A stretch of 53,614 nt of DNA from an uncultured bacterium (GTDB taxonomy: Bacteria; Zixibacteria; MSB-5A5; JAABVY01; JAHJOQ01): assembly GCA_965369655.1 (NCBI GenBank), contig CBDUQR010000017.1, forward strand, positions 1-53,614, in the 5' to 3' direction. The position numbers and the translations under genes are program-made. Below are positions 1 to 53,614 of the stretch, one piece after another (the stretch's first letter is position 1; every line of letters begins with the position of its first letter). Below the pieces are notes generated by a model. The model made no database searches. It saw nothing but the letters and a program-made list of their open reading frames with translations, and was not told where the DNA came from.

Positions 1-981
1 GCTGTTGTCATTTCTGTTGTGGAGAAGCGGCGGAAGGTGTCCGGCATTCGTATAGGTGCATGTGCAGTTCTTCATATCGAAGCGCGCAAAGACAAGAGAT
101 ATGAAAACATCGGGGCGTTTCATCACGTCCAGAGAAAGCACATCGTTGATGCGTGTGACCACCCCGCCGACATCCTTCCCTTCCGTCGCAATCGCCCTGA
201 TCGCCGACCTGACTGCGGTCATCATCAGCGCAGCCGGGATGCCTTTGTTCGACACGTCGCCAACAATTACGATGAACTCCGTATCCGAGATCGGGATCAG
301 GTCAAAGTAGTCGCCGCCTACATGGCCTGCAGGTATGTAGAGGTCTTCGAGTTGAATGCCCTCATAGTTTATGTCCACGCTGGGTAGCAGAGCTTTCTGC
401 ACCTCTCTTGCGAGAGATAGTTCCTGCTCCAGACGCTGTTTCTCGAGCTTGTACTGCATCAACCTCGCATTCTCTATCGCAACCGCTGCGAAGTTCACAA
501 GCCGTTCAAGCGCCAGCCTGTCACCCTCAGTAAAACCGCCGTCCGCAGTCTTGTTGACCGCTACGAGCACACCCACAGGACCGGATTTGTATGAAACAGG
601 CACGCATACAATTGAGCTGATAACTACGTTCGCGTCGGCGTCGGGTGGGAAGCCATTCATCACAACGGTCTCTCCGGAACGATATGCACGACCCGCAATG
701 TCAGTGTCGCCATCCACCTTGATCTGCCTTATCAGGGAGGCATCCACACCCCACGACGTTCTGGTGACAAGTTCACCATCTTCAGCGAGAAGAATACAAC
801 CGACCTCGGCGGACACAATCCGTAGCGACATCTCCATCATGGCTGAGAGAATCGCGTCAACATCGAGCATCGACGTCAGCATGACACCCATATTCGTGAT
901 GTCATCGAGTTCCAGAATCCTGTTCTCTAGCTCATCTTCAAGATCAACAATTCGTCTGCTCAGACCATCAACACTTTTCAT
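1..981 (-). CDS. GAF + SpoIIE/PP2C-family Ser/Thr phosphatase (RsbU-like), runs off the window edge
   Basis: Not in the ORF track. Manual translation from ATG 981: MKSVDGLSRRIVDLEDELENR..., a GAF-like region, then VGGDYFD...IVGDVSNKGIPAALMM...YTNAGHLPP PP2C motifs. Frame open to position 1. Confidence 0.9.
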   Translation of the reverse strand, partial: MKSVDGLSRRIVDLEDELENRILELDDITNMGVMLTSMLDVDAILSAMMEMSLRIVSAEVGCILLAEDGELVTRTSWGVDASLIRQIKVDGDTDIAGRAYRSGETVVMNGFPPDADANVVISSIVCVPVSYKSGPVGVLVAVNKTADGGFTEGDRLALERLVNFAAVAIENARLMQYKLEKQRLEQELSLAREVQKALLPSVDINYEGIQLEDLYIPAGHVGGDYFDLIPISDTEFIVIVGDVSNKGIPAALMMTAVRSAIRAIATEGKDVGGVVTRINDVLSLDVMKRPDVFISLVFARFDMKNCTCTYTNAGHLPPLLHNRNDNS

Positions 982-1069
982 AATGAACCACAATTCGGTT
1001 TAATCTATTTTAGTATCGGCACTTAGGTCGATTCCTGAAGCCAGGCAGCGGCGTCTTCATCAAAAGACC

Positions 1070-1097
1070 TTGACATCGGGCGCTATTTTATTATCTT
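1070..1097 (+). promoter_or_regulatory. sigma70-like promoter
   Basis: TTGACA-16nt-TATCTT upstream of the NTPase gene. Confidence 0.45.
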
Positions 1098-1149
1098 ACA
1101 ACGTGTTAAGCCCTGTTCGGATGGCTTTCTGCACTGATTCGACACGCTT

Positions 1150-1707
1150 ATGCATGCTCAGAAGATGGAAACCAAAGAATACGTACGCCGTATCCTGATA
1201 ACAGGATTGCCCGGGTCAGGGAAGACAACACTGATGGAACGTCTCATTTCGGATATTGATGTTTCAGCGTACGGCTTCTTGACGAGGGAGATAAGGAAAG
1301 ACAGCAGACGAGTCGGGTTCGAACTCATCGGACTATCGGGAAAAAGGTGCATCATTGCGCACGTTGATTTCGTGTCTTCTCACAAGGTCGGCAGGTATGG
1401 AGTCGATGTATTGAGTATTGACACGGCAGTGGAGAACGAATTGATCGCAGGCTCGGGAGATATTGCGTTCGTGGATGAAATCGGGAAGATGGAGTTGCAT
1501 TCGACAAAATTCAGAGATGCTGTCACGTCGCTGTGGGATTCGGACATATTTGTCGTGGCGACGGTAATGGCAACTCGCAACGTTTTTTGCGATCGACTCA
1601 AGTCAGATCGTGGCACAATCGTGTATGAGTTAAATCCTGACAGTCGAGAGAATGTTTACTCCGACACGAGAAACCAAATACTAAAAAACCTTGTTGTAAA
1701 TACATAA
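1150..1707 (+). CDS. Nucleoside-triphosphatase (THEP1/NTPase_1 family)
   Basis: ITGLPGSGKTT Walker A, GFLTREIR...RVGF, VGRYGV, VDEIGKMEL. Confidence 0.9.
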   Translation: MHAQKMETKEYVRRILITGLPGSGKTTLMERLISDIDVSAYGFLTREIRKDSRRVGFELIGLSGKRCIIAHVDFVSSHKVGRYGVDVLSIDTAVENELIAGSGDIAFVDEIGKMELHSTKFRDAVTSLWDSDIFVVATVMATRNVFCDRLKSDRGTIVYELNPDSRENVYSDTRNQILKNLVVNT

Positions 1708-1745
1708 ACACTATTAGCAGAATTCATGCAGTGGAGGTAAATGTA

Positions 1746-4031
1746 ATGCGAAAGATGAATAGAGTGGTTCTGATCATGGCGATCTTACTTCTGGCAGGCA
1801 GTCAGGTTTTCGGGTTTCAGGCGTACATAGGTCCGAGCGACATTGACGGACATATCTACAAGGAACCGCCTACCGAAGAAGAGATGCAGCAGATGATCGC
1901 TGAGCGCAACGAGCGGCACGCATGCAAACAGAAAGCCGGTGCCCTGTCGCAGAAATACGATGCGGCTCGAAGCCCAATGCTTGTTTTCTACCCGACTTCG
2001 AATATGTACGACTATGACGCGCTGTATTACAAGATCGATATAGAGATCGACATGTCGTCGGAGACTGTTGACGGCTACGTTGAGATGCGATGCAAGAGCC
2101 TGGTCGCCGGGTTGTCCTATGTTGACATGACGCTGACTACTTCTCTGAGCGTGACATCTGCGCGCCTCAACGGAACATCGCAGACTTTCTCTCACAGCAC
2201 GGAAATCCTGACGGTCAATTTCGATGAGACATTCGACGTCGGTGAGGAATTCACGGTAAGGATCGATTACAATGGCGCGCCGGAATACTCGAACCTCGAC
2301 GGGATGGATTTCTACACTATATGGAGCCGCAAAGTCTGCTACACGAACTGCGAACCCTTCGGCGCGAGAAACTGGTGGCCGTGCAAAGATTTCCCGTTTG
2401 ACAAACCAGACGACGGAGCCGATATCATCATCACACACCCGACCACGTACGGCGGTTACACGATGGACCTGATCTCCAACGGGTTGCTTCAGTCGATCAC
2501 CAACAACGGCGCTACCACAACCACACACTGGAAAGAGAATCATCCAATTACAACATATCTCGTTGCTCTCGTGTTGACCGATTTCAACCAGACAGTTCAG
2601 AACTGGGAATATGAGCCGGGCCAGTTCATGCCGGTTGAACACAACTACTATCCGAACGCGCCTCCGTCGGCAAGTGGGTATTCAACATGGTATATGGTGA
2701 ATTATACTATCCCTTCTCTCGATGCGCTGTCATACTACTGGGGACGTTATCCGTTCTATGACGAGAAATACGGCCACATGCATTACGGCTGGGGCGGAGC
2801 GATGGAGCATCAAACGTGCACCTCGATCAGCCCGTATTTCAACACCGAATACGTCATCGCTCATGAGCTTGCGCACCAGTGGGCGGGCGACAATGTCACC
2901 TGCAAGACATTCAATCACATGTGGCTGAACGAGGGATACGCATCATATAGCGAAGTTCTCTACTTCGAGTACACATACGGCTGGCCGACTGCGAAATCCT
3001 GGCTCTTTAGTCAACGTCACATAAACGCCGGTACTCCATATGTGGAAAATATCGAGACAGATAATATGTTCGATGGTGTGACGGTGTACGACAAGGGTTC
3101 CTGGCTGGTGCACATGCTGAGAAATCAGATGGGCGACGACCTGTTCTTCCCGGCCATGCAGCACTATTTTCATACGTCGGAGTTTGCAGGAAAATCAGCC
3201 GACACGGATGATCTGAATTCTGTTTGCTCAGAGTACTTCGGGTCCGACATGAGTTGGTTCTTCGACGCATGGGTATATCAGGAGGATCAGCCGAACTACG
3301 AATACTCGTACCAGTACGAAGAGAGCGCGAAGTCGACTGACTACATTGTCTATTTCTATCTCGCCCAGAATAACACTGACGGCATTTTCCCGATGGCAGT
3401 CGACATCGTGGCGTTTGCAGGAGATTACGACAGCTCATTTACGATCTGGAATGACTCGCAAGCCGAAATGTACATTTTCAATCTGCCAAATCCTCCCGAC
3501 TCGTTCTGGATCGATCCTGATGACAAGATTCTCAAAACAGTCAATGAAATTCCATGGTCGATGCGCATCGCCGTCAGCCAGGTGCCTGACGCAGTACTTG
3601 GCGAGCTATATAGCTTCACGTTCACCGTAATAGGCGGCGTTCCCGATTACTCCTGGGAAAAGACGCTGGGGCAGTTCCCGTTCAACATGACATTTGATTA
3701 TGCTACCGGTGTTCTCTCCGGCACCCCCACCTGGCCTGCCGACTACTTCTTCAGGCTTCGCTGCACCGATTCCGATTCCCCGCCCAACACCGACGAGCGC
3801 AGGTTCCTCATGAAAGTGATCGAGCCCGGTATAGCTCGCGGTGATGTCGACGATTCAGGAGAAATCGACATCGACGATGTCGTTTATCTGATCGAATACA
3901 TTTTCGGTGGCGGTCCGGCTCCCGATCCGATCGAAAAGGGTGACGTCGACTGCTCCGGTGGCGTGGATATTGACGATGTAGTCTATCTGATCAACTACAT
4001 CTTCGGCGGAGGTCCGCCCCCCTGCGAATAG
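1746..4031 (+). CDS. Secreted M1-family zinc aminopeptidase with Ig-like domain and C-terminal dockerin
   Basis: Signal peptide; GAMEH and HELAHQW-X18-E motifs; YDKG; two GDVD...DIDDVVYLI dockerin repeats; GGAGGT RBS before ATG 1746. Confidence 0.9.
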   Translation: MRKMNRVVLIMAILLLAGSQVFGFQAYIGPSDIDGHIYKEPPTEEEMQQMIAERNERHACKQKAGALSQKYDAARSPMLVFYPTSNMYDYDALYYKIDIEIDMSSETVDGYVEMRCKSLVAGLSYVDMTLTTSLSVTSARLNGTSQTFSHSTEILTVNFDETFDVGEEFTVRIDYNGAPEYSNLDGMDFYTIWSRKVCYTNCEPFGARNWWPCKDFPFDKPDDGADIIITHPTTYGGYTMDLISNGLLQSITNNGATTTTHWKENHPITTYLVALVLTDFNQTVQNWEYEPGQFMPVEHNYYPNAPPSASGYSTWYMVNYTIPSLDALSYYWGRYPFYDEKYGHMHYGWGGAMEHQTCTSISPYFNTEYVIAHELAHQWAGDNVTCKTFNHMWLNEGYASYSEVLYFEYTYGWPTAKSWLFSQRHINAGTPYVENIETDNMFDGVTVYDKGSWLVHMLRNQMGDDLFFPAMQHYFHTSEFAGKSADTDDLNSVCSEYFGSDMSWFFDAWVYQEDQPNYEYSYQYEESAKSTDYIVYFYLAQNNTDGIFPMAVDIVAFAGDYDSSFTIWNDSQAEMYIFNLPNPPDSFWIDPDDKILKTVNEIPWSMRIAVSQVPDAVLGELYSFTFTVIGGVPDYSWEKTLGQFPFNMTFDYATGVLSGTPTWPADYFFRLRCTDSDSPPNTDERRFLMKVIEPGIARGDVDDSGEIDIDDVVYLIEYIFGGGPAPDPIEKGDVDCSGGVDIDDVVYLINYIFGGGPPPCE

Positions 4032-4257
4032 CGATGACGCTTATTGGGAACACAAAACAAATGCCGGGCGATTGCTATCGTCCGGCGTTTTCTATTGATC
4101 TCGGGGCTTTGATCGGCGTGATTGACGCTGTTATTCTTCTTTCCGCGTTCTAAGTGCTCGCTGGGGCTGCGCCCCTGTGGATTCTGTATTATATCTACTT
4201 GCAATACAATAAGCTGAGGACACAGCGGCACAGCCACTGTGTGCACATAAACATGAG

Positions 4258-5709
4258 CTACTTCATAGACGTTTTCTTCCGCGTCAGTATCGCCCGAATG
4301 TGATCTACCATCTTCTCGGATGGGAGTGTTACCTGTATGTCCTCGGCCTTGAGCCACTCGGCTCGATCCTTAACTTCTTTCGACTGCTCGCGACCGGCAA
4401 CCAGGTCTTTTATCGTCACTTCATTCTTGTCGAACTCATCCGACCCGCAGATCACGGCTACCGGAATGTCGAGTCGATCTGCGTACTGAAGTTGCTTCGG
4501 AACTCGCCTGTTGTTGCCGAGAAAGACATCTACTCTGAAGCCTGCTTCACGCAATCTCCCTGCGATTTTGAAGTAATCGTTCATGCGGTCCCTGTCCATC
4601 GTCGTTACGAGAACATCTGCGCAACTCCTTCTTGTTTCAATCGCCTGGAGTTTCAGAAGCGCAGCGAGGAGCCTGTCCGGCCCGATCGATGATCCTGTGC
4701 CCGGCATCTGCTGACCGGAAAATCGCGAGACCAGGTGATCGTATCGCCCACCCGAAAAGACGCTGCCATATTCGGGCAGATCGAGCAGGAATGTCTCAAA
4801 CACGGGACCGGTGTAATATCCGAGTCCGCGCACGACAGCCAGGTCAATCCTTGCTTTGACAGGGTCTACGTCCATCGAATCGAGGAAACCCTGTATCTGT
4901 CTCAACTCATCCAGTCCCTCTTCGGCAGGAGCAATTCCGGCAAGCAACTCGGCAGCCTCGCGCATCTGTTCATCACTGGACAGTTTTGCGATATCGAGGA
5001 ATCTTTCGATGTGAGCAATCTGACGATCCGGCAGTTCGAGTCCGGCGATCTTGTCGCCCGACTTGTCGACCCGCCCCGGTCCGAGTTCGAGGATTACAGC
5101 CTTACGACCCTGCTTATCAAGCTTGTCGAGTACTCGGAAGACATCCGGCGCGACATCAATTGGTATACCGGCATATTCGGCGAGGCCATCAAGGATTTTC
5201 CTGTCGGAGTACTTAACCTCAACTCTCTCGATGCCGAGATGATTCATCGTTTCGACCATTATGGCGATAATCTCGGCGTCCGCCGCTACGAGAGACGTCC
5301 CGACAATATCGATGTCGAACTGCAGGAATTCCCTGTACCGTCCGGGGCCCGGCTTGTCGACCCTCCAGCACGGCGCAACCTGGTACCGCCGGAACGGAGT
5401 CGGCAGGTCCCTGTTCGCTGCAACGAATCTTGCCAGTGGTGCGGTCAGATCAAAACGCAGACCCATCTCGACATCATCAGGTCCGACAAAATTAAATATC
5501 TGCTCTTTGTTCTCCTTGCCGTAGTCGGCGCCGAACAGGGTCGTGAGGAATTCAAGAGCCGGCGTCTGAAGAGGCAGATAACCGTGCCGCTCGAAGACTT
5601 CGCGAATCCGTTCAATCAGATCGCGACGGGTCAATTCCTCCTCGGGACCATAGTCTCGGAATCCCTTCAGAAGTTCCGGTTTGACTCGTTTGGATTTGTC
5701 GGATTTCAT
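4258..5709 (-). CDS. hisS: Histidine--tRNA ligase, Caulobacter/alphaproteobacterial-like type
   Basis: KGFRDY, LRFDLTAPLAR, motif 2 RVDKPGPGRYREFLQFDIDIVG, VRGLGYYTG, SGGRYD, anticodon-binding domain KQLQYAD. Confidence 0.96.
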   Translation of the reverse strand: MKSDKSKRVKPELLKGFRDYGPEEELTRRDLIERIREVFERHGYLPLQTPALEFLTTLFGADYGKENKEQIFNFVGPDDVEMGLRFDLTAPLARFVAANRDLPTPFRRYQVAPCWRVDKPGPGRYREFLQFDIDIVGTSLVAADAEIIAIMVETMNHLGIERVEVKYSDRKILDGLAEYAGIPIDVAPDVFRVLDKLDKQGRKAVILELGPGRVDKSGDKIAGLELPDRQIAHIERFLDIAKLSSDEQMREAAELLAGIAPAEEGLDELRQIQGFLDSMDVDPVKARIDLAVVRGLGYYTGPVFETFLLDLPEYGSVFSGGRYDHLVSRFSGQQMPGTGSSIGPDRLLAALLKLQAIETRRSCADVLVTTMDRDRMNDYFKIAGRLREAGFRVDVFLGNNRRVPKQLQYADRLDIPVAVICGSDEFDKNEVTIKDLVAGREQSKEVKDRAEWLKAEDIQVTLPSEKMVDHIRAILTRKKTSMK

Positions 5710-5734
5710 ATTGTTGGTTGGTCAGATAAATTTA

Positions 5735-5811
5735 TGGTACTGGGGGGGAGGGTCGAACTCCCGACCTCCTGATCCACAGTCAGGCACTCTAACCATCTGA
5801 GCTACCCCAGC
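5735..5811 (-). tRNA. tRNA-His(GUG), CCA encoded, lacks G-1/C73
   Basis: Cloverleaf GCTGGGG-TA-GCTC..GAGT-G-CCTGA CT GTG GA TCAGG-AGGTC-GGGAG TTCGACC CTCCC-CCCCAGT-A-CCA. Confidence 0.96.
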
Positions 5812-5984
5812 ATCATTACTTAGTACATCGGAACGAAAACGCCTCGCTTTGGTTCCAGAATCAATGAATGTTCACCCGATCAGTCGGGCCGAGTATCTAA
5901 TAAAGCCATATAGCTATATATGGCAACGAAAAAATGCTGCCTGCTGACAAACAGAACGATCAGCATCGCAGTGATGGATTTAGT

Positions 5985-6012
5985 TTGACAACCGACATAG
6001 CTAACGTAGATT
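5985..6012 (+). promoter_or_regulatory. sigma70-like promoter for apgM
   Basis: TTGACA-16nt-TAGATT. Confidence 0.45.
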
Positions 6013-6046
6013 CATTCTGAATCGACCACCGTTTGAAAGGGACACG

Positions 6047-7255
6047 ATGAAACAGAATCTCATAGAATCACTCGCGCAGAAGACAGATTCGAAGATTGTC
6101 ATGCTTGTGATGGATGGCGTCGGCGACATCCCGGCTGACGGCCACGGCACTCCGCTCCAGGAGGCTGATACGCCAAATCTCGACGCGCTCGCGAAAGACG
6201 GAATACTCGGACAATTCGATCCGATCGCACCGGGAGTCACCCCCGGTTCCGGACCTGCGCATCTCGGCCTATTCGGTTATGATCCGGTCGAGAACAATGT
6301 CGGTCGGGGAATCCTCTCGGCGTTCGGCATCGATTTCGACTTGACTGAACGAGATATCGCGGCGAGAGTGAACTTCTGCACGCTCGATTCAGACGGCAAT
6401 GTTACGGACAGGCGGGCGGGACGGATTTCGGACGGCGTCAATAGACAATCCTGCGACAAGATCAAAAATAATATCAAGTTACCGCAGGGACTTGAACTAT
6501 TTCTTGAGACTGAAAGCCAGCACCGCGCGATGCTCGTGATCAGGGGTGACGACCTCTCCGATCAGATCGCCGACACCGATCCCCAGCATACGGGTGTGCC
6601 GCCGCTGGAACCATCGGCGCTCACTTCGGAGGCCGAACAGACATCGTCGATTCTCAAGAATATTCTCGGGCAGGTGCGCGAAATCCTTGCCGATGAGGAG
6701 AAGGCGAACATGATTCTCCTGCGTGGATATTCGGGCTTCAGGAAATTCCCGTCGCTGAAAGATCGATTCGGTCTGAAGGCGTGCGCTATTGCAGAGTATC
6801 CGATGTACCGGGGACTCGCGAAACTGGTCGGCATGAACGTGCTTCCGCAATACTCCGGTTTCGAGAATGCGATCACGGTTCTCAACGAGAACTGGAGCGA
6901 GCACACATTCTTCTTCCTGCATGTCAAAAAGACAGACTCCTACGGCGAGGATGGAAACTTCGACGGCAAGAAAGATATTATCGAGCAGGTCGATCAGATC
7001 ATCGTTCCGGGCATTACAGCGCTTAAGCCGGACGTCATCATAGTGACAGGCGACCACTCGACGCCCTGGCCAATGGCGGCACATAGCTGGCATCCGACGC
7101 CGGTGTTGCTGCACGGCGAACTAATCCGTCGAGACAGGACAAAGGCATTTTCCGAAATCGATTGCCAGGAGGGTGGTCTCGGCAGACTACCGCTCGTCAA
7201 CCTGCTACCAATAGCAATGGCGTGCGCCGGAAAACTCGCCAAGTTCGGGGCATAG
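6047..7255 (+). CDS. apgM: 2,3-bisphosphoglycerate-independent phosphoglycerate mutase (ApgM type)
   Basis: MDGVGD, TPNLD, PGSGPAHLGLFGYDP, DRRAGRI, HVKKTDSYGEDG, TGDHSTP, HSWHP. Confidence 0.92.
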   Translation: MKQNLIESLAQKTDSKIVMLVMDGVGDIPADGHGTPLQEADTPNLDALAKDGILGQFDPIAPGVTPGSGPAHLGLFGYDPVENNVGRGILSAFGIDFDLTERDIAARVNFCTLDSDGNVTDRRAGRISDGVNRQSCDKIKNNIKLPQGLELFLETESQHRAMLVIRGDDLSDQIADTDPQHTGVPPLEPSALTSEAEQTSSILKNILGQVREILADEEKANMILLRGYSGFRKFPSLKDRFGLKACAIAEYPMYRGLAKLVGMNVLPQYSGFENAITVLNENWSEHTFFFLHVKKTDSYGEDGNFDGKKDIIEQVDQIIVPGITALKPDVIIVTGDHSTPWPMAAHSWHPTPVLLHGELIRRDRTKAFSEIDCQEGGLGRLPLVNLLPIAMACAGKLAKFGA

Positions 7256-7295
7256 TCTGCCTCACCCGATGCTCCGCTCTGCCGGAGCCACCGGC

Positions 7296-7415
7296 CTATT
7301 TGCTCAGTATGCCATGCACCAGCATCATGACAAGAATTCCAGCAAAGGCACTAATGAAGATTACGATGATGGAGTGCTTGCGAGTCGTTTCTCTCATCCT
7401 CAAGAATGACTTCAC
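7296..7415 (-). CDS. Putative 39-aa single-pass membrane protein
   Basis: AGGAG RBS 7 nt before GTG; MKSFLRMRETTRKHSIIVIFISAFAGILVMMLVHGILSK* (basic N-terminus, one hydrophobic helix). Confidence 0.45.
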   Translation of the reverse strand: MKSFLRMRETTRKHSIIVIFISAFAGILVMMLVHGILSK

Positions 7416-7640
7416 TCCGATGCTCCTATCCTTTCAACGTGTCCGCTAAATCGCGGGAGGGTCAATTCTACTTTTCATGTCATTCCCTTTCCACAGATAG
7501 CTTTTGCAATTTCATCAGACCAAAACCAAATTCCAAATCCTGCATTGCTACCCGCACCTGACCCCCTTTCTGCTGTGTCGCTTTGTGTACCATTGTCGTT
7601 GCTTGAGTTTTCTAATTATCACCTCCCTTCAGGAGAAATA

Positions 7641-7694
7641 GAGCCGGGTCCGGATCATTTATTTGACCCCTCAGCACCCTTCCGAACCCGGCTC
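7641..7694 (-). other. Strong hairpin in the predicted sigma54-driven transcript
   Basis: GAGCCGGGTTCGGA...TCCGGACCCGGCTC, 14-bp stem with one G-U. Confidence 0.5.
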
Positions 7695-7792
7695 ATGCAC
7701 CGCTGAGTTGAGAGGAGCGTACCGACAGCCGAAGATAACATCGCTGTCCTTACGTCAACCGCGTGCGATTCTAAGCTACATTCAATACGTAC

Positions 7793-7809
7793 TGCAATCT
7801 TAATGCCAA
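7793..7809 (-). promoter_or_regulatory. sigma54 -24/-12 promoter
   Basis: TTGGCATTAAGATTGCA: GG-N10-GC, one mismatch to TGGCAC-N5-TTGCA. Confidence 0.75.
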
Positions 7810-7915
7810 AGCTTTGCATTCATCGCTGTAATCGCGTAATCGACGGAGTGACAACAATTTGCATGGCACGACGAAATGCTGTGACGACGAGATATCCAGT
7901 GTCGAAAGGGAGTAA

Positions 7916-8013
7916 TTTCGCAGCAGATTACGCAGCAAACTAAGCGAGTGCTAATATCCGTTGCGTCTCAACAGGTTATGGCTGCGTACACGTTTCGCAG
8001 TAGAATTACGCAG
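7916..8013. promoter_or_regulatory. Candidate enhancer (UAS) direct repeats
   Basis: TTTCGCAGCAGATTACGCAG (7916-7935) and TTTCGCAGTAGAATTACGCAG (7993-8013), about 110-200 bp upstream of the sigma54 promoter. Confidence 0.5.
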
Positions 8014-8067
8014 TTGCGCAGCTAACACAGAAAGTCGATGTGCCTTGTTGGGAAAGGTCGGGGTGTG

Positions 8068-10227
8068 TCAGGCGAGGTTGTATCTCTTGATCCAGTTGCG
8101 AACAGTGGCTTCGCTCATACCGAGCCGTCGCGCCGTCTCGCGGCGATTCCAGCCGGTTTCCTCAAGCATATTCGCCAATTCGCCCATCTGGCAGTGGTGA
8201 GGTTGATCGCTCTGTGCGAGAGTCGCCATCATCGCGACATCGCAGTGCGATTCGATCCAGAGCCTGTTGATCTCAGAGCGCAACTCACGAACATTGCCGG
8301 ACCATTGTCTCTGCGACAGGATGTCGGCAAGCGCAGAAACAGCGCCTTTATGACCGTTACCGGAGGCGCGCTGTGACAGCAAACTCATGAAATACGTCAC
8401 CATGGCCCGTATGTCGCCGTTTCGCTCTCTCAGTGGCGGAATATCGAATGATATCTCGTTCAGCCTGTGATACAGGTCGAGCCTGAATCGACCCCGGTCG
8501 ACCTCCCGCTCGATATCACGGTTCGTGGCGGCGATCAGTCTGAAGTCGACATGGCGTTTGTCTGTCTCACCCAGCCGACGGACCTCGTGCGTTTCGAGCA
8601 CCTCAAGAAGTTTCGCCTGGAATGCAGGGGTTGCATCCGCGATTTCGTTAAGATAAAACGTACCGCTCTCGGCTTTCTCGAAAAGACCGGCTCTGGATTC
8701 CAAAGCGCCGGTGAATGCGCCTCTGCAACAACCGAACAACTCCGATTCGATCATGTCATGCGGTATCGCGGCGGCATTGACTGTCACGAACTCGCCCCCG
8801 CGACCCGATGCCTCGTGTATATACCGCGCAAACAAGTCCTTGCCGGTGCCGGTCTCGCCGGTCAGAAGGACGGTCATGTTGGATTTCGCGACCTTGTCCG
8901 CAAGCGAAACAAGCCGTTTCATCTCGGAACTGGCTGCGACCATAGTCGGGACGGAATCCTCACGCGGAACGATAATATCCGGTACAGATTGAACCTTCAG
9001 TTCGTCGATCGCGCTCTGAACCTGCTCGACACGTTTCGGGACACCCATCTCGTCGAACAACAGACGTGCCGATTCGAGATGACGCATCCTCGTATCATTA
9101 TTGTACGCTTCGGATTCGCCGCATGCGAAATATGTCAGCGCGAGTTCATACCGTGCGCCGATCTCTCTGAGTAATGCGATGGACTTGCCAAAATAGTCGC
9201 GGGCAGTATCGTAATCCTCGCGGGGCGTGTATATCTGGCCGTATGCGCGATACAGCGCACCGAGTTCGATACGTTCATTGATTTTAGTAATAGCTTTTTC
9301 AGCCCTTTTTGCAGTCTTCATCGCCTCGTCATACTTGCCCTCGGCGATACATACATCGGTCAGCATACGAAGCGTCTGCGCAACAGCCGACGCAGTCGGC
9401 TCTGGCATATCGAGAACTTGCTGGTAGTATTCGCGAGCTTGAGAGTAGTTGCCGGAGTAGTACTCAAGCAGGCCAGCATATTCATAATACAGCCGAAAGT
9501 CAAAAGAACCAGACAGGCCTTCTATCAATTGCCTGCCCTTTTCGAGCATTTCCCGACCAGCCTCAGCGTCACCTCTCATCACAGACAGTCTGGCTCTTGA
9601 GAGATACAAATTGGCCAATTCCTGATTGTTGTGAGAAACACACGAGGCTTCAAGAGCCTCGGACGACTGCGAGAGCCTCCCCATGTGCATCAGTACACGG
9701 CCAGCATTACGCTTAGCTAACGACCCCGCATCTCTTAACTTGTTCGCACTACAATAAGCGATGCAGGTCTCCAAGTTATCGAGCGATTTGTGTAGCTTCC
9801 CTTCTACAAAGGCCAGTCTTGCAAGCATATTCAGAGCCTTGGTAGCCATAGCGTGATCAGAGGCAATCTTAGAGAACACATAGCACTCATTGAAGTTGTC
9901 ATAGGATTCAGGCATCTCACCAAGCGCCATAAACAACATCCCAGCATAGTACTTTGACTGGGAGACCAACTGCTCATCATCGCAAGACATCAAGCATTTC
10001 AGCAATCTTGCTAACGCATCCCTCGCAACCTCAAGGTCACCGAGATAGTACTCACTTCTGAGAAGCGCAAGTCGCAAATAGGCTTCTTCGCTCGCTGAGA
10101 GAGTATTTGCGAATTCCCCCAATAACTCAATCGACATAGTGCGAACTTCATTCCACCTCTTCTCGGAGACACTCACCTCGATTGTTCTCTTGATGGTTTG
10201 AAACTCTGTTTGTGGTAGATTAGACAT
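8068..10227 (-). CDS. sigma54-dependent transcriptional activator with N-terminal TPR region, AAA+ and Fis-type HTH; no receiver domain
   Basis: TPR-like helical repeats over ~aa 1-410; GETGTGKD, ESELFG..GAFTGA, LIAATNR, FRLDLYHRLN, WSGNVREL; HTH NRRETARRLGMSEATV. Confidence 0.92.
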   Translation of the reverse strand: MSNLPQTEFQTIKRTIEVSVSEKRWNEVRTMSIELLGEFANTLSASEEAYLRLALLRSEYYLGDLEVARDALARLLKCLMSCDDEQLVSQSKYYAGMLFMALGEMPESYDNFNECYVFSKIASDHAMATKALNMLARLAFVEGKLHKSLDNLETCIAYCSANKLRDAGSLAKRNAGRVLMHMGRLSQSSEALEASCVSHNNQELANLYLSRARLSVMRGDAEAGREMLEKGRQLIEGLSGSFDFRLYYEYAGLLEYYSGNYSQAREYYQQVLDMPEPTASAVAQTLRMLTDVCIAEGKYDEAMKTAKRAEKAITKINERIELGALYRAYGQIYTPREDYDTARDYFGKSIALLREIGARYELALTYFACGESEAYNNDTRMRHLESARLLFDEMGVPKRVEQVQSAIDELKVQSVPDIIVPREDSVPTMVAASSEMKRLVSLADKVAKSNMTVLLTGETGTGKDLFARYIHEASGRGGEFVTVNAAAIPHDMIESELFGCCRGAFTGALESRAGLFEKAESGTFYLNEIADATPAFQAKLLEVLETHEVRRLGETDKRHVDFRLIAATNRDIEREVDRGRFRLDLYHRLNEISFDIPPLRERNGDIRAMVTYFMSLLSQRASGNGHKGAVSALADILSQRQWSGNVRELRSEINRLWIESHCDVAMMATLAQSDQPHHCQMGELANMLEETGWNRRETARRLGMSEATVRNWIKRYNLA

Positions 10228-10240
10228 AGTGAGTTCGCTA

Positions 10241-10618
10241 CTATCTCAACTCATCCCACGGGTCTTCATCCATTTCCCGTCGGTCGCTTGGTTCGCCATT
10301 CCAGCCGGGTGGGTACTGAGATTCTAACGGACCGTCCGGGTCATTCCATGAAATGTCGATTACTGTTATGCCTGTACCGGGAAGTCTGGAAATGAAAAAC
10401 CTGCTGAATAGATGTCGCAGTGATTCACCCCAGGTACGCTTCATATCGTAGGCGGCAGATGTCTTCGCGAGTCCTGAGCCTCGAAGGGTCTGCCCCATCT
10501 CTTGCGCTCTCTTATCAAATGCCGCCGTCTTATTGCTGTTACCGGCAAAGGTGACAGACGGCGAAGCCATACCAACAATGAATAGCGCGAAGGTGAGAAG
10601 CAAAATCACGCGTTTCAT
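10241..10618 (-). CDS. Small secreted protein (125 aa), candidate signal propeptide
   Basis: Signal peptide MKRVILLLTFALFIVGMASPSVTFA; GGAG RBS; ends 13 nt before the activator start; acidic tail ...EMDEDPWDELR. Confidence 0.75.
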   Translation of the reverse strand: MKRVILLLTFALFIVGMASPSVTFAGNSNKTAAFDKRAQEMGQTLRGSGLAKTSAAYDMKRTWGESLRHLFSRFFISRLPGTGITVIDISWNDPDGPLESQYPPGWNGEPSDRREMDEDPWDELR

Positions 10619-10761
10619 GTAACTCGCTCCGGCTTATGTTTTCTCTCAACTATCTATACTCTATTACTCGACAATGTATTGCACATTATTAAATAAATGT
10701 CAAGTGAATTATCGAGGTTGGACCATTTTTATAACGGATACTGTGGGCGGCAACCTCTCCC

Positions 10762-10915
10762 GAGGCTGTCCCAAAAGTAGGTCGTGTTCCGAACCTGATG
10801 TAATCAGGTGAGAAACGCGACACTTCTATCTTGTTACCTGGAGTCGGGTTTCTGGCAGGCTTCGCCTGCTGCGGAACGCCGACCTACTGGAGACCAGGAC
10901 TTATGAGACAACCTC
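10762..10915 (+). mobile_element. MITE subfamily A (154 bp) carrying a GTAG-type REP pair
   Basis: Terminal inverted repeats GAGGCTGTCCCAAAAGT / ACTTATGAGACAACCTC; CTCCC on both flanks; near-identical copy at 22712. Confidence 0.8.
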
Positions 10916-10969
10916 CTCCCCGTCTGCCCCGTTTTCGCTTACATCGTCGAGGATTTTTCCCTGTGCAGG

Positions 10970-11902
10970 CTAATCGTGTGAATCAGGGGAAACCGGACGG
11001 TCAAGAATATCAAGCCATTCCCCTGCTTTGTTGGCAACCCATCGCGCAATTCGCCTGTCTGGCAAGATCCCCTGGGAAGCAAACCGCACGTCGTGACCGG
11101 AAAACATGTCAGCACCCCCGGAATGCATTTGTCCCCCACTCGCCGAGAAGTCCATTGCCAGCATCTCGACACCCATTGACAGATACATACTGACAACAAG
11201 TATGGTCTCATGTTTCTCCAGAGCACGGAATAGTACTGGGGCGCCATTGGCCCTGAATCCCTGACCCATCCCCACAAAAGCATAGTCGAAATATCTCATG
11301 CCGAGTGTCCCACAGATATGCGCGCCAATAGTCTTCGACTGCTGTTCCCACTGCGGCTCATATCCGCGGTCTCCGTGAGACATAATTACCAATGCCGCTT
11401 CTGTTGGATCATCGATCATCCCCCGGACTCGGTCTATCAATACCTCTGTTATGGTATTGACGTCAATAACCGGACCGATAGTCAGCTTAATATCAGTGTC
11501 AACGATCTTGATTCCCTCTTCGCGCAATTGCTCAACTCTCTGCCTTTCACAATGAAGACCAAGAATCGTGGGAAGATCGTAGAAGGTATGGTCTGACGGA
11601 CCAATGAACATTGGCAGGATATAGAGCCGATCAATATCCATTTCCTCCATGTCGTCAATAGCACTTGCAATTGAAGGTTGGGTGAACTCCATCAAGGCAA
11701 CTCGCACTGCGGCGAAGGCCTGAGGTCGTTCACTATCAAGAATCTCCTTCACTTGTTTTTCGACATCAAGAACAGGCTGGTTCCACGCATCATATGGAGC
11801 ACCGTGAGCGACAATAAGTAACCCACGCTTTTCGGCAGCATAAGTAATACCGGCAGAGAATAGAATCAAAACCAGAGCTAACAACAAAGTCTGATGTTTC
11901 AT
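10970..11902 (-). CDS. CbiX/SirB-family class II chelatase-like protein with signal peptide
   Basis: GLLIVAHG, ALMEFTQPSI, LPMFIGPSDH, second domain LVIMSHG; start at MKHQTLLLALVLILFSAG with GAGGT RBS. Confidence 0.75.
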   Translation of the reverse strand: MKHQTLLLALVLILFSAGITYAAEKRGLLIVAHGAPYDAWNQPVLDVEKQVKEILDSERPQAFAAVRVALMEFTQPSIASAIDDMEEMDIDRLYILPMFIGPSDHTFYDLPTILGLHCERQRVEQLREEGIKIVDTDIKLTIGPVIDVNTITEVLIDRVRGMIDDPTEAALVIMSHGDRGYEPQWEQQSKTIGAHICGTLGMRYFDYAFVGMGQGFRANGAPVLFRALEKHETILVVSMYLSMGVEMLAMDFSASGGQMHSGGADMFSGHDVRFASQGILPDRRIARWVANKAGEWLDILDRPVSPDSHD

Positions 11903-12197
11903 CTGATACCTCTCAGTATCCAACAGGATTTGAATCCACTTACTTTTGGAGAAATAGTGTGACTGATTTTCGCACCTCACAAAAGAAATAATCAATAAGG
12001 CGATTTCATAATTGAAAATGACTATCATTTTCAACATCACGATTGCAGGCATATAAGCAATATTGCGACTGTTATGTCAAGTACTTTGTGAAAACTTTCT
12101 CGTGAGTGCACGTAGCTCAGAGTGCATAATAGCATACACCGGGACCATGCCCGGTGTATGCAGAAGAATGTTCTTCGAGGAATCTCTAATCGTCAGG

Positions 12198-13049
12198 CTA
12201 CCAGTTCGGTATGCCGTCGCCGTCGGGATCACCAGGTGGCGGACCGGCTGCGAAAATGTAATTGATCAGGTACACGACATCGTCGATGTCAACTATTCCG
12301 TCGGCGTTAGCGTCGCCAATGAGCACATTCGGCATGAATATCGGAAACAGGACTCTGACCCCATCGACTCCAGCATATGCCGCCTGAGTGAACAATATTG
12401 GGAAGACACGGGCGGTTGATGTCGGTGTCAGTGTCACTGGTGTGCCGGGTGCAACCAGCCCGAAATATGCCGTTGCGAACAAGTCCCAATTCGGCACAAC
12501 CGGGAGTACAGGACCGCGCGGAGGATTTAGAATTATTATCGTGTGGTTTACATTGTCAATTTTTGCCTGAAGTTCCGTTCCAACTGATCCAGTAAAATCG
12601 ACACTCGTACAACTCAGGTCTGCTTCCCCTGGTCCAGGGGCAAACGAATAGATAATCACAGAACCATAAAGTGCGACTGGAGTCTTCACAATGATCATCG
12701 CACTCGTCTGATCTACGCCATCAGGTTCACCGATTACCATGAACGAAGCGGCAGTTGGCAAAGGCACGTCTGTGCCGGGCATTGGGAACACAGCAGCACC
12801 CCCATAGATATACTCGATCAGTTGCCACAGATCGCCATAGTTAACTCCTGGGAAACCGTCACAATCACAGTCGACCAAGTCAGGCGGTGGTCCACCTGAG
12901 AAGAAGTAGGCTGTCAAGTAGACCACATCATCTATGTCGGCACCACCGCTGAAATTACAGTCTCCGGGCTGCGCCACTGCCATCGAAGACATTGCAAGCA
13001 TCAGGAAAATACTCCAGATGCCAACATGACTCATTCTTGCGAACTTCAT
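12198..13049 (-). CDS. Secreted protein with N- and C-terminal dockerin motifs around a beta-rich (possibly cohesin-like) core
   Basis: Signal peptide; GDCNFSGGADIDDVVYLTAY and GDANADGIVDIDDVVYLINYIF; GGGAGG RBS. Confidence 0.8.
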   Translation of the reverse strand: MKFARMSHVGIWSIFLMLAMSSMAVAQPGDCNFSGGADIDDVVYLTAYFFSGGPPPDLVDCDCDGFPGVNYGDLWQLIEYIYGGAAVFPMPGTDVPLPTAASFMVIGEPDGVDQTSAMIIVKTPVALYGSVIIYSFAPGPGEADLSCTSVDFTGSVGTELQAKIDNVNHTIIILNPPRGPVLPVVPNWDLFATAYFGLVAPGTPVTLTPTSTARVFPILFTQAAYAGVDGVRVLFPIFMPNVLIGDANADGIVDIDDVVYLINYIFAAGPPPGDPDGDGIPNW

Positions 13050-13303
13050 GAGAACCTCCCTTACGAAACGAGTGTATGTTCTGGCCCACAATGGACCCAC
13101 TGCTTTGCTCTAAGCCGATCCAGTACTCGAGAAAAGGATGTCGAACGTTGTTCTATCGAAAGGTGGACTACTCTGTGTTCATTGCACGTTACAAGAACCC
13201 GGGTGTTTTGTCAATGAATATCTTGGCAATGAATGATCGACTTCAACAAGAAAGCCCGGCGCGATCGACGTCGGGTTGTGGAAGCCAGTGAAGTAACTAT
13301 GTC

Positions 13304-13464
13304 TTACACACATCCGGTCGGCTTGGCGAGACCTGCAACTTTGCAGGCGCCTTTCGCCGGACCAGACGGGAACAGCTCGTAGACATTCTTCAGGGGGAAT
13401 CCGATCTCTTTGCAGAGCTTACGAATCATCGGGGCAATTCGAACTTCTGGTAGTACTCTCTGAG
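13304..13464 (-). pseudogene. dsrC: 3' fragment of dsrC (DsrC/TusE sulfur-relay family)
   Basis: LREYYQKF/(1-nt deletion)/IAPMIRKLCKEIGFPLKNVYELFPSGPAKGACKVAGLAKPTGCV*; in-frame TAA upstream; 5' half missing. Confidence 0.85.
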
Positions 13465-13486
13465 TTAATAGACAAGCAAAGTAGCG

Positions 13487-13601
13487 CCCTTCGCAAAGCT
13501 CAGCAGTTGTAGCTCATGCCCACTCGGGGCATGAGTCTTTTTCAAAGATCGTCACGCCTCCCTTCGCCAGACTCAGGACTGTGCAAGCAGGCGTGACCTA
13601 C
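13487..13601. repeat. Cluster of REP-like palindromes (CCCTTCGC...CTCAG family and ...GACCTAC ends)
   Basis: CCTTCGCCAGACTCAGGACTGTGCAAGCAGGCGTGACCTAC is near-identical to 42065-42105. Confidence 0.7.
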
Positions 13602-13769
13602 AAGACTGCCTCTCCCGCGATGTCAACCGGCGCGCCCGATGCCCAGCCCACCACCGCCGACATTCTATTGGATTCTTCCCATAATTCGTCGAATCTGGTG
13701 CATGTGGTCGCGTGAGGCAACCAACTGGCAGACAGTCCCTTACCTCTGACTTTGCGGCCTGTGAATTCC

Positions 13770-13785
13770 CGGCACGATGGTTGCA
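13770..13785 (+). promoter_or_regulatory. sigma54 -24/-12 promoter
   Basis: CGGCACGATGGTTGCA (GG-N10-GC), 35 nt before ATG 13821. Confidence 0.7.
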
Positions 13786-13820
13786 CAATAGAACACGGAA
13801 ACCAAACAGGAGTTTGTGCT

Positions 13821-14627
13821 ATGATTCAAAGGATTGACAATGTTACAGTATTACTCAGGCCGAACCCGATCCAGAACGGGCAATCGAAAAAAGTCGCAGT
13901 CGAGGTCAAGAATGAGAGTGTGAAACCTGCGGATTATCTCTACAATCCTGAACTCGCCGACAAGATTCACGAGTCTCGAAAAAGCCTCAAAGAGGAGATG
14001 GGTTTCCTCAGAGAAGCGAATGCCAGGCGGAATACAGCAAGGCAGCCTGCAAATATCGAGAAGTATCGCGAGCAGGATACGCAGCACGTTCAACAGTACT
14101 CAGCGCTCGACACGCTGAAACACAGCATGACGCGCATGACATCACTGCTCTATCAATTGGCGTCAGTAACAGCGGGTGATTCGGATTCTATGGAAGCAAT
14201 CCAGCGTAAGCTTGCAGAAGAACTCCTCGGCTACAAGAGAGTCTTCAAGGGAATCGAGCTAACAGACTTCGAGTCAAATGAAATCGACATGGATCGCCTG
14301 CGTACTGTTGTAAATACTGAGGCTCTTCAGATCAACCCCGAAAACGCCGCCGCCACACGGCAGATAATCGAGACCGCCGAGAAAAGCGTCGAGAATGCAC
14401 TAAGTGTCCAGAACCACGAGCAACCTGATTCCATGTCAGTCACTGAGGCGAAACTGAGCAATGCCGAGCAGAATCTCGCCGCAGCGGAAAGCGCGTTCTA
14501 TCCTGAAGAAATCGTAGACAGGGCCAAAGAGGTTGCTCAGCAACTCTACGAGCAAATGTCGGATACGCTCGGCGCGCACGGCACTCTCAAGCCAGACGAG
14601 GTGTTCAAACTGATCGGGGCAGGCTAA
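13821..14627 (+). CDS. Helical protein with divergent flagellin-like segments
   Basis: AGGAG RBS; ALDTLKHSMTRMTSLLYQLA...EAIQ and NAEQNLAAAESA...LGAHGTLKPDEVFKLI resemble flagellin N and C helices. Confidence 0.6.
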   Translation: MIQRIDNVTVLLRPNPIQNGQSKKVAVEVKNESVKPADYLYNPELADKIHESRKSLKEEMGFLREANARRNTARQPANIEKYREQDTQHVQQYSALDTLKHSMTRMTSLLYQLASVTAGDSDSMEAIQRKLAEELLGYKRVFKGIELTDFESNEIDMDRLRTVVNTEALQINPENAAATRQIIETAEKSVENALSVQNHEQPDSMSVTEAKLSNAEQNLAAAESAFYPEEIVDRAKEVAQQLYEQMSDTLGAHGTLKPDEVFKLIGAG

Positions 14628-15451
14628 TAGTAATAGACTGTCTCCACGCTTTCATCGTGCAAACGGCCGTTCATGGCGATTCGGAGCTTGTGTCGATTGA
14701 CCTCGTGTGACCCGTCTATTGGTAGCCCATAAATAATGACCTCGTAATAGATACCCTTCTTTGTCACAGACGGTGCTCCGAATGTACCCTCGGGTATATC
14801 TCTGAGGAATTCCGCGTCTTTCAGGCTGTCGGCGAAAGCGTCGTAGAATTTCCGGTATTCGTTATTGGCGCTCGGGAACGCGACCCATGCCCACCAGTCA
14901 TTCGAGAATTCTTTCTGGTATATCCCCGGTTCTGGAACAAATGAGTCATTCATGTAAGGCCGAAGCCGAGTTTCAAGAAACAGATCGGCGCTTCTGCATA
15001 CTATCATTCTTGGATGATGCTTGATATATACGTATACCGCCGCAAGCAAAAACGCCTGATCTTCGTCGATATTCTCGAACCGACCGGAAATCAAGTCATT
15101 GAAGTCCTGCTCGAAGGAACGATCAGTCAACGCATAGTATCGTCTCTGCACAGAATCATAACAGATGGAGACAGCTTCAAAGCTCTTTCCAGGTTCGAAC
15201 TGGTGAGCAAATACCATCACATCCGGCAATATCTGCGGAAACGTCAGCCCAAACATAAACTTCTCGACTCGCGGAATGCCGGAACCAGCAAAGGCCGAAT
15301 TGAACTGTTCCACATACAGAGTGTCGAAATCGCGCGTCCTTTCAACAAAAAGAGTATACTGCGACGATACCGAATCGTCGGTCGCATCTTTTTTGCCGGA
15401 ACAACTCAGGACAAACAGAAACAGGATCGCCAAAATGTAATATCGATTCAT
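14624..15451 (-). CDS. Hypothetical lipoprotein
   Basis: MNRYYILAILFLFVLSC lipobox; GAGGGAG RBS. Confidence 0.75.
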   Translation of the reverse strand: MNRYYILAILFLFVLSCSGKKDATDDSVSSQYTLFVERTRDFDTLYVEQFNSAFAGSGIPRVEKFMFGLTFPQILPDVMVFAHQFEPGKSFEAVSICYDSVQRRYYALTDRSFEQDFNDLISGRFENIDEDQAFLLAAVYVYIKHHPRMIVCRSADLFLETRLRPYMNDSFVPEPGIYQKEFSNDWWAWVAFPSANNEYRKFYDAFADSLKDAEFLRDIPEGTFGAPSVTKKGIYYEVIIYGLPIDGSHEVNRHKLRIAMNGRLHDESVETVYYY

Positions 15452-15497
15452 CGGTTCACTCCCTCGACTCCAATCCATTGTTCGACCCAAGATAGCA

Positions 15498-17783
15498 CTA
15501 AAACGACAGAATGCCAAACATCTCCGGCAATCGCTTGCCATAGGAGTTCTTTGTCGGCATCATCCAGCCGGCGACTTTTGGCGGGTCGGATTCGTTGCCG
15601 GAATCGAGGTCGAACATCTCAATCCCGAAACCGATCCTGCGGTTTTTCTCCGGCACGAAACCCTGAAGATACGCTATTGGTATCTTGAGTTCAAAATTGT
15701 ATCCGCCTTCCACGAGCACCCCGCCGACAAGCGGCTGGACCTGCCCGTCAGTCGACACCTCGAAAAGACTGTTCTCATCAACTGGAGGATATACTCTGAC
15801 GACTACTACGCCATCATCGATCGTCTTCTCACGTGTTTCATATTTCCCGGAACCGTCCCTTACATCGAGATATATCCCGACATAATCCGCCGCGCTCATG
15901 TCGGCCCGGTATATTTTGTCGTCGAGCACACGGCCCGCGATATAGATATTGAACTGATCGTAGCATACCGAGAACGTCCCGGATATGTCGGATTCATCCA
16001 TCCAGCGCTGTGGATTCACGACCACCTGGGCGCGTGTATCGATCTCAAGCTCCATGGCTTTCGACCACTCATCCATCCGACCGTCGAGTGTTACGGTACT
16101 CTTAATCTTCCGAGCTTTCAGCACAGCCCTGTTATCGCTGCGAACCAGCGCGAGCCTTGCCCTCATCTCCTGAAGCATAGATTCATCCAGCAATTCGATG
16201 ATCCCGTCCTCTGTCTCAGTGAAACATTTCTTCGCGAATTTCGAGTTGCCCTGTTTCTGCAGCGCGACGCCAAAGGTGAAGAACAGTTTCGGCAATTCAG
16301 GCAACGTGACCGGGACTGCGGAATAGAGCCTGTAGAGCGTCACGAAGTATTCTGCGTCAATCTTGTCCGACAGCTCGACCAGTCGATCAGCCGCATCGAG
16401 CAGGCCCTCAGGCTTGTAGGTAATAGCATCCGGATCAGAGACAAGCAGATTCGCATACGCCGCAAGTCCCCTGTTGTAATAGTCCGCCGCGTTGGCAAGG
16501 AGCCTGCTGTCGTAGCAGAGGTCTCCCAGTTTGAACAGAGCCTTAGCCTCGGCGGGAGTACCCGCATAGTCGTCGACAATCTTGCTGTAGGTTTCAACAA
16601 CAGAGTTGACATCTCCCATAGTCGCCTGAAGATACGCTTTCTTGAAATGCGCTCGCTGTATATCCGCATCCGACGACTCCGATTCGATGATGGCGTCGCA
16701 CTTGGCAATCTCAGCATCGAGATCGATCGAAGCGAATGTCACCGATTGTGATTTCCTGTCATCATCCCCGGAGAAAATCGAAACCGAGCCAGGTTCATAT
16801 ATGTCGATCATCGAGATCGAACCGCCATCCTGCGACACTACGACCAACTGATTTCCTGACGGGTCGATGGTTCCCGATAACACATCCGGACCTGTGTCAG
16901 CCCTGCCCACAAGCTTTGCGACGAGGTTGGAGCCGTCCATACTTATAGCATATATCCACACGCTGTCAGTTGCGCCTCCGCTGAAATGCAGGATTGACAA
17001 CCTGTCACCGGCGCTAGTGACGCCGACAAAACATGCCCCCGCACTACTCTCCAGCACCCTGACTATCCTCTCGGATTCAGTGCTGATGACCGTCACATTC
17101 GATCCACCTGATGCGCCTCGGTCAACACCCCGATTGGCAACGAACAACAGATTGTCATCGAACGCAAGCGCGAGGCTCACCGGCTCGACACCTGCGAAGA
17201 TACTGCGAACAACTTTCGCCTGTTTGATATCGACAATCGAGACGGAGTTCTCTCCAGCGTTTGCCACATACAGCCGCGTCCCGTCTTTCGTTAGAGCAAG
17301 TGATGCAGGATTCTCGCCGATCTCAACCGATGCCACCTTCGTCAATGTCTCCACATCGATAAACGAAACTCCACCGACGCCTGTCAATGATCTATGCGCA
17401 ACGTAGCAGATTGATCCGTCACGGGAAAAAACAGCATCCGCCGCAGGTCCATCGAGCTTGACAAAACCAATGAGTTCATCGGATGAGACCTCGTACACCT
17501 CTGCGCTGCCCTCGGTCATTGAGAAGAACCAGATGTTTGTCCCGTCAGGCGTCACCCTTGCGAATCCTGCTCCCGGTACAACTGAAAATGTCGATGAGTA
17601 ACGCTGACCGGTCACGTCATACACCGATACGGTCGATCTGCCGTCAGAAGTCAACGCAGGATGAGTCACGTATGCTTTCTCCAACACGACCGCATCAGCC
17701 ACAGGAGTTGAGAGGATTAAATACAGCAGCACAGCAACAGCCGGGCGCAGCATTTTGCACTTTCTCATATCGATCCTTATCAT
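15498..17783 (-). CDS. Secreted YncE/YVTN beta-propeller + TPR + CBM9/DOMON-like protein
   Basis: LYVANAGENSVSIVD-type repeats; AEAKALFKLGD TPR; TLDGRMDEW...IYIAGRVLDD...FELKIP. Confidence 0.8.
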   Translation of the reverse strand: MIRIDMRKCKMLRPAVAVLLYLILSTPVADAVVLEKAYVTHPALTSDGRSTVSVYDVTGQRYSSTFSVVPGAGFARVTPDGTNIWFFSMTEGSAEVYEVSSDELIGFVKLDGPAADAVFSRDGSICYVAHRSLTGVGGVSFIDVETLTKVASVEIGENPASLALTKDGTRLYVANAGENSVSIVDIKQAKVVRSIFAGVEPVSLALAFDDNLLFVANRGVDRGASGGSNVTVISTESERIVRVLESSAGACFVGVTSAGDRLSILHFSGGATDSVWIYAISMDGSNLVAKLVGRADTGPDVLSGTIDPSGNQLVVVSQDGGSISMIDIYEPGSVSIFSGDDDRKSQSVTFASIDLDAEIAKCDAIIESESSDADIQRAHFKKAYLQATMGDVNSVVETYSKIVDDYAGTPAEAKALFKLGDLCYDSRLLANAADYYNRGLAAYANLLVSDPDAITYKPEGLLDAADRLVELSDKIDAEYFVTLYRLYSAVPVTLPELPKLFFTFGVALQKQGNSKFAKKCFTETEDGIIELLDESMLQEMRARLALVRSDNRAVLKARKIKSTVTLDGRMDEWSKAMELEIDTRAQVVVNPQRWMDESDISGTFSVCYDQFNIYIAGRVLDDKIYRADMSAADYVGIYLDVRDGSGKYETREKTIDDGVVVVRVYPPVDENSLFEVSTDGQVQPLVGGVLVEGGYNFELKIPIAYLQGFVPEKNRRIGFGIEMFDLDSGNESDPPKVAGWMMPTKNSYGKRLPEMFGILSF

Positions 17784-19384
17784 ATGTTATCCATGAATTC
17801 CTGCCCGTAGACGCACTCGCCCTCGAAGAATGTTGCGAGTACATCAATGTCTTTCAATTGATCCGCCCTCACATCAAACGGATCCTGTTTCAGTATTACT
17901 ATATCGGCACTTCTGCCCGGAGTTATCATCCCGCAGAGGTTTTCGTCACCGAGAGCGTACGCCACACCGGCGGTAAATCCGGCGACAGCCTCACCGCGAG
18001 ACAACCGCTGTCCCAACTGATGGCTCAACTTGCCGTCAAACGATCTCCGCGTTACGGCCGACTGAAGCCCAACAAACGGATCGAGCTTTTCTATCGGCGC
18101 ATCCGACCCAAACGCTAAACGCGCTCCCGAATCGATGAAATCTCGGAATGGATATGCGTTCTTCGCACGGCGTCCCCAGTGCTTTTTCATCAGGTCTATA
18201 TCGGAACTGCAATGAGACGGCTGCACCGACGCTATGATATTCAACCGCGCAAGCCTCGGCAAATCATCAGGCCTTATGATCTGAACATGTTCTATCCTGT
18301 GTCTGAGTCTGCGATGCTTCTTGCTGATGCTTTCAAATGCGTTCAGCGTCTGGTGATTGGCGCGGTCGCCGATCGCATGCACGGCGCATGCTATTCCGTT
18401 CGACGCCGCCGCACGGATCAGCCGCTTCATCTCTTGCTCGGACGTTGTCTCCATACCGCAATTGTTTCTGCTTCCCCGGTATGGCTCGAACATCAGCGCC
18501 GTCTGTGACCCAAGCGCGCCATCAGCAAATATCTTAGTTCCGGCTACGCTCAGATGCGGGCCGCCGAGTCCCGATCTGAGCTTGAGCGCAAGCATCTCAT
18601 CGAGAAAACGCGCCGGTATGTACTGCCTGATTCTGAGCTTCAGACCCTTCTTGTGATGATACTCCTGAAGCAGTCCGAAGTTGTCGATATCGTCGAAATT
18701 GCCCAGAGAGGTAACTCCCAGCCTGTGACAGTGTGATATGGCATTGTCGATCATCCTGAAGGCGTCGCGCTTTGAGGGTTTACTGGAGATGCGATAGACA
18801 AGAAATGCCGCATTTTCGAGGAGAACACCCGTCGGCTCTCCCCTGTCATCCCGATCGATCATCCCCCCCTCCGGATCAGGCGTCGCAGAATCGATCCCCG
18901 CCATTTTCAGTCCGAGCGAGTTGGTCCAGAGGAGATGTTCATCCCTGGAGAGTATCGCGGCTGGATTCTCAGGCGCTATCCGATCAAGATCATCCTTGTG
19001 CGGAGTCCCGCCGTCATCCCATCGATCCCTGCTCCAACCCTTGCCGACTATCCACTCTCCTTTCGACATCCCTGAGACGTATTTCCTGACGCGCGCCAGC
19101 GCCTCGCGGTAGGATGTGCAGCCATCGAGATCGATATTACCGAGAGACTGGGCATAGAATGCAAAGTGAACATGGGCGTCGCCGAACGACGGCAGCATGG
19201 TCATACCGCAGAGATTGATTAGCCGGTATTCATCGACAGGCACACCGAGAATATCTTCGTTCATGCCTGTCCAGGTAATTTGACTTCCATCGATAACCAT
19301 CGCCTGCGCAGTCGGAAGTGATGGATCGAGTGTTCTGATTCGTCCTGAATGAAAAAGCAGCTTTGTGTCGGACTTTCGACTCAT
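17780..19384 (-). CDS. Amidohydrolase_3 (YtcJ-like) metal-dependent hydrolase
   Basis: DAHVH, KIFADGALGS, HAIGDRA, RHRIEHVQ, FGSDAP. Confidence 0.9.
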   Translation of the reverse strand: MSRKSDTKLLFHSGRIRTLDPSLPTAQAMVIDGSQITWTGMNEDILGVPVDEYRLINLCGMTMLPSFGDAHVHFAFYAQSLGNIDLDGCTSYREALARVRKYVSGMSKGEWIVGKGWSRDRWDDGGTPHKDDLDRIAPENPAAILSRDEHLLWTNSLGLKMAGIDSATPDPEGGMIDRDDRGEPTGVLLENAAFLVYRISSKPSKRDAFRMIDNAISHCHRLGVTSLGNFDDIDNFGLLQEYHHKKGLKLRIRQYIPARFLDEMLALKLRSGLGGPHLSVAGTKIFADGALGSQTALMFEPYRGSRNNCGMETTSEQEMKRLIRAAASNGIACAVHAIGDRANHQTLNAFESISKKHRRLRHRIEHVQIIRPDDLPRLARLNIIASVQPSHCSSDIDLMKKHWGRRAKNAYPFRDFIDSGARLAFGSDAPIEKLDPFVGLQSAVTRRSFDGKLSHQLGQRLSRGEAVAGFTAGVAYALGDENLCGMITPGRSADIVILKQDPFDVRADQLKDIDVLATFFEGECVYGQEFMDNI

Positions 19385-21252
19385 CCTGCGAGCACCCTGT
19401 GGTCGCCCACTCTTTTCGTGATACCCATCGAATCGAGTTTTTCGAGAATAGGTACTCCATACTTGCGTGAGAATCCGAACATCTCCCTGATTTCAGAGAC
19501 AGCAATTTTGCCGTTCTGCTCGATTCTGGCGATCATGTCGGCCTTGAGTCTTTCAAACTCCGCGCCCTGCAGTAACAGCCCCCCTGGAAGCTCTACGAGT
19601 TCGCCGCCGTCGATCATGAAGTTGAGAATATCCTTCATGGCAAACGATTTGCCCTCAGCTTGCTTTCTCGATGGCGGGTTCTTCGGATCGCTCTCAAACA
19701 TCGCGATGATGTCGCCTCTAAGGCTTTCCTGCTCCGGTTTCAATTTCGGGAGATGATCGGGAAGGTGAACGAGTGCACCACTCGCAGACAGAATGTCATC
19801 ATCGATGAGTTTTCCGATCACAGCGTCGGAAACATCAGGATCGAGATTCGAGCGCGAGATAAGCTCAGCTCTCGCGATACCTCTGCGCGCAGGATACTGC
19901 TCATGGAATTTACTGACTCGATCAACAAATTTCTGCGAATGAGTGTCGAACTGCTGAGTCTGGCAGAACATATCGCCTGCTTTTGTCAAAATCCCCGAAT
20001 CGAGCATATTCGCCAATGCGGCTTCAACATCGGTTCTCGAAAGATTGGAGGAGTGAAGGATATCCTGCGCCTTGACTCCCGTCAGCCATGAGACCTGTGT
20101 TTCAATCAGGCTCTCGATGTTGTCCACATCGATCCGCTCGTAGTAGGCGCGCGACTTCTTATCCGACCGAGAGTGCCTTGTGCAATCCGTGTCGATGACA
20201 ATCCCACCGCCCACGAGAATATCGGGCGTAGGCAGGCGGATGATAAACCTGTCGCCTATTCTCACGAGGACCCGTTCCTCGAAATGAAATTCGCATATCC
20301 CGCTGACGCCGGGCTTGAGGCGATCATCCTTGAACACAAAAGCTCTTGCGTTCACTTTCGCGGTGCCGATCATCAGCTTGACCATGCGATTGTGCGTCAG
20401 GTCGATGCCTGAATTCGGCGAAATCGTCACACGGACTGCGATCGACGACGCACCGTCGTACAGCTTCGTTCGAGTAATCGCACTCCCTCTCGACAGATCG
20501 TTGTGATTCACGCCGCTGAGATTGAGCGCGACTCGCGAACCCGCCTGAGACTCATCCCGCTTCTTCTTATGTGTCTGTATCGATTTGACCCTTGCAGTCA
20601 GGTTACCTGGAATGATCCTGACCTCGTCTCCTACGCTGAACATCCCATCCCGCATAGTACCCGTTACGACAGTGCCATGCCCGGCCATAGAGAAAACGCG
20701 ATCAGCGTAGAGCCGGGGAAGATCGGGATGACTGCGGGTTGTGATTTTTTCAAGCGTCGAGGAGATTGTCGCGCGGATATCGTCGAGACCCGAGTTATCG
20801 ACAGCCGAGAACGTGAGCATCGGCGCACCATCGAGGAATGTGCCGCTGACTTTCTCCGAGACATCATCCTTGACGAGTTGCAGCCAGTCGGCATCCGCCA
20901 TATCCGTCTTGGTAATCACCAACATACCGCGTTCCGTGCCGAGCAGGTCGAGAATCTCCAGATGCTCCTGCGACTGTGGCATCCAGCCGTCATCCGCCGC
21001 CACCACGAACATCACCATGTCGATCGAGCCGACACCGGTGATCATCGCATCGACAAATCTCTCGTGACCCGGAACATCGACTATCGCGACTTCCGAACCA
21101 TCCGGTAGCGAGAACCACGCGAATCCAAGCTCGATTGTCATCTCGCGCGATTTCTCTTCGGGCAAACGATCAGGGTCCATGCCGGTCAGAGCGCGGACAA
21201 GCGAAGACTTGCCATGATCGATATGCCCGGCTGTCGCGATTGTATAGAGCAT
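19381..21252 (-). CDS. selB: Selenocysteine-specific elongation factor
   Basis: ATAGHIDHGKS, DRLPEEKSREMTIELGF, DVPGHERF, C-terminal winged helix SRKYGVPILEKLD...RVGDHR. Confidence 0.96.
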   Translation of the reverse strand: MLYTIATAGHIDHGKSSLVRALTGMDPDRLPEEKSREMTIELGFAWFSLPDGSEVAIVDVPGHERFVDAMITGVGSIDMVMFVVAADDGWMPQSQEHLEILDLLGTERGMLVITKTDMADADWLQLVKDDVSEKVSGTFLDGAPMLTFSAVDNSGLDDIRATISSTLEKITTRSHPDLPRLYADRVFSMAGHGTVVTGTMRDGMFSVGDEVRIIPGNLTARVKSIQTHKKKRDESQAGSRVALNLSGVNHNDLSRGSAITRTKLYDGASSIAVRVTISPNSGIDLTHNRMVKLMIGTAKVNARAFVFKDDRLKPGVSGICEFHFEERVLVRIGDRFIIRLPTPDILVGGGIVIDTDCTRHSRSDKKSRAYYERIDVDNIESLIETQVSWLTGVKAQDILHSSNLSRTDVEAALANMLDSGILTKAGDMFCQTQQFDTHSQKFVDRVSKFHEQYPARRGIARAELISRSNLDPDVSDAVIGKLIDDDILSASGALVHLPDHLPKLKPEQESLRGDIIAMFESDPKNPPSRKQAEGKSFAMKDILNFMIDGGELVELPGGLLLQGAEFERLKADMIARIEQNGKIAVSEIREMFGFSRKYGVPILEKLDSMGITKRVGDHRVLAG

Positions 21253-22643
21253 CAGGACCTGAGGACCTCCCTGATCGCCTGAATTAAGAGTTTGTCTTCA
21301 TCCTTGAAAACCGCCTTGAGATCGAGCACAAACTTGTCGTTCACTATCCGGCCTATCACCGGCAGACTGTGCAATCTGAAAATGCGAGCTAATTCATCGG
21401 GTGACATCGGAGATGAAAGCTGCACACCGAACGATGGCAGTTCCTCTTCAGGAGCAGCTCCACCGCCGACGAGTGCATTTGTCTCGACCACAGCTGCATC
21501 AATTCCTGCCGCTGCGAGTTCTTCGCAGATTCTATCGGCGCGCATCCGAAGCAATTCGGGTTGAGATGTCAGCATCTCGGTTGCAGGAATATCTTTCAAG
21601 TGATCTCCCCGCAAATATGAAAGCAGTGTTTCTTCGAGCAGGAGAAGCGTAGTCTTGTCGGTTCTGAAAGCTCGATACAACGGATTGGAATACAACTTCT
21701 CTATCGCATCGGACGAACCGAGGATCACACCCGCCTGCGGTCCACCGAAGAGCTTGTCTCCTGAGAAACATACAAGATCAGCGCCGGAATCGAGCGCATT
21801 TGTTATCGAAGGCTCATCCTTTGCTCCATATTCTTCGGGAGCCATCCAGCTCCCGGAACCGAGATCGTACATCACGGAAACGCCCTTTTCCCCGCCAAGT
21901 TCGGCGAGTCTTTTCGCATCGATTGATTCAGTGAATCCGGTGATCCTGAAGTTCGACCAGTGAATCTTGGCAATCAGGCCGGTGTTCGGACCGACAGCGC
22001 GGTAATAGTCGTCAAATGAGACACGATTTGTGGTTCCGATCTCTCTAAGCAGGGCGCCGCTCGCTTTCATGACGTCGGGTATGCGGAACCCGCCGCCGAT
22101 CTGAACGAGTTCGCTTCGTGAGACGACACACTCCCTGCCGTTGCAGAATGTGTTCAGGATCAGATAGACTGCCGCCGCGTTGTTGTTGACCACACACACA
22201 GCTTCAGAACCGGTCAGAAGCGCGAACAATCTTGAGACATGCTTCCCGCGTTTGCCCCGCTTGCCGGGTAAAATATCGTATTCGAGATTGCTGTAGCCTG
22301 ACAGCTTCTCGACAAGCGCTTCGGCGCGCTTCCTGCCAATCGGTGAGCGCCCGAGGTTGGTGTGCACCACGATGCCGGTCGCGTTAATAACGCGCGTGAA
22401 GAAACTGAACCGCTCAGCGTCGAGACGACGGAGAATATCTCTCCTGACATCTGCGCCCTGTACGGATGCATCGCCTTTCAGAATCTTGCGATATCGATCG
22501 AACACGTTCCTGACCACGCTCAGCACAAAAGGTCGCGAGAGCGATTCGATGTGTCGTGTCAGGAATTCCGAGGACAACACCTGCTCGACCTGGGGAATAT
22601 CTGACGGCTTCGTGAGTTCCTTGTCGAATAAATCCTTAGTCAT
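21252..22643 (-). CDS. selA: L-seryl-tRNA(Sec) selenium transferase
   Basis: VINATGIVVHTNLGRSP, VNNNAAAV, SRSELVQIGGGFRIPDVM, FSGDKLFGGPQAG. Confidence 0.96.
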   Translation of the reverse strand: MTKDLFDKELTKPSDIPQVEQVLSSEFLTRHIESLSRPFVLSVVRNVFDRYRKILKGDASVQGADVRRDILRRLDAERFSFFTRVINATGIVVHTNLGRSPIGRKRAEALVEKLSGYSNLEYDILPGKRGKRGKHVSRLFALLTGSEAVCVVNNNAAAVYLILNTFCNGRECVVSRSELVQIGGGFRIPDVMKASGALLREIGTTNRVSFDDYYRAVGPNTGLIAKIHWSNFRITGFTESIDAKRLAELGGEKGVSVMYDLGSGSWMAPEEYGAKDEPSITNALDSGADLVCFSGDKLFGGPQAGVILGSSDAIEKLYSNPLYRAFRTDKTTLLLLEETLLSYLRGDHLKDIPATEMLTSQPELLRMRADRICEELAAAGIDAAVVETNALVGGGAAPEEELPSFGVQLSSPMSPDELARIFRLHSLPVIGRIVNDKFVLDLKAVFKDEDKLLIQAIREVLRS

Positions 22644-22711
22644 GAATTCGAATATAGCAGGCAGTTGAATTGCAGACAAGTTATATCAAACATGTGGGCG
22701 GCAGATGTCCA

Positions 22712-22892
22712 GAGGCTGTCCCAAAAGTAGGTCGTGTTCCGAACCTGATGTAATCAGGTGAGAAACGCGACACTTCTATCTTGTTACCTGGAGTCGGGTT
22801 TTCGGTCGCTGATCCCGATCCCGAGGGACTGGCAGGCTTCGCCTGCTGCGGAACGCCGACCTACTGGAGACCAGGACTTATGAGACAACCTC
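22712..22892 (+). mobile_element. MITE subfamily A (181 bp = 154 bp + 27-bp insertion)
   Basis: Same sequence as 10762-10915 plus an insert at 22802-22828; sits in the centre of a TGTGGGCGGCAGATGTCCA/TGGACATGTGCCGCGCACA palindrome. Confidence 0.8.
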
Positions 22893-22926
22893 TGGACATG
22901 TGCCGCGCACAGTACGCAGGAAAAAC

Positions 22927-23015
22927 CGGAAGGGGAAGGAATCGAACCCTCCGCGCCTTTATGGGGCGCCAACGGCTTTGAAGGCCGCGGAGGCCACCAG
23001 GCCTCATCCTCTTCC
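22927..23015 (-). tRNA. selC: tRNA-Sec(UCA), CCA not encoded
   Basis: GGAAG start, 6-bp D-stem GAGGCC-TGGT-GGCCTC, CT-TCA-AA loop, long variable arm, G73; adjacent to selAB. Confidence 0.95.
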
Positions 23016-23021
23016 GCGCTG

Positions 23022-23049
23022 AATATACAATGATCGGTCACAAGGTCAA
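23022..23049 (-). promoter_or_regulatory. sigma70-like promoter for selC-selAB
   Basis: TTGACC-16nt-TATATT just upstream of selC. Confidence 0.5.
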
Positions 23050-23083
23050 GTGATCTCGGTACGCGTGGGCGCAAGAAATCAAG

Positions 23084-23156
23084 TGGAGATGAAGGGACTC
23101 GAACCCTCGGCCTATGGCTTGCAAAGCCATCGCTCTCCCAGCTGAGCTACATCCCC
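23084..23156 (-). tRNA. tRNA-Ala(UGC), CCA not encoded
   Basis: GGGGATG...ATGGC TT TGC AA GCCAT...CATCTCC-A; G3:U70 pair. Confidence 0.95.
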
Positions 23157-23413
23157 ACATGATCGCGGCGTAAATCTATGGCCATTACACCAATTCCACA
23201 AGACTTATCTGATCGCCTCCTGACCAGTGTCAGACAGTGTTGTTTCCGTAGCAAGGTGCTGACTCTTATCGCATGGAACCTTCTCCGAGCTGTCTTGTAA
23301 ACACGGATGGAACTCGACAGATTAACCATCACCGAAAAAAGTGTTTGAATTCGCACTGGTGAGTTCCTATATTCGTGGCTCAGTATGATAACAAGGACCA
23401 ATTGGATGAGTCT

Positions 23414-24916
23414 ATGAAGAAAAACGCTCTGATGACAATCCTGATACTGGCCGCGACTGTTCTACTTAACGCCGGCTGTGGCGATGTCGGCCATTCCGAC
23501 CTCTTCGACATCGAGAAGCTCTACTACAAAGCTCAGAAGCTCCAGGACAAGAAACTCGGCATCAAGCCCGAACTCGCGACCGATGACGACTTCCAAGAGA
23601 TCATTGACGCCTACATGCTGGTTGTCGACCGATTTGAGGAGGCTTACTCCTATCTGAGAGAAAAGGATACGTTCGATGTAGACGAAAGCAAGGCGGCTGT
23701 GATGGCTGGCGAGAGCCTGATCCAGGTGGCCAGACTGTATCAGCTAAACGGCAGGGATGACAGGTGCAAGGAAATCCTGCTCGGATTCCCCGACAGATTT
23801 CCCAGAAATCGAAACCACAAAGCTGTAGCGCGTATCCAGATCGGCAGAATGGAAGAGAAGGCAGGCAGTCCGGAGAAAGCCGAGCAGGTATACATCAAAC
23901 TTATCGAGGAATACTACCCTCCCTCCGATCTCGAACTGCGTCCCAACGCAGACGTCCTGGAACTCCCCATTAGAATCGCGAGATTATATCAGGAGCTTGA
24001 AGATACCGAAAAGACCGAGTACTATCTCGATTACGCCGAACGATACTATCAGGGTATCATAGACAAATTCAAGTATTCACCGCTCGGGCTGACCACGATC
24101 AGACACCTCGCGGACACGTATGTCCTGCGGAACAAACCCGTTCAGGCAATAGAGCTTCTCGAAACGGTGACGGACACCGCTGGTGAAGTGTTCGGAACCG
24201 CTCAGTTACTCATAGCCGATATCTATGGAACAGAACTTGGCGACCTCGAAAACGCTCGCGTCAGGTATGACAGAATCGTAAACAGCGACTTCGACACACT
24301 GCTGCACCCGAGAGCATACCTGCAACTTGCGAAAATAGATTTCCTCGACTCCAACTTTGTCGATTGTCGCACGAACATTTCGATAATCAAGGAGAAATAT
24401 CCCCGGTATGTAGCCATGCAGGCGCACGCTCAGCAGATATACGCAAGAAGTTTCGAGGCTGAGAAGGACTTCAGTCGCGCATTCAGCGAATACCAGTGGC
24501 TACTGACCAATTATCCGTTGAGCAGGGAAGCCATTGAAACATACAGACACATGCCGGCCTTTCTGCGCGCAAATGGACAGGATGATCTCGCCGCCGACTG
24601 GGATACAAAATCAATCGAGAGGCTGGCGCAAATACGAGATGAGAACCGAGGTTCGGGGGTAGGCATGGCGGCGCTGACCAACTTGATCAACCTGCTCGCA
24701 AATCAGGAGAGATGGGCGGAGGCCGCAACTGAGTTCGAATATCTGCAGGAAACCTATCCTCGCTCCGAAGCAGGGACTCAAGCCCTGCTCAAAGCGGGAA
24801 ACATTTATCGCGATAAATTGGACGACCCGGACAAGGCTCGTCACGTTTATGAAAGACAAGTGAATTTATATCCTGACTTGCCGATCACTGAAAAAGCCAG
24901 GGAAAATCTGAATTGA
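23414..24916 (+). CDS. TPR-repeat lipoprotein
   Basis: Lipobox LNAGC; many TPR-like ..YP.S...A repeats. Confidence 0.85.
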   Translation: MKKNALMTILILAATVLLNAGCGDVGHSDLFDIEKLYYKAQKLQDKKLGIKPELATDDDFQEIIDAYMLVVDRFEEAYSYLREKDTFDVDESKAAVMAGESLIQVARLYQLNGRDDRCKEILLGFPDRFPRNRNHKAVARIQIGRMEEKAGSPEKAEQVYIKLIEEYYPPSDLELRPNADVLELPIRIARLYQELEDTEKTEYYLDYAERYYQGIIDKFKYSPLGLTTIRHLADTYVLRNKPVQAIELLETVTDTAGEVFGTAQLLIADIYGTELGDLENARVRYDRIVNSDFDTLLHPRAYLQLAKIDFLDSNFVDCRTNISIIKEKYPRYVAMQAHAQQIYARSFEAEKDFSRAFSEYQWLLTNYPLSREAIETYRHMPAFLRANGQDDLAADWDTKSIERLAQIRDENRGSGVGMAALTNLINLLANQERWAEAATEFEYLQETYPRSEAGTQALLKAGNIYRDKLDDPDKARHVYERQVNLYPDLPITEKARENLN

Positions 24917-24938
24917 AAGAAGACTCATAAAGGTATAC

Positions 24939-25505
24939 ATGACAAAGGAGTTGTCAGTGAAGAGAAATGTATCGATCATTCTGATGGCAGCAGTAATATT
25001 CTGCCTGTCGACAGCAATCGTCTACGGCGATTCTGTCGGCAAACAGGACGAGTGCACTGTGGTGCTCAAGGAAACCGCCAAGGCAAATCATTGGGCTGTT
25101 GAGATCAATTTTACCAACGATGAGCCGCTGTTTGGCATGGTGTTTCCGTTGCACATCTGGTCCGAAAAAGGCGATCTGACATACGATTCGACCTCATTCG
25201 CCGGAACGAGAGTCGAGGATTTCGCGGTCAAGATTCCTTTCCAGGATACTGTGAACCACAAAGACAAGAAAGGGCTTATGCTCAACCTCGGCCTGATCGG
25301 ATCCGTTGGACCCGAGCCGACCGAGCTTCAGCCCGGCTCCGGCCCCATTGCGCTCCACTACATATCCGGAGCGAAGGGCGTGACAACCGAGAGCATCGTC
25401 GTTGACACAACCTTCATCTACCCGTCAAACAGAATCATGGGCACGATGATCGACGCCAGGACCAGCATCAAGCCGACGTTCAAATTCAAACGAGCCGGCA
25501 AATAG
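24939..25505 (+). CDS. Secreted cohesin-like beta-sandwich protein
   Basis: Signal peptide; YDSTSFAGTRV, PGSGPIA, IVVDTT pattern shared with the 36409 and 37014 proteins. Confidence 0.65.
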   Translation: MTKELSVKRNVSIILMAAVIFCLSTAIVYGDSVGKQDECTVVLKETAKANHWAVEINFTNDEPLFGMVFPLHIWSEKGDLTYDSTSFAGTRVEDFAVKIPFQDTVNHKDKKGLMLNLGLIGSVGPEPTELQPGSGPIALHYISGAKGVTTESIVVDTTFIYPSNRIMGTMIDARTSIKPTFKFKRAGK

Positions 25506-25531
25506 CTGAGACCTCAGTATGCAATTGAACG

Positions 25532-25557
25532 GCCCTCACCGAGCGGTGGGGGCTTTT
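25532..25557 (+). terminator. Rho-independent terminator
   Basis: GCCCTCACCG-AG-CGGTGGGGGC followed by TTTT. Confidence 0.6.
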
Positions 25558-25722
25558 CTCTTGATACTTCTCCAACAGCAATCATGCAAAGAAGACAGCC
25601 CGCTGGTTCACAGATCGTGCAGCCCGTTGCGCAGACCATAATATCCTCAACGGTCACATTATGAACAGAGGCTTAACCTGCTGTGAGACCTGCACATAGC
25701 GCCCTCGCATCTCAGCGCATTC

Positions 25723-25738
25723 GGGCACAGATATTGCT
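25723..25738 (+). promoter_or_regulatory. sigma54 -24/-12 promoter of the PEP-CTERM gene
   Basis: GGGCACAGATATTGCT (GG-N10-GC); PEP-CTERM genes are commonly sigma54-driven. Confidence 0.7.
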
Positions 25739-25790
25739 CTGTCATGGTTTGAAATAGTAAAACTACTCTTTCGATAAGGAGGGCAAAATC

Positions 25791-26558
25791 GTGAAGAGCG
25801 CAATCTTAGTTGTCAGCCTGCTGGCTCTGCTGACGGCTCCCGCTTTCGGATTTGGATGGACTTTCTATGACTTTGGATCATCCGTTTTCGATCACAACAA
25901 CAACACCTCCCCCATCGACTACCCGAACGTAGGATACCTTCCTTCGCCCGGTATGCACGGTGAGGGCGGAGAGAAATTCGACATTGAGGGACTGTTCTAC
26001 GCCGAGGATGCAAGCTATCTCTATGTCGGCCTGACGAGTTCGTTCGGTAAGGTAGCCTACTCGGATGAATACGGAGCATTCATGGCCGGAGACCTCTTTT
26101 TCGGCTATGACGGCGACATGTACCAGTACAGTGTCGATTTGCACACCGGCGATCTCTACGACGTCGACTCATGGCTCTATGTCCCGGATCGTCCCGGCAG
26201 CTACGGATCGAATATCGCCATCCGAGACGCCGTCGGCGCTTTCCAGACTGAGTCTGGTGATCTACTCGGCTCGGTGGATATCATGCTGACCTATGAAGCA
26301 GACTACGAAACGCCGACGCTGAATCCCCCGGAAGACGTCTCAGGCGACACCTACATCTGGGAGATGCGGATCACAAAGGGATTTCTCCCGGATGATCCTG
26401 CAACACATGATTATATCACGTTTCACAACACTCTCGAATGTGGAAACGATCTGGTTGAAGAGAGCTTTCCAACCGACCCGATTCCCGAACCGGCCACACT
26501 GCTTCTTCTGGGAGCGGGTCTTACAGGTATCGGTCTCTATCGTCGCAAAAGAAAATAA
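25791..26558 (+). CDS. PEP-CTERM sorting-domain protein
   Basis: AAGGAGG RBS; signal peptide; C-terminal IPEPATLLLLGAGLTGIGLYRRKRK. Confidence 0.92.
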   Translation: MKSAILVVSLLALLTAPAFGFGWTFYDFGSSVFDHNNNTSPIDYPNVGYLPSPGMHGEGGEKFDIEGLFYAEDASYLYVGLTSSFGKVAYSDEYGAFMAGDLFFGYDGDMYQYSVDLHTGDLYDVDSWLYVPDRPGSYGSNIAIRDAVGAFQTESGDLLGSVDIMLTYEADYETPTLNPPEDVSGDTYIWEMRITKGFLPDDPATHDYITFHNTLECGNDLVEESFPTDPIPEPATLLLLGAGLTGIGLYRRKRK

Positions 26559-26628
26559 AGCCCCCTAAGCAAGAAGGGTAACACAAAGCCCGTCTGCTGA
26601 TACAGCAGGCGGGCTTTAGTTTTGGCCT
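26463..26628 (+). repeat. Direct repeat copy 1 (PEP-CTERM 3' end + terminator)
   Basis: Homologous to 31963-32127. Confidence 0.9.
26585..26617. terminator. Bidirectional Rho-independent terminator
   Basis: AAAGCCCGTCTGCTG-ATA-CAGCAGGCGGGCTTT between convergent genes. Confidence 0.75.
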
Positions 26629-26686
26629 GTTCCTCAGGGCGTCACGACGCAAGTGGGCGTGAATTTCACTTACAGCTAACCGCTGC

Positions 26687-28525
26687 TTAGTCTGTAAGCC
26701 ACGGAGGATCACAGGCGTCAGGATCGGGGGGTGGTCCTCCACCGAAGATGTAGTTAATCAGATATACCACATCGTCAATATCGATCTGACCATCGCCGTT
26801 GGCGTCACCGCAGCATTCCATCGGAAACGGTGGTGGTCCGCCACCGAAGATATAGTTAATCAGATAGACGACATCATCAATGTCGATACCGCCGCTTCCA
26901 TTTGCGTCACCAATCACGCATGTCGGCTGGACGTCACATGTATACCCACCGAAATCAAGGATTGTCCAGCAGTCGGTCCAGAGACTCGGCTCATAGGGAT
27001 CGAACGCGCCAGCATACGGAACCTTGCCGTACCATGACGGGGATGCAAGATCAGTTGGACCTTCACCCGGATAAGCCTGACCATCGGCAGGACGGGTCAG
27101 CGGATCGAGCATAGCGCCGTTGTCCTCGTGAACGGGGCTCGTCAGCGATGGACGCGGACAAAGAGTATAGCTCTGAAGCGTACGGCAAGCTGCACCAGTT
27201 CCCTTGGTGGGCGGATAACTGACGAGATCAGGATCCACGGTCCTCTTGTTGCCTGCGTTAAGGCCATTACAGTTGCCAAAGATATAGTTCAGGAGGTCTG
27301 CAGCAGGTGCACCAGCACCCCACTTGTTACAGGTCAGGTTCTCTTCTGACATGTCAGGGAAGTTCCAGAACCAATTGCTCGTGAAAGTCAGATCTCCAGC
27401 AGCCGCTCTCTTCTCACTATCTTCGGCACCGACAGGTGCTCCTGTCGGACACGAATTCACTACTCCATCAACGTCCTCGACATTTATACCGCAATTCGGG
27501 AAGTCGATGAAAATCGAGTTAGCGTAATGAGCACCGGCATTGTCGCGAATCTTCAGGACCTGAGAGTTGGCAGCACCGGAAGCTCCCTCGCCGGGACCCA
27601 TGTAGGTCACATTGGCAATATCAGGACGGGCAAACGGGCAGGCTTCCTCCGGATCCTCGTTGCCGTCGTGCTCACCAACGTTGTCGCCATCGTCATCCAG
27701 AATCGCAAACCAGAACTGACCGTAGCCACGGAAACCCTGGTCGTAGTCAAAGGCATCGTCGCCATTGAAGATCGAAACCAAATGGTGAGCGTTGACCGTT
27801 CCGCCAAACCACTCGAAGCCATCATCGAGGTTGTGATAGACTTCGATGTGATGTATCTCGGTTCCTGCACCGACAGCGCCCATGGTCAGGCCGTTGATCT
27901 CATTGGCCTCACCGATCTCGTGACCGCCGTGACGAATCGAGATGAATCCATAAATACCGGAGTTATCATTGTCATCACAGTTGCCATCGCATCCATAGAT
28001 CACGTTATCGTAATCCCAGGCGGTTTCCGGAATACCTTCGATGTGACGTTCGATCTCACCTGTGTGAGTTCCGCAATCACCAATATTGACATATCCGAGG
28101 ATGATTAGACCGCCCCACAGGCCACGGCTGGCGTTTCCATGCGGCATATCGGCAGGGTCGTCAACATTGTCGTAAAGATAGGTCATGACGATCGGGCAGC
28201 ACGAATCGCCGAGCATCTCGGCGTATCCGTCTCTGTCGATAATCAGAGCACTTGGCTCGGTCGGATGAAGATCACCAGGTCCTGCGCCCTTTATGATCGT
28301 ACCGCTCTGTACATACAGAGTCTGACCAGCTTTGACATGAATGCGGCCGGAGAGATGCCATATAGTGTCTCTCGACATCGTATAGGTGCCCGAAGCATCC
28401 ATATCGGCCTGTGAAAAGACTTGCGTTGGCTTACCGGCTTCAGTCGGACAGGCCACATCAGTACCAGCCCAGAGTGCCGATAGCAACGAAAGCATTGCAA
28501 TAATCAAAATCAGATTGCGAAGCAT
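26687..28525 (-). CDS. Secreted beta-helix-like protein with C-terminal dockerin
   Basis: AGGAGG RBS; signal peptide; GLWGGLIILG, NEINGLTMGAVG, DDGFEWFGGTV, DDAFDYDQG; two GDANG..DIDDVVYLINYIFGGGPPP repeats. Confidence 0.85.
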   Translation of the reverse strand: MLRNLILIIAMLSLLSALWAGTDVACPTEAGKPTQVFSQADMDASGTYTMSRDTIWHLSGRIHVKAGQTLYVQSGTIIKGAGPGDLHPTEPSALIIDRDGYAEMLGDSCCPIVMTYLYDNVDDPADMPHGNASRGLWGGLIILGYVNIGDCGTHTGEIERHIEGIPETAWDYDNVIYGCDGNCDDNDNSGIYGFISIRHGGHEIGEANEINGLTMGAVGAGTEIHHIEVYHNLDDGFEWFGGTVNAHHLVSIFNGDDAFDYDQGFRGYGQFWFAILDDDGDNVGEHDGNEDPEEACPFARPDIANVTYMGPGEGASGAANSQVLKIRDNAGAHYANSIFIDFPNCGINVEDVDGVVNSCPTGAPVGAEDSEKRAAAGDLTFTSNWFWNFPDMSEENLTCNKWGAGAPAADLLNYIFGNCNGLNAGNKRTVDPDLVSYPPTKGTGAACRTLQSYTLCPRPSLTSPVHEDNGAMLDPLTRPADGQAYPGEGPTDLASPSWYGKVPYAGAFDPYEPSLWTDCWTILDFGGYTCDVQPTCVIGDANGSGGIDIDDVVYLINYIFGGGPPPFPMECCGDANGDGQIDIDDVVYLINYIFGGGPPPDPDACDPPWLTD

Positions 28526-28828
28526 TCAGTTTCCTCCTAAGTTCTTAAGACAGTTAAACACGTGTTTGCGACTACAGGCCTCTTCGATGAAGAAAGATTT
28601 CAGTTTTACCTCCATATGTTTCTCCCATAAGGTTGCATGAAGAAGAGCATCGTCTAAATGTTCAAACCGCCCTGAAGGTGGGAATTCCATATTTGTTACA
28701 GATTACAGCATCATTAAAGTTCTGTTCAGATTGGGGATCTGCCACCAGCAGAATAGCATGAAGCCACATCCCATTCCTGAGACGTGGCTTTCCATCTATC
28801 CTGTCGAGTCGAGTACCCTCAAGTAACT

Positions 28829-31759
28829 CTAAATCTCGTAAGATATGCCGAGCGATATCTCACGACCGAGCTTGTGCTCGCGCCTGACATACTCCTCGCC
28901 TTGATATGCGTGTGTGACGCGATAAGCGGAATCGAAGATATTCCTGACTCCACTCTTCAAGGTCAGGCCGTACCAGATTCCCTTAGAGAAAGTCAGGTCA
29001 AGCTGGTGTCGTGGCTGCTCGAACGCATCCGGCGTCGCTCGTCTGCCCTTCTCTACCAGTCTTTCTCCAAACACATTGTAATTCAGAGCGACTGAAGTAC
29101 TATTGTGCGGATTGACATAGGCAACATCCACGTTGAGAGCATAAGGTGATTGACCTTCGAGTGGCCTGTGATTATCGGCGTCGGGCCTGGTGTTTCTGAT
29201 CGTCTTGAGTTCATTTTCGGGTATCTGGACTTCGGACTTCACAAGCGTTAGATTGCCACCGACCTGGAAATATGTTAACAGATCATGAATCTGGTCAAGC
29301 TTCTTTCTGATTTCGAATTCAGCGCCATAGACCTTGCCATCTTCGACATTAACGAATTTGATGTTGTTATTCACACTGACCTTACCAAGCTCGATTGGAT
29401 CTTTGATCGTCTTGTAGAACAGGCTGAAAGCCCAGAGTTCGCCGGGTCGCTCGAAAAACTCCCATCTGAAATCATAGTTGTCAATCAGCGATCTTTTCAA
29501 TTCGGGGTTGCCACTCACGATGTAGCCCGTAGCGTATTCATATGTAGAGAACTTCGCGAACTCTCTGAATGTAGGTCGGGCGAGTGTCCTTCCGTACGAA
29601 AACCGCAGGTTCATATTGTCATGCAATCTGTAAATGAAATACACTGACGGGAGAATATCCCTGTCGTGAATCGTTCCCGATGTATCAACCGACTCGACAT
29701 GCATTAGGGTTTTCTCATATCTTGCACCTGCAACGAGATTAAACTTCTCCAGCAACGGCAACTCAACCATCGAGTAAAGTGAAAAAATCTCCTGCTCGCC
29801 TTCGTAAGACTGTTCCGGTCTGGTCGTCTCATCGTACCAGTTTCCGAACCAGTAATAGGTTCCGGATGAATCGAGCAATCCAAAATAATCAGGATTGAAT
29901 ACGTCTTCCGCACTCTCTAATTCCGGCTCTATCGGGCCAAACTGAAACTTAAATTCCCTTTCAGAATTCTCTCTCGTTTTTCTCAGGAATCCGGAACCCA
30001 ATTTGAGCTTTGATGGAAGACCAGACCACTGGTTAAACGGTATCGAGAAGTTTGCCGCAACCTCGCGATTCTTTTCATCCAGTTCTCTATAGATTCTATT
30101 TGGGAAGGGATTCTGGTTCGACTGAATAGTCCAGACAGTATCACCGTCTCCAACAGGCCTGCGAGAATTAGAAAATGTCCTGAAGTCGGGTTCATCCTCA
30201 GAAGTATTCGTTATCGAGAACTGCCAGTCCAGGCTGACTGCCCGACCTGTGCTGAATTTGTGATCACCTGTGAACTGAAGGCTCCCGACATCTCTTGACG
30301 TATACTTCAGGACACGAGTCTGGAAATCTGTTGGAGGCGAGAAAGCCTCTCGAAACGGACCCTCAAGGTATCGCGCCTGAGATTCGGCGTTTCTCGTATA
30401 AATGTAATTGACGCCGACCTTGTGCTTGTTGCCAAGCGGGAACTTGGTGTTGATCATTGTTCCCCAGAGCACTTCGTCGGTCGACTTCTGATCGGCAAGA
30501 TATTGATGAGCGTCCATGACATCCTGCGAAGCCAGATTCCATCTCACAACAATACCATTGTCATAGAACCTAAAGCTCCGGGAATAGCTCAGGCTTGCAA
30601 GCACCGATGCATCCATACCAAAAACCGGGAGAATATTGCCGTAAACCAATGAGTACTTCTGGTTCATTGGAGCGTAGCCATCGACAGGATACATATTGCC
30701 GTTGAAGGACCGCGCCATCCCATCCAGCAGTAAAGCCTCGTCACGATCTCTCTTGGCTTTACCAACTGGATTCGGAATATCCACATCCGGATTCTCGAAT
30801 ATTCCCGGCATGTCTCTTGTGCCATCGTCAACTCCGATCCAGTCCCTGGTGCCACCAGAATAAGTTTGGAAATCACCGTTGAATGTTGCCTGCGTATTAT
30901 AGCCCATCGATGACGAGAATTTCAGTATTTGTTCTCCGGTCATCTCTCTGGTTGAAAGATTGACACTTCCACCTGCGAAATTGCCGGGTTTGTCCGGCGT
31001 GAAGGTCTTCTCAATCACGATGTTATCGAGAAGCTCGGACGGGAAAATATCCATCGGAGCGATTTGCTTGTCGGCCGCGGGACTCGGAAGAGTGCTGTTG
31101 TTTAGCCTGATGTTAGTGTAGCGATCCCCCATTCCCCTGACATAGACATACTTACCACCAACCACAGTGGCGCCAGTGACCTTTTTCAGAGCTTCCGCGG
31201 CATCTCCACTGCCGGATCGTGATATTGCCTCGGCACTGATCGCATCGCTGACAGCGATCGAAAATTGACGCTCCTTGAGAAGAGCAGCCTCGGTGTTCTT
31301 TACGGCTTCGGCTTTGACAGTAACTGTGATTCCTGTTTCGATCGTTTCCTGTTGAAGAACCAGATCGTACCGAGCATCATCACCTTCACGCGGGATTACA
31401 CCCTCGACTGTAAGCTTCGAATACCCGACACATCTGACAATCAAGTCGTGCTCACCCCGAGGCGCTTTCTTGATAACGTAGTTGCCATCGAAATCTGTGA
31501 GCGCACCAATTGAAGTGTCAGCAAGCTGGACGGCCGCGCCAACAATCGGCTCGCCGGTTTTACCGTCAACGATTTTCCCAACGATCTGAAACTTGTCAGT
31601 GCCTGTTGCCAATGCAATTGAAGTAAAACAGATAATAGCCATCAACAGGAATAGCGTCCGCAGAATGACTCCCGGAGACTTCCTTGTCCCAGTCTGGTTC
31701 TGTGATCGAGTCAATTCCCTACCTCCTCTTTTACTCAGTAACCTTGACAATCGGACCAT
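28829..31759 (-). CDS. TonB-dependent receptor with N-terminal carboxypeptidase-regulatory-like domain
   Basis: GKIVDGKTGEPIVGA, plug YVYVRGMGDRY...KTFTPDKPGNFAGG, ARPTFRE, GNPELK, C-terminal GREISLGISYEI; true start may be later than 31759. Confidence 0.92.
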   Translation of the reverse strand: MVRLSRLLSKRGGRELTRSQNQTGTRKSPGVILRTLFLLMAIICFTSIALATGTDKFQIVGKIVDGKTGEPIVGAAVQLADTSIGALTDFDGNYVIKKAPRGEHDLIVRCVGYSKLTVEGVIPREGDDARYDLVLQQETIETGITVTVKAEAVKNTEAALLKERQFSIAVSDAISAEAISRSGSGDAAEALKKVTGATVVGGKYVYVRGMGDRYTNIRLNNSTLPSPAADKQIAPMDIFPSELLDNIVIEKTFTPDKPGNFAGGSVNLSTREMTGEQILKFSSSMGYNTQATFNGDFQTYSGGTRDWIGVDDGTRDMPGIFENPDVDIPNPVGKAKRDRDEALLLDGMARSFNGNMYPVDGYAPMNQKYSLVYGNILPVFGMDASVLASLSYSRSFRFYDNGIVVRWNLASQDVMDAHQYLADQKSTDEVLWGTMINTKFPLGNKHKVGVNYIYTRNAESQARYLEGPFREAFSPPTDFQTRVLKYTSRDVGSLQFTGDHKFSTGRAVSLDWQFSITNTSEDEPDFRTFSNSRRPVGDGDTVWTIQSNQNPFPNRIYRELDEKNREVAANFSIPFNQWSGLPSKLKLGSGFLRKTRENSEREFKFQFGPIEPELESAEDVFNPDYFGLLDSSGTYYWFGNWYDETTRPEQSYEGEQEIFSLYSMVELPLLEKFNLVAGARYEKTLMHVESVDTSGTIHDRDILPSVYFIYRLHDNMNLRFSYGRTLARPTFREFAKFSTYEYATGYIVSGNPELKRSLIDNYDFRWEFFERPGELWAFSLFYKTIKDPIELGKVSVNNNIKFVNVEDGKVYGAEFEIRKKLDQIHDLLTYFQVGGNLTLVKSEVQIPENELKTIRNTRPDADNHRPLEGQSPYALNVDVAYVNPHNSTSVALNYNVFGERLVEKGRRATPDAFEQPRHQLDLTFSKGIWYGLTLKSGVRNIFDSAYRVTHAYQGEEYVRREHKLGREISLGISYEI

Positions 31760-31962
31760 ACGAACATGGTATACTCCCTCCCGACTGCCCCATCAGTCCG
31801 CCTCAATAACATCGCTATGTTACATTACTGTTAGGATTTGACTAAATAATCAACAATTCTGGCTAATTCAGTCTATTCGTGAGCGGCACATGTCCAGAGG
31901 TGCCGGACCTGATTGCTTGCGGTCTACAAGAATCGGCAGATGTGGACATCTGCCGCCCACAT

Positions 31963-32127
31963 AGTTTCCCGACTGATCCGATACCCGAACCGGCCACGCT
32001 GCTTCTTTTGGGAGCGGGCCTCACAGGTATCGGTCTCTATCGGCGCAAAAGAAAATAAGCCCCCTAAGCAAGAAGGGTAACACAAAGCCCGTCTGCTGCA
32101 ACAGCAGGCGGGCTTTAGTTTTGGCCT
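31963..32127 (+). pseudogene. Orphan 3' fragment of the PEP-CTERM gene + terminator (direct repeat copy 2)
   Basis: Encodes the same SFPTDPIPEPATLLLLGAGLTGIGLYRRKRK* with no start codon; begins next to a REP (TGCCGCCCACA). Confidence 0.85.
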
Positions 32128-32155
32128 CCATACTTCCCTGAATGGCGTATTCACT

Positions 32156-32258
32156 TCTCCAGTAGGTCGGCATTCCGCAGCAAGCAAAGCTTGCCAGTCC
32201 CTCGGAGATCCCCTCGAAGATCGGGGTCAATGACGGGATCAGTGACCGAAAACCCGAC
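32156..32258 (-). repeat. GTAG-type REP (as inside MITE A) with nested micro-insertions
   Basis: GTCGGGTTT[TCGGTCACTGATCCCG[TCATTGACCCCGATCTTCGAGGGG]ATCTCCGAGGGA]CTGGCAAGC...CCGACCTACTGGAGA. Confidence 0.75.
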
Positions 32259-32314
32259 GTTCTGATAACTGAATGACAAGACCTCACCCCAAGAGGTAAG
32301 CCACCCGCAAGTCA

Positions 32315-34522
32315 TCACCAAGTCACTGGGGCAGTCGACTCCACCCACTCGGCATCATGGTCATCTTGATAAAGCGTTTCACCGAGATAGCTATCGTTGC
32401 CGCGGCCAGTAATATCTTCCAGCAACTGTCCCTGTCCTGCATTGCAGTCAAAATAGACTACAAGTCCTTCTTCCGAGCCGTTCAGGTGCGAAAACATGGT
32501 TGAAGCGATTTCGGCGGTTGATCTGGGATGATTCCATATTCGGATTTCATCAATAACTCCGTGGAAGAGCGCTTGGGGATTCCAGCGCGGACGGCCTCCG
32601 ATGTATATATCTGTGGACTCAACTGGTACACTGACGGCGACTGAATTGTAAGCTACCTGCTGGCCGTCAACGTAAAGAACTGATGAAAGTCCGTCATATG
32701 TGTACGCGACATGTATCCACGTTTCCGTAGGTATCTGCCAATAGTATAGACACTGATTATGACCGAAGTTCACATACCCCCGTATGTAATTGGACTTGAA
32801 GTCAACACAGTACGCAGCATCATAATCATACTCCTTAATTAGGAGCTTCATGTCAGTATATTGGGGAGCAGTTGATTCTGCCCAGAACCACATCTCAATC
32901 GTGAATCCACTCTGGAGATCAAGGTCATGAGAGTAAGGAACCGTGACCCAGTCATCATTGCCATCAAATGCCAATGCATGATTTGCCCGCTCCGCCCGCA
33001 CTTCGTTGCTAGTCGTAGAATTATCAGAAGCGTCATATACAATCACTGCGTAATACCAGACTTGTGAAGAATCAACGCCAGTGTCGACGAAGATGCTATC
33101 GTCAATGTTGTGACTCAGACCAAGAGTAGGAGATGTCTCGGAAACTCCGGGTTCGCTGCTTCGGCAAATCCTATAGTGTGAAAAATCCCTGCTTGTCGAT
33201 TTTGACCACACCAGGCAGACATTGCTATCGCCAGCAGTTGAACAGAAACTCAAAGAGACCGGCTCAGGATCTTCATCGAGGACGGAAACCGCATGTGGGA
33301 TGCTTGATCTGCTGAAACCATTGTTGTCCCAAACATATAGCCGATAGTAGTATTCACCACCTGGGTAAACAGACGTATCAATGAAACTGGTGTCGCTTTC
33401 TACTGCCGTCTCGTATACGAGATCGCTGCTTTCGTCGACTCCTGCATTTTCAGATCGGTAGAGTCTGTATGCGTTGAAATCAGGGTCGGGGCACTTACGC
33501 CAAATGACTTCAGCTTTGGTCTCAGAATTTGATACAAGACTGACCAGCTCGGCCACGCTCGGTCTGGGGTCGGAGACTGTGACACTCATTTCATTGCTCA
33601 TACCAGTGGAGTCACCAGTGTCCGCAACTGTGATACGGTAAACGTAGTCTTGCGGTCCATCTACCGAACGATCAATGTATGTGGTGTCTTCGACTGTAAG
33701 AACAGATTCAATCGTCTGGAAACTCGATCCGGATTCCTTTCGTTCAATATCATACTGCCGGAAATCGAGCACATCCACGGCAGACCACAGCAAGAAAACC
33801 TCGTTGTCTCCGAGTTCAGTGACTTCATAGAGCACGGGTGTTGGAGGAGCCGCATTGAGCGTTGTGGCCTCTATCTCATTGCTGCCGGAATTCAGGCCGT
33901 GTATGTCGAAGACAAAGACCTTGTAGTATCGAGTGTAGTTGTCTGCCGGATGTGTCACCGCCATGGAAGTTGAGTCCTTATTGTCGACAGTAGCGATCAA
34001 ATCCGATTGCGGAGTAACCCCAGGGTCATCAGAGCCAAACACTTTGTACGATTCAAAATCCACTGCACCTGAGAGTTGCCACGTGAGAGTGAAGGAACCA
34101 TAGGTGACATCGTTCGGTATTTCCATAACCACCGACTCTGGGCGAGAGGTGGAATTGTCAACGGTCACGGTGACTGTATCTGAATATAGAGTTTCCAAGT
34201 CCGCGAAGTGTGCGACGGCAAAAACGTTGTGATTCGTGCTGTCGGCGTATTCAGTAACATCCCAGACGTAGGAATATGGCGCAGTATCGCACCTTGCATC
34301 TGTTGGTGAAAATCCATCGAAGTGGAACCGCACGAAATTGACTGCACCTCCCGCGACATTTGCAACAACATTGACTTTTTCGCTCACAACGGCACTGTTC
34401 ACGGGTGTTTCGATTGAAACGCTCCGTTCGACAGGTGCTTGCATTACCGGCGCAGACTCATCGGAACAGCCAAAGAGCACAACCGCCAACAGGGCTGACA
34501 GAATCAGGCTGAATCGTAACAT
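32315..34522 (-). CDS. Lipoprotein with Ig-like, FN3-like repeats and C-terminal LamG domain
   Basis: AAGGAG RBS; lipobox LFGC; repeated W...DF..Y...RS..PGV; ALAFDGNDD, WIHVAYTYDG, FHGVIDEIRIW. Confidence 0.85.
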   Translation of the reverse strand: MLRFSLILSALLAVVLFGCSDESAPVMQAPVERSVSIETPVNSAVVSEKVNVVANVAGGAVNFVRFHFDGFSPTDARCDTAPYSYVWDVTEYADSTNHNVFAVAHFADLETLYSDTVTVTVDNSTSRPESVVMEIPNDVTYGSFTLTWQLSGAVDFESYKVFGSDDPGVTPQSDLIATVDNKDSTSMAVTHPADNYTRYYKVFVFDIHGLNSGSNEIEATTLNAAPPTPVLYEVTELGDNEVFLLWSAVDVLDFRQYDIERKESGSSFQTIESVLTVEDTTYIDRSVDGPQDYVYRITVADTGDSTGMSNEMSVTVSDPRPSVAELVSLVSNSETKAEVIWRKCPDPDFNAYRLYRSENAGVDESSDLVYETAVESDTSFIDTSVYPGGEYYYRLYVWDNNGFSRSSIPHAVSVLDEDPEPVSLSFCSTAGDSNVCLVWSKSTSRDFSHYRICRSSEPGVSETSPTLGLSHNIDDSIFVDTGVDSSQVWYYAVIVYDASDNSTTSNEVRAERANHALAFDGNDDWVTVPYSHDLDLQSGFTIEMWFWAESTAPQYTDMKLLIKEYDYDAAYCVDFKSNYIRGYVNFGHNQCLYYWQIPTETWIHVAYTYDGLSSVLYVDGQQVAYNSVAVSVPVESTDIYIGGRPRWNPQALFHGVIDEIRIWNHPRSTAEIASTMFSHLNGSEEGLVVYFDCNAGQGQLLEDITGRGNDSYLGETLYQDDHDAEWVESTAPVTW

Positions 34523-34636
34523 AACTGTGGACTCCTTTAACAGAAAGATAGGGATATGAGGCAGATTGTCAAGCACCGCATCTGCGCGAATTGCACAGGG
34601 TGAAACAATGTTTCTTACACATTTTCCTCACGCCCC

Positions 34637-34682
34637 CCTTTGTCAAACTCAGGACAGGCCCTTCGCTATGCTCAGGATATAC
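34637..34682 (-). repeat. Two tandem 23-nt TCCTGAG...AAGG modules inside a palindrome
   Basis: GTATATCCTGAGCATAGCGAAGG + GCCTGTCCTGAGTTTGACAAAGG within CACGCCC...GGGCGTG. Confidence 0.65.
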
Positions 34683-35218
34683 AAGCGGGCGTAAAGGGCG
34701 TGTCAGGTCACAACTGCGCTCCGCGCCGCCAAGACCTGACACAACAGTTAATGTTTGGTAACAGAACTCTATCCTTTGCCAGTGTTACCTCCTCCAGCAC
34801 CGTCAGTCGATTACATCGACCGTGCTGGTAATGAGTATGTATCTATGCGAGTATTTGCGCTTCTTGACTATTTGCTCTGTGTGCAGAAGATAGACAATTC
34901 AATCGAGAAGTCAAGTGTTATGGCTCTCAGCCAAGTATAGCATGTTCTGCTATTTGTTCCAGCAGGAGTGAGGCACTTCTACCATTCTTGATTGGCTGGT
35001 GGCCCACCGTTTGCGGTGGATTTGATATCCGAGAACCGAAGAAGTATCCTCACCCCAGGGGGTGAGCCACCTGTCGTCGAAAGCCCTGGCTCTTGCAGAA
35101 ACTTTGCTTTTATCTGACTGCACACGTCGAGGCCGACATCGTCAATCCTTGATAATCCGCATTCATTCCATTACATTGGCGCCCATCGCTGCGTGTATAA
35201 CCGACCGCCGCTGACTGG

Positions 35219-36115
35219 ATGGGAGCTTTGGTACTATATCTCGGAGAGACACTTTCACTTCTGACCGCGATCAACTGGGCGTTTGCGGTGATCCTGTTCA
35301 GAAAAAGCGGCGAATCGGTGCATCCGATAGGGCTTAATCTGTTCAAGAACATCCTCGCGGTGACGCTGATTCTTCCTACCATGTGGATCACCGGCGATAC
35401 CCTTATGAGAGATGTCCCGGCACGCGATTACGCGCTGCTGCTCGCAAGCGGCGCTATCGGAATCGGTCTCGCCGACACGTTGTTCCTCAAGAGCCTGAAC
35501 GCCCTCGGAGCCGGACTTCTCGCGATAGTAGATTGCTGCTACAGTCCATTCATCATCCTGCTGTCGATAGCGTTCCTCGGTGAATCGCTCGCTTTGCTGC
35601 AAATCATCGGAGTGGTGTTGATCGTGACTGCGGTACTGACTGCTCTGAATGAACGCAAGTCGCACGGCTCCGACGGCCGGAAGATAGTCATGGGAATCGT
35701 GTGGGGCGTCCTCGCGATGGCAGCCAACGCAGTGGGAATCGTGATGATCAAGCCGCTTCTCGAACAATCTCCGCTGCTCTGGACCACCGAGATCAGATTG
35801 ATGGGCGGCGTGATAGTGCTGGTCGCCGTGCTACTCTTGCGTACAGACAGACGCAAGATATGGGCAACGGTGATCTCGTCGAACCGATGGGGCTACACGG
35901 TCTCCGGATCATTCATGGGCGCCTATGTATCGATGCTGTTGTGGCTCGCAGGAATGAAATACACTCAGGCATCGGTAGCTTCAGCCTTGAATCAAACAAG
36001 CAACGTATTCATTTTCATATTCGCGTGGTTGTTCCTGCGGGAAAACATGGACAGATACAAGATACTCGGCATCGTGCTCGGAGTAATCGGTGCGTTTCTG
36101 GTCACTATTGGTTGA
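35219..36115 (+). CDS. DMT/EamA-family transporter
   Basis: About 10 TM helices in two EamA repeats; FLGESL, FLRENM. Confidence 0.9.
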   Translation: MGALVLYLGETLSLLTAINWAFAVILFRKSGESVHPIGLNLFKNILAVTLILPTMWITGDTLMRDVPARDYALLLASGAIGIGLADTLFLKSLNALGAGLLAIVDCCYSPFIILLSIAFLGESLALLQIIGVVLIVTAVLTALNERKSHGSDGRKIVMGIVWGVLAMAANAVGIVMIKPLLEQSPLLWTTEIRLMGGVIVLVAVLLLRTDRRKIWATVISSNRWGYTVSGSFMGAYVSMLLWLAGMKYTQASVASALNQTSNVFIFIFAWLFLRENMDRYKILGIVLGVIGAFLVTIG

Positions 36116-36199
36116 TCGCAAACATTTCCAGTCCTGTAGTTCGCAGATCGAAAGTGGTCTTCCCCTGAAAAAGTGGACATTTCTTGAAGGTTGTATTAG

Positions 36200-36405
36200 T
36201 GTCGTGTCCCGGATATTCTTTTTTAGTAACATGGGTATTCTGCCCGTGAATCATGGGCAAGATGCCCATGCCACGATTTAATTTGCCGCTTTTTATTGTG
36301 AATGGATTCCTGGGACACGACATTAGAATAACCTTAGTATTGTAGGGAAGGTGTCACCGACACCTGCCGGTTCTCTTCGCAGGAGTGGGGCACTCCTGCG
36401 CTACT
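36200..36405. repeat. Intergenic REP-like palindrome cluster
   Basis: CATGGGTATTCTGCCCGTG..CATGGGCAAGATGCCCATGCCAC; GTGTCCCGG/CTGGGACAC; GTAGGG...GCGCTAC. Confidence 0.6.
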
Positions 36406-36408
36406 TCG

Positions 36409-36969
36409 TCATGGAGTGATTTTGATAATGCCCGGAGTGAATTCTGGGACAAATTCAACGGCACTGTCGTCAGAAAGAACGAACCTGTGAAGCGCACCAT
36501 TGTCGAGTACAAACCTCGTGGTATCAATTGAGATAGTGTGCTGAAATAGCGAATCGCCGATGCTCAAATAGATGGAAACCAGAGTGCCGGTTCCGGGCGG
36601 CAAAGCGTATCCAGATTTGTAGACTCTTTCCACTGACACTATTCCTGACTCGTTCGAAATAGTGTCCAGGAGAGGAATTCCGCTCTCCCCCAAGAGACTC
36701 CCTACAAACGATATCGAATCGATCGTGAAGTGAGATCCTTTCAGGATCAGTGGAAGTTGAATACCCTGCAGAGGAGATTTCAGATCGGCGAGTATTTCCA
36801 CGCGAGCTTGTTCGCCGGGGAGTGCGTCCACCGTATCGATCCAGACACGACTTGTTTCATCCGGCTCATCCACCGGTGGCGTATTCCCCTTGTCACTGCT
36901 GCACATGATCACGAGCAGCAAGAGCAGGATTACAAAGCCAGTGATCCTGATATTGGAAAACATCGTCAT
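36409..36969 (-). CDS. Lipoprotein with cohesin-like domain
   Basis: Hydrophobic leader ending IMC; VWIDTV, IDSISFVGS, PPGTGTLVSIYLSI, PEFTPGII. Confidence 0.75.
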   Translation of the reverse strand: MTMFSNIRITGFVILLLLLVIMCSSDKGNTPPVDEPDETSRVWIDTVDALPGEQARVEILADLKSPLQGIQLPLILKGSHFTIDSISFVGSLLGESGIPLLDTISNESGIVSVERVYKSGYALPPGTGTLVSIYLSIGDSLFQHTISIDTTRFVLDNGALHRFVLSDDSAVEFVPEFTPGIIKITP

Positions 36970-37013
36970 ATTCAAATTGTCGGCATCACGCGAGGAGTCT
37001 GAAGCTACCGCAT

Positions 37014-37568
37014 CTACTGTAGAACGGATATCTCTCCCTCGATAAACTCGGGAACTATCTCTTCGAGCGGATTGCCATATAAATATCTCAGTCGATATGG
37101 TCCTGGGCCACCCTCATCGATCGTCAGGCTATCGATCTCCAGGACCTGCCCGCGAGATTCCGGCTGTAGGCTGAAGTAGAGACTTGCGAACAGACCTTCG
37201 CCTGAATCAATGGGTGTCACCCCATCATAGGACGCCGATATCACAACCGCCTGTCGTGGCCCCATGATTCTGTCGAATGTGAATGCTTCCTCAGAGAATC
37301 TGCTTGACCTGAATGATGCCGAGTCAATCGTGAAACCGCTACCGGAGACCGCAAGCGGGACTTCAACTCCCGTCAGGGGAATGATATTTGCGAACCAGAC
37401 ATCGACTTTGACATCCGAGTCGGTCGACATTGCGGTCACGGCATCAACCCAGACACGATTGACATTGACGCCACTCGGCGGGGTCACTCCATCATCATCG
37501 TCGCTACAGCCATACGCAATCACGAGCAACGCGACGGAGAACACTGCGAGTCCTCTTGATATTTTCAC
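37014..37568 (-). CDS. Lipoprotein with cohesin-like domain (paralog of 36409)
   Basis: Lipobox AYGC; VWVDAV, IDSASFRSS, SGEGLFASLYFSL, PEFIEGEI. Confidence 0.78.
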   Translation of the reverse strand: MKISRGLAVFSVALLVIAYGCSDDDDGVTPPSGVNVNRVWVDAVTAMSTDSDVKVDVWFANIIPLTGVEVPLAVSGSGFTIDSASFRSSRFSEEAFTFDRIMGPRQAVVISASYDGVTPIDSGEGLFASLYFSLQPESRGQVLEIDSLTIDEGGPGPYRLRYLYGNPLEEIVPEFIEGEISVLQ

Positions 37569-37595
37569 AATTCCCTCGGCTTCGGTTCACCGGCA

Positions 37596-39296
37596 TCAAT
37601 CGAACAGCGGCGGTGGGAGTATTGGCGGCCGCCTCGATTCCTGCCTTGATTTCTGAATCTCAATCTTCGATATGAATATGCTTGGCGCCACCGATGAAAC
37701 GGCGATATTGCCCGACTCTGCCCCGCATGTGCCATTGAACACAGCCGGATCATCCCCGGCCGCCGCAACATTTTCGAGTATATTTAATGGAGTGCCGATC
37801 AGTTCAACGCCTCTGATCAGTTCGGTTCTTCTGTCATCAACATACATCTTGTACACAAGCAGCGGTTGGCATTTCAACGACTGAATCCCGAAACCCGATG
37901 TGTTCGTTTCGCCCGAAGTCAACACATCGAAGATCAGGCCGTATGATTTCCCCTGCGCACGGCATTCTTCGATCAGCATATCGACCAATTCGTCATAACT
38001 TTTCGGATCATTCGTACTCACGATAAGATTACCCATTCGCGAGACAGGCCGCGAAAACATGTCCGCGCGACCATGACCGTTGGAACCGGAGAATCCTTTG
38101 GCCGGAAGCCGCGACATCAGGAATCCCATCAGAATCCCGTCCTGAACAAGTTCGACTCTCTCTGCTTTGACCATCTCCTGATCGTAAACATAGTGGCCGT
38201 AGAGCGGCGTGCCGTTGAATTCCTTCATCGAGGGATCATCTATGACAGAGAGAAATTCCGGAACAACCTTCTCCCCCACCTTGCCTTTGAATGTGTGTCC
38301 CTCGTGCTCGTTGCGAAGGCGGTGTCCTTCGAGCCTGTGACCAAGCGCCTCATGGAAGAATACTCCGGCAGCCTCGTTGACGATTATGGCTGGCCCGCTA
38401 TACGGGTCCGCAGGCTCGGACTCTCGCAGAGCAAGCAGTTCATCAATCAGGTTCTGCGCACCCTGCTGTATGTCAGAGCGCGTCGGCAGGTCCGAGAGCG
38501 TCGATGCTTTCCATGTTTCGACATTGAAGACGCTCATGCCGTCGTCACATCTCGCATCGGCAGTCACTGAAACGGTGAAATAGTAGTCCGACAATTGCTG
38601 TTTAGACCCTTCCGAATTGACCATGAATTGATTTCGAAGGCTCGCACTGAAAGAGACTTTTGACGTGATTATCTCCGGATACCGTTTGAATAGCGATGAG
38701 ACGATCTTCAGCGTCTCCCGCCATTCGTCTCTGTCGAGTTCCAGAGACTTGATCGGATCGATGTGCACCGTAATCTCTTCACGAGAGAAATCATCGGGTC
38801 GGTCGGACTCCTCCACCTTGCCGATCAACTCTCCCTTCTTCTTGTTGAGCACATCGAGAGCCTGTTTATATCGCGCGTCCGTGAGAAGCCAGAGCCGCTG
38901 TCTCAGCGCATCGAAATCGTCAACTATGGGAGCGCGAACGTGACGGCGCGCAAACCTGTCATAGTAATCCGGCATCCGGAAGAATTCCGGATCGGATGGC
39001 GTGTTGTCGAACTGATAATCTCCGACATGCACATCGACGGCGATATATCGCATGTGCGCATCATCATCGTTGACCAGTGCGCCATACTCAGCGCTCATGC
39101 TCTGCCGGCGCAACTCATTCAGCGAATAACAGATATAGTACGGCCGTTCGAAATCCTCGAATTCAAGCCGTTCCATCGACCGATCGAGCTCCGCCTGCAT
39201 TGCGGACAGGAGCAGGCTCTCGTCGGCAGCAGCAGCGACGTTTATCAGAACCGATGTTAGGGCAATCAACACTACAGTCAAAGCGCATTTTCTCAT
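37596..39296 (-). CDS. TldD/PmbA-family metalloprotease with signal peptide
   Basis: FFHEALGHRLEG, SNGHGRA, SRMGNL, GTCGAESG. Confidence 0.88.
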   Translation of the reverse strand: MRKCALTVVLIALTSVLINVAAAADESLLLSAMQAELDRSMERLEFEDFERPYYICYSLNELRRQSMSAEYGALVNDDDAHMRYIAVDVHVGDYQFDNTPSDPEFFRMPDYYDRFARRHVRAPIVDDFDALRQRLWLLTDARYKQALDVLNKKKGELIGKVEESDRPDDFSREEITVHIDPIKSLELDRDEWRETLKIVSSLFKRYPEIITSKVSFSASLRNQFMVNSEGSKQQLSDYYFTVSVTADARCDDGMSVFNVETWKASTLSDLPTRSDIQQGAQNLIDELLALRESEPADPYSGPAIIVNEAAGVFFHEALGHRLEGHRLRNEHEGHTFKGKVGEKVVPEFLSVIDDPSMKEFNGTPLYGHYVYDQEMVKAERVELVQDGILMGFLMSRLPAKGFSGSNGHGRADMFSRPVSRMGNLIVSTNDPKSYDELVDMLIEECRAQGKSYGLIFDVLTSGETNTSGFGIQSLKCQPLLVYKMYVDDRRTELIRGVELIGTPLNILENVAAAGDDPAVFNGTCGAESGNIAVSSVAPSIFISKIEIQKSRQESRRPPILPPPLFD

Positions 39297-39394
39297 GTCA
39301 TTCTACTCCTCACAGCCTGTTACCGCCATAAAGTGCAATCGGTTCCCTCGTGTCAAGATGAATCGCCCGCCAACCATCTGGCGACAAACAAGAT

Positions 39395-39419
39395 GCCCGG
39401 ACAACCGAGTTGTCCGGGC
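39395..39419 (-). terminator. Rho-independent terminator
   Basis: GCCCGGACAAC-N3-GTTGTCCGGGC followed by a T-rich tail on the minus strand. Confidence 0.55.
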
Positions 39420-39465
39420 TGGAGGAGCTGCAGAAAAGAAACGGTTCAGCGTTAGCCGAAACTAA

Positions 39466-40674
39466 CTACCTGAATTCCGCTTTATCAAAATCATGCCAGT
39501 CAACTTCGACTTCATCGCCGTCTTCGGTCAGGATGATGATGCCGTTGTTGTCGGAGTCGACATCGTTCGAACCTCGCAGCACGATGTTGCGTCCTGATTT
39601 CGTCGTAACGAGCGCACCGCGACGGGATTGTTTCTCGATCGATTTGATATTATCAAACTCTATTGCCACTTCGCAATCGTCATAATCGCCGTTGAGATGC
39701 TCCCAGGTGAAGCGCTCATCATCGTCCCAGATGATCCTGCCGGTGTACTGATCGCCATCCTCAGTGTAAACGGTACCAGCAATCAGGCGTCCTCCGTCGA
39801 ACCAGTCATATCTCGGCAGTTTGTCCCTGGGAACCGGCATGAACTCGACCTGCTCGAAATCGCTCCAATCGACGCTAACTCGTCCGAGTTCCCTGCTCTT
39901 AACTCTGATGCCGCGATTCCCCGAGTTGACATCATTTGTGCCGGAGAGTTTCATCTTCTTGCCCGACTTAAGCGTGACCAGGGCCGATGACCTGGAACGC
40001 CTTTCGATTGACTGAATCTTGCCAAACTTGATCTTCCTGTTCCTTCGCTTGCCCTCGTCGCCGTCGAGGATATCGGTCGTCATTACCTCGTCGACATCCC
40101 ATTCGATCCAGCCAACATATTCATCACCGCGCCTCGTTGTCAGCTTCCCGTAAAGCCTCTCAGCGCTGCTTTCAGGTTCTGTCGGCTCTTCACTGAAATT
40201 GATCTCGTCTACATCGTCCCACTCGAAATAAACTTCGCCCTCTTCGCGGTCGAGCACTTCAAGCTCCCTGATGCTGCTCCCCACATCGGAACCGGACATC
40301 TCATATTCCTCGCCCGATTTGAGAATCACCAGAGCCTCACTCGACGACAGCGGGATGATTGTTCTGATATGCCCAAATTGCAGTTCAGATTGGCGGGCAG
40401 AACCAGAGGACCAGCTAAAACTCCAGCTCCCGTATCGTTTGTCTTTCCTGCGGTATTTCTTGCGCGCTTTATGGCTCTTACGTTCTTTGGTGGCATCGAG
40501 AATGTCATCCCAGTATGCCTCGTTCTTATCCCACCTGATCCAACCTTCGAATTGCTCGCCATCGATCGTGCGAATAGTACCGTATATTCTGCCGCTCGCT
40601 GCTGATGCGTCCTCAGGCGTAAGATAAATCAACAGCCCGAGCAACAAGAGAGAAAACAGAATCACCTTTCTCAT
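39466..40674 (-). CDS. Secreted hypothetical protein with three internal repeats
   Basis: Signal peptide; three GxxxTxxGxxyxGxIxWDxxE...L(D/N) units. Confidence 0.8.
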   Translation of the reverse strand: MRKVILFSLLLLGLLIYLTPEDASAASGRIYGTIRTIDGEQFEGWIRWDKNEAYWDDILDATKERKSHKARKKYRRKDKRYGSWSFSWSSGSARQSELQFGHIRTIIPLSSSEALVILKSGEEYEMSGSDVGSSIRELEVLDREEGEVYFEWDDVDEINFSEEPTEPESSAERLYGKLTTRRGDEYVGWIEWDVDEVMTTDILDGDEGKRRNRKIKFGKIQSIERRSRSSALVTLKSGKKMKLSGTNDVNSGNRGIRVKSRELGRVSVDWSDFEQVEFMPVPRDKLPRYDWFDGGRLIAGTVYTEDGDQYTGRIIWDDDERFTWEHLNGDYDDCEVAIEFDNIKSIEKQSRRGALVTTKSGRNIVLRGSNDVDSDNNGIIILTEDGDEVEVDWHDFDKAEFR

Positions 40675-40713
40675 ATCGATCACTCCCTGCAGTTTCTTCT
40701 CTTTGGTTCAGTT

Positions 40714-40739
40714 AACGGGATGAGATTGCGAAAGTTGCA
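40714..40739 (-). promoter_or_regulatory. Putative ECF sigma promoter
   Basis: TGCAAC-N17-GTT. Confidence 0.45.
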
Positions 40740-40882
40740 GAAGTTTCCGACATTGTGTCAGGCCCTGAGCCTGCGTACCATCGTTGCTCCAAATCAGTTG
40801 CCCTTTTCCCACTATTTTGTTAGCTTTGCAACATTGTAATGGAATCAATACATCTTCATGAAATACAGACTGTGAGGTAACG

Positions 40883-42010
40883 ATGAAAGACCCGAGGATC
40901 GAAAAGCTTGCGACAAACCTGATAGACTATTCCGTCGATCTGCAGAAAGGCGAGATCATCTACATCGAGATCAAGGGCATCGATGCGCTTGCTCTCGGCA
41001 AAGAGTGCATCAGGCAGGCTACGCTGGCGGGCGGTGTGCCGTTCTGGTACTACAATGACGAATCGCTCATGCGGCAGTATCTGGCTAATGCTACCGATGA
41101 ACAGATGAAAAAACTCGCGGACTTCCATCTAGACATGATGAAGAAAGCTTCGGCTTATCTCGGCATTCGCGGTTCGGAGAATCCGTTTGACTTAAACGAC
41201 ATGGGCGAGGAGCGGATGAAGCGGCTGAACAAGCTCTTCTACGAGCCGGTACATCTTCAGGAGCGTGTGCGCAACACCAAGTGGTGTGTGATGCGCTACC
41301 CGAATAATGCCATGTCGCAGCTTGCGCAGAAACCGCAGGAGGTATTCGAGGAGTTCTATTTCGATGTCTGCAACGTCAATTACCCAAAAATGTCTGTCGC
41401 GATGAACCCGCTTGTCGCACTTATGGATAAAACCGACAAAGTGCGTATCAAGGATGCCGACACAGACCTGACATTCTCTATCAAGGGCATCAGCGTCGTC
41501 AAGTGCGATGGCCATCGCAATATCCCCGATGGCGAGGTCTACACCGCACCGGTGCGCGATTCGATAAATGGACACATCAAGTACAACTCGCCATCGCTGC
41601 ATGAAGGGACCGTGTTTGAGGGCATTCGATTCGAGTTCGAGAACGGCAAGATCGTCAAAGCTACCGCAGACAACGATACTGATAAACTGAACAAGACACT
41701 CGACACTGACGAGAACGCGCGGTATATCGGCGAGTTTGCGATTGGCGTCAACCCGATGATTACAGAACCGATGAAGGACACGCTTTTTGACGAGAAGATC
41801 GGCGGTTCGTTCCATCTGACACCGGGATGCTGCTACGACGAAGCGCCTAACGGCAATAAGTCGGCGATCCATTGGGACCTCGTGCGCATCCAGATGCCCA
41901 AGTATGGCGGCGGTGAGATATATTTCGATGATGTTCTCATCCGCAAAGACGGCGAGTTTATGTTAGACGAATTGAAAGGACTCTTCACCGAGGAGGCGCT
42001 GAGAGGATAG
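40883..42010 (+). CDS. M29-family aminopeptidase (AmpS/AmpT type)
   Basis: MKDPRIEKLA, NIPDGEVYTAP, ARYIGEFAIG, LFDEKIGGSFH, NKSAIHWD. Confidence 0.93.
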   Translation: MKDPRIEKLATNLIDYSVDLQKGEIIYIEIKGIDALALGKECIRQATLAGGVPFWYYNDESLMRQYLANATDEQMKKLADFHLDMMKKASAYLGIRGSENPFDLNDMGEERMKRLNKLFYEPVHLQERVRNTKWCVMRYPNNAMSQLAQKPQEVFEEFYFDVCNVNYPKMSVAMNPLVALMDKTDKVRIKDADTDLTFSIKGISVVKCDGHRNIPDGEVYTAPVRDSINGHIKYNSPSLHEGTVFEGIRFEFENGKIVKATADNDTDKLNKTLDTDENARYIGEFAIGVNPMITEPMKDTLFDEKIGGSFHLTPGCCYDEAPNGNKSAIHWDLVRIQMPKYGGGEIYFDDVLIRKDGEFMLDELKGLFTEEALRG

Positions 42011-42131
42011 TGTGGTATTTGTCATTCCGGCGAAAGCCGGAATCCAGACGAGAAGTCAAGCCTTCCTTCGCCAGACTCAGGACTGAGCAAGTAGGCTTGA
42101 CCTACGAAAGCTGCAATGAAAAAGAAGGGAG

Positions 42132-42458
42132 ATGGTTATGAGTGATTTGGCATATGCTTGGGAGAAACTAAACGCGGCCGTCGATTTTATGGCCGTAATT
42201 GATGCGCCTCCTAGGAAGCGACTCGAAGAATGTTGTACAAGCATATTCATACAGCAGCAGCACGACATACCTGAAGAAATCAAAGAGAGACTTCAAATGC
42301 TGCAAGACAAACTAACTGAAGATAAGAGTGATCCGAAAACAGGACCTATTCCTACGACAATAAGGCGGATGTCGGATACCGACATATCTGAGTGTATCCA
42401 TGAGATTGTAAGCATTTATGACGCAGTTACGCGAATGAGAGGTACTTCAGATTTGTAG
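42132..42458 (+). CDS. Hypothetical protein (108 aa) flanked by inverted REPs
   Basis: GAAGGGAG RBS; lower GC than neighbours; no recognised motif. Confidence 0.7.
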   Translation: MVMSDLAYAWEKLNAAVDFMAVIDAPPRKRLEECCTSIFIQQQHDIPEEIKERLQMLQDKLTEDKSDPKTGPIPTTIRRMSDTDISECIHEIVSIYDAVTRMRGTSDL

Positions 42459-42661
42459 GTCACACTCACTCGCAGTGTCCTGATTTTGGCGAAGGGAAGT
42501 GTGAAAGTGTTTGTCATTCCGGCGAAAGGGCATGTTGAAAAAGTCTCGTTTCGAAGAAAAGCCGTCAGGACCGCCCTTCGGAAGCTCAGGGCTGATGCAG
42601 GGGTCCTGACCTACGAAGTGTCGTTTTCATGCGCGCGGGAATCAAGACTCGGAGGAAGAAA

Positions 42662-43081
42662 ATGAAAATCGGTTACATTATTGCACTTGCAGCAGCGTTT
42701 ATGATTCTGCTCATCGCGTGCGGATCATCGAACGACACTCCTGAGCAGGATACAGCCGCGCCCATGACTCAGAACGAACGCGAACTACGCACTGCGATTG
42801 CCGAGATCATCACATTCATCGAAGTCGACGACATCGATGGATTGTTCAACAAGTACGCCGCACCGGAAGACCTGAAACGGATGTACGATAATAATACGAT
42901 TGATCGTGCGATCCGGCGGTTCGTGATGTTTCAGAATGAGATGCTCGAAGCGCTCAAAGAAGCGCAGAACACTACACCAGAATTCAGCGAGGAAGGAACA
43001 AAGGCGATATTCGACGTTGTGAAAGCACCAAGCCCTCTGCACTTTAGAAAGATCGACGGCAGATGGTATTTCGCCGAATGA
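42662..43081 (+). CDS. Hypothetical lipoprotein
   Basis: GGAGG RBS; lipobox LIAC; C-terminal KIDGRWYF. Confidence 0.8.
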   Translation: MKIGYIIALAAAFMILLIACGSSNDTPEQDTAAPMTQNERELRTAIAEIITFIEVDDIDGLFNKYAAPEDLKRMYDNNTIDRAIRRFVMFQNEMLEALKEAQNTTPEFSEEGTKAIFDVVKAPSPLHFRKIDGRWYFAE

Positions 43082-43286
43082 CACAACAATTCGTCACCCC
43101 GGCGAAGGCCGGGGCCCAGGCAAGCTGATTAGAAGTATAATGGTTGACGTTTTCTAACAATGGTTCTGGATTCCTGCCTGCGCAGGAATGACGGGGATGT
43201 ACAGACAGAAGACGTCAGGACCACCCTTCGCAAAGCTCAGGACTTTGCAGGGGTCCTGACCTACGAAGACCAGAAGGAGAAACATT

Positions 43287-43715
43287 ATGAACAGATTAAG
43301 ATACGCATCACTAATTGTCGCCATTGCAATCATCGTACTCGCTGGCTGCGGAGGCGATTCCGAGCAGGAACCGACATTCGAACTAACAACGAACACGCCT
43401 GAAGCCGAGTTGATTGCTGCGATGGATGAGGCGATCAGTTTTGTCGAGAACGATAACATCAAAGGATTGTTCGAGCGGTTCTCTCCACCGGAAGATCTCC
43501 AACGCCTGAAAGACAGCAGCCAGATGGAGGGCGCGATTGCCCAGTTCAACATATTCAAGGGCGCATTCGTGGAAGCCATGATCGAATCGAAGACGATTCA
43601 GCCGGAGTTCAACGAGGACACGACACGAGCCAGCTACCATGTGATCAAAACACCGGTACCCGGCGAACATGTTGTTTTCGGCAAGATCGACGGCAAGTGG
43701 TATTTCTCCGACTGA
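43287..43715 (+). CDS. Hypothetical lipoprotein, tandem paralog of 42662
   Basis: AAGGAG RBS; lipobox LAGC; shares DxIxGLF...PEDL...PEF.E...KIDGKWYF. Confidence 0.8.
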   Translation: MNRLRYASLIVAIAIIVLAGCGGDSEQEPTFELTTNTPEAELIAAMDEAISFVENDNIKGLFERFSPPEDLQRLKDSSQMEGAIAQFNIFKGAFVEAMIESKTIQPEFNEDTTRASYHVIKTPVPGEHVVFGKIDGKWYFSD

Positions 43716-43785
43716 TCACCGGGCCGAGTTCATACAATGGATACCAATCCCATTGTACAACACCATCTGGGAAAGAAGACGCTGA

Positions 43786-45013
43786 ATGCAATATAGAAAC
43801 TACAACCCTGAGAAAGACAAGAAGGCAGCCAATCGAATATGACTGGAATGCGGCTGGATCGAAAAAGATGATTCCAAGCCGATGGATACGCTGATCGAGA
43901 AAGCGAGAACCATTGTAGCCGATGTCAATGGTGAACCGGAGTGCCTCGTTGTCAGCACACTTGGCGACATGGATTATCTCGGCGAGAGAATTCCGTTTTC
44001 ATGCATCGCGGGAGTGACTACAAGCCTTGTCGCGCGCAAGCAAAGATTGGCCGCGCGCCTTACCGCGACGAGGATCGCACTCGATACCCTCGATGGATGT
44101 CACGTATCGGGTCTCGGTATGTTCGAGCAGGGATACTACGACAAGCTCGGTTATGGTACCGAGGTGTATCATCATTACGCGATGTTCTCCCCCGCGATTC
44201 TCAATGTCGATGTGGAACCGCGCGTGCCAACACGGCTCGAAATCGATGACTTCGAGAAACTGCATGAATGTCGCCTTCATCGCTTGCGCATGCACGGATC
44301 AGTCAGCATCGATCTGCCTGAAACCACCAAAGCCGAGATGCAATGGGCGAAAGGCGGCATGGGACTTGGCTATTTCAACGACAGCGGTAAGCTGACTCAT
44401 CATCTTTGGATGAAGGGCAAGGGTAAGGAGCAGGGACCATATGAAGTCTGGTGGATGGCATATCAGAACTTCGACCAGTTCAAGGAACTGCTCGCACTTC
44501 TCAGGAGCTTCGGCGACCAGATTCACCTCGTCAAACTGGTTGAGCCTCCCGGCATCCACATCCAGGATTTCCTCACGCAGCCATTCCGATTCCGCGCTGT
44601 GACTCGCAAGTCGGAATTCGAGAACACGATGCGTGCAGCCGCGTGGCATCAGAGACGAATCTGTGACCTCGAGAAAGTGTCTCGAAAAAACACATCTGCC
44701 CGGAGATGAAGTCAGGTTCAACCTGAAGCTGAACGATCCAATCGAGAAGTATCTCGATGAAAACATCGGATGGAAGGGTATCTCGGGAGAGTATGTCGTC
44801 ACGCTCGGACCTGACTCAAATGCCGAGAAAGGCAGCGATGACTCACTGCCGACCCTGACAGCATCGGTCGGTGCGTTTACGAGGATGTGGCTTGGAGTTT
44901 TGCCCGCATCGAGTCTGACCATCAGCGATAATCTTGCAGGACCACAGGAGTTGATCGAAAAACTGGACCATTTGATCAGAGTGCCGAGACCGTCACCGCA
45001 TTGGGAATATTAG
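43786..45013 (+). pseudogene. Eis-like GNAT acetyltransferase, disrupted
   Basis: ATG 43786; in-frame TGA 43840-43842; IAGVTTS..ARKQRLA, FEQGYYDKLGYG; +1 frameshift near 44675 joins ORFs 43882-44709 and 44633-45013. Confidence 0.75.
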
Positions 45014-45035
45014 TATTGTGGGCGGCAGACCGGGA

Positions 45036-45234
45036 GAGGCTGTCCCAAAAGTGCCAATGAACTTGAGCGGGAAGCTGACTCTGTCGCTCCCGCGGAGGCG
45101 GGAGCCTATTTAACGATAACGCATTCAATATATTCCCGTGATATCCTGAGCACAGCGAAGGGCCTGCGCGGGAATGACCTCGCTTTCTTTCGCAAGCATG
45201 ATTACCTACCTTTCAGGTCTTTGGGGACAACCTC
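45036..45234 (+). mobile_element. MITE subfamily B (199 bp)
   Basis: GAGGCTGTCCCAAAAG / CTTTGGGGACAACCTC termini; inverted homolog at 52513-52711. Confidence 0.8.
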
Positions 45235-45620
45235 CACTCCGTTTCACTTCCCTTCGCAGGGCTCAGGACTTCGCGGGGTTCTGCCTTACTCAACTGTGGC
45301 AGGACCACGAATAGCAGGTTGTGAAGACCTCTTATGAACGCCACCTGGAGACAATAAACCGAGAAAAGGATACCCTCATGTAAACATTCACTTGACTTTC
45401 ATCATAGCAGACAGCCTCTACTCACTTGGTCCTCACCGGCATTTATCTGTTTGCCCTCGAATCAGACTGGGCCAACCAGATCGGAAAGGTCGTCGTGATC
45501 AGATAGCGGATGGACGCGCAGTTTGGAGTTGCCCTGCGTTCGATATGACCTTATGTTGACTTCTGATCCAAAGGCTTGTCCTGGAGCATGGAGTGCACTT
45601 TGCCGGCGAAGGGGTGTTTG

Positions 45621-48182
45621 ATGTTACCGAGAATAGCGACATTGGTAGCGATACTTGTCTTTGCAATCGCGGCTAAGTCAAGTTCCGATTCCGGATCACC
45701 GCATGACCCGTTGTTACAGAAGTTTACAGCCACGTCGCCATACTTCGAGGTCTGCACTCACAAGTACAACAACCTGCTGCTGTCGATCTCGAACTTTGGA
45801 CTGTTTGGCGCGCAGAGGGGCGCATGGCAGGATTGCGAGACTGGTCGCCCGGCGCCGTCCGCAGAGTTTCCGCCCGGCTCAGGGTTTGAGTATCTATATG
45901 TGGCAGCGCTTTGGATCGGTGGGATAGTCGACGACGATACGCTTGTCTCGGTGGCATACGACGGCTGGGGATATGCGCAACGCGAGATGCTCCCCTGCAA
46001 TAGCGCTGCTCTCTGTTCGATGGAGAGAAGATCGAACAGACCGGGGGACCCGTTTTACCACGAAGACGCACGCGCTGACCTGGAATTCCACGCAATCTTC
46101 TCGGACACCGTCATCAACCCGTCGTACAACGGCGTCGATTGGGACGGCAGGACTCATGTACCGCTCGGCCTTGAGATAATGCAGACCAGTTACTGTTGGA
46201 GCGTCAGCTACGCAAGTGATTTCATTCTTATCGACTATGCTATCCGCAATGTCGGGAATTCGCCCATCGAGGAAGTCTATGTCGGGCTGTATGTCGATGG
46301 CGACGTCGAGCATGTCTCAAACGATTCAGAGGGACATAAAGACGACATATGCGGATTCCGACAGACCATGCCTTCTCGACTGGTCTACGACTATCTCGAC
46401 ACGATAAACCTTGCCTGGATAGCCGACAATGACGGCGATCCCGATCCTCTCACCGGTGAGTTCGACAATTACAGCAGCCCGACCTCTATCACCGGAGTGC
46501 GCGTACTCAGAGCGCCGTCGCAATACGCCAAGATATCCTTCAACTGGTGGAATTCCAACACCAATGCCGAACTCGACTGGGGGCCTATGCGCGAGGCGAC
46601 CTACAGATCGTTCGGCACAGGCGGGCTCGGAACGCCGGAAGGTGATCGGAACAAGTACTACATTCTCTCGAACGGCGACCATGACTACGACCAGATATTT
46701 GCCGCCGTGGATATGTCTGACCAAGGATGGCTACCGCCATCGCCATCGCTTGGAATGGTCGCTGCACAGGGTCAGGATACACGTTTCGTCTTGTCGTCAG
46801 GTCCGTATACCATCAATCCCGGCGATACTCTGTTTTTCACGATCGGCTATATCGCCGGAGAGAACCTCCATAGATATGCAGGCAATTTCGAGCACAACAT
46901 GTCGATGGCCTACGACCCGTCGGCTTTCTACGACGACCTCGATTTCAGGGACATCGGTGAGAATTCAGTCTGGGCTTACTGGGTGTACGACAATCCCGGA
47001 TATGACACCGACGGCGACGGTTACCGGGGACAGGTGATAGCTTCCGAGGACAGCGCGACAGGTGAGATCGACTCTGTATTCATCTCTGGTGACACAATAC
47101 CCGACTTCCGAGCGGCAGCTCCTCCTCCACCTCCCGTTCTCAGATTCAGTTCAGAGATCGAGAAGGTCAAACTCAGGTGGAACGGATTCGACTCTGAAAC
47201 ATTCGTAGATCCATTTCTTTCAGTGGTCGATTTCGAAGGTTATATCGTCTACTACGGCAGGGACTCAGTCGACCATCTGTTGTCGCGCATTGTCACGCAC
47301 GATTTCATCGACTATATCCCACAGGTATGGGATGATGAGAGACAGTCACATGTACCTGTCGATCTGCCCCTCAGAATCGGTCGGCTCAGGGAGTTGTATG
47401 GGTACGATTTCGATCCGGAGTTGTATATTTGCGGCGAGGGTAATCTACTCGATTACAAGGGTACTGATGTCTGCCTCAAGCCGGCTGACTGGAATCAGTC
47501 GATTCCGAGCTGGGATGATCCGAGCCTGATCGATGGTCATGTCGGCTTCAGGAAGACCTACGCCGACGAAATCGCCGCAGGTCTGGTAACCTCCGACGTC
47601 GATTCGACAAATCCCGGTCTCTGGATCAGAGATATCGACCCGCGAACAGGCGACTTAGTCCTCTTTCACAAGTACTATGAATACGAGTTCGAGATGGATG
47701 GACTGCTCGAATCCGTGCCCTGGTATTTCTCGGTCACGGCATTCGATTTCGGAGATTTCGAACACGGGCTTCCGCCGCAGGAAAGCTTCAGGCTGGCGAA
47801 TTCCGTCGAGGTCTGGCCGATCAACGATGCTTCAGAAGTGCTCAGGAAAAACCTCAAGGTTCAGGTCTATCCGAATCCGTACATCGCGGACGGGAGATAC
47901 GTGACAGAGGGATACGAAGACAGAAAGAGAACCGGCTACTTCGATCATGAGAGACGGATTCACTTTGTCAATCTTCCGCCATATTGCACGATCAAGATTT
48001 ACACTCTCGACGGCGACTTCGTGCGCGAGCTTCCGCACCCAGGCAGACACAGCGATACAGACTCAAAGCTGGAGTGGAACATGAGGTCGCGCAATAACGA
48101 ACTCGTGGCCAGCGGAATCTACATCTTTGCAGTCGAATCTGACTGGGGCAACCAGATAGGAAAGCTGGTCATCATCAGATAA
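45621..48182 (+). CDS. Large secreted protein with FN3-like region and C-terminal secretion/sorting (T9SS-A/FlgD-like) domain
   Basis: Signal peptide; EFPPGSGFEYLY..ALWIGG; DFEGYIVY; VQVYPNPY...IHFVNLP..CTIKIYTLDG...VASGIYIF. Confidence 0.8.
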   Translation: MLPRIATLVAILVFAIAAKSSSDSGSPHDPLLQKFTATSPYFEVCTHKYNNLLLSISNFGLFGAQRGAWQDCETGRPAPSAEFPPGSGFEYLYVAALWIGGIVDDDTLVSVAYDGWGYAQREMLPCNSAALCSMERRSNRPGDPFYHEDARADLEFHAIFSDTVINPSYNGVDWDGRTHVPLGLEIMQTSYCWSVSYASDFILIDYAIRNVGNSPIEEVYVGLYVDGDVEHVSNDSEGHKDDICGFRQTMPSRLVYDYLDTINLAWIADNDGDPDPLTGEFDNYSSPTSITGVRVLRAPSQYAKISFNWWNSNTNAELDWGPMREATYRSFGTGGLGTPEGDRNKYYILSNGDHDYDQIFAAVDMSDQGWLPPSPSLGMVAAQGQDTRFVLSSGPYTINPGDTLFFTIGYIAGENLHRYAGNFEHNMSMAYDPSAFYDDLDFRDIGENSVWAYWVYDNPGYDTDGDGYRGQVIASEDSATGEIDSVFISGDTIPDFRAAAPPPPPVLRFSSEIEKVKLRWNGFDSETFVDPFLSVVDFEGYIVYYGRDSVDHLLSRIVTHDFIDYIPQVWDDERQSHVPVDLPLRIGRLRELYGYDFDPELYICGEGNLLDYKGTDVCLKPADWNQSIPSWDDPSLIDGHVGFRKTYADEIAAGLVTSDVDSTNPGLWIRDIDPRTGDLVLFHKYYEYEFEMDGLLESVPWYFSVTAFDFGDFEHGLPPQESFRLANSVEVWPINDASEVLRKNLKVQVYPNPYIADGRYVTEGYEDRKRTGYFDHERRIHFVNLPPYCTIKIYTLDGDFVRELPHPGRHSDTDSKLEWNMRSRNNELVASGIYIFAVESDWGNQIGKLVIIR

Positions 48183-48200
48183 ACCAGCTTATATTGTCCC

Positions 48201-48554
48201 TCAGTTGCTCGATGAATCCTTGTCCCTGCCATTGGTGATCTTCGGCGCAATCGCGTAATAGACAATCAGCGCCAGACCGGCCAGGATGAACATCGACGCC
48301 ACCGTTGCTTCGTCCGACCAGTGGTACGGCACGAGCCGCCCGATGATGACGGCAATACCGATGCCGAGAAGCACCATCCCCCACTTGAGCGATCCACTCG
48401 CAGGACTCGAGTACTTGAATAAATGCTTGACGTTTTCGTCCACGAGTCCCTTCTCGATCAGCTTCTTCTTCATGCTGTAGTCCATAATCAGCTTAAACAC
48501 GAAACCGATCGTGAAGAACACGATTCCCATCTGAATAGTGTCCGTGTAGTTCAT
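48201..48554 (-). CDS. Small membrane protein (DUF6249-like), divergent from the ECF sigma
   Basis: AAGGAG RBS; three TM helices; KKLIEKGL, SLKWGMVLLGIG. Confidence 0.8.
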   Translation of the reverse strand: MNYTDTIQMGIVFFTIGFVFKLIMDYSMKKKLIEKGLVDENVKHLFKYSSPASGSLKWGMVLLGIGIAVIIGRLVPYHWSDEATVASMFILAGLALIVYYAIAPKITNGRDKDSSSN

Positions 48555-48590
48555 TTGATTCTCCTTTTATTCGTTCTCCTGCAATCATTC

Positions 48591-48616
48591 GACCGGACAG
48601 GATCGAAAATGTTGCA
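48591..48616 (-). promoter_or_regulatory. Putative ECF sigma promoter
   Basis: TGCAAC-N17-GTC. Confidence 0.55.
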
Positions 48617-48802
48617 GCTGAGTCGGAGAATCAATTTTCCGTGCCAGCAGGAGCTGTGCTCCTGCGCATATCGTCGGGGCACAGCCCCGACGAGCACTGA
48701 ATGGAAGGGAAGGAGATTCGTTGTCGAGTGGGAACGAAGATAGATTCCGGCATGTCCTGAGCAGAGCGAAGGGTTTTCACCGGAATGACATAGTTATTTT
48801 GC

Positions 48803-48829
48803 TGCAACATTCCTGCGCCGAATCCTGTC
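48803..48829 (+). promoter_or_regulatory. Putative ECF autoregulatory promoter
   Basis: TGCAAC-N18-GTC ending 8 nt before ATG 48838. Confidence 0.5.
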
Positions 48830-48837
48830 ATATAGAT

Positions 48838-49431
48838 ATGAGCGCACGTCATGAAGAATCAGTCGATCTGATCGACAAAGTGCTCTCGGGAAATGCCGGC
48901 GCTTTCAAACAGCTCATAGAGCAGTACCGGAGGCTTGTAGCTCATATCGTGTTCAGAATGGTGTCGAACAAATCGGACAGAGAGGACCTTGCACAGGATG
49001 TGTTCCTGAAGGTGTATCAGAATCTGCGGCATTTCAGGCGCGAGTCGAAACTCTCGACATGGATCGCCCGGATAGCATTCAACACGTGCAGCAATTATCT
49101 CGATAAGAAACAGGTTCCGCTCTTCGAGGACATCGCCCCGAACGATATGACTGTCGATTCGGTTGCGTCCGGCGATGCGCTCCCCGACCGGAATGCCGAA
49201 CTGACCGACATCTCGGAGAGACTCAGATCGGAGATAGACATGTTACCCGTTCATTACAGGACGATTGTCACACTGTACCATCTCGAAGAGATGAGCTACC
49301 GGGAGATCGGTGATGTCATGAACTTGCCAGAGGGCACTGTCAAGAGTCATCTTTTCAGAGGACGGAGACTCCTGAAGGATCGGCTTATGGCGAAATACCA
49401 GCCGGAGGACCTATGGACGACAGGCACCTGA
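48838..49431 (+). CDS. ECF RNA polymerase sigma factor
   Basis: EDLAQDVFLKVY, STWIARIAFN, MSYREIG..MNLPEGTVKSHLFRGR. Confidence 0.93.
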   Translation: MSARHEESVDLIDKVLSGNAGAFKQLIEQYRRLVAHIVFRMVSNKSDREDLAQDVFLKVYQNLRHFRRESKLSTWIARIAFNTCSNYLDKKQVPLFEDIAPNDMTVDSVASGDALPDRNAELTDISERLRSEIDMLPVHYRTIVTLYHLEEMSYREIGDVMNLPEGTVKSHLFRGRRLLKDRLMAKYQPEDLWTTGT

Positions 49432-49925
49432 CAGACGATGAGATACAGGTATATCTGGATACTCGGTCACCTGAGTTTGCTGATCGGGTCGAAAAGCACG
49501 CCGCATCGTGCGACAGATGCGGATCAATGTTGCAACATTATGTGAATCTTTATTCAGGTTTGAGCGATGATTCCGACTTTGATTTGCCGATCGATTTCAC
49601 GAAGAATGTCATCGAGGCAGCCGGTCTGACAGAGCACGACTCGTTTCTGAACAGATTCAGCAGCCAGATACTCGCGGCGACAGGCTTAGCTGTTGCCGCT
49701 GTGGCTTTCGTCATACTCTCTGACGTTTCACTTCTCCTAAGATTCATATCGAACACAGGAATGTTGCTCGAAAGCGTATTAGCGAAACCGTTCGAGGGCA
49801 ATCTCGGAGCTGCTTCTGGAACCATCGGGCTGATTCTGCCGGGTATCTTTGCGGTGCTGGCTATGTGGCTTCTGGACCGACACGTCTTTCATGCGAAAAA
49901 GAAACCTTCATCGCTGATGATCTGA
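49413..49925 (+). CDS. Zinc-finger (ZAS) anti-sigma factor, membrane-anchored
   Basis: HLTD..., HAASCDRC (HxxxCxxC); two TM helices; overlaps the sigma gene end. Confidence 0.85.
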   Translation: MDDRHLTDDEIQVYLDTRSPEFADRVEKHAASCDRCGSMLQHYVNLYSGLSDDSDFDLPIDFTKNVIEAAGLTEHDSFLNRFSSQILAATGLAVAAVAFVILSDVSLLLRFISNTGMLLESVLAKPFEGNLGAASGTIGLILPGIFAVLAMWLLDRHVFHAKKKPSSLMI

Positions 49926-49982
49926 CGAAGCGCGCTCTGAGTATACGGAGTCTTCGAAATGACACCCACGAGGAAGTGGGGA

Positions 49983-52160
49983 TCAACGCAACTCGGCACG
50001 CAATCGCTTTACAAGCTTCTGAAGTCTTTCCTCTTTCACCAGTCTTGGAGCAGCGATCTCGAGATAGACAAGCGCGGAGTCTCTATACGCTGGCTCTCTC
50101 AACTCAACAGCCGCATTCAGACAATTCATGCCATACAGATACGCCGCATAGCCATCGAGTGGTCCAATATCGAGAGCGCGTCTGAAATGCTCGAACGCAG
50201 CAGGATATTCCTTTGCTCTCGAATAGACGTCCGCCAGTGTCATCTCCGCTGAGTAGCTGCGATTTCCCTTCTCGACATAACGAGCCAGCAGAGCAATCGC
50301 GGAATCTGAGGCGTTTCGAGAGAACATGACCATCGCGTCTTCGAATTCCGACGGCCTGTAGGTTTTCGCGTTCGCATTAGGGCTCATCTCGGAGATGCGG
50401 TAAAGCTTGACCGGCAACCCGCGAATCATGTATGTCGAGACCAGTTGCGCCCCGGCCATCAGGCTCACATAGTCCTGCTGGGCACGTTTCTCGTTGCCCG
50501 GATCAAGAGCGATATGAGTAATCGGAAACTTCCTGAAAAAATCCTTGTCAGGAACCTTCACTCCGAACTGGTGATGAATACATCCGAGTTTGTTCTCCTG
50601 AGTCAGCGCGGAGCCGTACGAGCCGGAGACAACCGCGCCATCGGAGAGTATCTCGCCGATGTCCCGATCCGCAGTGATGAGAGTGTACTCGCGCGCACCG
50701 ACCCACGATACATATGCGAAAAGGTGATACACAATGTATGCGACCAACACGACAACTGTGAAAATCTGGAAAATGCCACGGGTTAAAATCCCTTTCCAGA
50801 ATCGAAGCCGCGACAGCCACGCCGCAACGAATCCGATCACGAGAATGAGCACTGTGACGAGATAGATGTCCTGAAACACCGATTGCTCGAAAGCTTTGCT
50901 GCCGAACGCGAGCGCTGCTGAACTAAGCACAGGGAGGAGCCAGATTCCACTCGCGACTGCAAACGGCACGACCGACTGTTGCTTCCCGCCTTTTTTCTTA
51001 CCGGATTTCTTTGCCTTCTCAAATGCGATCGCAAGCAGGAACCCGCCTAAAGCCATCATTGGAATCATTAGCGTGGTCTGGTACCTGAGAGGACGATAAT
51101 TGAACGGAAAGAGAGCAACATACGCAAAGACAAGCCACACGAGGACAATCGCCATTCCGAGAACGGTCGGATCGACAGACTGCTTTGCCGCGCGTCTGCC
51201 GAACAGCCTCCCGAGAGCTACGACTCCTCCAATTGCCGCCAGGGATGTCACAATCGGCAGCTTGTCGATGAAATTACGCTCCCAGAGGAGATTCTGGAGT
51301 TGCCAGAAGAAGTAATGCAACTCCTGGAATGCGCGAGGAGTACCATACAGCCCTTTCCCCTGCTCGGCATAGTAGTGCGATACTTCGGCGGCGGATGGCA
51401 GATATGTGTATAGCAGCCAGAACACGCCCACTGCAACATAGGCGCCGTAGAATCCAAGAACGCTGCGCAAGACGGCTTTCCGATCCGATTCACTCTTGAA
51501 GTAGATGTAAGCCCAGACCGCGAGATAGAGACCGCCAGCATACAGCGCGACAATCTTCCCGAAGAAAGCTGCGGCGGCCGTGGCACAACCTGAGAGAATA
51601 TACCAGAACTGTCGGTCGCGCGCCTTCGAGAAAAAGTAGAACGACAGCGACAGCCAGAGATTCTGGGATGCTTCGAGAAACGGGATTCGGGCAAACATGA
51701 TAAGCGTGAAGTTGAGGCATGCGAGCAGAGCGAAAATAATCCCGCCGAGTCGCGAGCCGAAATTCCTGATCGCAAGTGCAACAAACAGTATCGCGAGCAG
51801 ATTCAGAATCACTGAGGTGAGATTGCCCTGTGCGCGGCCGGTACCGAGGATGCTGTAGACAATGTACGCAGCGACTGTCTGAGTCGATTTCTGATATACA
51901 ATCCATCGTGAATCATTGAACGGATTCGAGTCGCCGAAATCGACCATGTTCTCCGCAAAGTAGGTATAGGCAAACGGATCGGTAGACGCGTCCTGAGACC
52001 TTGTCAGTCTTTTCGGCGGGTCGGCTGTCAGATACGCTGTTCGGAGGATGATCCCGACGAGAAGCAATATACCGAGCACGAGGTAGAACTTCCACTCCCT
52101 CGGGATCGGGATCCGCGACCGACCGGTCGCCAGCTTCTGTACAGTCTTGGAGATTCTCAC
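49983..52160 (-). CDS. GT39/ArnT-like (GT-C) membrane glycosyltransferase with C-terminal TPR
   Basis: More than 10 TM helices; STDP..Y loop, FARIPFLE, RPLRY; C-terminal TPR; start uncertain (GTG 52160, TTG 52166 or ATG 52259). Confidence 0.8.
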   Translation of the reverse strand: MRISKTVQKLATGRSRIPIPREWKFYLVLGILLLVGIILRTAYLTADPPKRLTRSQDASTDPFAYTYFAENMVDFGDSNPFNDSRWIVYQKSTQTVAAYIVYSILGTGRAQGNLTSVILNLLAILFVALAIRNFGSRLGGIIFALLACLNFTLIMFARIPFLEASQNLWLSLSFYFFSKARDRQFWYILSGCATAAAAFFGKIVALYAGGLYLAVWAYIYFKSESDRKAVLRSVLGFYGAYVAVGVFWLLYTYLPSAAEVSHYYAEQGKGLYGTPRAFQELHYFFWQLQNLLWERNFIDKLPIVTSLAAIGGVVALGRLFGRRAAKQSVDPTVLGMAIVLVWLVFAYVALFPFNYRPLRYQTTLMIPMMALGGFLLAIAFEKAKKSGKKKGGKQQSVVPFAVASGIWLLPVLSSAALAFGSKAFEQSVFQDIYLVTVLILVIGFVAAWLSRLRFWKGILTRGIFQIFTVVVLVAYIVYHLFAYVSWVGAREYTLITADRDIGEILSDGAVVSGSYGSALTQENKLGCIHHQFGVKVPDKDFFRKFPITHIALDPGNEKRAQQDYVSLMAGAQLVSTYMIRGLPVKLYRISEMSPNANAKTYRPSEFEDAMVMFSRNASDSAIALLARYVEKGNRSYSAEMTLADVYSRAKEYPAAFEHFRRALDIGPLDGYAAYLYGMNCLNAAVELREPAYRDSALVYLEIAAPRLVKEERLQKLVKRLRAELR
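52096..52122 (-). repeat. 27-nt micro-insertion inside the glycosyltransferase ORF
   Basis: TCGGTCGCGGATCCCGATCCCGAGGGA, 26/27 identical to 22802-22828. Confidence 0.8.
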
Positions 52161-52314
52161 AGGCAATGTTCCCTGATCGTGTTGAATCGATTGACCCGAT
52201 GGTTCGCATAATATAATAATGATGTGGCTGGCGCTACTGCTTTTGATAAGAATCTGCACGCATCGCCATCGGGCTTGTTGATAAACACCTCGTCAGGCAA
52301 TGCTTGGCGACGTT

Positions 52315-52500
52315 GTTATCGCGAGGAGTCCTCCACAGGCGGACGACGTGGCGATCTCACTCGTACCCCTGCGAACACATCGCGCACGTCACCCCTCCCT
52401 CGGGGATCCCCTCGAAGATCGGGGTCAATGACGGGATCGGCGACCGACGGATCGGGGTCCAGGAGGACGGGATCGGCGACCGACGGTCGCTCGCAATGAC
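52315..52500 (-). repeat. GTCATTGCGAG-type REP with multiple nested micro-insertions
   Basis: Two TCGGTCGCCGATCCCG starts plus TCATTGACCCCGATCTTCGAGGGG, the latter identical to the insert at ~32210-32233. Confidence 0.7.
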
Positions 52501-52512
52501 GGCGAGATATAA

Positions 52513-52711
52513 GAGGTTGTCCCAAAAGGTCTGATAGGTTGGTGGTCATGCTTGCGAAAGAAAGCGAGGTCATTCCCGCGCAGGCGGGAATCTATTGAAT
52601 ACGTTATCATTCAATAGGCTCCCGTGGTATCCTGAGCAAAGCGAAGGGCCTCCGCGGGAGCGACAGAGTCAGCTTCCCGCTTGAGTCAATCAGCACTTTT
52701 GGGACAGCCTC
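52513..52711 (-). mobile_element. MITE subfamily B (199 bp) with ATAA target-site duplication
   Basis: ATAA-GAGGTTGTCCCAAAAG...CTTTTGGGACAGCCTC-ATAA. Confidence 0.85.
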
Positions 52712-52772
52712 ATAACGGTCGCCTGGAATCCTATATTTATTGCCCTTTACAACAAGCCCAGGAACAGAATAA

Positions 52773-53614
52773 CTATTTGATCGATTCGATTCTCACTCCG
52801 GTCGGTTGCGAAAACCGACGCGTAGCCGCCGCAGTCATAATGAATATAACGACGTCCGCATCGGTAATCGTCTCGCCCTTCCTCAGCCAGACATGAGAAT
52901 TGTCCCAGTAATCATCGCCATCCCAATCCCACCAGCCGATAGGTTCACCTGCGCCTACCTCAATCGTGTCGTTCTCGTTCAAGTCGTCCCAGCCTGTGAT
53001 GATCGCATGGACACTATCGAGATCGTCCATGTTATACTGGATTGCGATTTCTCCCGTTGCCGGGTCACCCAACCAGCCGAGACCATCGACGATCACGATT
53101 ATTTCCGTGTGAGAGCTATCAAGAAACACAACCGGCTTGACCAAATCCAGACCGTCGTCTCGCCTGATCGTACCATGCACGCGGGCAACCGTCGGAGGCG
53201 TCGGACTTAGCCCGAAAGTCGCGTTAATCTCCATGTCATCATCCATCGTGACCGTCACGACGCTGTCTGAGCTGATAAAATCACCTGACCAGCCATCAAA
53301 CAGCCAGAACACGCCGGGAATCGGAGTCAATTCGACTTGCTCGCCACCTGAGTACAAACTCTTGTCCGGATTCTTGATAACGCGACCAAAGCCCTCAATG
53401 TCGATATCGAGGCTGAACTCCTGCTGGAGAACAACACTCACATTTGTCATGGCATTAGCGGTCACGGTAACAGTGGAATCCCACTCGAGGTAGTCATCCA
53501 GCACAAGTAGTACGGTATAATCGCCAGGATCAAGATTGCTGAGAGTGTCATTCGTAACATTGCCGGTGCTGTCGCCATCAAGATAGATCAGCGCGCCGGT
53601 CGGCGTTGAAATTA
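52773..53614 (-). CDS. PEGA-domain + InlB B-repeat-like surface protein, 5' end outside the window
   Basis: Frame open to the edge: ISTPTGALIYLDG...LDPGDYTVLL (PEGA); VELTPIPGVFWLFDGWSGD...VTMDDDMEINATF. Confidence 0.8.
   Translation of the reverse strand, partial: ISTPTGALIYLDGDSTGNVTNDTLSNLDPGDYTVLLVLDDYLEWDSTVTVTANAMTNVSVVLQQEFSLDIDIEGFGRVIKNPDKSLYSGGEQVELTPIPGVFWLFDGWSGDFISSDSVVTVTMDDDMEINATFGLSPTPPTVARVHGTIRRDDGLDLVKPVVFLDSSHTEIIVIVDGLGWLGDPATGEIAIQYNMDDLDSVHAIITGWDDLNENDTIEVGAGEPIGWWDWDGDDYWDNSHVWLRKGETITDADVVIFIMTAAATRRFSQPTGVRIESIK

Follow-up and report, generated by a model that had tools for sequence, protein, structure and literature searches.

Organization of the locus

The window, a 53,614-nt stretch of DNA from a marine-sediment Zixibacteria MAG, contains a cassette in which a gene for a precursor with a Sec signal peptide is followed by a gene for a TPR–AAA+–Fis enhancer-binding protein (EBP), two repeat clusters and a sigma54 promoter, all on the minus strand. 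The original prediction described a 125-aa secreted protein with the tail DEDPWDELR ending 13 nt ahead of an activator gene, followed by two repeats, a near-consensus sigma54 promoter and a hairpin-containing region. All of these features are found where they had been placed, at a level that exceeds chance, with secretion being predicted. The prediction had also noted that no kinase is nearby and that GC content is lower in the precursor and the N-terminal TPR part. The first point holds across positions 1-22000 of the window, where no ORF of 180 aa or more encodes a kinase. The second holds as a modest difference (0.55-0.57 in the AAA+ part, 0.46-0.49 in the N-terminal TPR part and ~0.50 in the precursor).

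The precursor gene (10241-10618) encodes 125 aa with no match in Pfam or NCBIfam. Upstream of it, a TTGACA hexamer at 10698-10703 (minus strand) matches the consensus of a sigma70-type -35 element and could belong to the promoter of a precursor-EBP operon. The predicted signal peptide spans aa 1-25/26 (about 10541-10618), with cleavage between MKRVILLLTFALFIVGMASPSVTFA and G. The conserved motif and variable tail DEDPWDELR lie at 10244-10270. The AF2 model of this protein has a mean pLDDT of 54.7, and its only confident part is the signal helix.

The EBP gene (8068-10227) encodes 719 aa that match TPR_12/TPR_MalT, Sigma54_activat (aa 430-593, E = 4.4e-60), AAA_lid_14 and HTH_8 in Pfam, with no REC, GAF or PAS domain. 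These matches and the alignment confirm that TPRs stand in place of a receiver, GAF or PAS domain in an activator with an intact GAFTGA loop and a Fis HTH. The sensor comprises ~10 TPR pairs (pLDDT 91) and is predicted to be cytoplasmic because it has no signal peptide or membrane segment; its N-terminal half consists entirely of helical repeats in the AF2 model (pLDDT 91). Identity comparison divides the sensor into a hypervariable N-terminal half (TPR_N, aa 1-240, 9508-10227), which is the proposed specificity module, and a nearly invariant C-terminal half (TPR_C, aa 241-415, 8983-9507) that reads GNY..AREYYQQVLDMPEPTASAVAQTLRMLTDV ... GARYELALTY ... VPKRVEQV. Most of the invariant or near-invariant EBP columns fall in TPR_C (alignments A2 and A3).

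The AAA+ sigma54-interaction domain with its lid (8212-8940) has the Walker A sequence GETGTGK (alignment A2), and the GAFTGA of its sigma54-contact loop is replaced by GAYTGA, GTYTGA, GSYTGA or GSYSGA in paralogs. Instead of the D-E of a typical Walker B motif, the window EBP reads L-N-E-I. N-E occurs in 9 of the 14 aligned members and the Glu is invariant, so the ATPase behavior of the EBP may be atypical. The Fis-type helix-turn-helix (aa 684-716) is encoded at 8080-8178. Together with the repeat clusters, a -24/-12 promoter and an rpoN gene elsewhere in the genome (contig C1), this HTH_8 domain suggests that the protein is an NtrC-type EBP.

Two enhancer-like clusters lie just past the EBP gene. 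The distal cluster (7978-8021) consists of direct copies CTGCGCAA, CTGCGTAA and CTGCGAAA followed by an inverted TACGCAG, and the repeat CTGCGTAAT-N4-CTGCGAAA is found at 7993-8013 (chance expectation 0.01). The proximal cluster (7916-7935) is CTGCGTAAT-CTG-CTGCGAAA (chance expectation 0.00). Half-site pairs at most 25 nt apart occur three times at this locus, and the rest of the 2.99-Mb genome has just one, so they are essentially unique to the locus. The candidate sigma54 promoter (TGGCATTAAGATTGCA, TGGCAT-N5-TTGCA, 7793-7808) lies 260 nt past the EBP stop. No other TGGCAY-N5-TTGCW match occurs in the 53.6 kb (expected 0.12), and the predicted transcription start is near 7782.

A sigma54-dependent RNA of ~150 nt with two stem-loops is predicted downstream (7632-7782, minus strand). 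Its 14-bp 3' hairpin (7641-7694) is followed by a weak U-tract, CUCUAUUUCUCC. The z-score of the predicted fold is -2.29 (2 of 200 shuffles are as stable), and the RNA has no match in Rfam. The hairpin is kept in seven copies from four genomes with compensatory changes in 6 of its 12 pairs, and in a same-genus genome the corresponding hairpin is followed by T7. A BLAST comparison with the same-genus locus limits conservation in this stretch to the promoter and the hairpin. Only two minus-strand ORFs of doubtful status follow, one of 37 aa (7480-7593) and a hydrophobic one of 39 aa (7296-7415). Both could be reached by read-through and neither has a Pfam match; beyond them lies a convergent apgM gene.

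Recurrence of the cassette and its pattern of variability

The original prediction would lead one to expect a small signal-peptide ORF ahead of other TPR-AAA+-Fis genes, a conserved short motif in that ORF and co-variation with the TPR domain, and the homologous loci bear out all three. A signal-peptide ORF adjoins the EBP gene on the same strand, with a gap of -43 to +26 nt, in 27 of the 30 distinct loci with sufficient upstream DNA (25 found by script and 2 more by HMM and translation), and this adjacency spans three families. In the linked ORF, a variable tail comes after the motif, which is D-x-G-G or D-x-x-[GP]-W, and this tail and the N-terminal TPR half diversify together in the close pairs examined. 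In 22 of 26 loci, a sigma54 promoter is present 210-284 nt past the EBP stop. Two repeat clusters again separate the stop codon from the promoter at other loci, with half-sites that are specific to each paralog. The cassette recurs in Zixibacteria with up to five copies per genome, and a single genome has five EBP copies and six precursor matches. At other loci the promoter leads into a radical-SAM cluster, a structured leader with a lipoprotein, or a small RNA that ends in a terminator.

Precursor homologues form 24 clusters in a set of 5.8 billion proteins and 46 clusters among 1.84 billion representatives. The signal peptide, the pro-region and a D-x-G-G/W motif are conserved in the family, and the C-terminal tail of 3–7 residues is hypervariable. 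Both the predicted cleavage-site Ala and the motif Asp are invariant (alignments A1 and A4), and the pro-regions lack a confident predicted fold (pLDDT 43-56). In one clade (alignment A4), strong conservation of the signal peptide and pro-region contrasts with tails that differ in nearly all members. Close relatives of the window precursor keep DEDPW constant and end in DELR, GDAK, EELK or EEQK. Tandem precursor genes, each with a distinct tail, occur at L037 and L052 (two genes) and L045 (three genes), and precursor P0141 has an internal duplication with two consecutive motif-tail units. In L032, L033 and a second module on contig C29, ~50 residues follow the acidic-W motif, which is thus internal, and the L058 and L059 precursors have no motif. 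A C-terminal tail is therefore not universal as the candidate mature signal.

Among 26 full-length EBPs (325 pairs), mean identity is 24% in TPR_N, 49% in TPR_C and 47% in the AAA+ domain. Paralogs with 87% identical AAA+ domains can be merely 22-35% identical in TPR_N, and TPR_C is 78-95% identical in close pairs. For L022 and L023, the AAA+, TPR_C and TPR_N identities are 87%, 78% and 22%; for L043 and L057, they are 86%, 90% and 27%. The precursor bodies of L022 and L024 are 90% identical with different tails, and their TPR_N halves share 35% identity. L039 and L050 are the sole pair with 97% TPR_N identity, and their post-GG tails are identical (EGVY). This apparent co-diversification of tail and TPR_N is seen in a handful of related pairs, in which adjacent genes have a common history. 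Variability is concentrated in the precursor tail and in TPR_N, two sites that are each flanked by conserved parts. The parts of the cassette, their order, their conservation, this pattern of variability and the genome-wide uniqueness of the putative binding-site clusters are established here.

Relationship to known regulatory systems

The precursor anatomy, with an invariant cleavage-site Ala, a pro-region without a confident fold and variable tails, resembles that of Phr/AimP-type pro-peptides. In arbitrium, a neighbouring small RNA (aimX) can serve as the output, as may be the case in the window. In the RRNPP/RRNPPA systems (Rap-Phr, NprR-NprX, PlcR-PapR, PrgX and AimR-AimP), a cytoplasmic TPR receptor is encoded beside a small exported-pro-peptide gene, as it is here, according to the accessible portions of PMC10075063, PMC9765709 and PMC11343458. 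These systems also show many orthogonal copies per genome, tandem or duplicated pro-peptides and a variable C-terminal end that is the signal, features that the cassette shares with a putative signal in this position. The cassette differs in its effector, a sigma54 AAA+ domain with a C-terminal Fis HTH rather than an N-terminal HTH or a phosphatase/anti-activator surface, as well as in its precursor-first gene order, its FCB-group diderm host and the lack of a detected Opp operon. Rap proteins match the EBP TPR with E values of about 6e-7 to 1e-6 and RapJ superimposes with TM 0.48/0.55, whereas LGN, kinesin light chain (KLC), MalT and APC5 match better. The likeness of the EBP TPR to RRNPP receptors appears generic to TPR domains. 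Because the TPR is not specifically RRNPP-like and no Opp importer is evident, the cassette is best regarded as analogous to the RRNPP systems and not as one of them.

The LuxO-Qrr system of Vibrio, in the available text of PMC10162802, has a sigma54 EBP that converts a cell-cell signal into a small regulatory RNA, as proposed here. LuxO is a receiver-domain protein that is phosphorylated via membrane kinases, whereas the EBP has a TPR solenoid, no receiver and no nearby kinase. An assignment of the EBP to LuxO is rejected, since it has no Response_reg domain and scores 190.8 bits against an NCBIfam LuxO cut-off of 800.

The best global superposition of the sensor is with MalT domain III (1hz4, TM 0.67/0.78, rmsd 5.2 Å), and APC5 and LGN are also close. 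In the MalT-type TPRs (SUPR) of STAND regulators, a ligand-binding solenoid governs an ATPase-driven activator, as may be the case here, and the EBP matches Pfam TPR_MalT. MalT itself combines a STAND NTPase with a LuxR HTH, acts at sigma70 promoters and responds to maltotriose, in contrast to the sigma54-type AAA+ domain and paired secreted-peptide gene of the cassette.

Kinesin light chain and LGN/Pins are the closest PDB sequence matches of the EBP TPR (E = 8e-17 to 7e-12). The TPR grooves of both bind short linear peptides, and the match of the EBP TPR profile to the peptide-binding TPRs of LGN/Pins, KLC and Rap counts in favor of signalling. KLC recognizes tryptophan- or tyrosine-acidic motifs (PMC6214655, accessible portion). 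These target motifs resemble DEDPWDELR and DDGGWEDQNK of the precursors. However, KLC and LGN/Pins are eukaryotic cargo/polarity adaptors, and the resemblance is useful only as a hint at how peptides might be bound.

A possible peptide-signalling mechanism

The best reading of the cassette, with a probability of roughly 0.45, is that it constitutes a self-contained system of RRNPP-like peptide signalling with a sigma54 activator at its core. A sigma70-type promoter would drive a two-gene operon of precursor and EBP. The first product would be a Sec-exported pro-peptide with a 3-7-residue tail behind the D-x-G-G / D-E-D-P-W motif, and the signal from the window might be WDELR or slightly longer than that. 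Once freed outside the cytoplasm, the tail would re-enter the cell, possibly via the OPT oligopeptide transporter. The second product would be a cytoplasmic sigma54 EBP with a TPR superhelix of ~415 residues in place of a receiver, GAF or PAS sensor. Its variable N-terminal TPR half would recognize the variable tail, and the invariant C-terminal half would either recognize the invariant motif or couple to the AAA+ ring. Bound peptide would turn the AAA+ domain on or off. The EBP would occupy the private repeat clusters just past its own gene and remodel sigma54-RNA polymerase at the adjoining promoter, whose output in the window would be the ~150-nt hairpin-terminated RNA. Export and cleavage of the precursor, uptake and binding of the peptide, which way the switch works and a role in reporting cell density are all inferred.

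The peptide circuit of the original prediction is partly supported, by the genomic linkage, the motif, the tail/TPR_N pattern and the promoter; the TPR is not RRNPP-specific. An Opp-type importer was not found in the genome, where the sole SBP_bac_5 gene belongs to a two-component operon, with kinase and response-regulator genes behind it and no permeases. The genome does encode an OPT-family oligopeptide transporter. As 270 of the phylum's 285 genomes have OPT, it provides no specific link to the cassette. No processing protease for the precursor was identified, and an acidic peptide would need two passages of the diderm envelope; both observations are counted against signalling, as are the N-E Walker B, the internal or missing motif of some precursors and a sensor fold closer to MalT domain III than to RapJ.

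A mechanism that remains within the cell could use the same parts. If the TPR binds the tail of its own precursor before Sec export, then the output would be a measure of export rate, a logic known from type III secretion, where TPR secretion chaperones also serve as co-activators. Such export sensing explains the tight gene pairing and the tail/TPR_N co-variation equally well. It needs no re-import, which is consistent with the absent Opp operon, and it poses no problem of crossing a diderm envelope. We nevertheless consider it unlikely, because a housekeeping gauge would hardly require up to five or six orthogonal copies in one genome or tandem precursors with distinct tails, and because the classical Sec signal peptide, invariant cleavage-site Ala and unstructured pro-region suggest a released product.

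The two genes might instead be co-operonic and not encode a ligand-receptor pair. The small protein would then act in the envelope or extracellularly, the TPR would sense another protein or a small molecule as MalT does, and fast-evolving, recombining cassettes would account for the shared variability. That the best structural match of the sensor, MalT domain III, has a sugar-derived inducer as its ligand rather than a peptide fits this arrangement, as does the internal or missing motif of some clades. It is made improbable by the persistence of the gene adjacency across families and by the confinement of variability to the precursor tail and TPR_N between conserved flanks. RiPP precursors likewise pair a conserved N-terminal part with a hypervariable C-terminal core, and if the small ORF is one of them, the EBP would be a pathway regulator and the promoter would drive maturation genes. 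Radical-SAM genes do lie behind the sigma54 promoter at two loci, one with a SPASM domain. However, they represent only two of the five downstream proteins scanned, most remaining loci have lipoproteins or just RNA there as judged by eye, and the SPASM locus has a separate 52-aa ORF of its own ahead of the enzyme. With no maturation enzyme beside the precursor in the window, and with RiPP precursors normally lacking Sec signal peptides, we consider this origin very unlikely.

No description of a system like the proposed peptide-signalling cassette was found in the openly accessible literature on RRNPP and sigma-54, Zixibacteria and sigma-54, TPR-containing bacterial EBPs or Gram-negative RRNPP. 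Diderm bacteria are thought to depend on small molecules and membrane kinases. Peptide signalling through cytoplasmic TPRs is regarded, in the accessible portions of PMC10075063 and PMC9765709, as a trait of Bacillota and mobile elements. We tentatively suggest, at somewhat less than even odds, that the cassette is a peptide-pheromone system with RRNPP logic, and the first such system outside Gram-positives. Each cell would have several private channels in which the tail is the word, TPR_N is the ear, and a private enhancer and sigma54 promoter lead to a small RNA or a surface lipoprotein. If this is true, then peptide-gated TPRs would be a new sensor class for enhancer-binding proteins, and the cassettes would offer compact, orthogonal sets of signal, receptor and promoter that are testable in E. 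coli, which has sigma54. It would also mean that RRNPP logic arose independently, on another transcription machine, in an uncultured sediment phylum.

Architecture of the cassette

The original prediction described a small secreted protein directly ahead of a TPR-bearing sigma54 activator, and this observation is confirmed. On the minus strand lies a 125-aa precursor ORF (10241-10618) with a classical signal peptide at its start and DEDPWDELR at its end; after 13 nt comes a 719-aa ORF (8068-10227) for the enhancer-binding protein (EBP). In the EBP, also on the minus strand, Pfam recognizes TPR_12/TPR_MalT repeats, then a Sigma54_activat AAA+ domain at aa 430-593 (E 4e-60) with an AAA lid, and at aa 684-716 a Fis-type HTH, but no receiver, GAF or PAS domain; none of the NCBIfam equivalogs reaches its cut-off. 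The GAFTGA and Walker A motifs are intact in the alignment. The Walker B motif (aa ~527-528, window 8600-8640 region) reads L-N-E-I instead of carrying the usual D-E, and N-E is found both in this protein and in nine of 14 aligned family members, with D-E in the other five. Judged from these domains and motifs, the cassette EBP is a bona fide enhancer-binding protein save for its N-E Walker B. The precursor (GC ~0.50) and the N-terminal TPR part (0.46-0.49) are lower in GC than the AAA+ part (0.55-0.57), a difference that had been noticed earlier and is real but modest.

The two repeats reported downstream of the activator are present on the minus strand as a distal cluster, CTGCGTAAT-N4-CTGCGAAA (7993-8013, chance expectation 0.01), which has one more direct half-site and one inverted, and a proximal cluster, CTGCGTAAT-N3-CTGCGAAA (7916-7935, chance expectation 0.00). 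Within the 2.99-Mb genome, pairs of half-sites at most 25 nt apart number three at this locus and one outside it. The near-consensus sigma54 promoter also stands: TGGCATTAAGATTGCA (7793-7808, minus) is the sole sequence match to TGGCAY-N5-TTGCW in the 53.6-kb window, where 0.12 would be expected. The genome encodes one rpoN, and the EBP as query returns 22 matches in these 3 Mb, many sigma54 activators for a single rpoN.

As originally stated, there is no kinase nearby, none being found among the ORFs of 180 aa or longer in window 1-22000. The neighbors are an M1 peptidase, HisRS, a tRNA, ApgM, CbiX-like, dockerin-like and amidohydrolase genes, SelB and SelA. The M1-family metallopeptidase (1731-4031, plus strand) carries a He_PIG Ig-like domain and lies 4 kb from the cassette; no evidence was seen linking it to precursor processing. 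SelB and SelA are side by side (19381-22679, minus strand), so the organism has selenocysteine-insertion machinery.

A second cassette exists in the same genome on another contig (C29:1400-4493, minus strand), outside the window. It comprises a 113-aa signal-peptide ORF with an internal EGDPWDDNNDDD motif (4152-4493), a TPR-EBP (about 1921-4140) and a sigma54 promoter, TGGCATGATCGTTGCA, 236 nt downstream of the EBP, all on the minus strand.

Recurrence and variability in relatives

Thirty-eight loci of relatives were collected, and removal of seven duplicates (L025-L031) left 31 distinct loci, which are deposited as Candidatus Zixiibacteriota MAGs and in some cases as 'uncultured Ignavibacteria'. 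The proposed linkage of a small signal-peptide ORF to TPR-AAA+-Fis homologs is borne out in 27 loci out of the 30 that have 350 nt or more of upstream sequence. In 25 of these the ORF, 100-138 aa long and read from the same strand, abuts the EBP (gap -43 to +26 nt), and in two more (L042, L043) a precursor masked by an over-extended EBP frame was recovered by the family HMM and translation. The three loci without a precursor are L038, where the EBP is cut at a contig end, and L048 and L051, where the EBP frames are N-terminally short. Locus L023 has 128 nt upstream, in which the final 35 precursor codons are visible. Downstream, 26 loci offer at least 320 nt of sequence, and in 21 of them a sigma54 promoter lies 210-284 nt past the EBP stop; L052 additionally has a variant with TTGAT at -12, and none was found downstream of the EBP in L033, L036, L049 or L053. 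In every locus read, the interval from stop to promoter contains two clusters built from a half-site of 7-8 nt, as a rule with two direct copies and one inverted. The half-sites of paralogs differ (CTGCG[TA]AA, CGCGTAA, CTCGCA[GA], TCGTAG, GTGACGAA, CGACGAA).

The precursor HMM matches 22 of 285 phylum genomes, nearly all within three families, and one genome (G003) has five EBP copies and six precursor matches. In protein databases the precursor family forms 24 clusters among 5.8 billion proteins, all 'hypothetical', and 46 clusters among 1.84 billion representatives, all 101-162 aa long. The TPR sensor forms 76 clusters (E ≤ 1e-10) that carry no functional name past 'sigma 54-interacting regulator', and each cluster that names an organism names Zixibacteria. 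An ESM Atlas search with the precursor gave unnamed clusters with a top score of 0.81, a lead only.

A metagenome scan with the EBP returned only distant relatives, as partial matches of at most 47% identity. The window DNA itself was found in three marine-sediment metagenome runs of one study; these are DNA runs, and no RNA runs containing it are listed. Summed contig depth in the three runs rises several-fold at 10359-10592, 9189-9422 and 8838-8954. The first stretch corresponds to the precursor signal/pro-region, the second to the invariant TPR half and the third to part of the AAA+ domain; beyond these peaks many contigs diverge from the window. This pattern fits a community with many related cassettes that have conserved parts in common. 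Contigs stack on the conserved parts, and no usable population variation in the precursor tail was obtained from these runs.

The linked precursors also have the conserved short motif that had been anticipated. In their alignment, an Ala is invariant at the predicted signal-peptidase site and an Asp is invariant in a C-terminal motif, which three to seven residues separate from the stop. One large clade has this motif as D-x-G-G, the clade of the window as D-[DE]-x-[GP]-W. The exceptions are L032/L033 and the C29 precursor, in which the acidic-W motif is internal with ~50 residues after it, and L058/L059, which have no motif. Proteins of the D-x-G-G clade are near-identical in signal peptide and pro-region and differ in their tails (which include EGQDK, VDID, SSVDI, STDDF, SDDV, DEK, HDID and HEVDS). 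The nearest relatives of the window's precursor (81% and 61% identical) keep DEDPW, and the last four residues in this group are DELR, GDAK and EELK. Precursor genes occur in tandem in L037 and L052 (two each) and L045 (three), with a different tail on each copy. One homolog (P0141) has two serial pro-region/motif/tail units (…DGDDDGWGEIDK, then …DADDHGWDDQK), an arrangement that recalls pheromone pro-peptides duplicated in tandem. An AF2 model built with 29 sequences is confident for the signal-peptide helix only; the mature part has a pLDDT of 43-56 and therefore no confident fold.

The EBP sensor is modeled by AF2 as a 21-helix TPR superhelix with a pLDDT of 91. LGN/Pins and kinesin light chain, whose TPRs bind peptides, are the closest solved proteins by sequence, ahead of Rap phosphatases, and the best global fold matches are MalT domain III (TM 0.67/0.78) and APC5, with RapJ at 0.48/0.55. 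The sensor is thus a generic TPR solenoid that cannot be recognized as a relative of the RRNPP receptors, the TPR proteins of Gram-positive peptide signaling. Among 26 full-length EBPs (325 pairs), mean identity is 24% for the N-terminal TPR half (TPR_N, aa 1-240), 49% for the C-terminal TPR half (TPR_C, aa 241-415), 47% for AAA+ and 39% for the HTH. In close pairs the contrast is extreme: AAA+, TPR_C and TPR_N are 87, 78 and 22% identical in L022/L023, 87, 88 and 35% in L022/L024, 86, 90 and 27% in L043/L057, and 67, 83 and 25% in L039/L045, where the HTH is 97% identical. L022 and L024, with 35% TPR_N identity, have precursor bodies that are 90% identical and end in WEEHTK and WETDLK, respectively, and the sole pair with 97% identical TPR_N (L039/L050) has identical tails after the GG. 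Variability thus concentrates in two places, the tail of the precursor and TPR_N, as would be expected of a ligand-receptor specificity pair. The predicted covariation of tail and TPR domain is seen in L022/L024 and L039/L050, within a handful of pairs among kin that share history.

Predicted output of the promoter

Transcription in the window is predicted to start near 7782. The initial 151 nt can form two stem-loops (z = -2.29, with 2 of 200 shuffles as good), and only the first ~150 nt of the promoter-to-apgM stretch stand out in folding; a stable fold of the whole 516-nt transcript was rejected (z = -0.33, no better than shuffles). The second stem-loop is a 14-bp hairpin (7641-7694, minus strand) followed by CUCUAUUUCUCC. 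The hairpin recurs behind sigma54 promoters in seven copies from four genomes, with compensatory changes in six of its 12 pairs. In the same-genus genome one copy runs into seven T's, with the next gene on the opposite strand. A terminator ends the output after ~250 nt in L058/L059, and the C29 cassette has a strong terminator hairpin with a T-run ~130 nt past its promoter, a unit that looks like a small RNA. The hairpin and the terminators of other cassettes make a ~150-nt RNA the likeliest product of the window's promoter, possibly with read-through. Two small ORFs farther downstream (7480-7593, 7296-7415) have no Pfam match and show no conservation in BLAST against the same-genus locus. In an E-value-based Rfam scan of 5000-13000 the tRNA at 5738-5811 was the only match, and the cassette RNA stayed unmatched.

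Elsewhere the leader precedes lipoprotein genes of various kinds and, in L021, a radical-SAM gene. In L035 (same-genus genome G001, contig C519, 880-2130), one EBP gene is followed by two tandem repeat-cluster and promoter units; the first has the conserved hairpin and a GGAGGTG tract leading into a lipoprotein gene, and the second a ~150-nt RNA that ends in the conserved hairpin and T7. The hairpin loops and 3' flanks (7641-7694 and its homologs in the hairpin alignment) are GGA/GGGG-rich and often followed by GAAGGAGGTG. CsrA is encoded in the genome (contig C6), and it is conceivable that cassette RNAs titrate this protein.

Proposed peptide signaling and its alternatives

Peptide signaling is the best-supported reading of the cassette, with its parts, their linkage and the pattern of variability all directly observed; we put its probability at about 0.45. 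It holds up in the genome comparisons that the original prediction proposed, namely of the linked ORF, the short motif and tail-TPR covariation. We infer the remaining steps: that the pro-peptide is exported and cleaved, that its product is taken up and bound, and in which direction control runs within the cassette. For uptake, an OPT-family transporter in the genome (E 1e-101) could in principle provide the import route. As a phylogenetic-profile partner it is uninformative, being near-universal (270 of 285 phylum genomes). Behind the gene for the sole Opp/Dpp-type binding protein, SBP_bac_5 (G000 contig C20:18266-23043), lie genes for a membrane histidine-kinase-like protein and a sigma54-type response regulator; the locus has the look of a two-component system that senses peptides in the periplasm, not of an importer. 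For binding, an uncontrolled complex prediction with TPR aa 1-429 and precursor aa 81-125 scored 0.00 and 0.00, where the mark is 0.32, and counts neither for nor against it.

Three other explanations were weighed. The activator might sense its precursor cell-autonomously, before any export, which we regard as improbable. It is equally doubtful that the two genes are simply co-operonic and their products involve no direct recognition. Lastly, the small protein could itself be a RiPP precursor, which seems very unlikely. In L031/L042 (G023 contig C235) the sigma54 promoter leads into a 52-aa ORF, a radical-SAM/SPASM enzyme and a major-facilitator-like transporter, and these downstream genes are a RiPP-like cluster under cassette control.

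No published account of such a system was found in the literature searched, and no description of a TPR sensor class of EBP. With RRNPP systems (PMC10075063) the peptide-signaling reading has in common a cytoplasmic TPR receptor next to which an exported pro-peptide is encoded, and a variable C-terminal signal (the export and the signal being predictions here), as well as many orthogonal copies and duplicated pro-peptides. It differs from them in effector type, importer and host, and on these points the cassette does not group with the family; the likeness of its receptor to theirs is of the generic TPR kind. Under peptide signaling, the pro-peptide would be made and exported by Sec, and the cognate activator in the cytoplasm would sense a C-terminal piece of it through its TPR domain and work from its private enhancer on the neighboring sigma54 promoter. 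Compared with LuxO-Qrr, the cassette has neither a receiver domain nor kinases; like that system, it may turn a signal into a sigma54-dependent small RNA.
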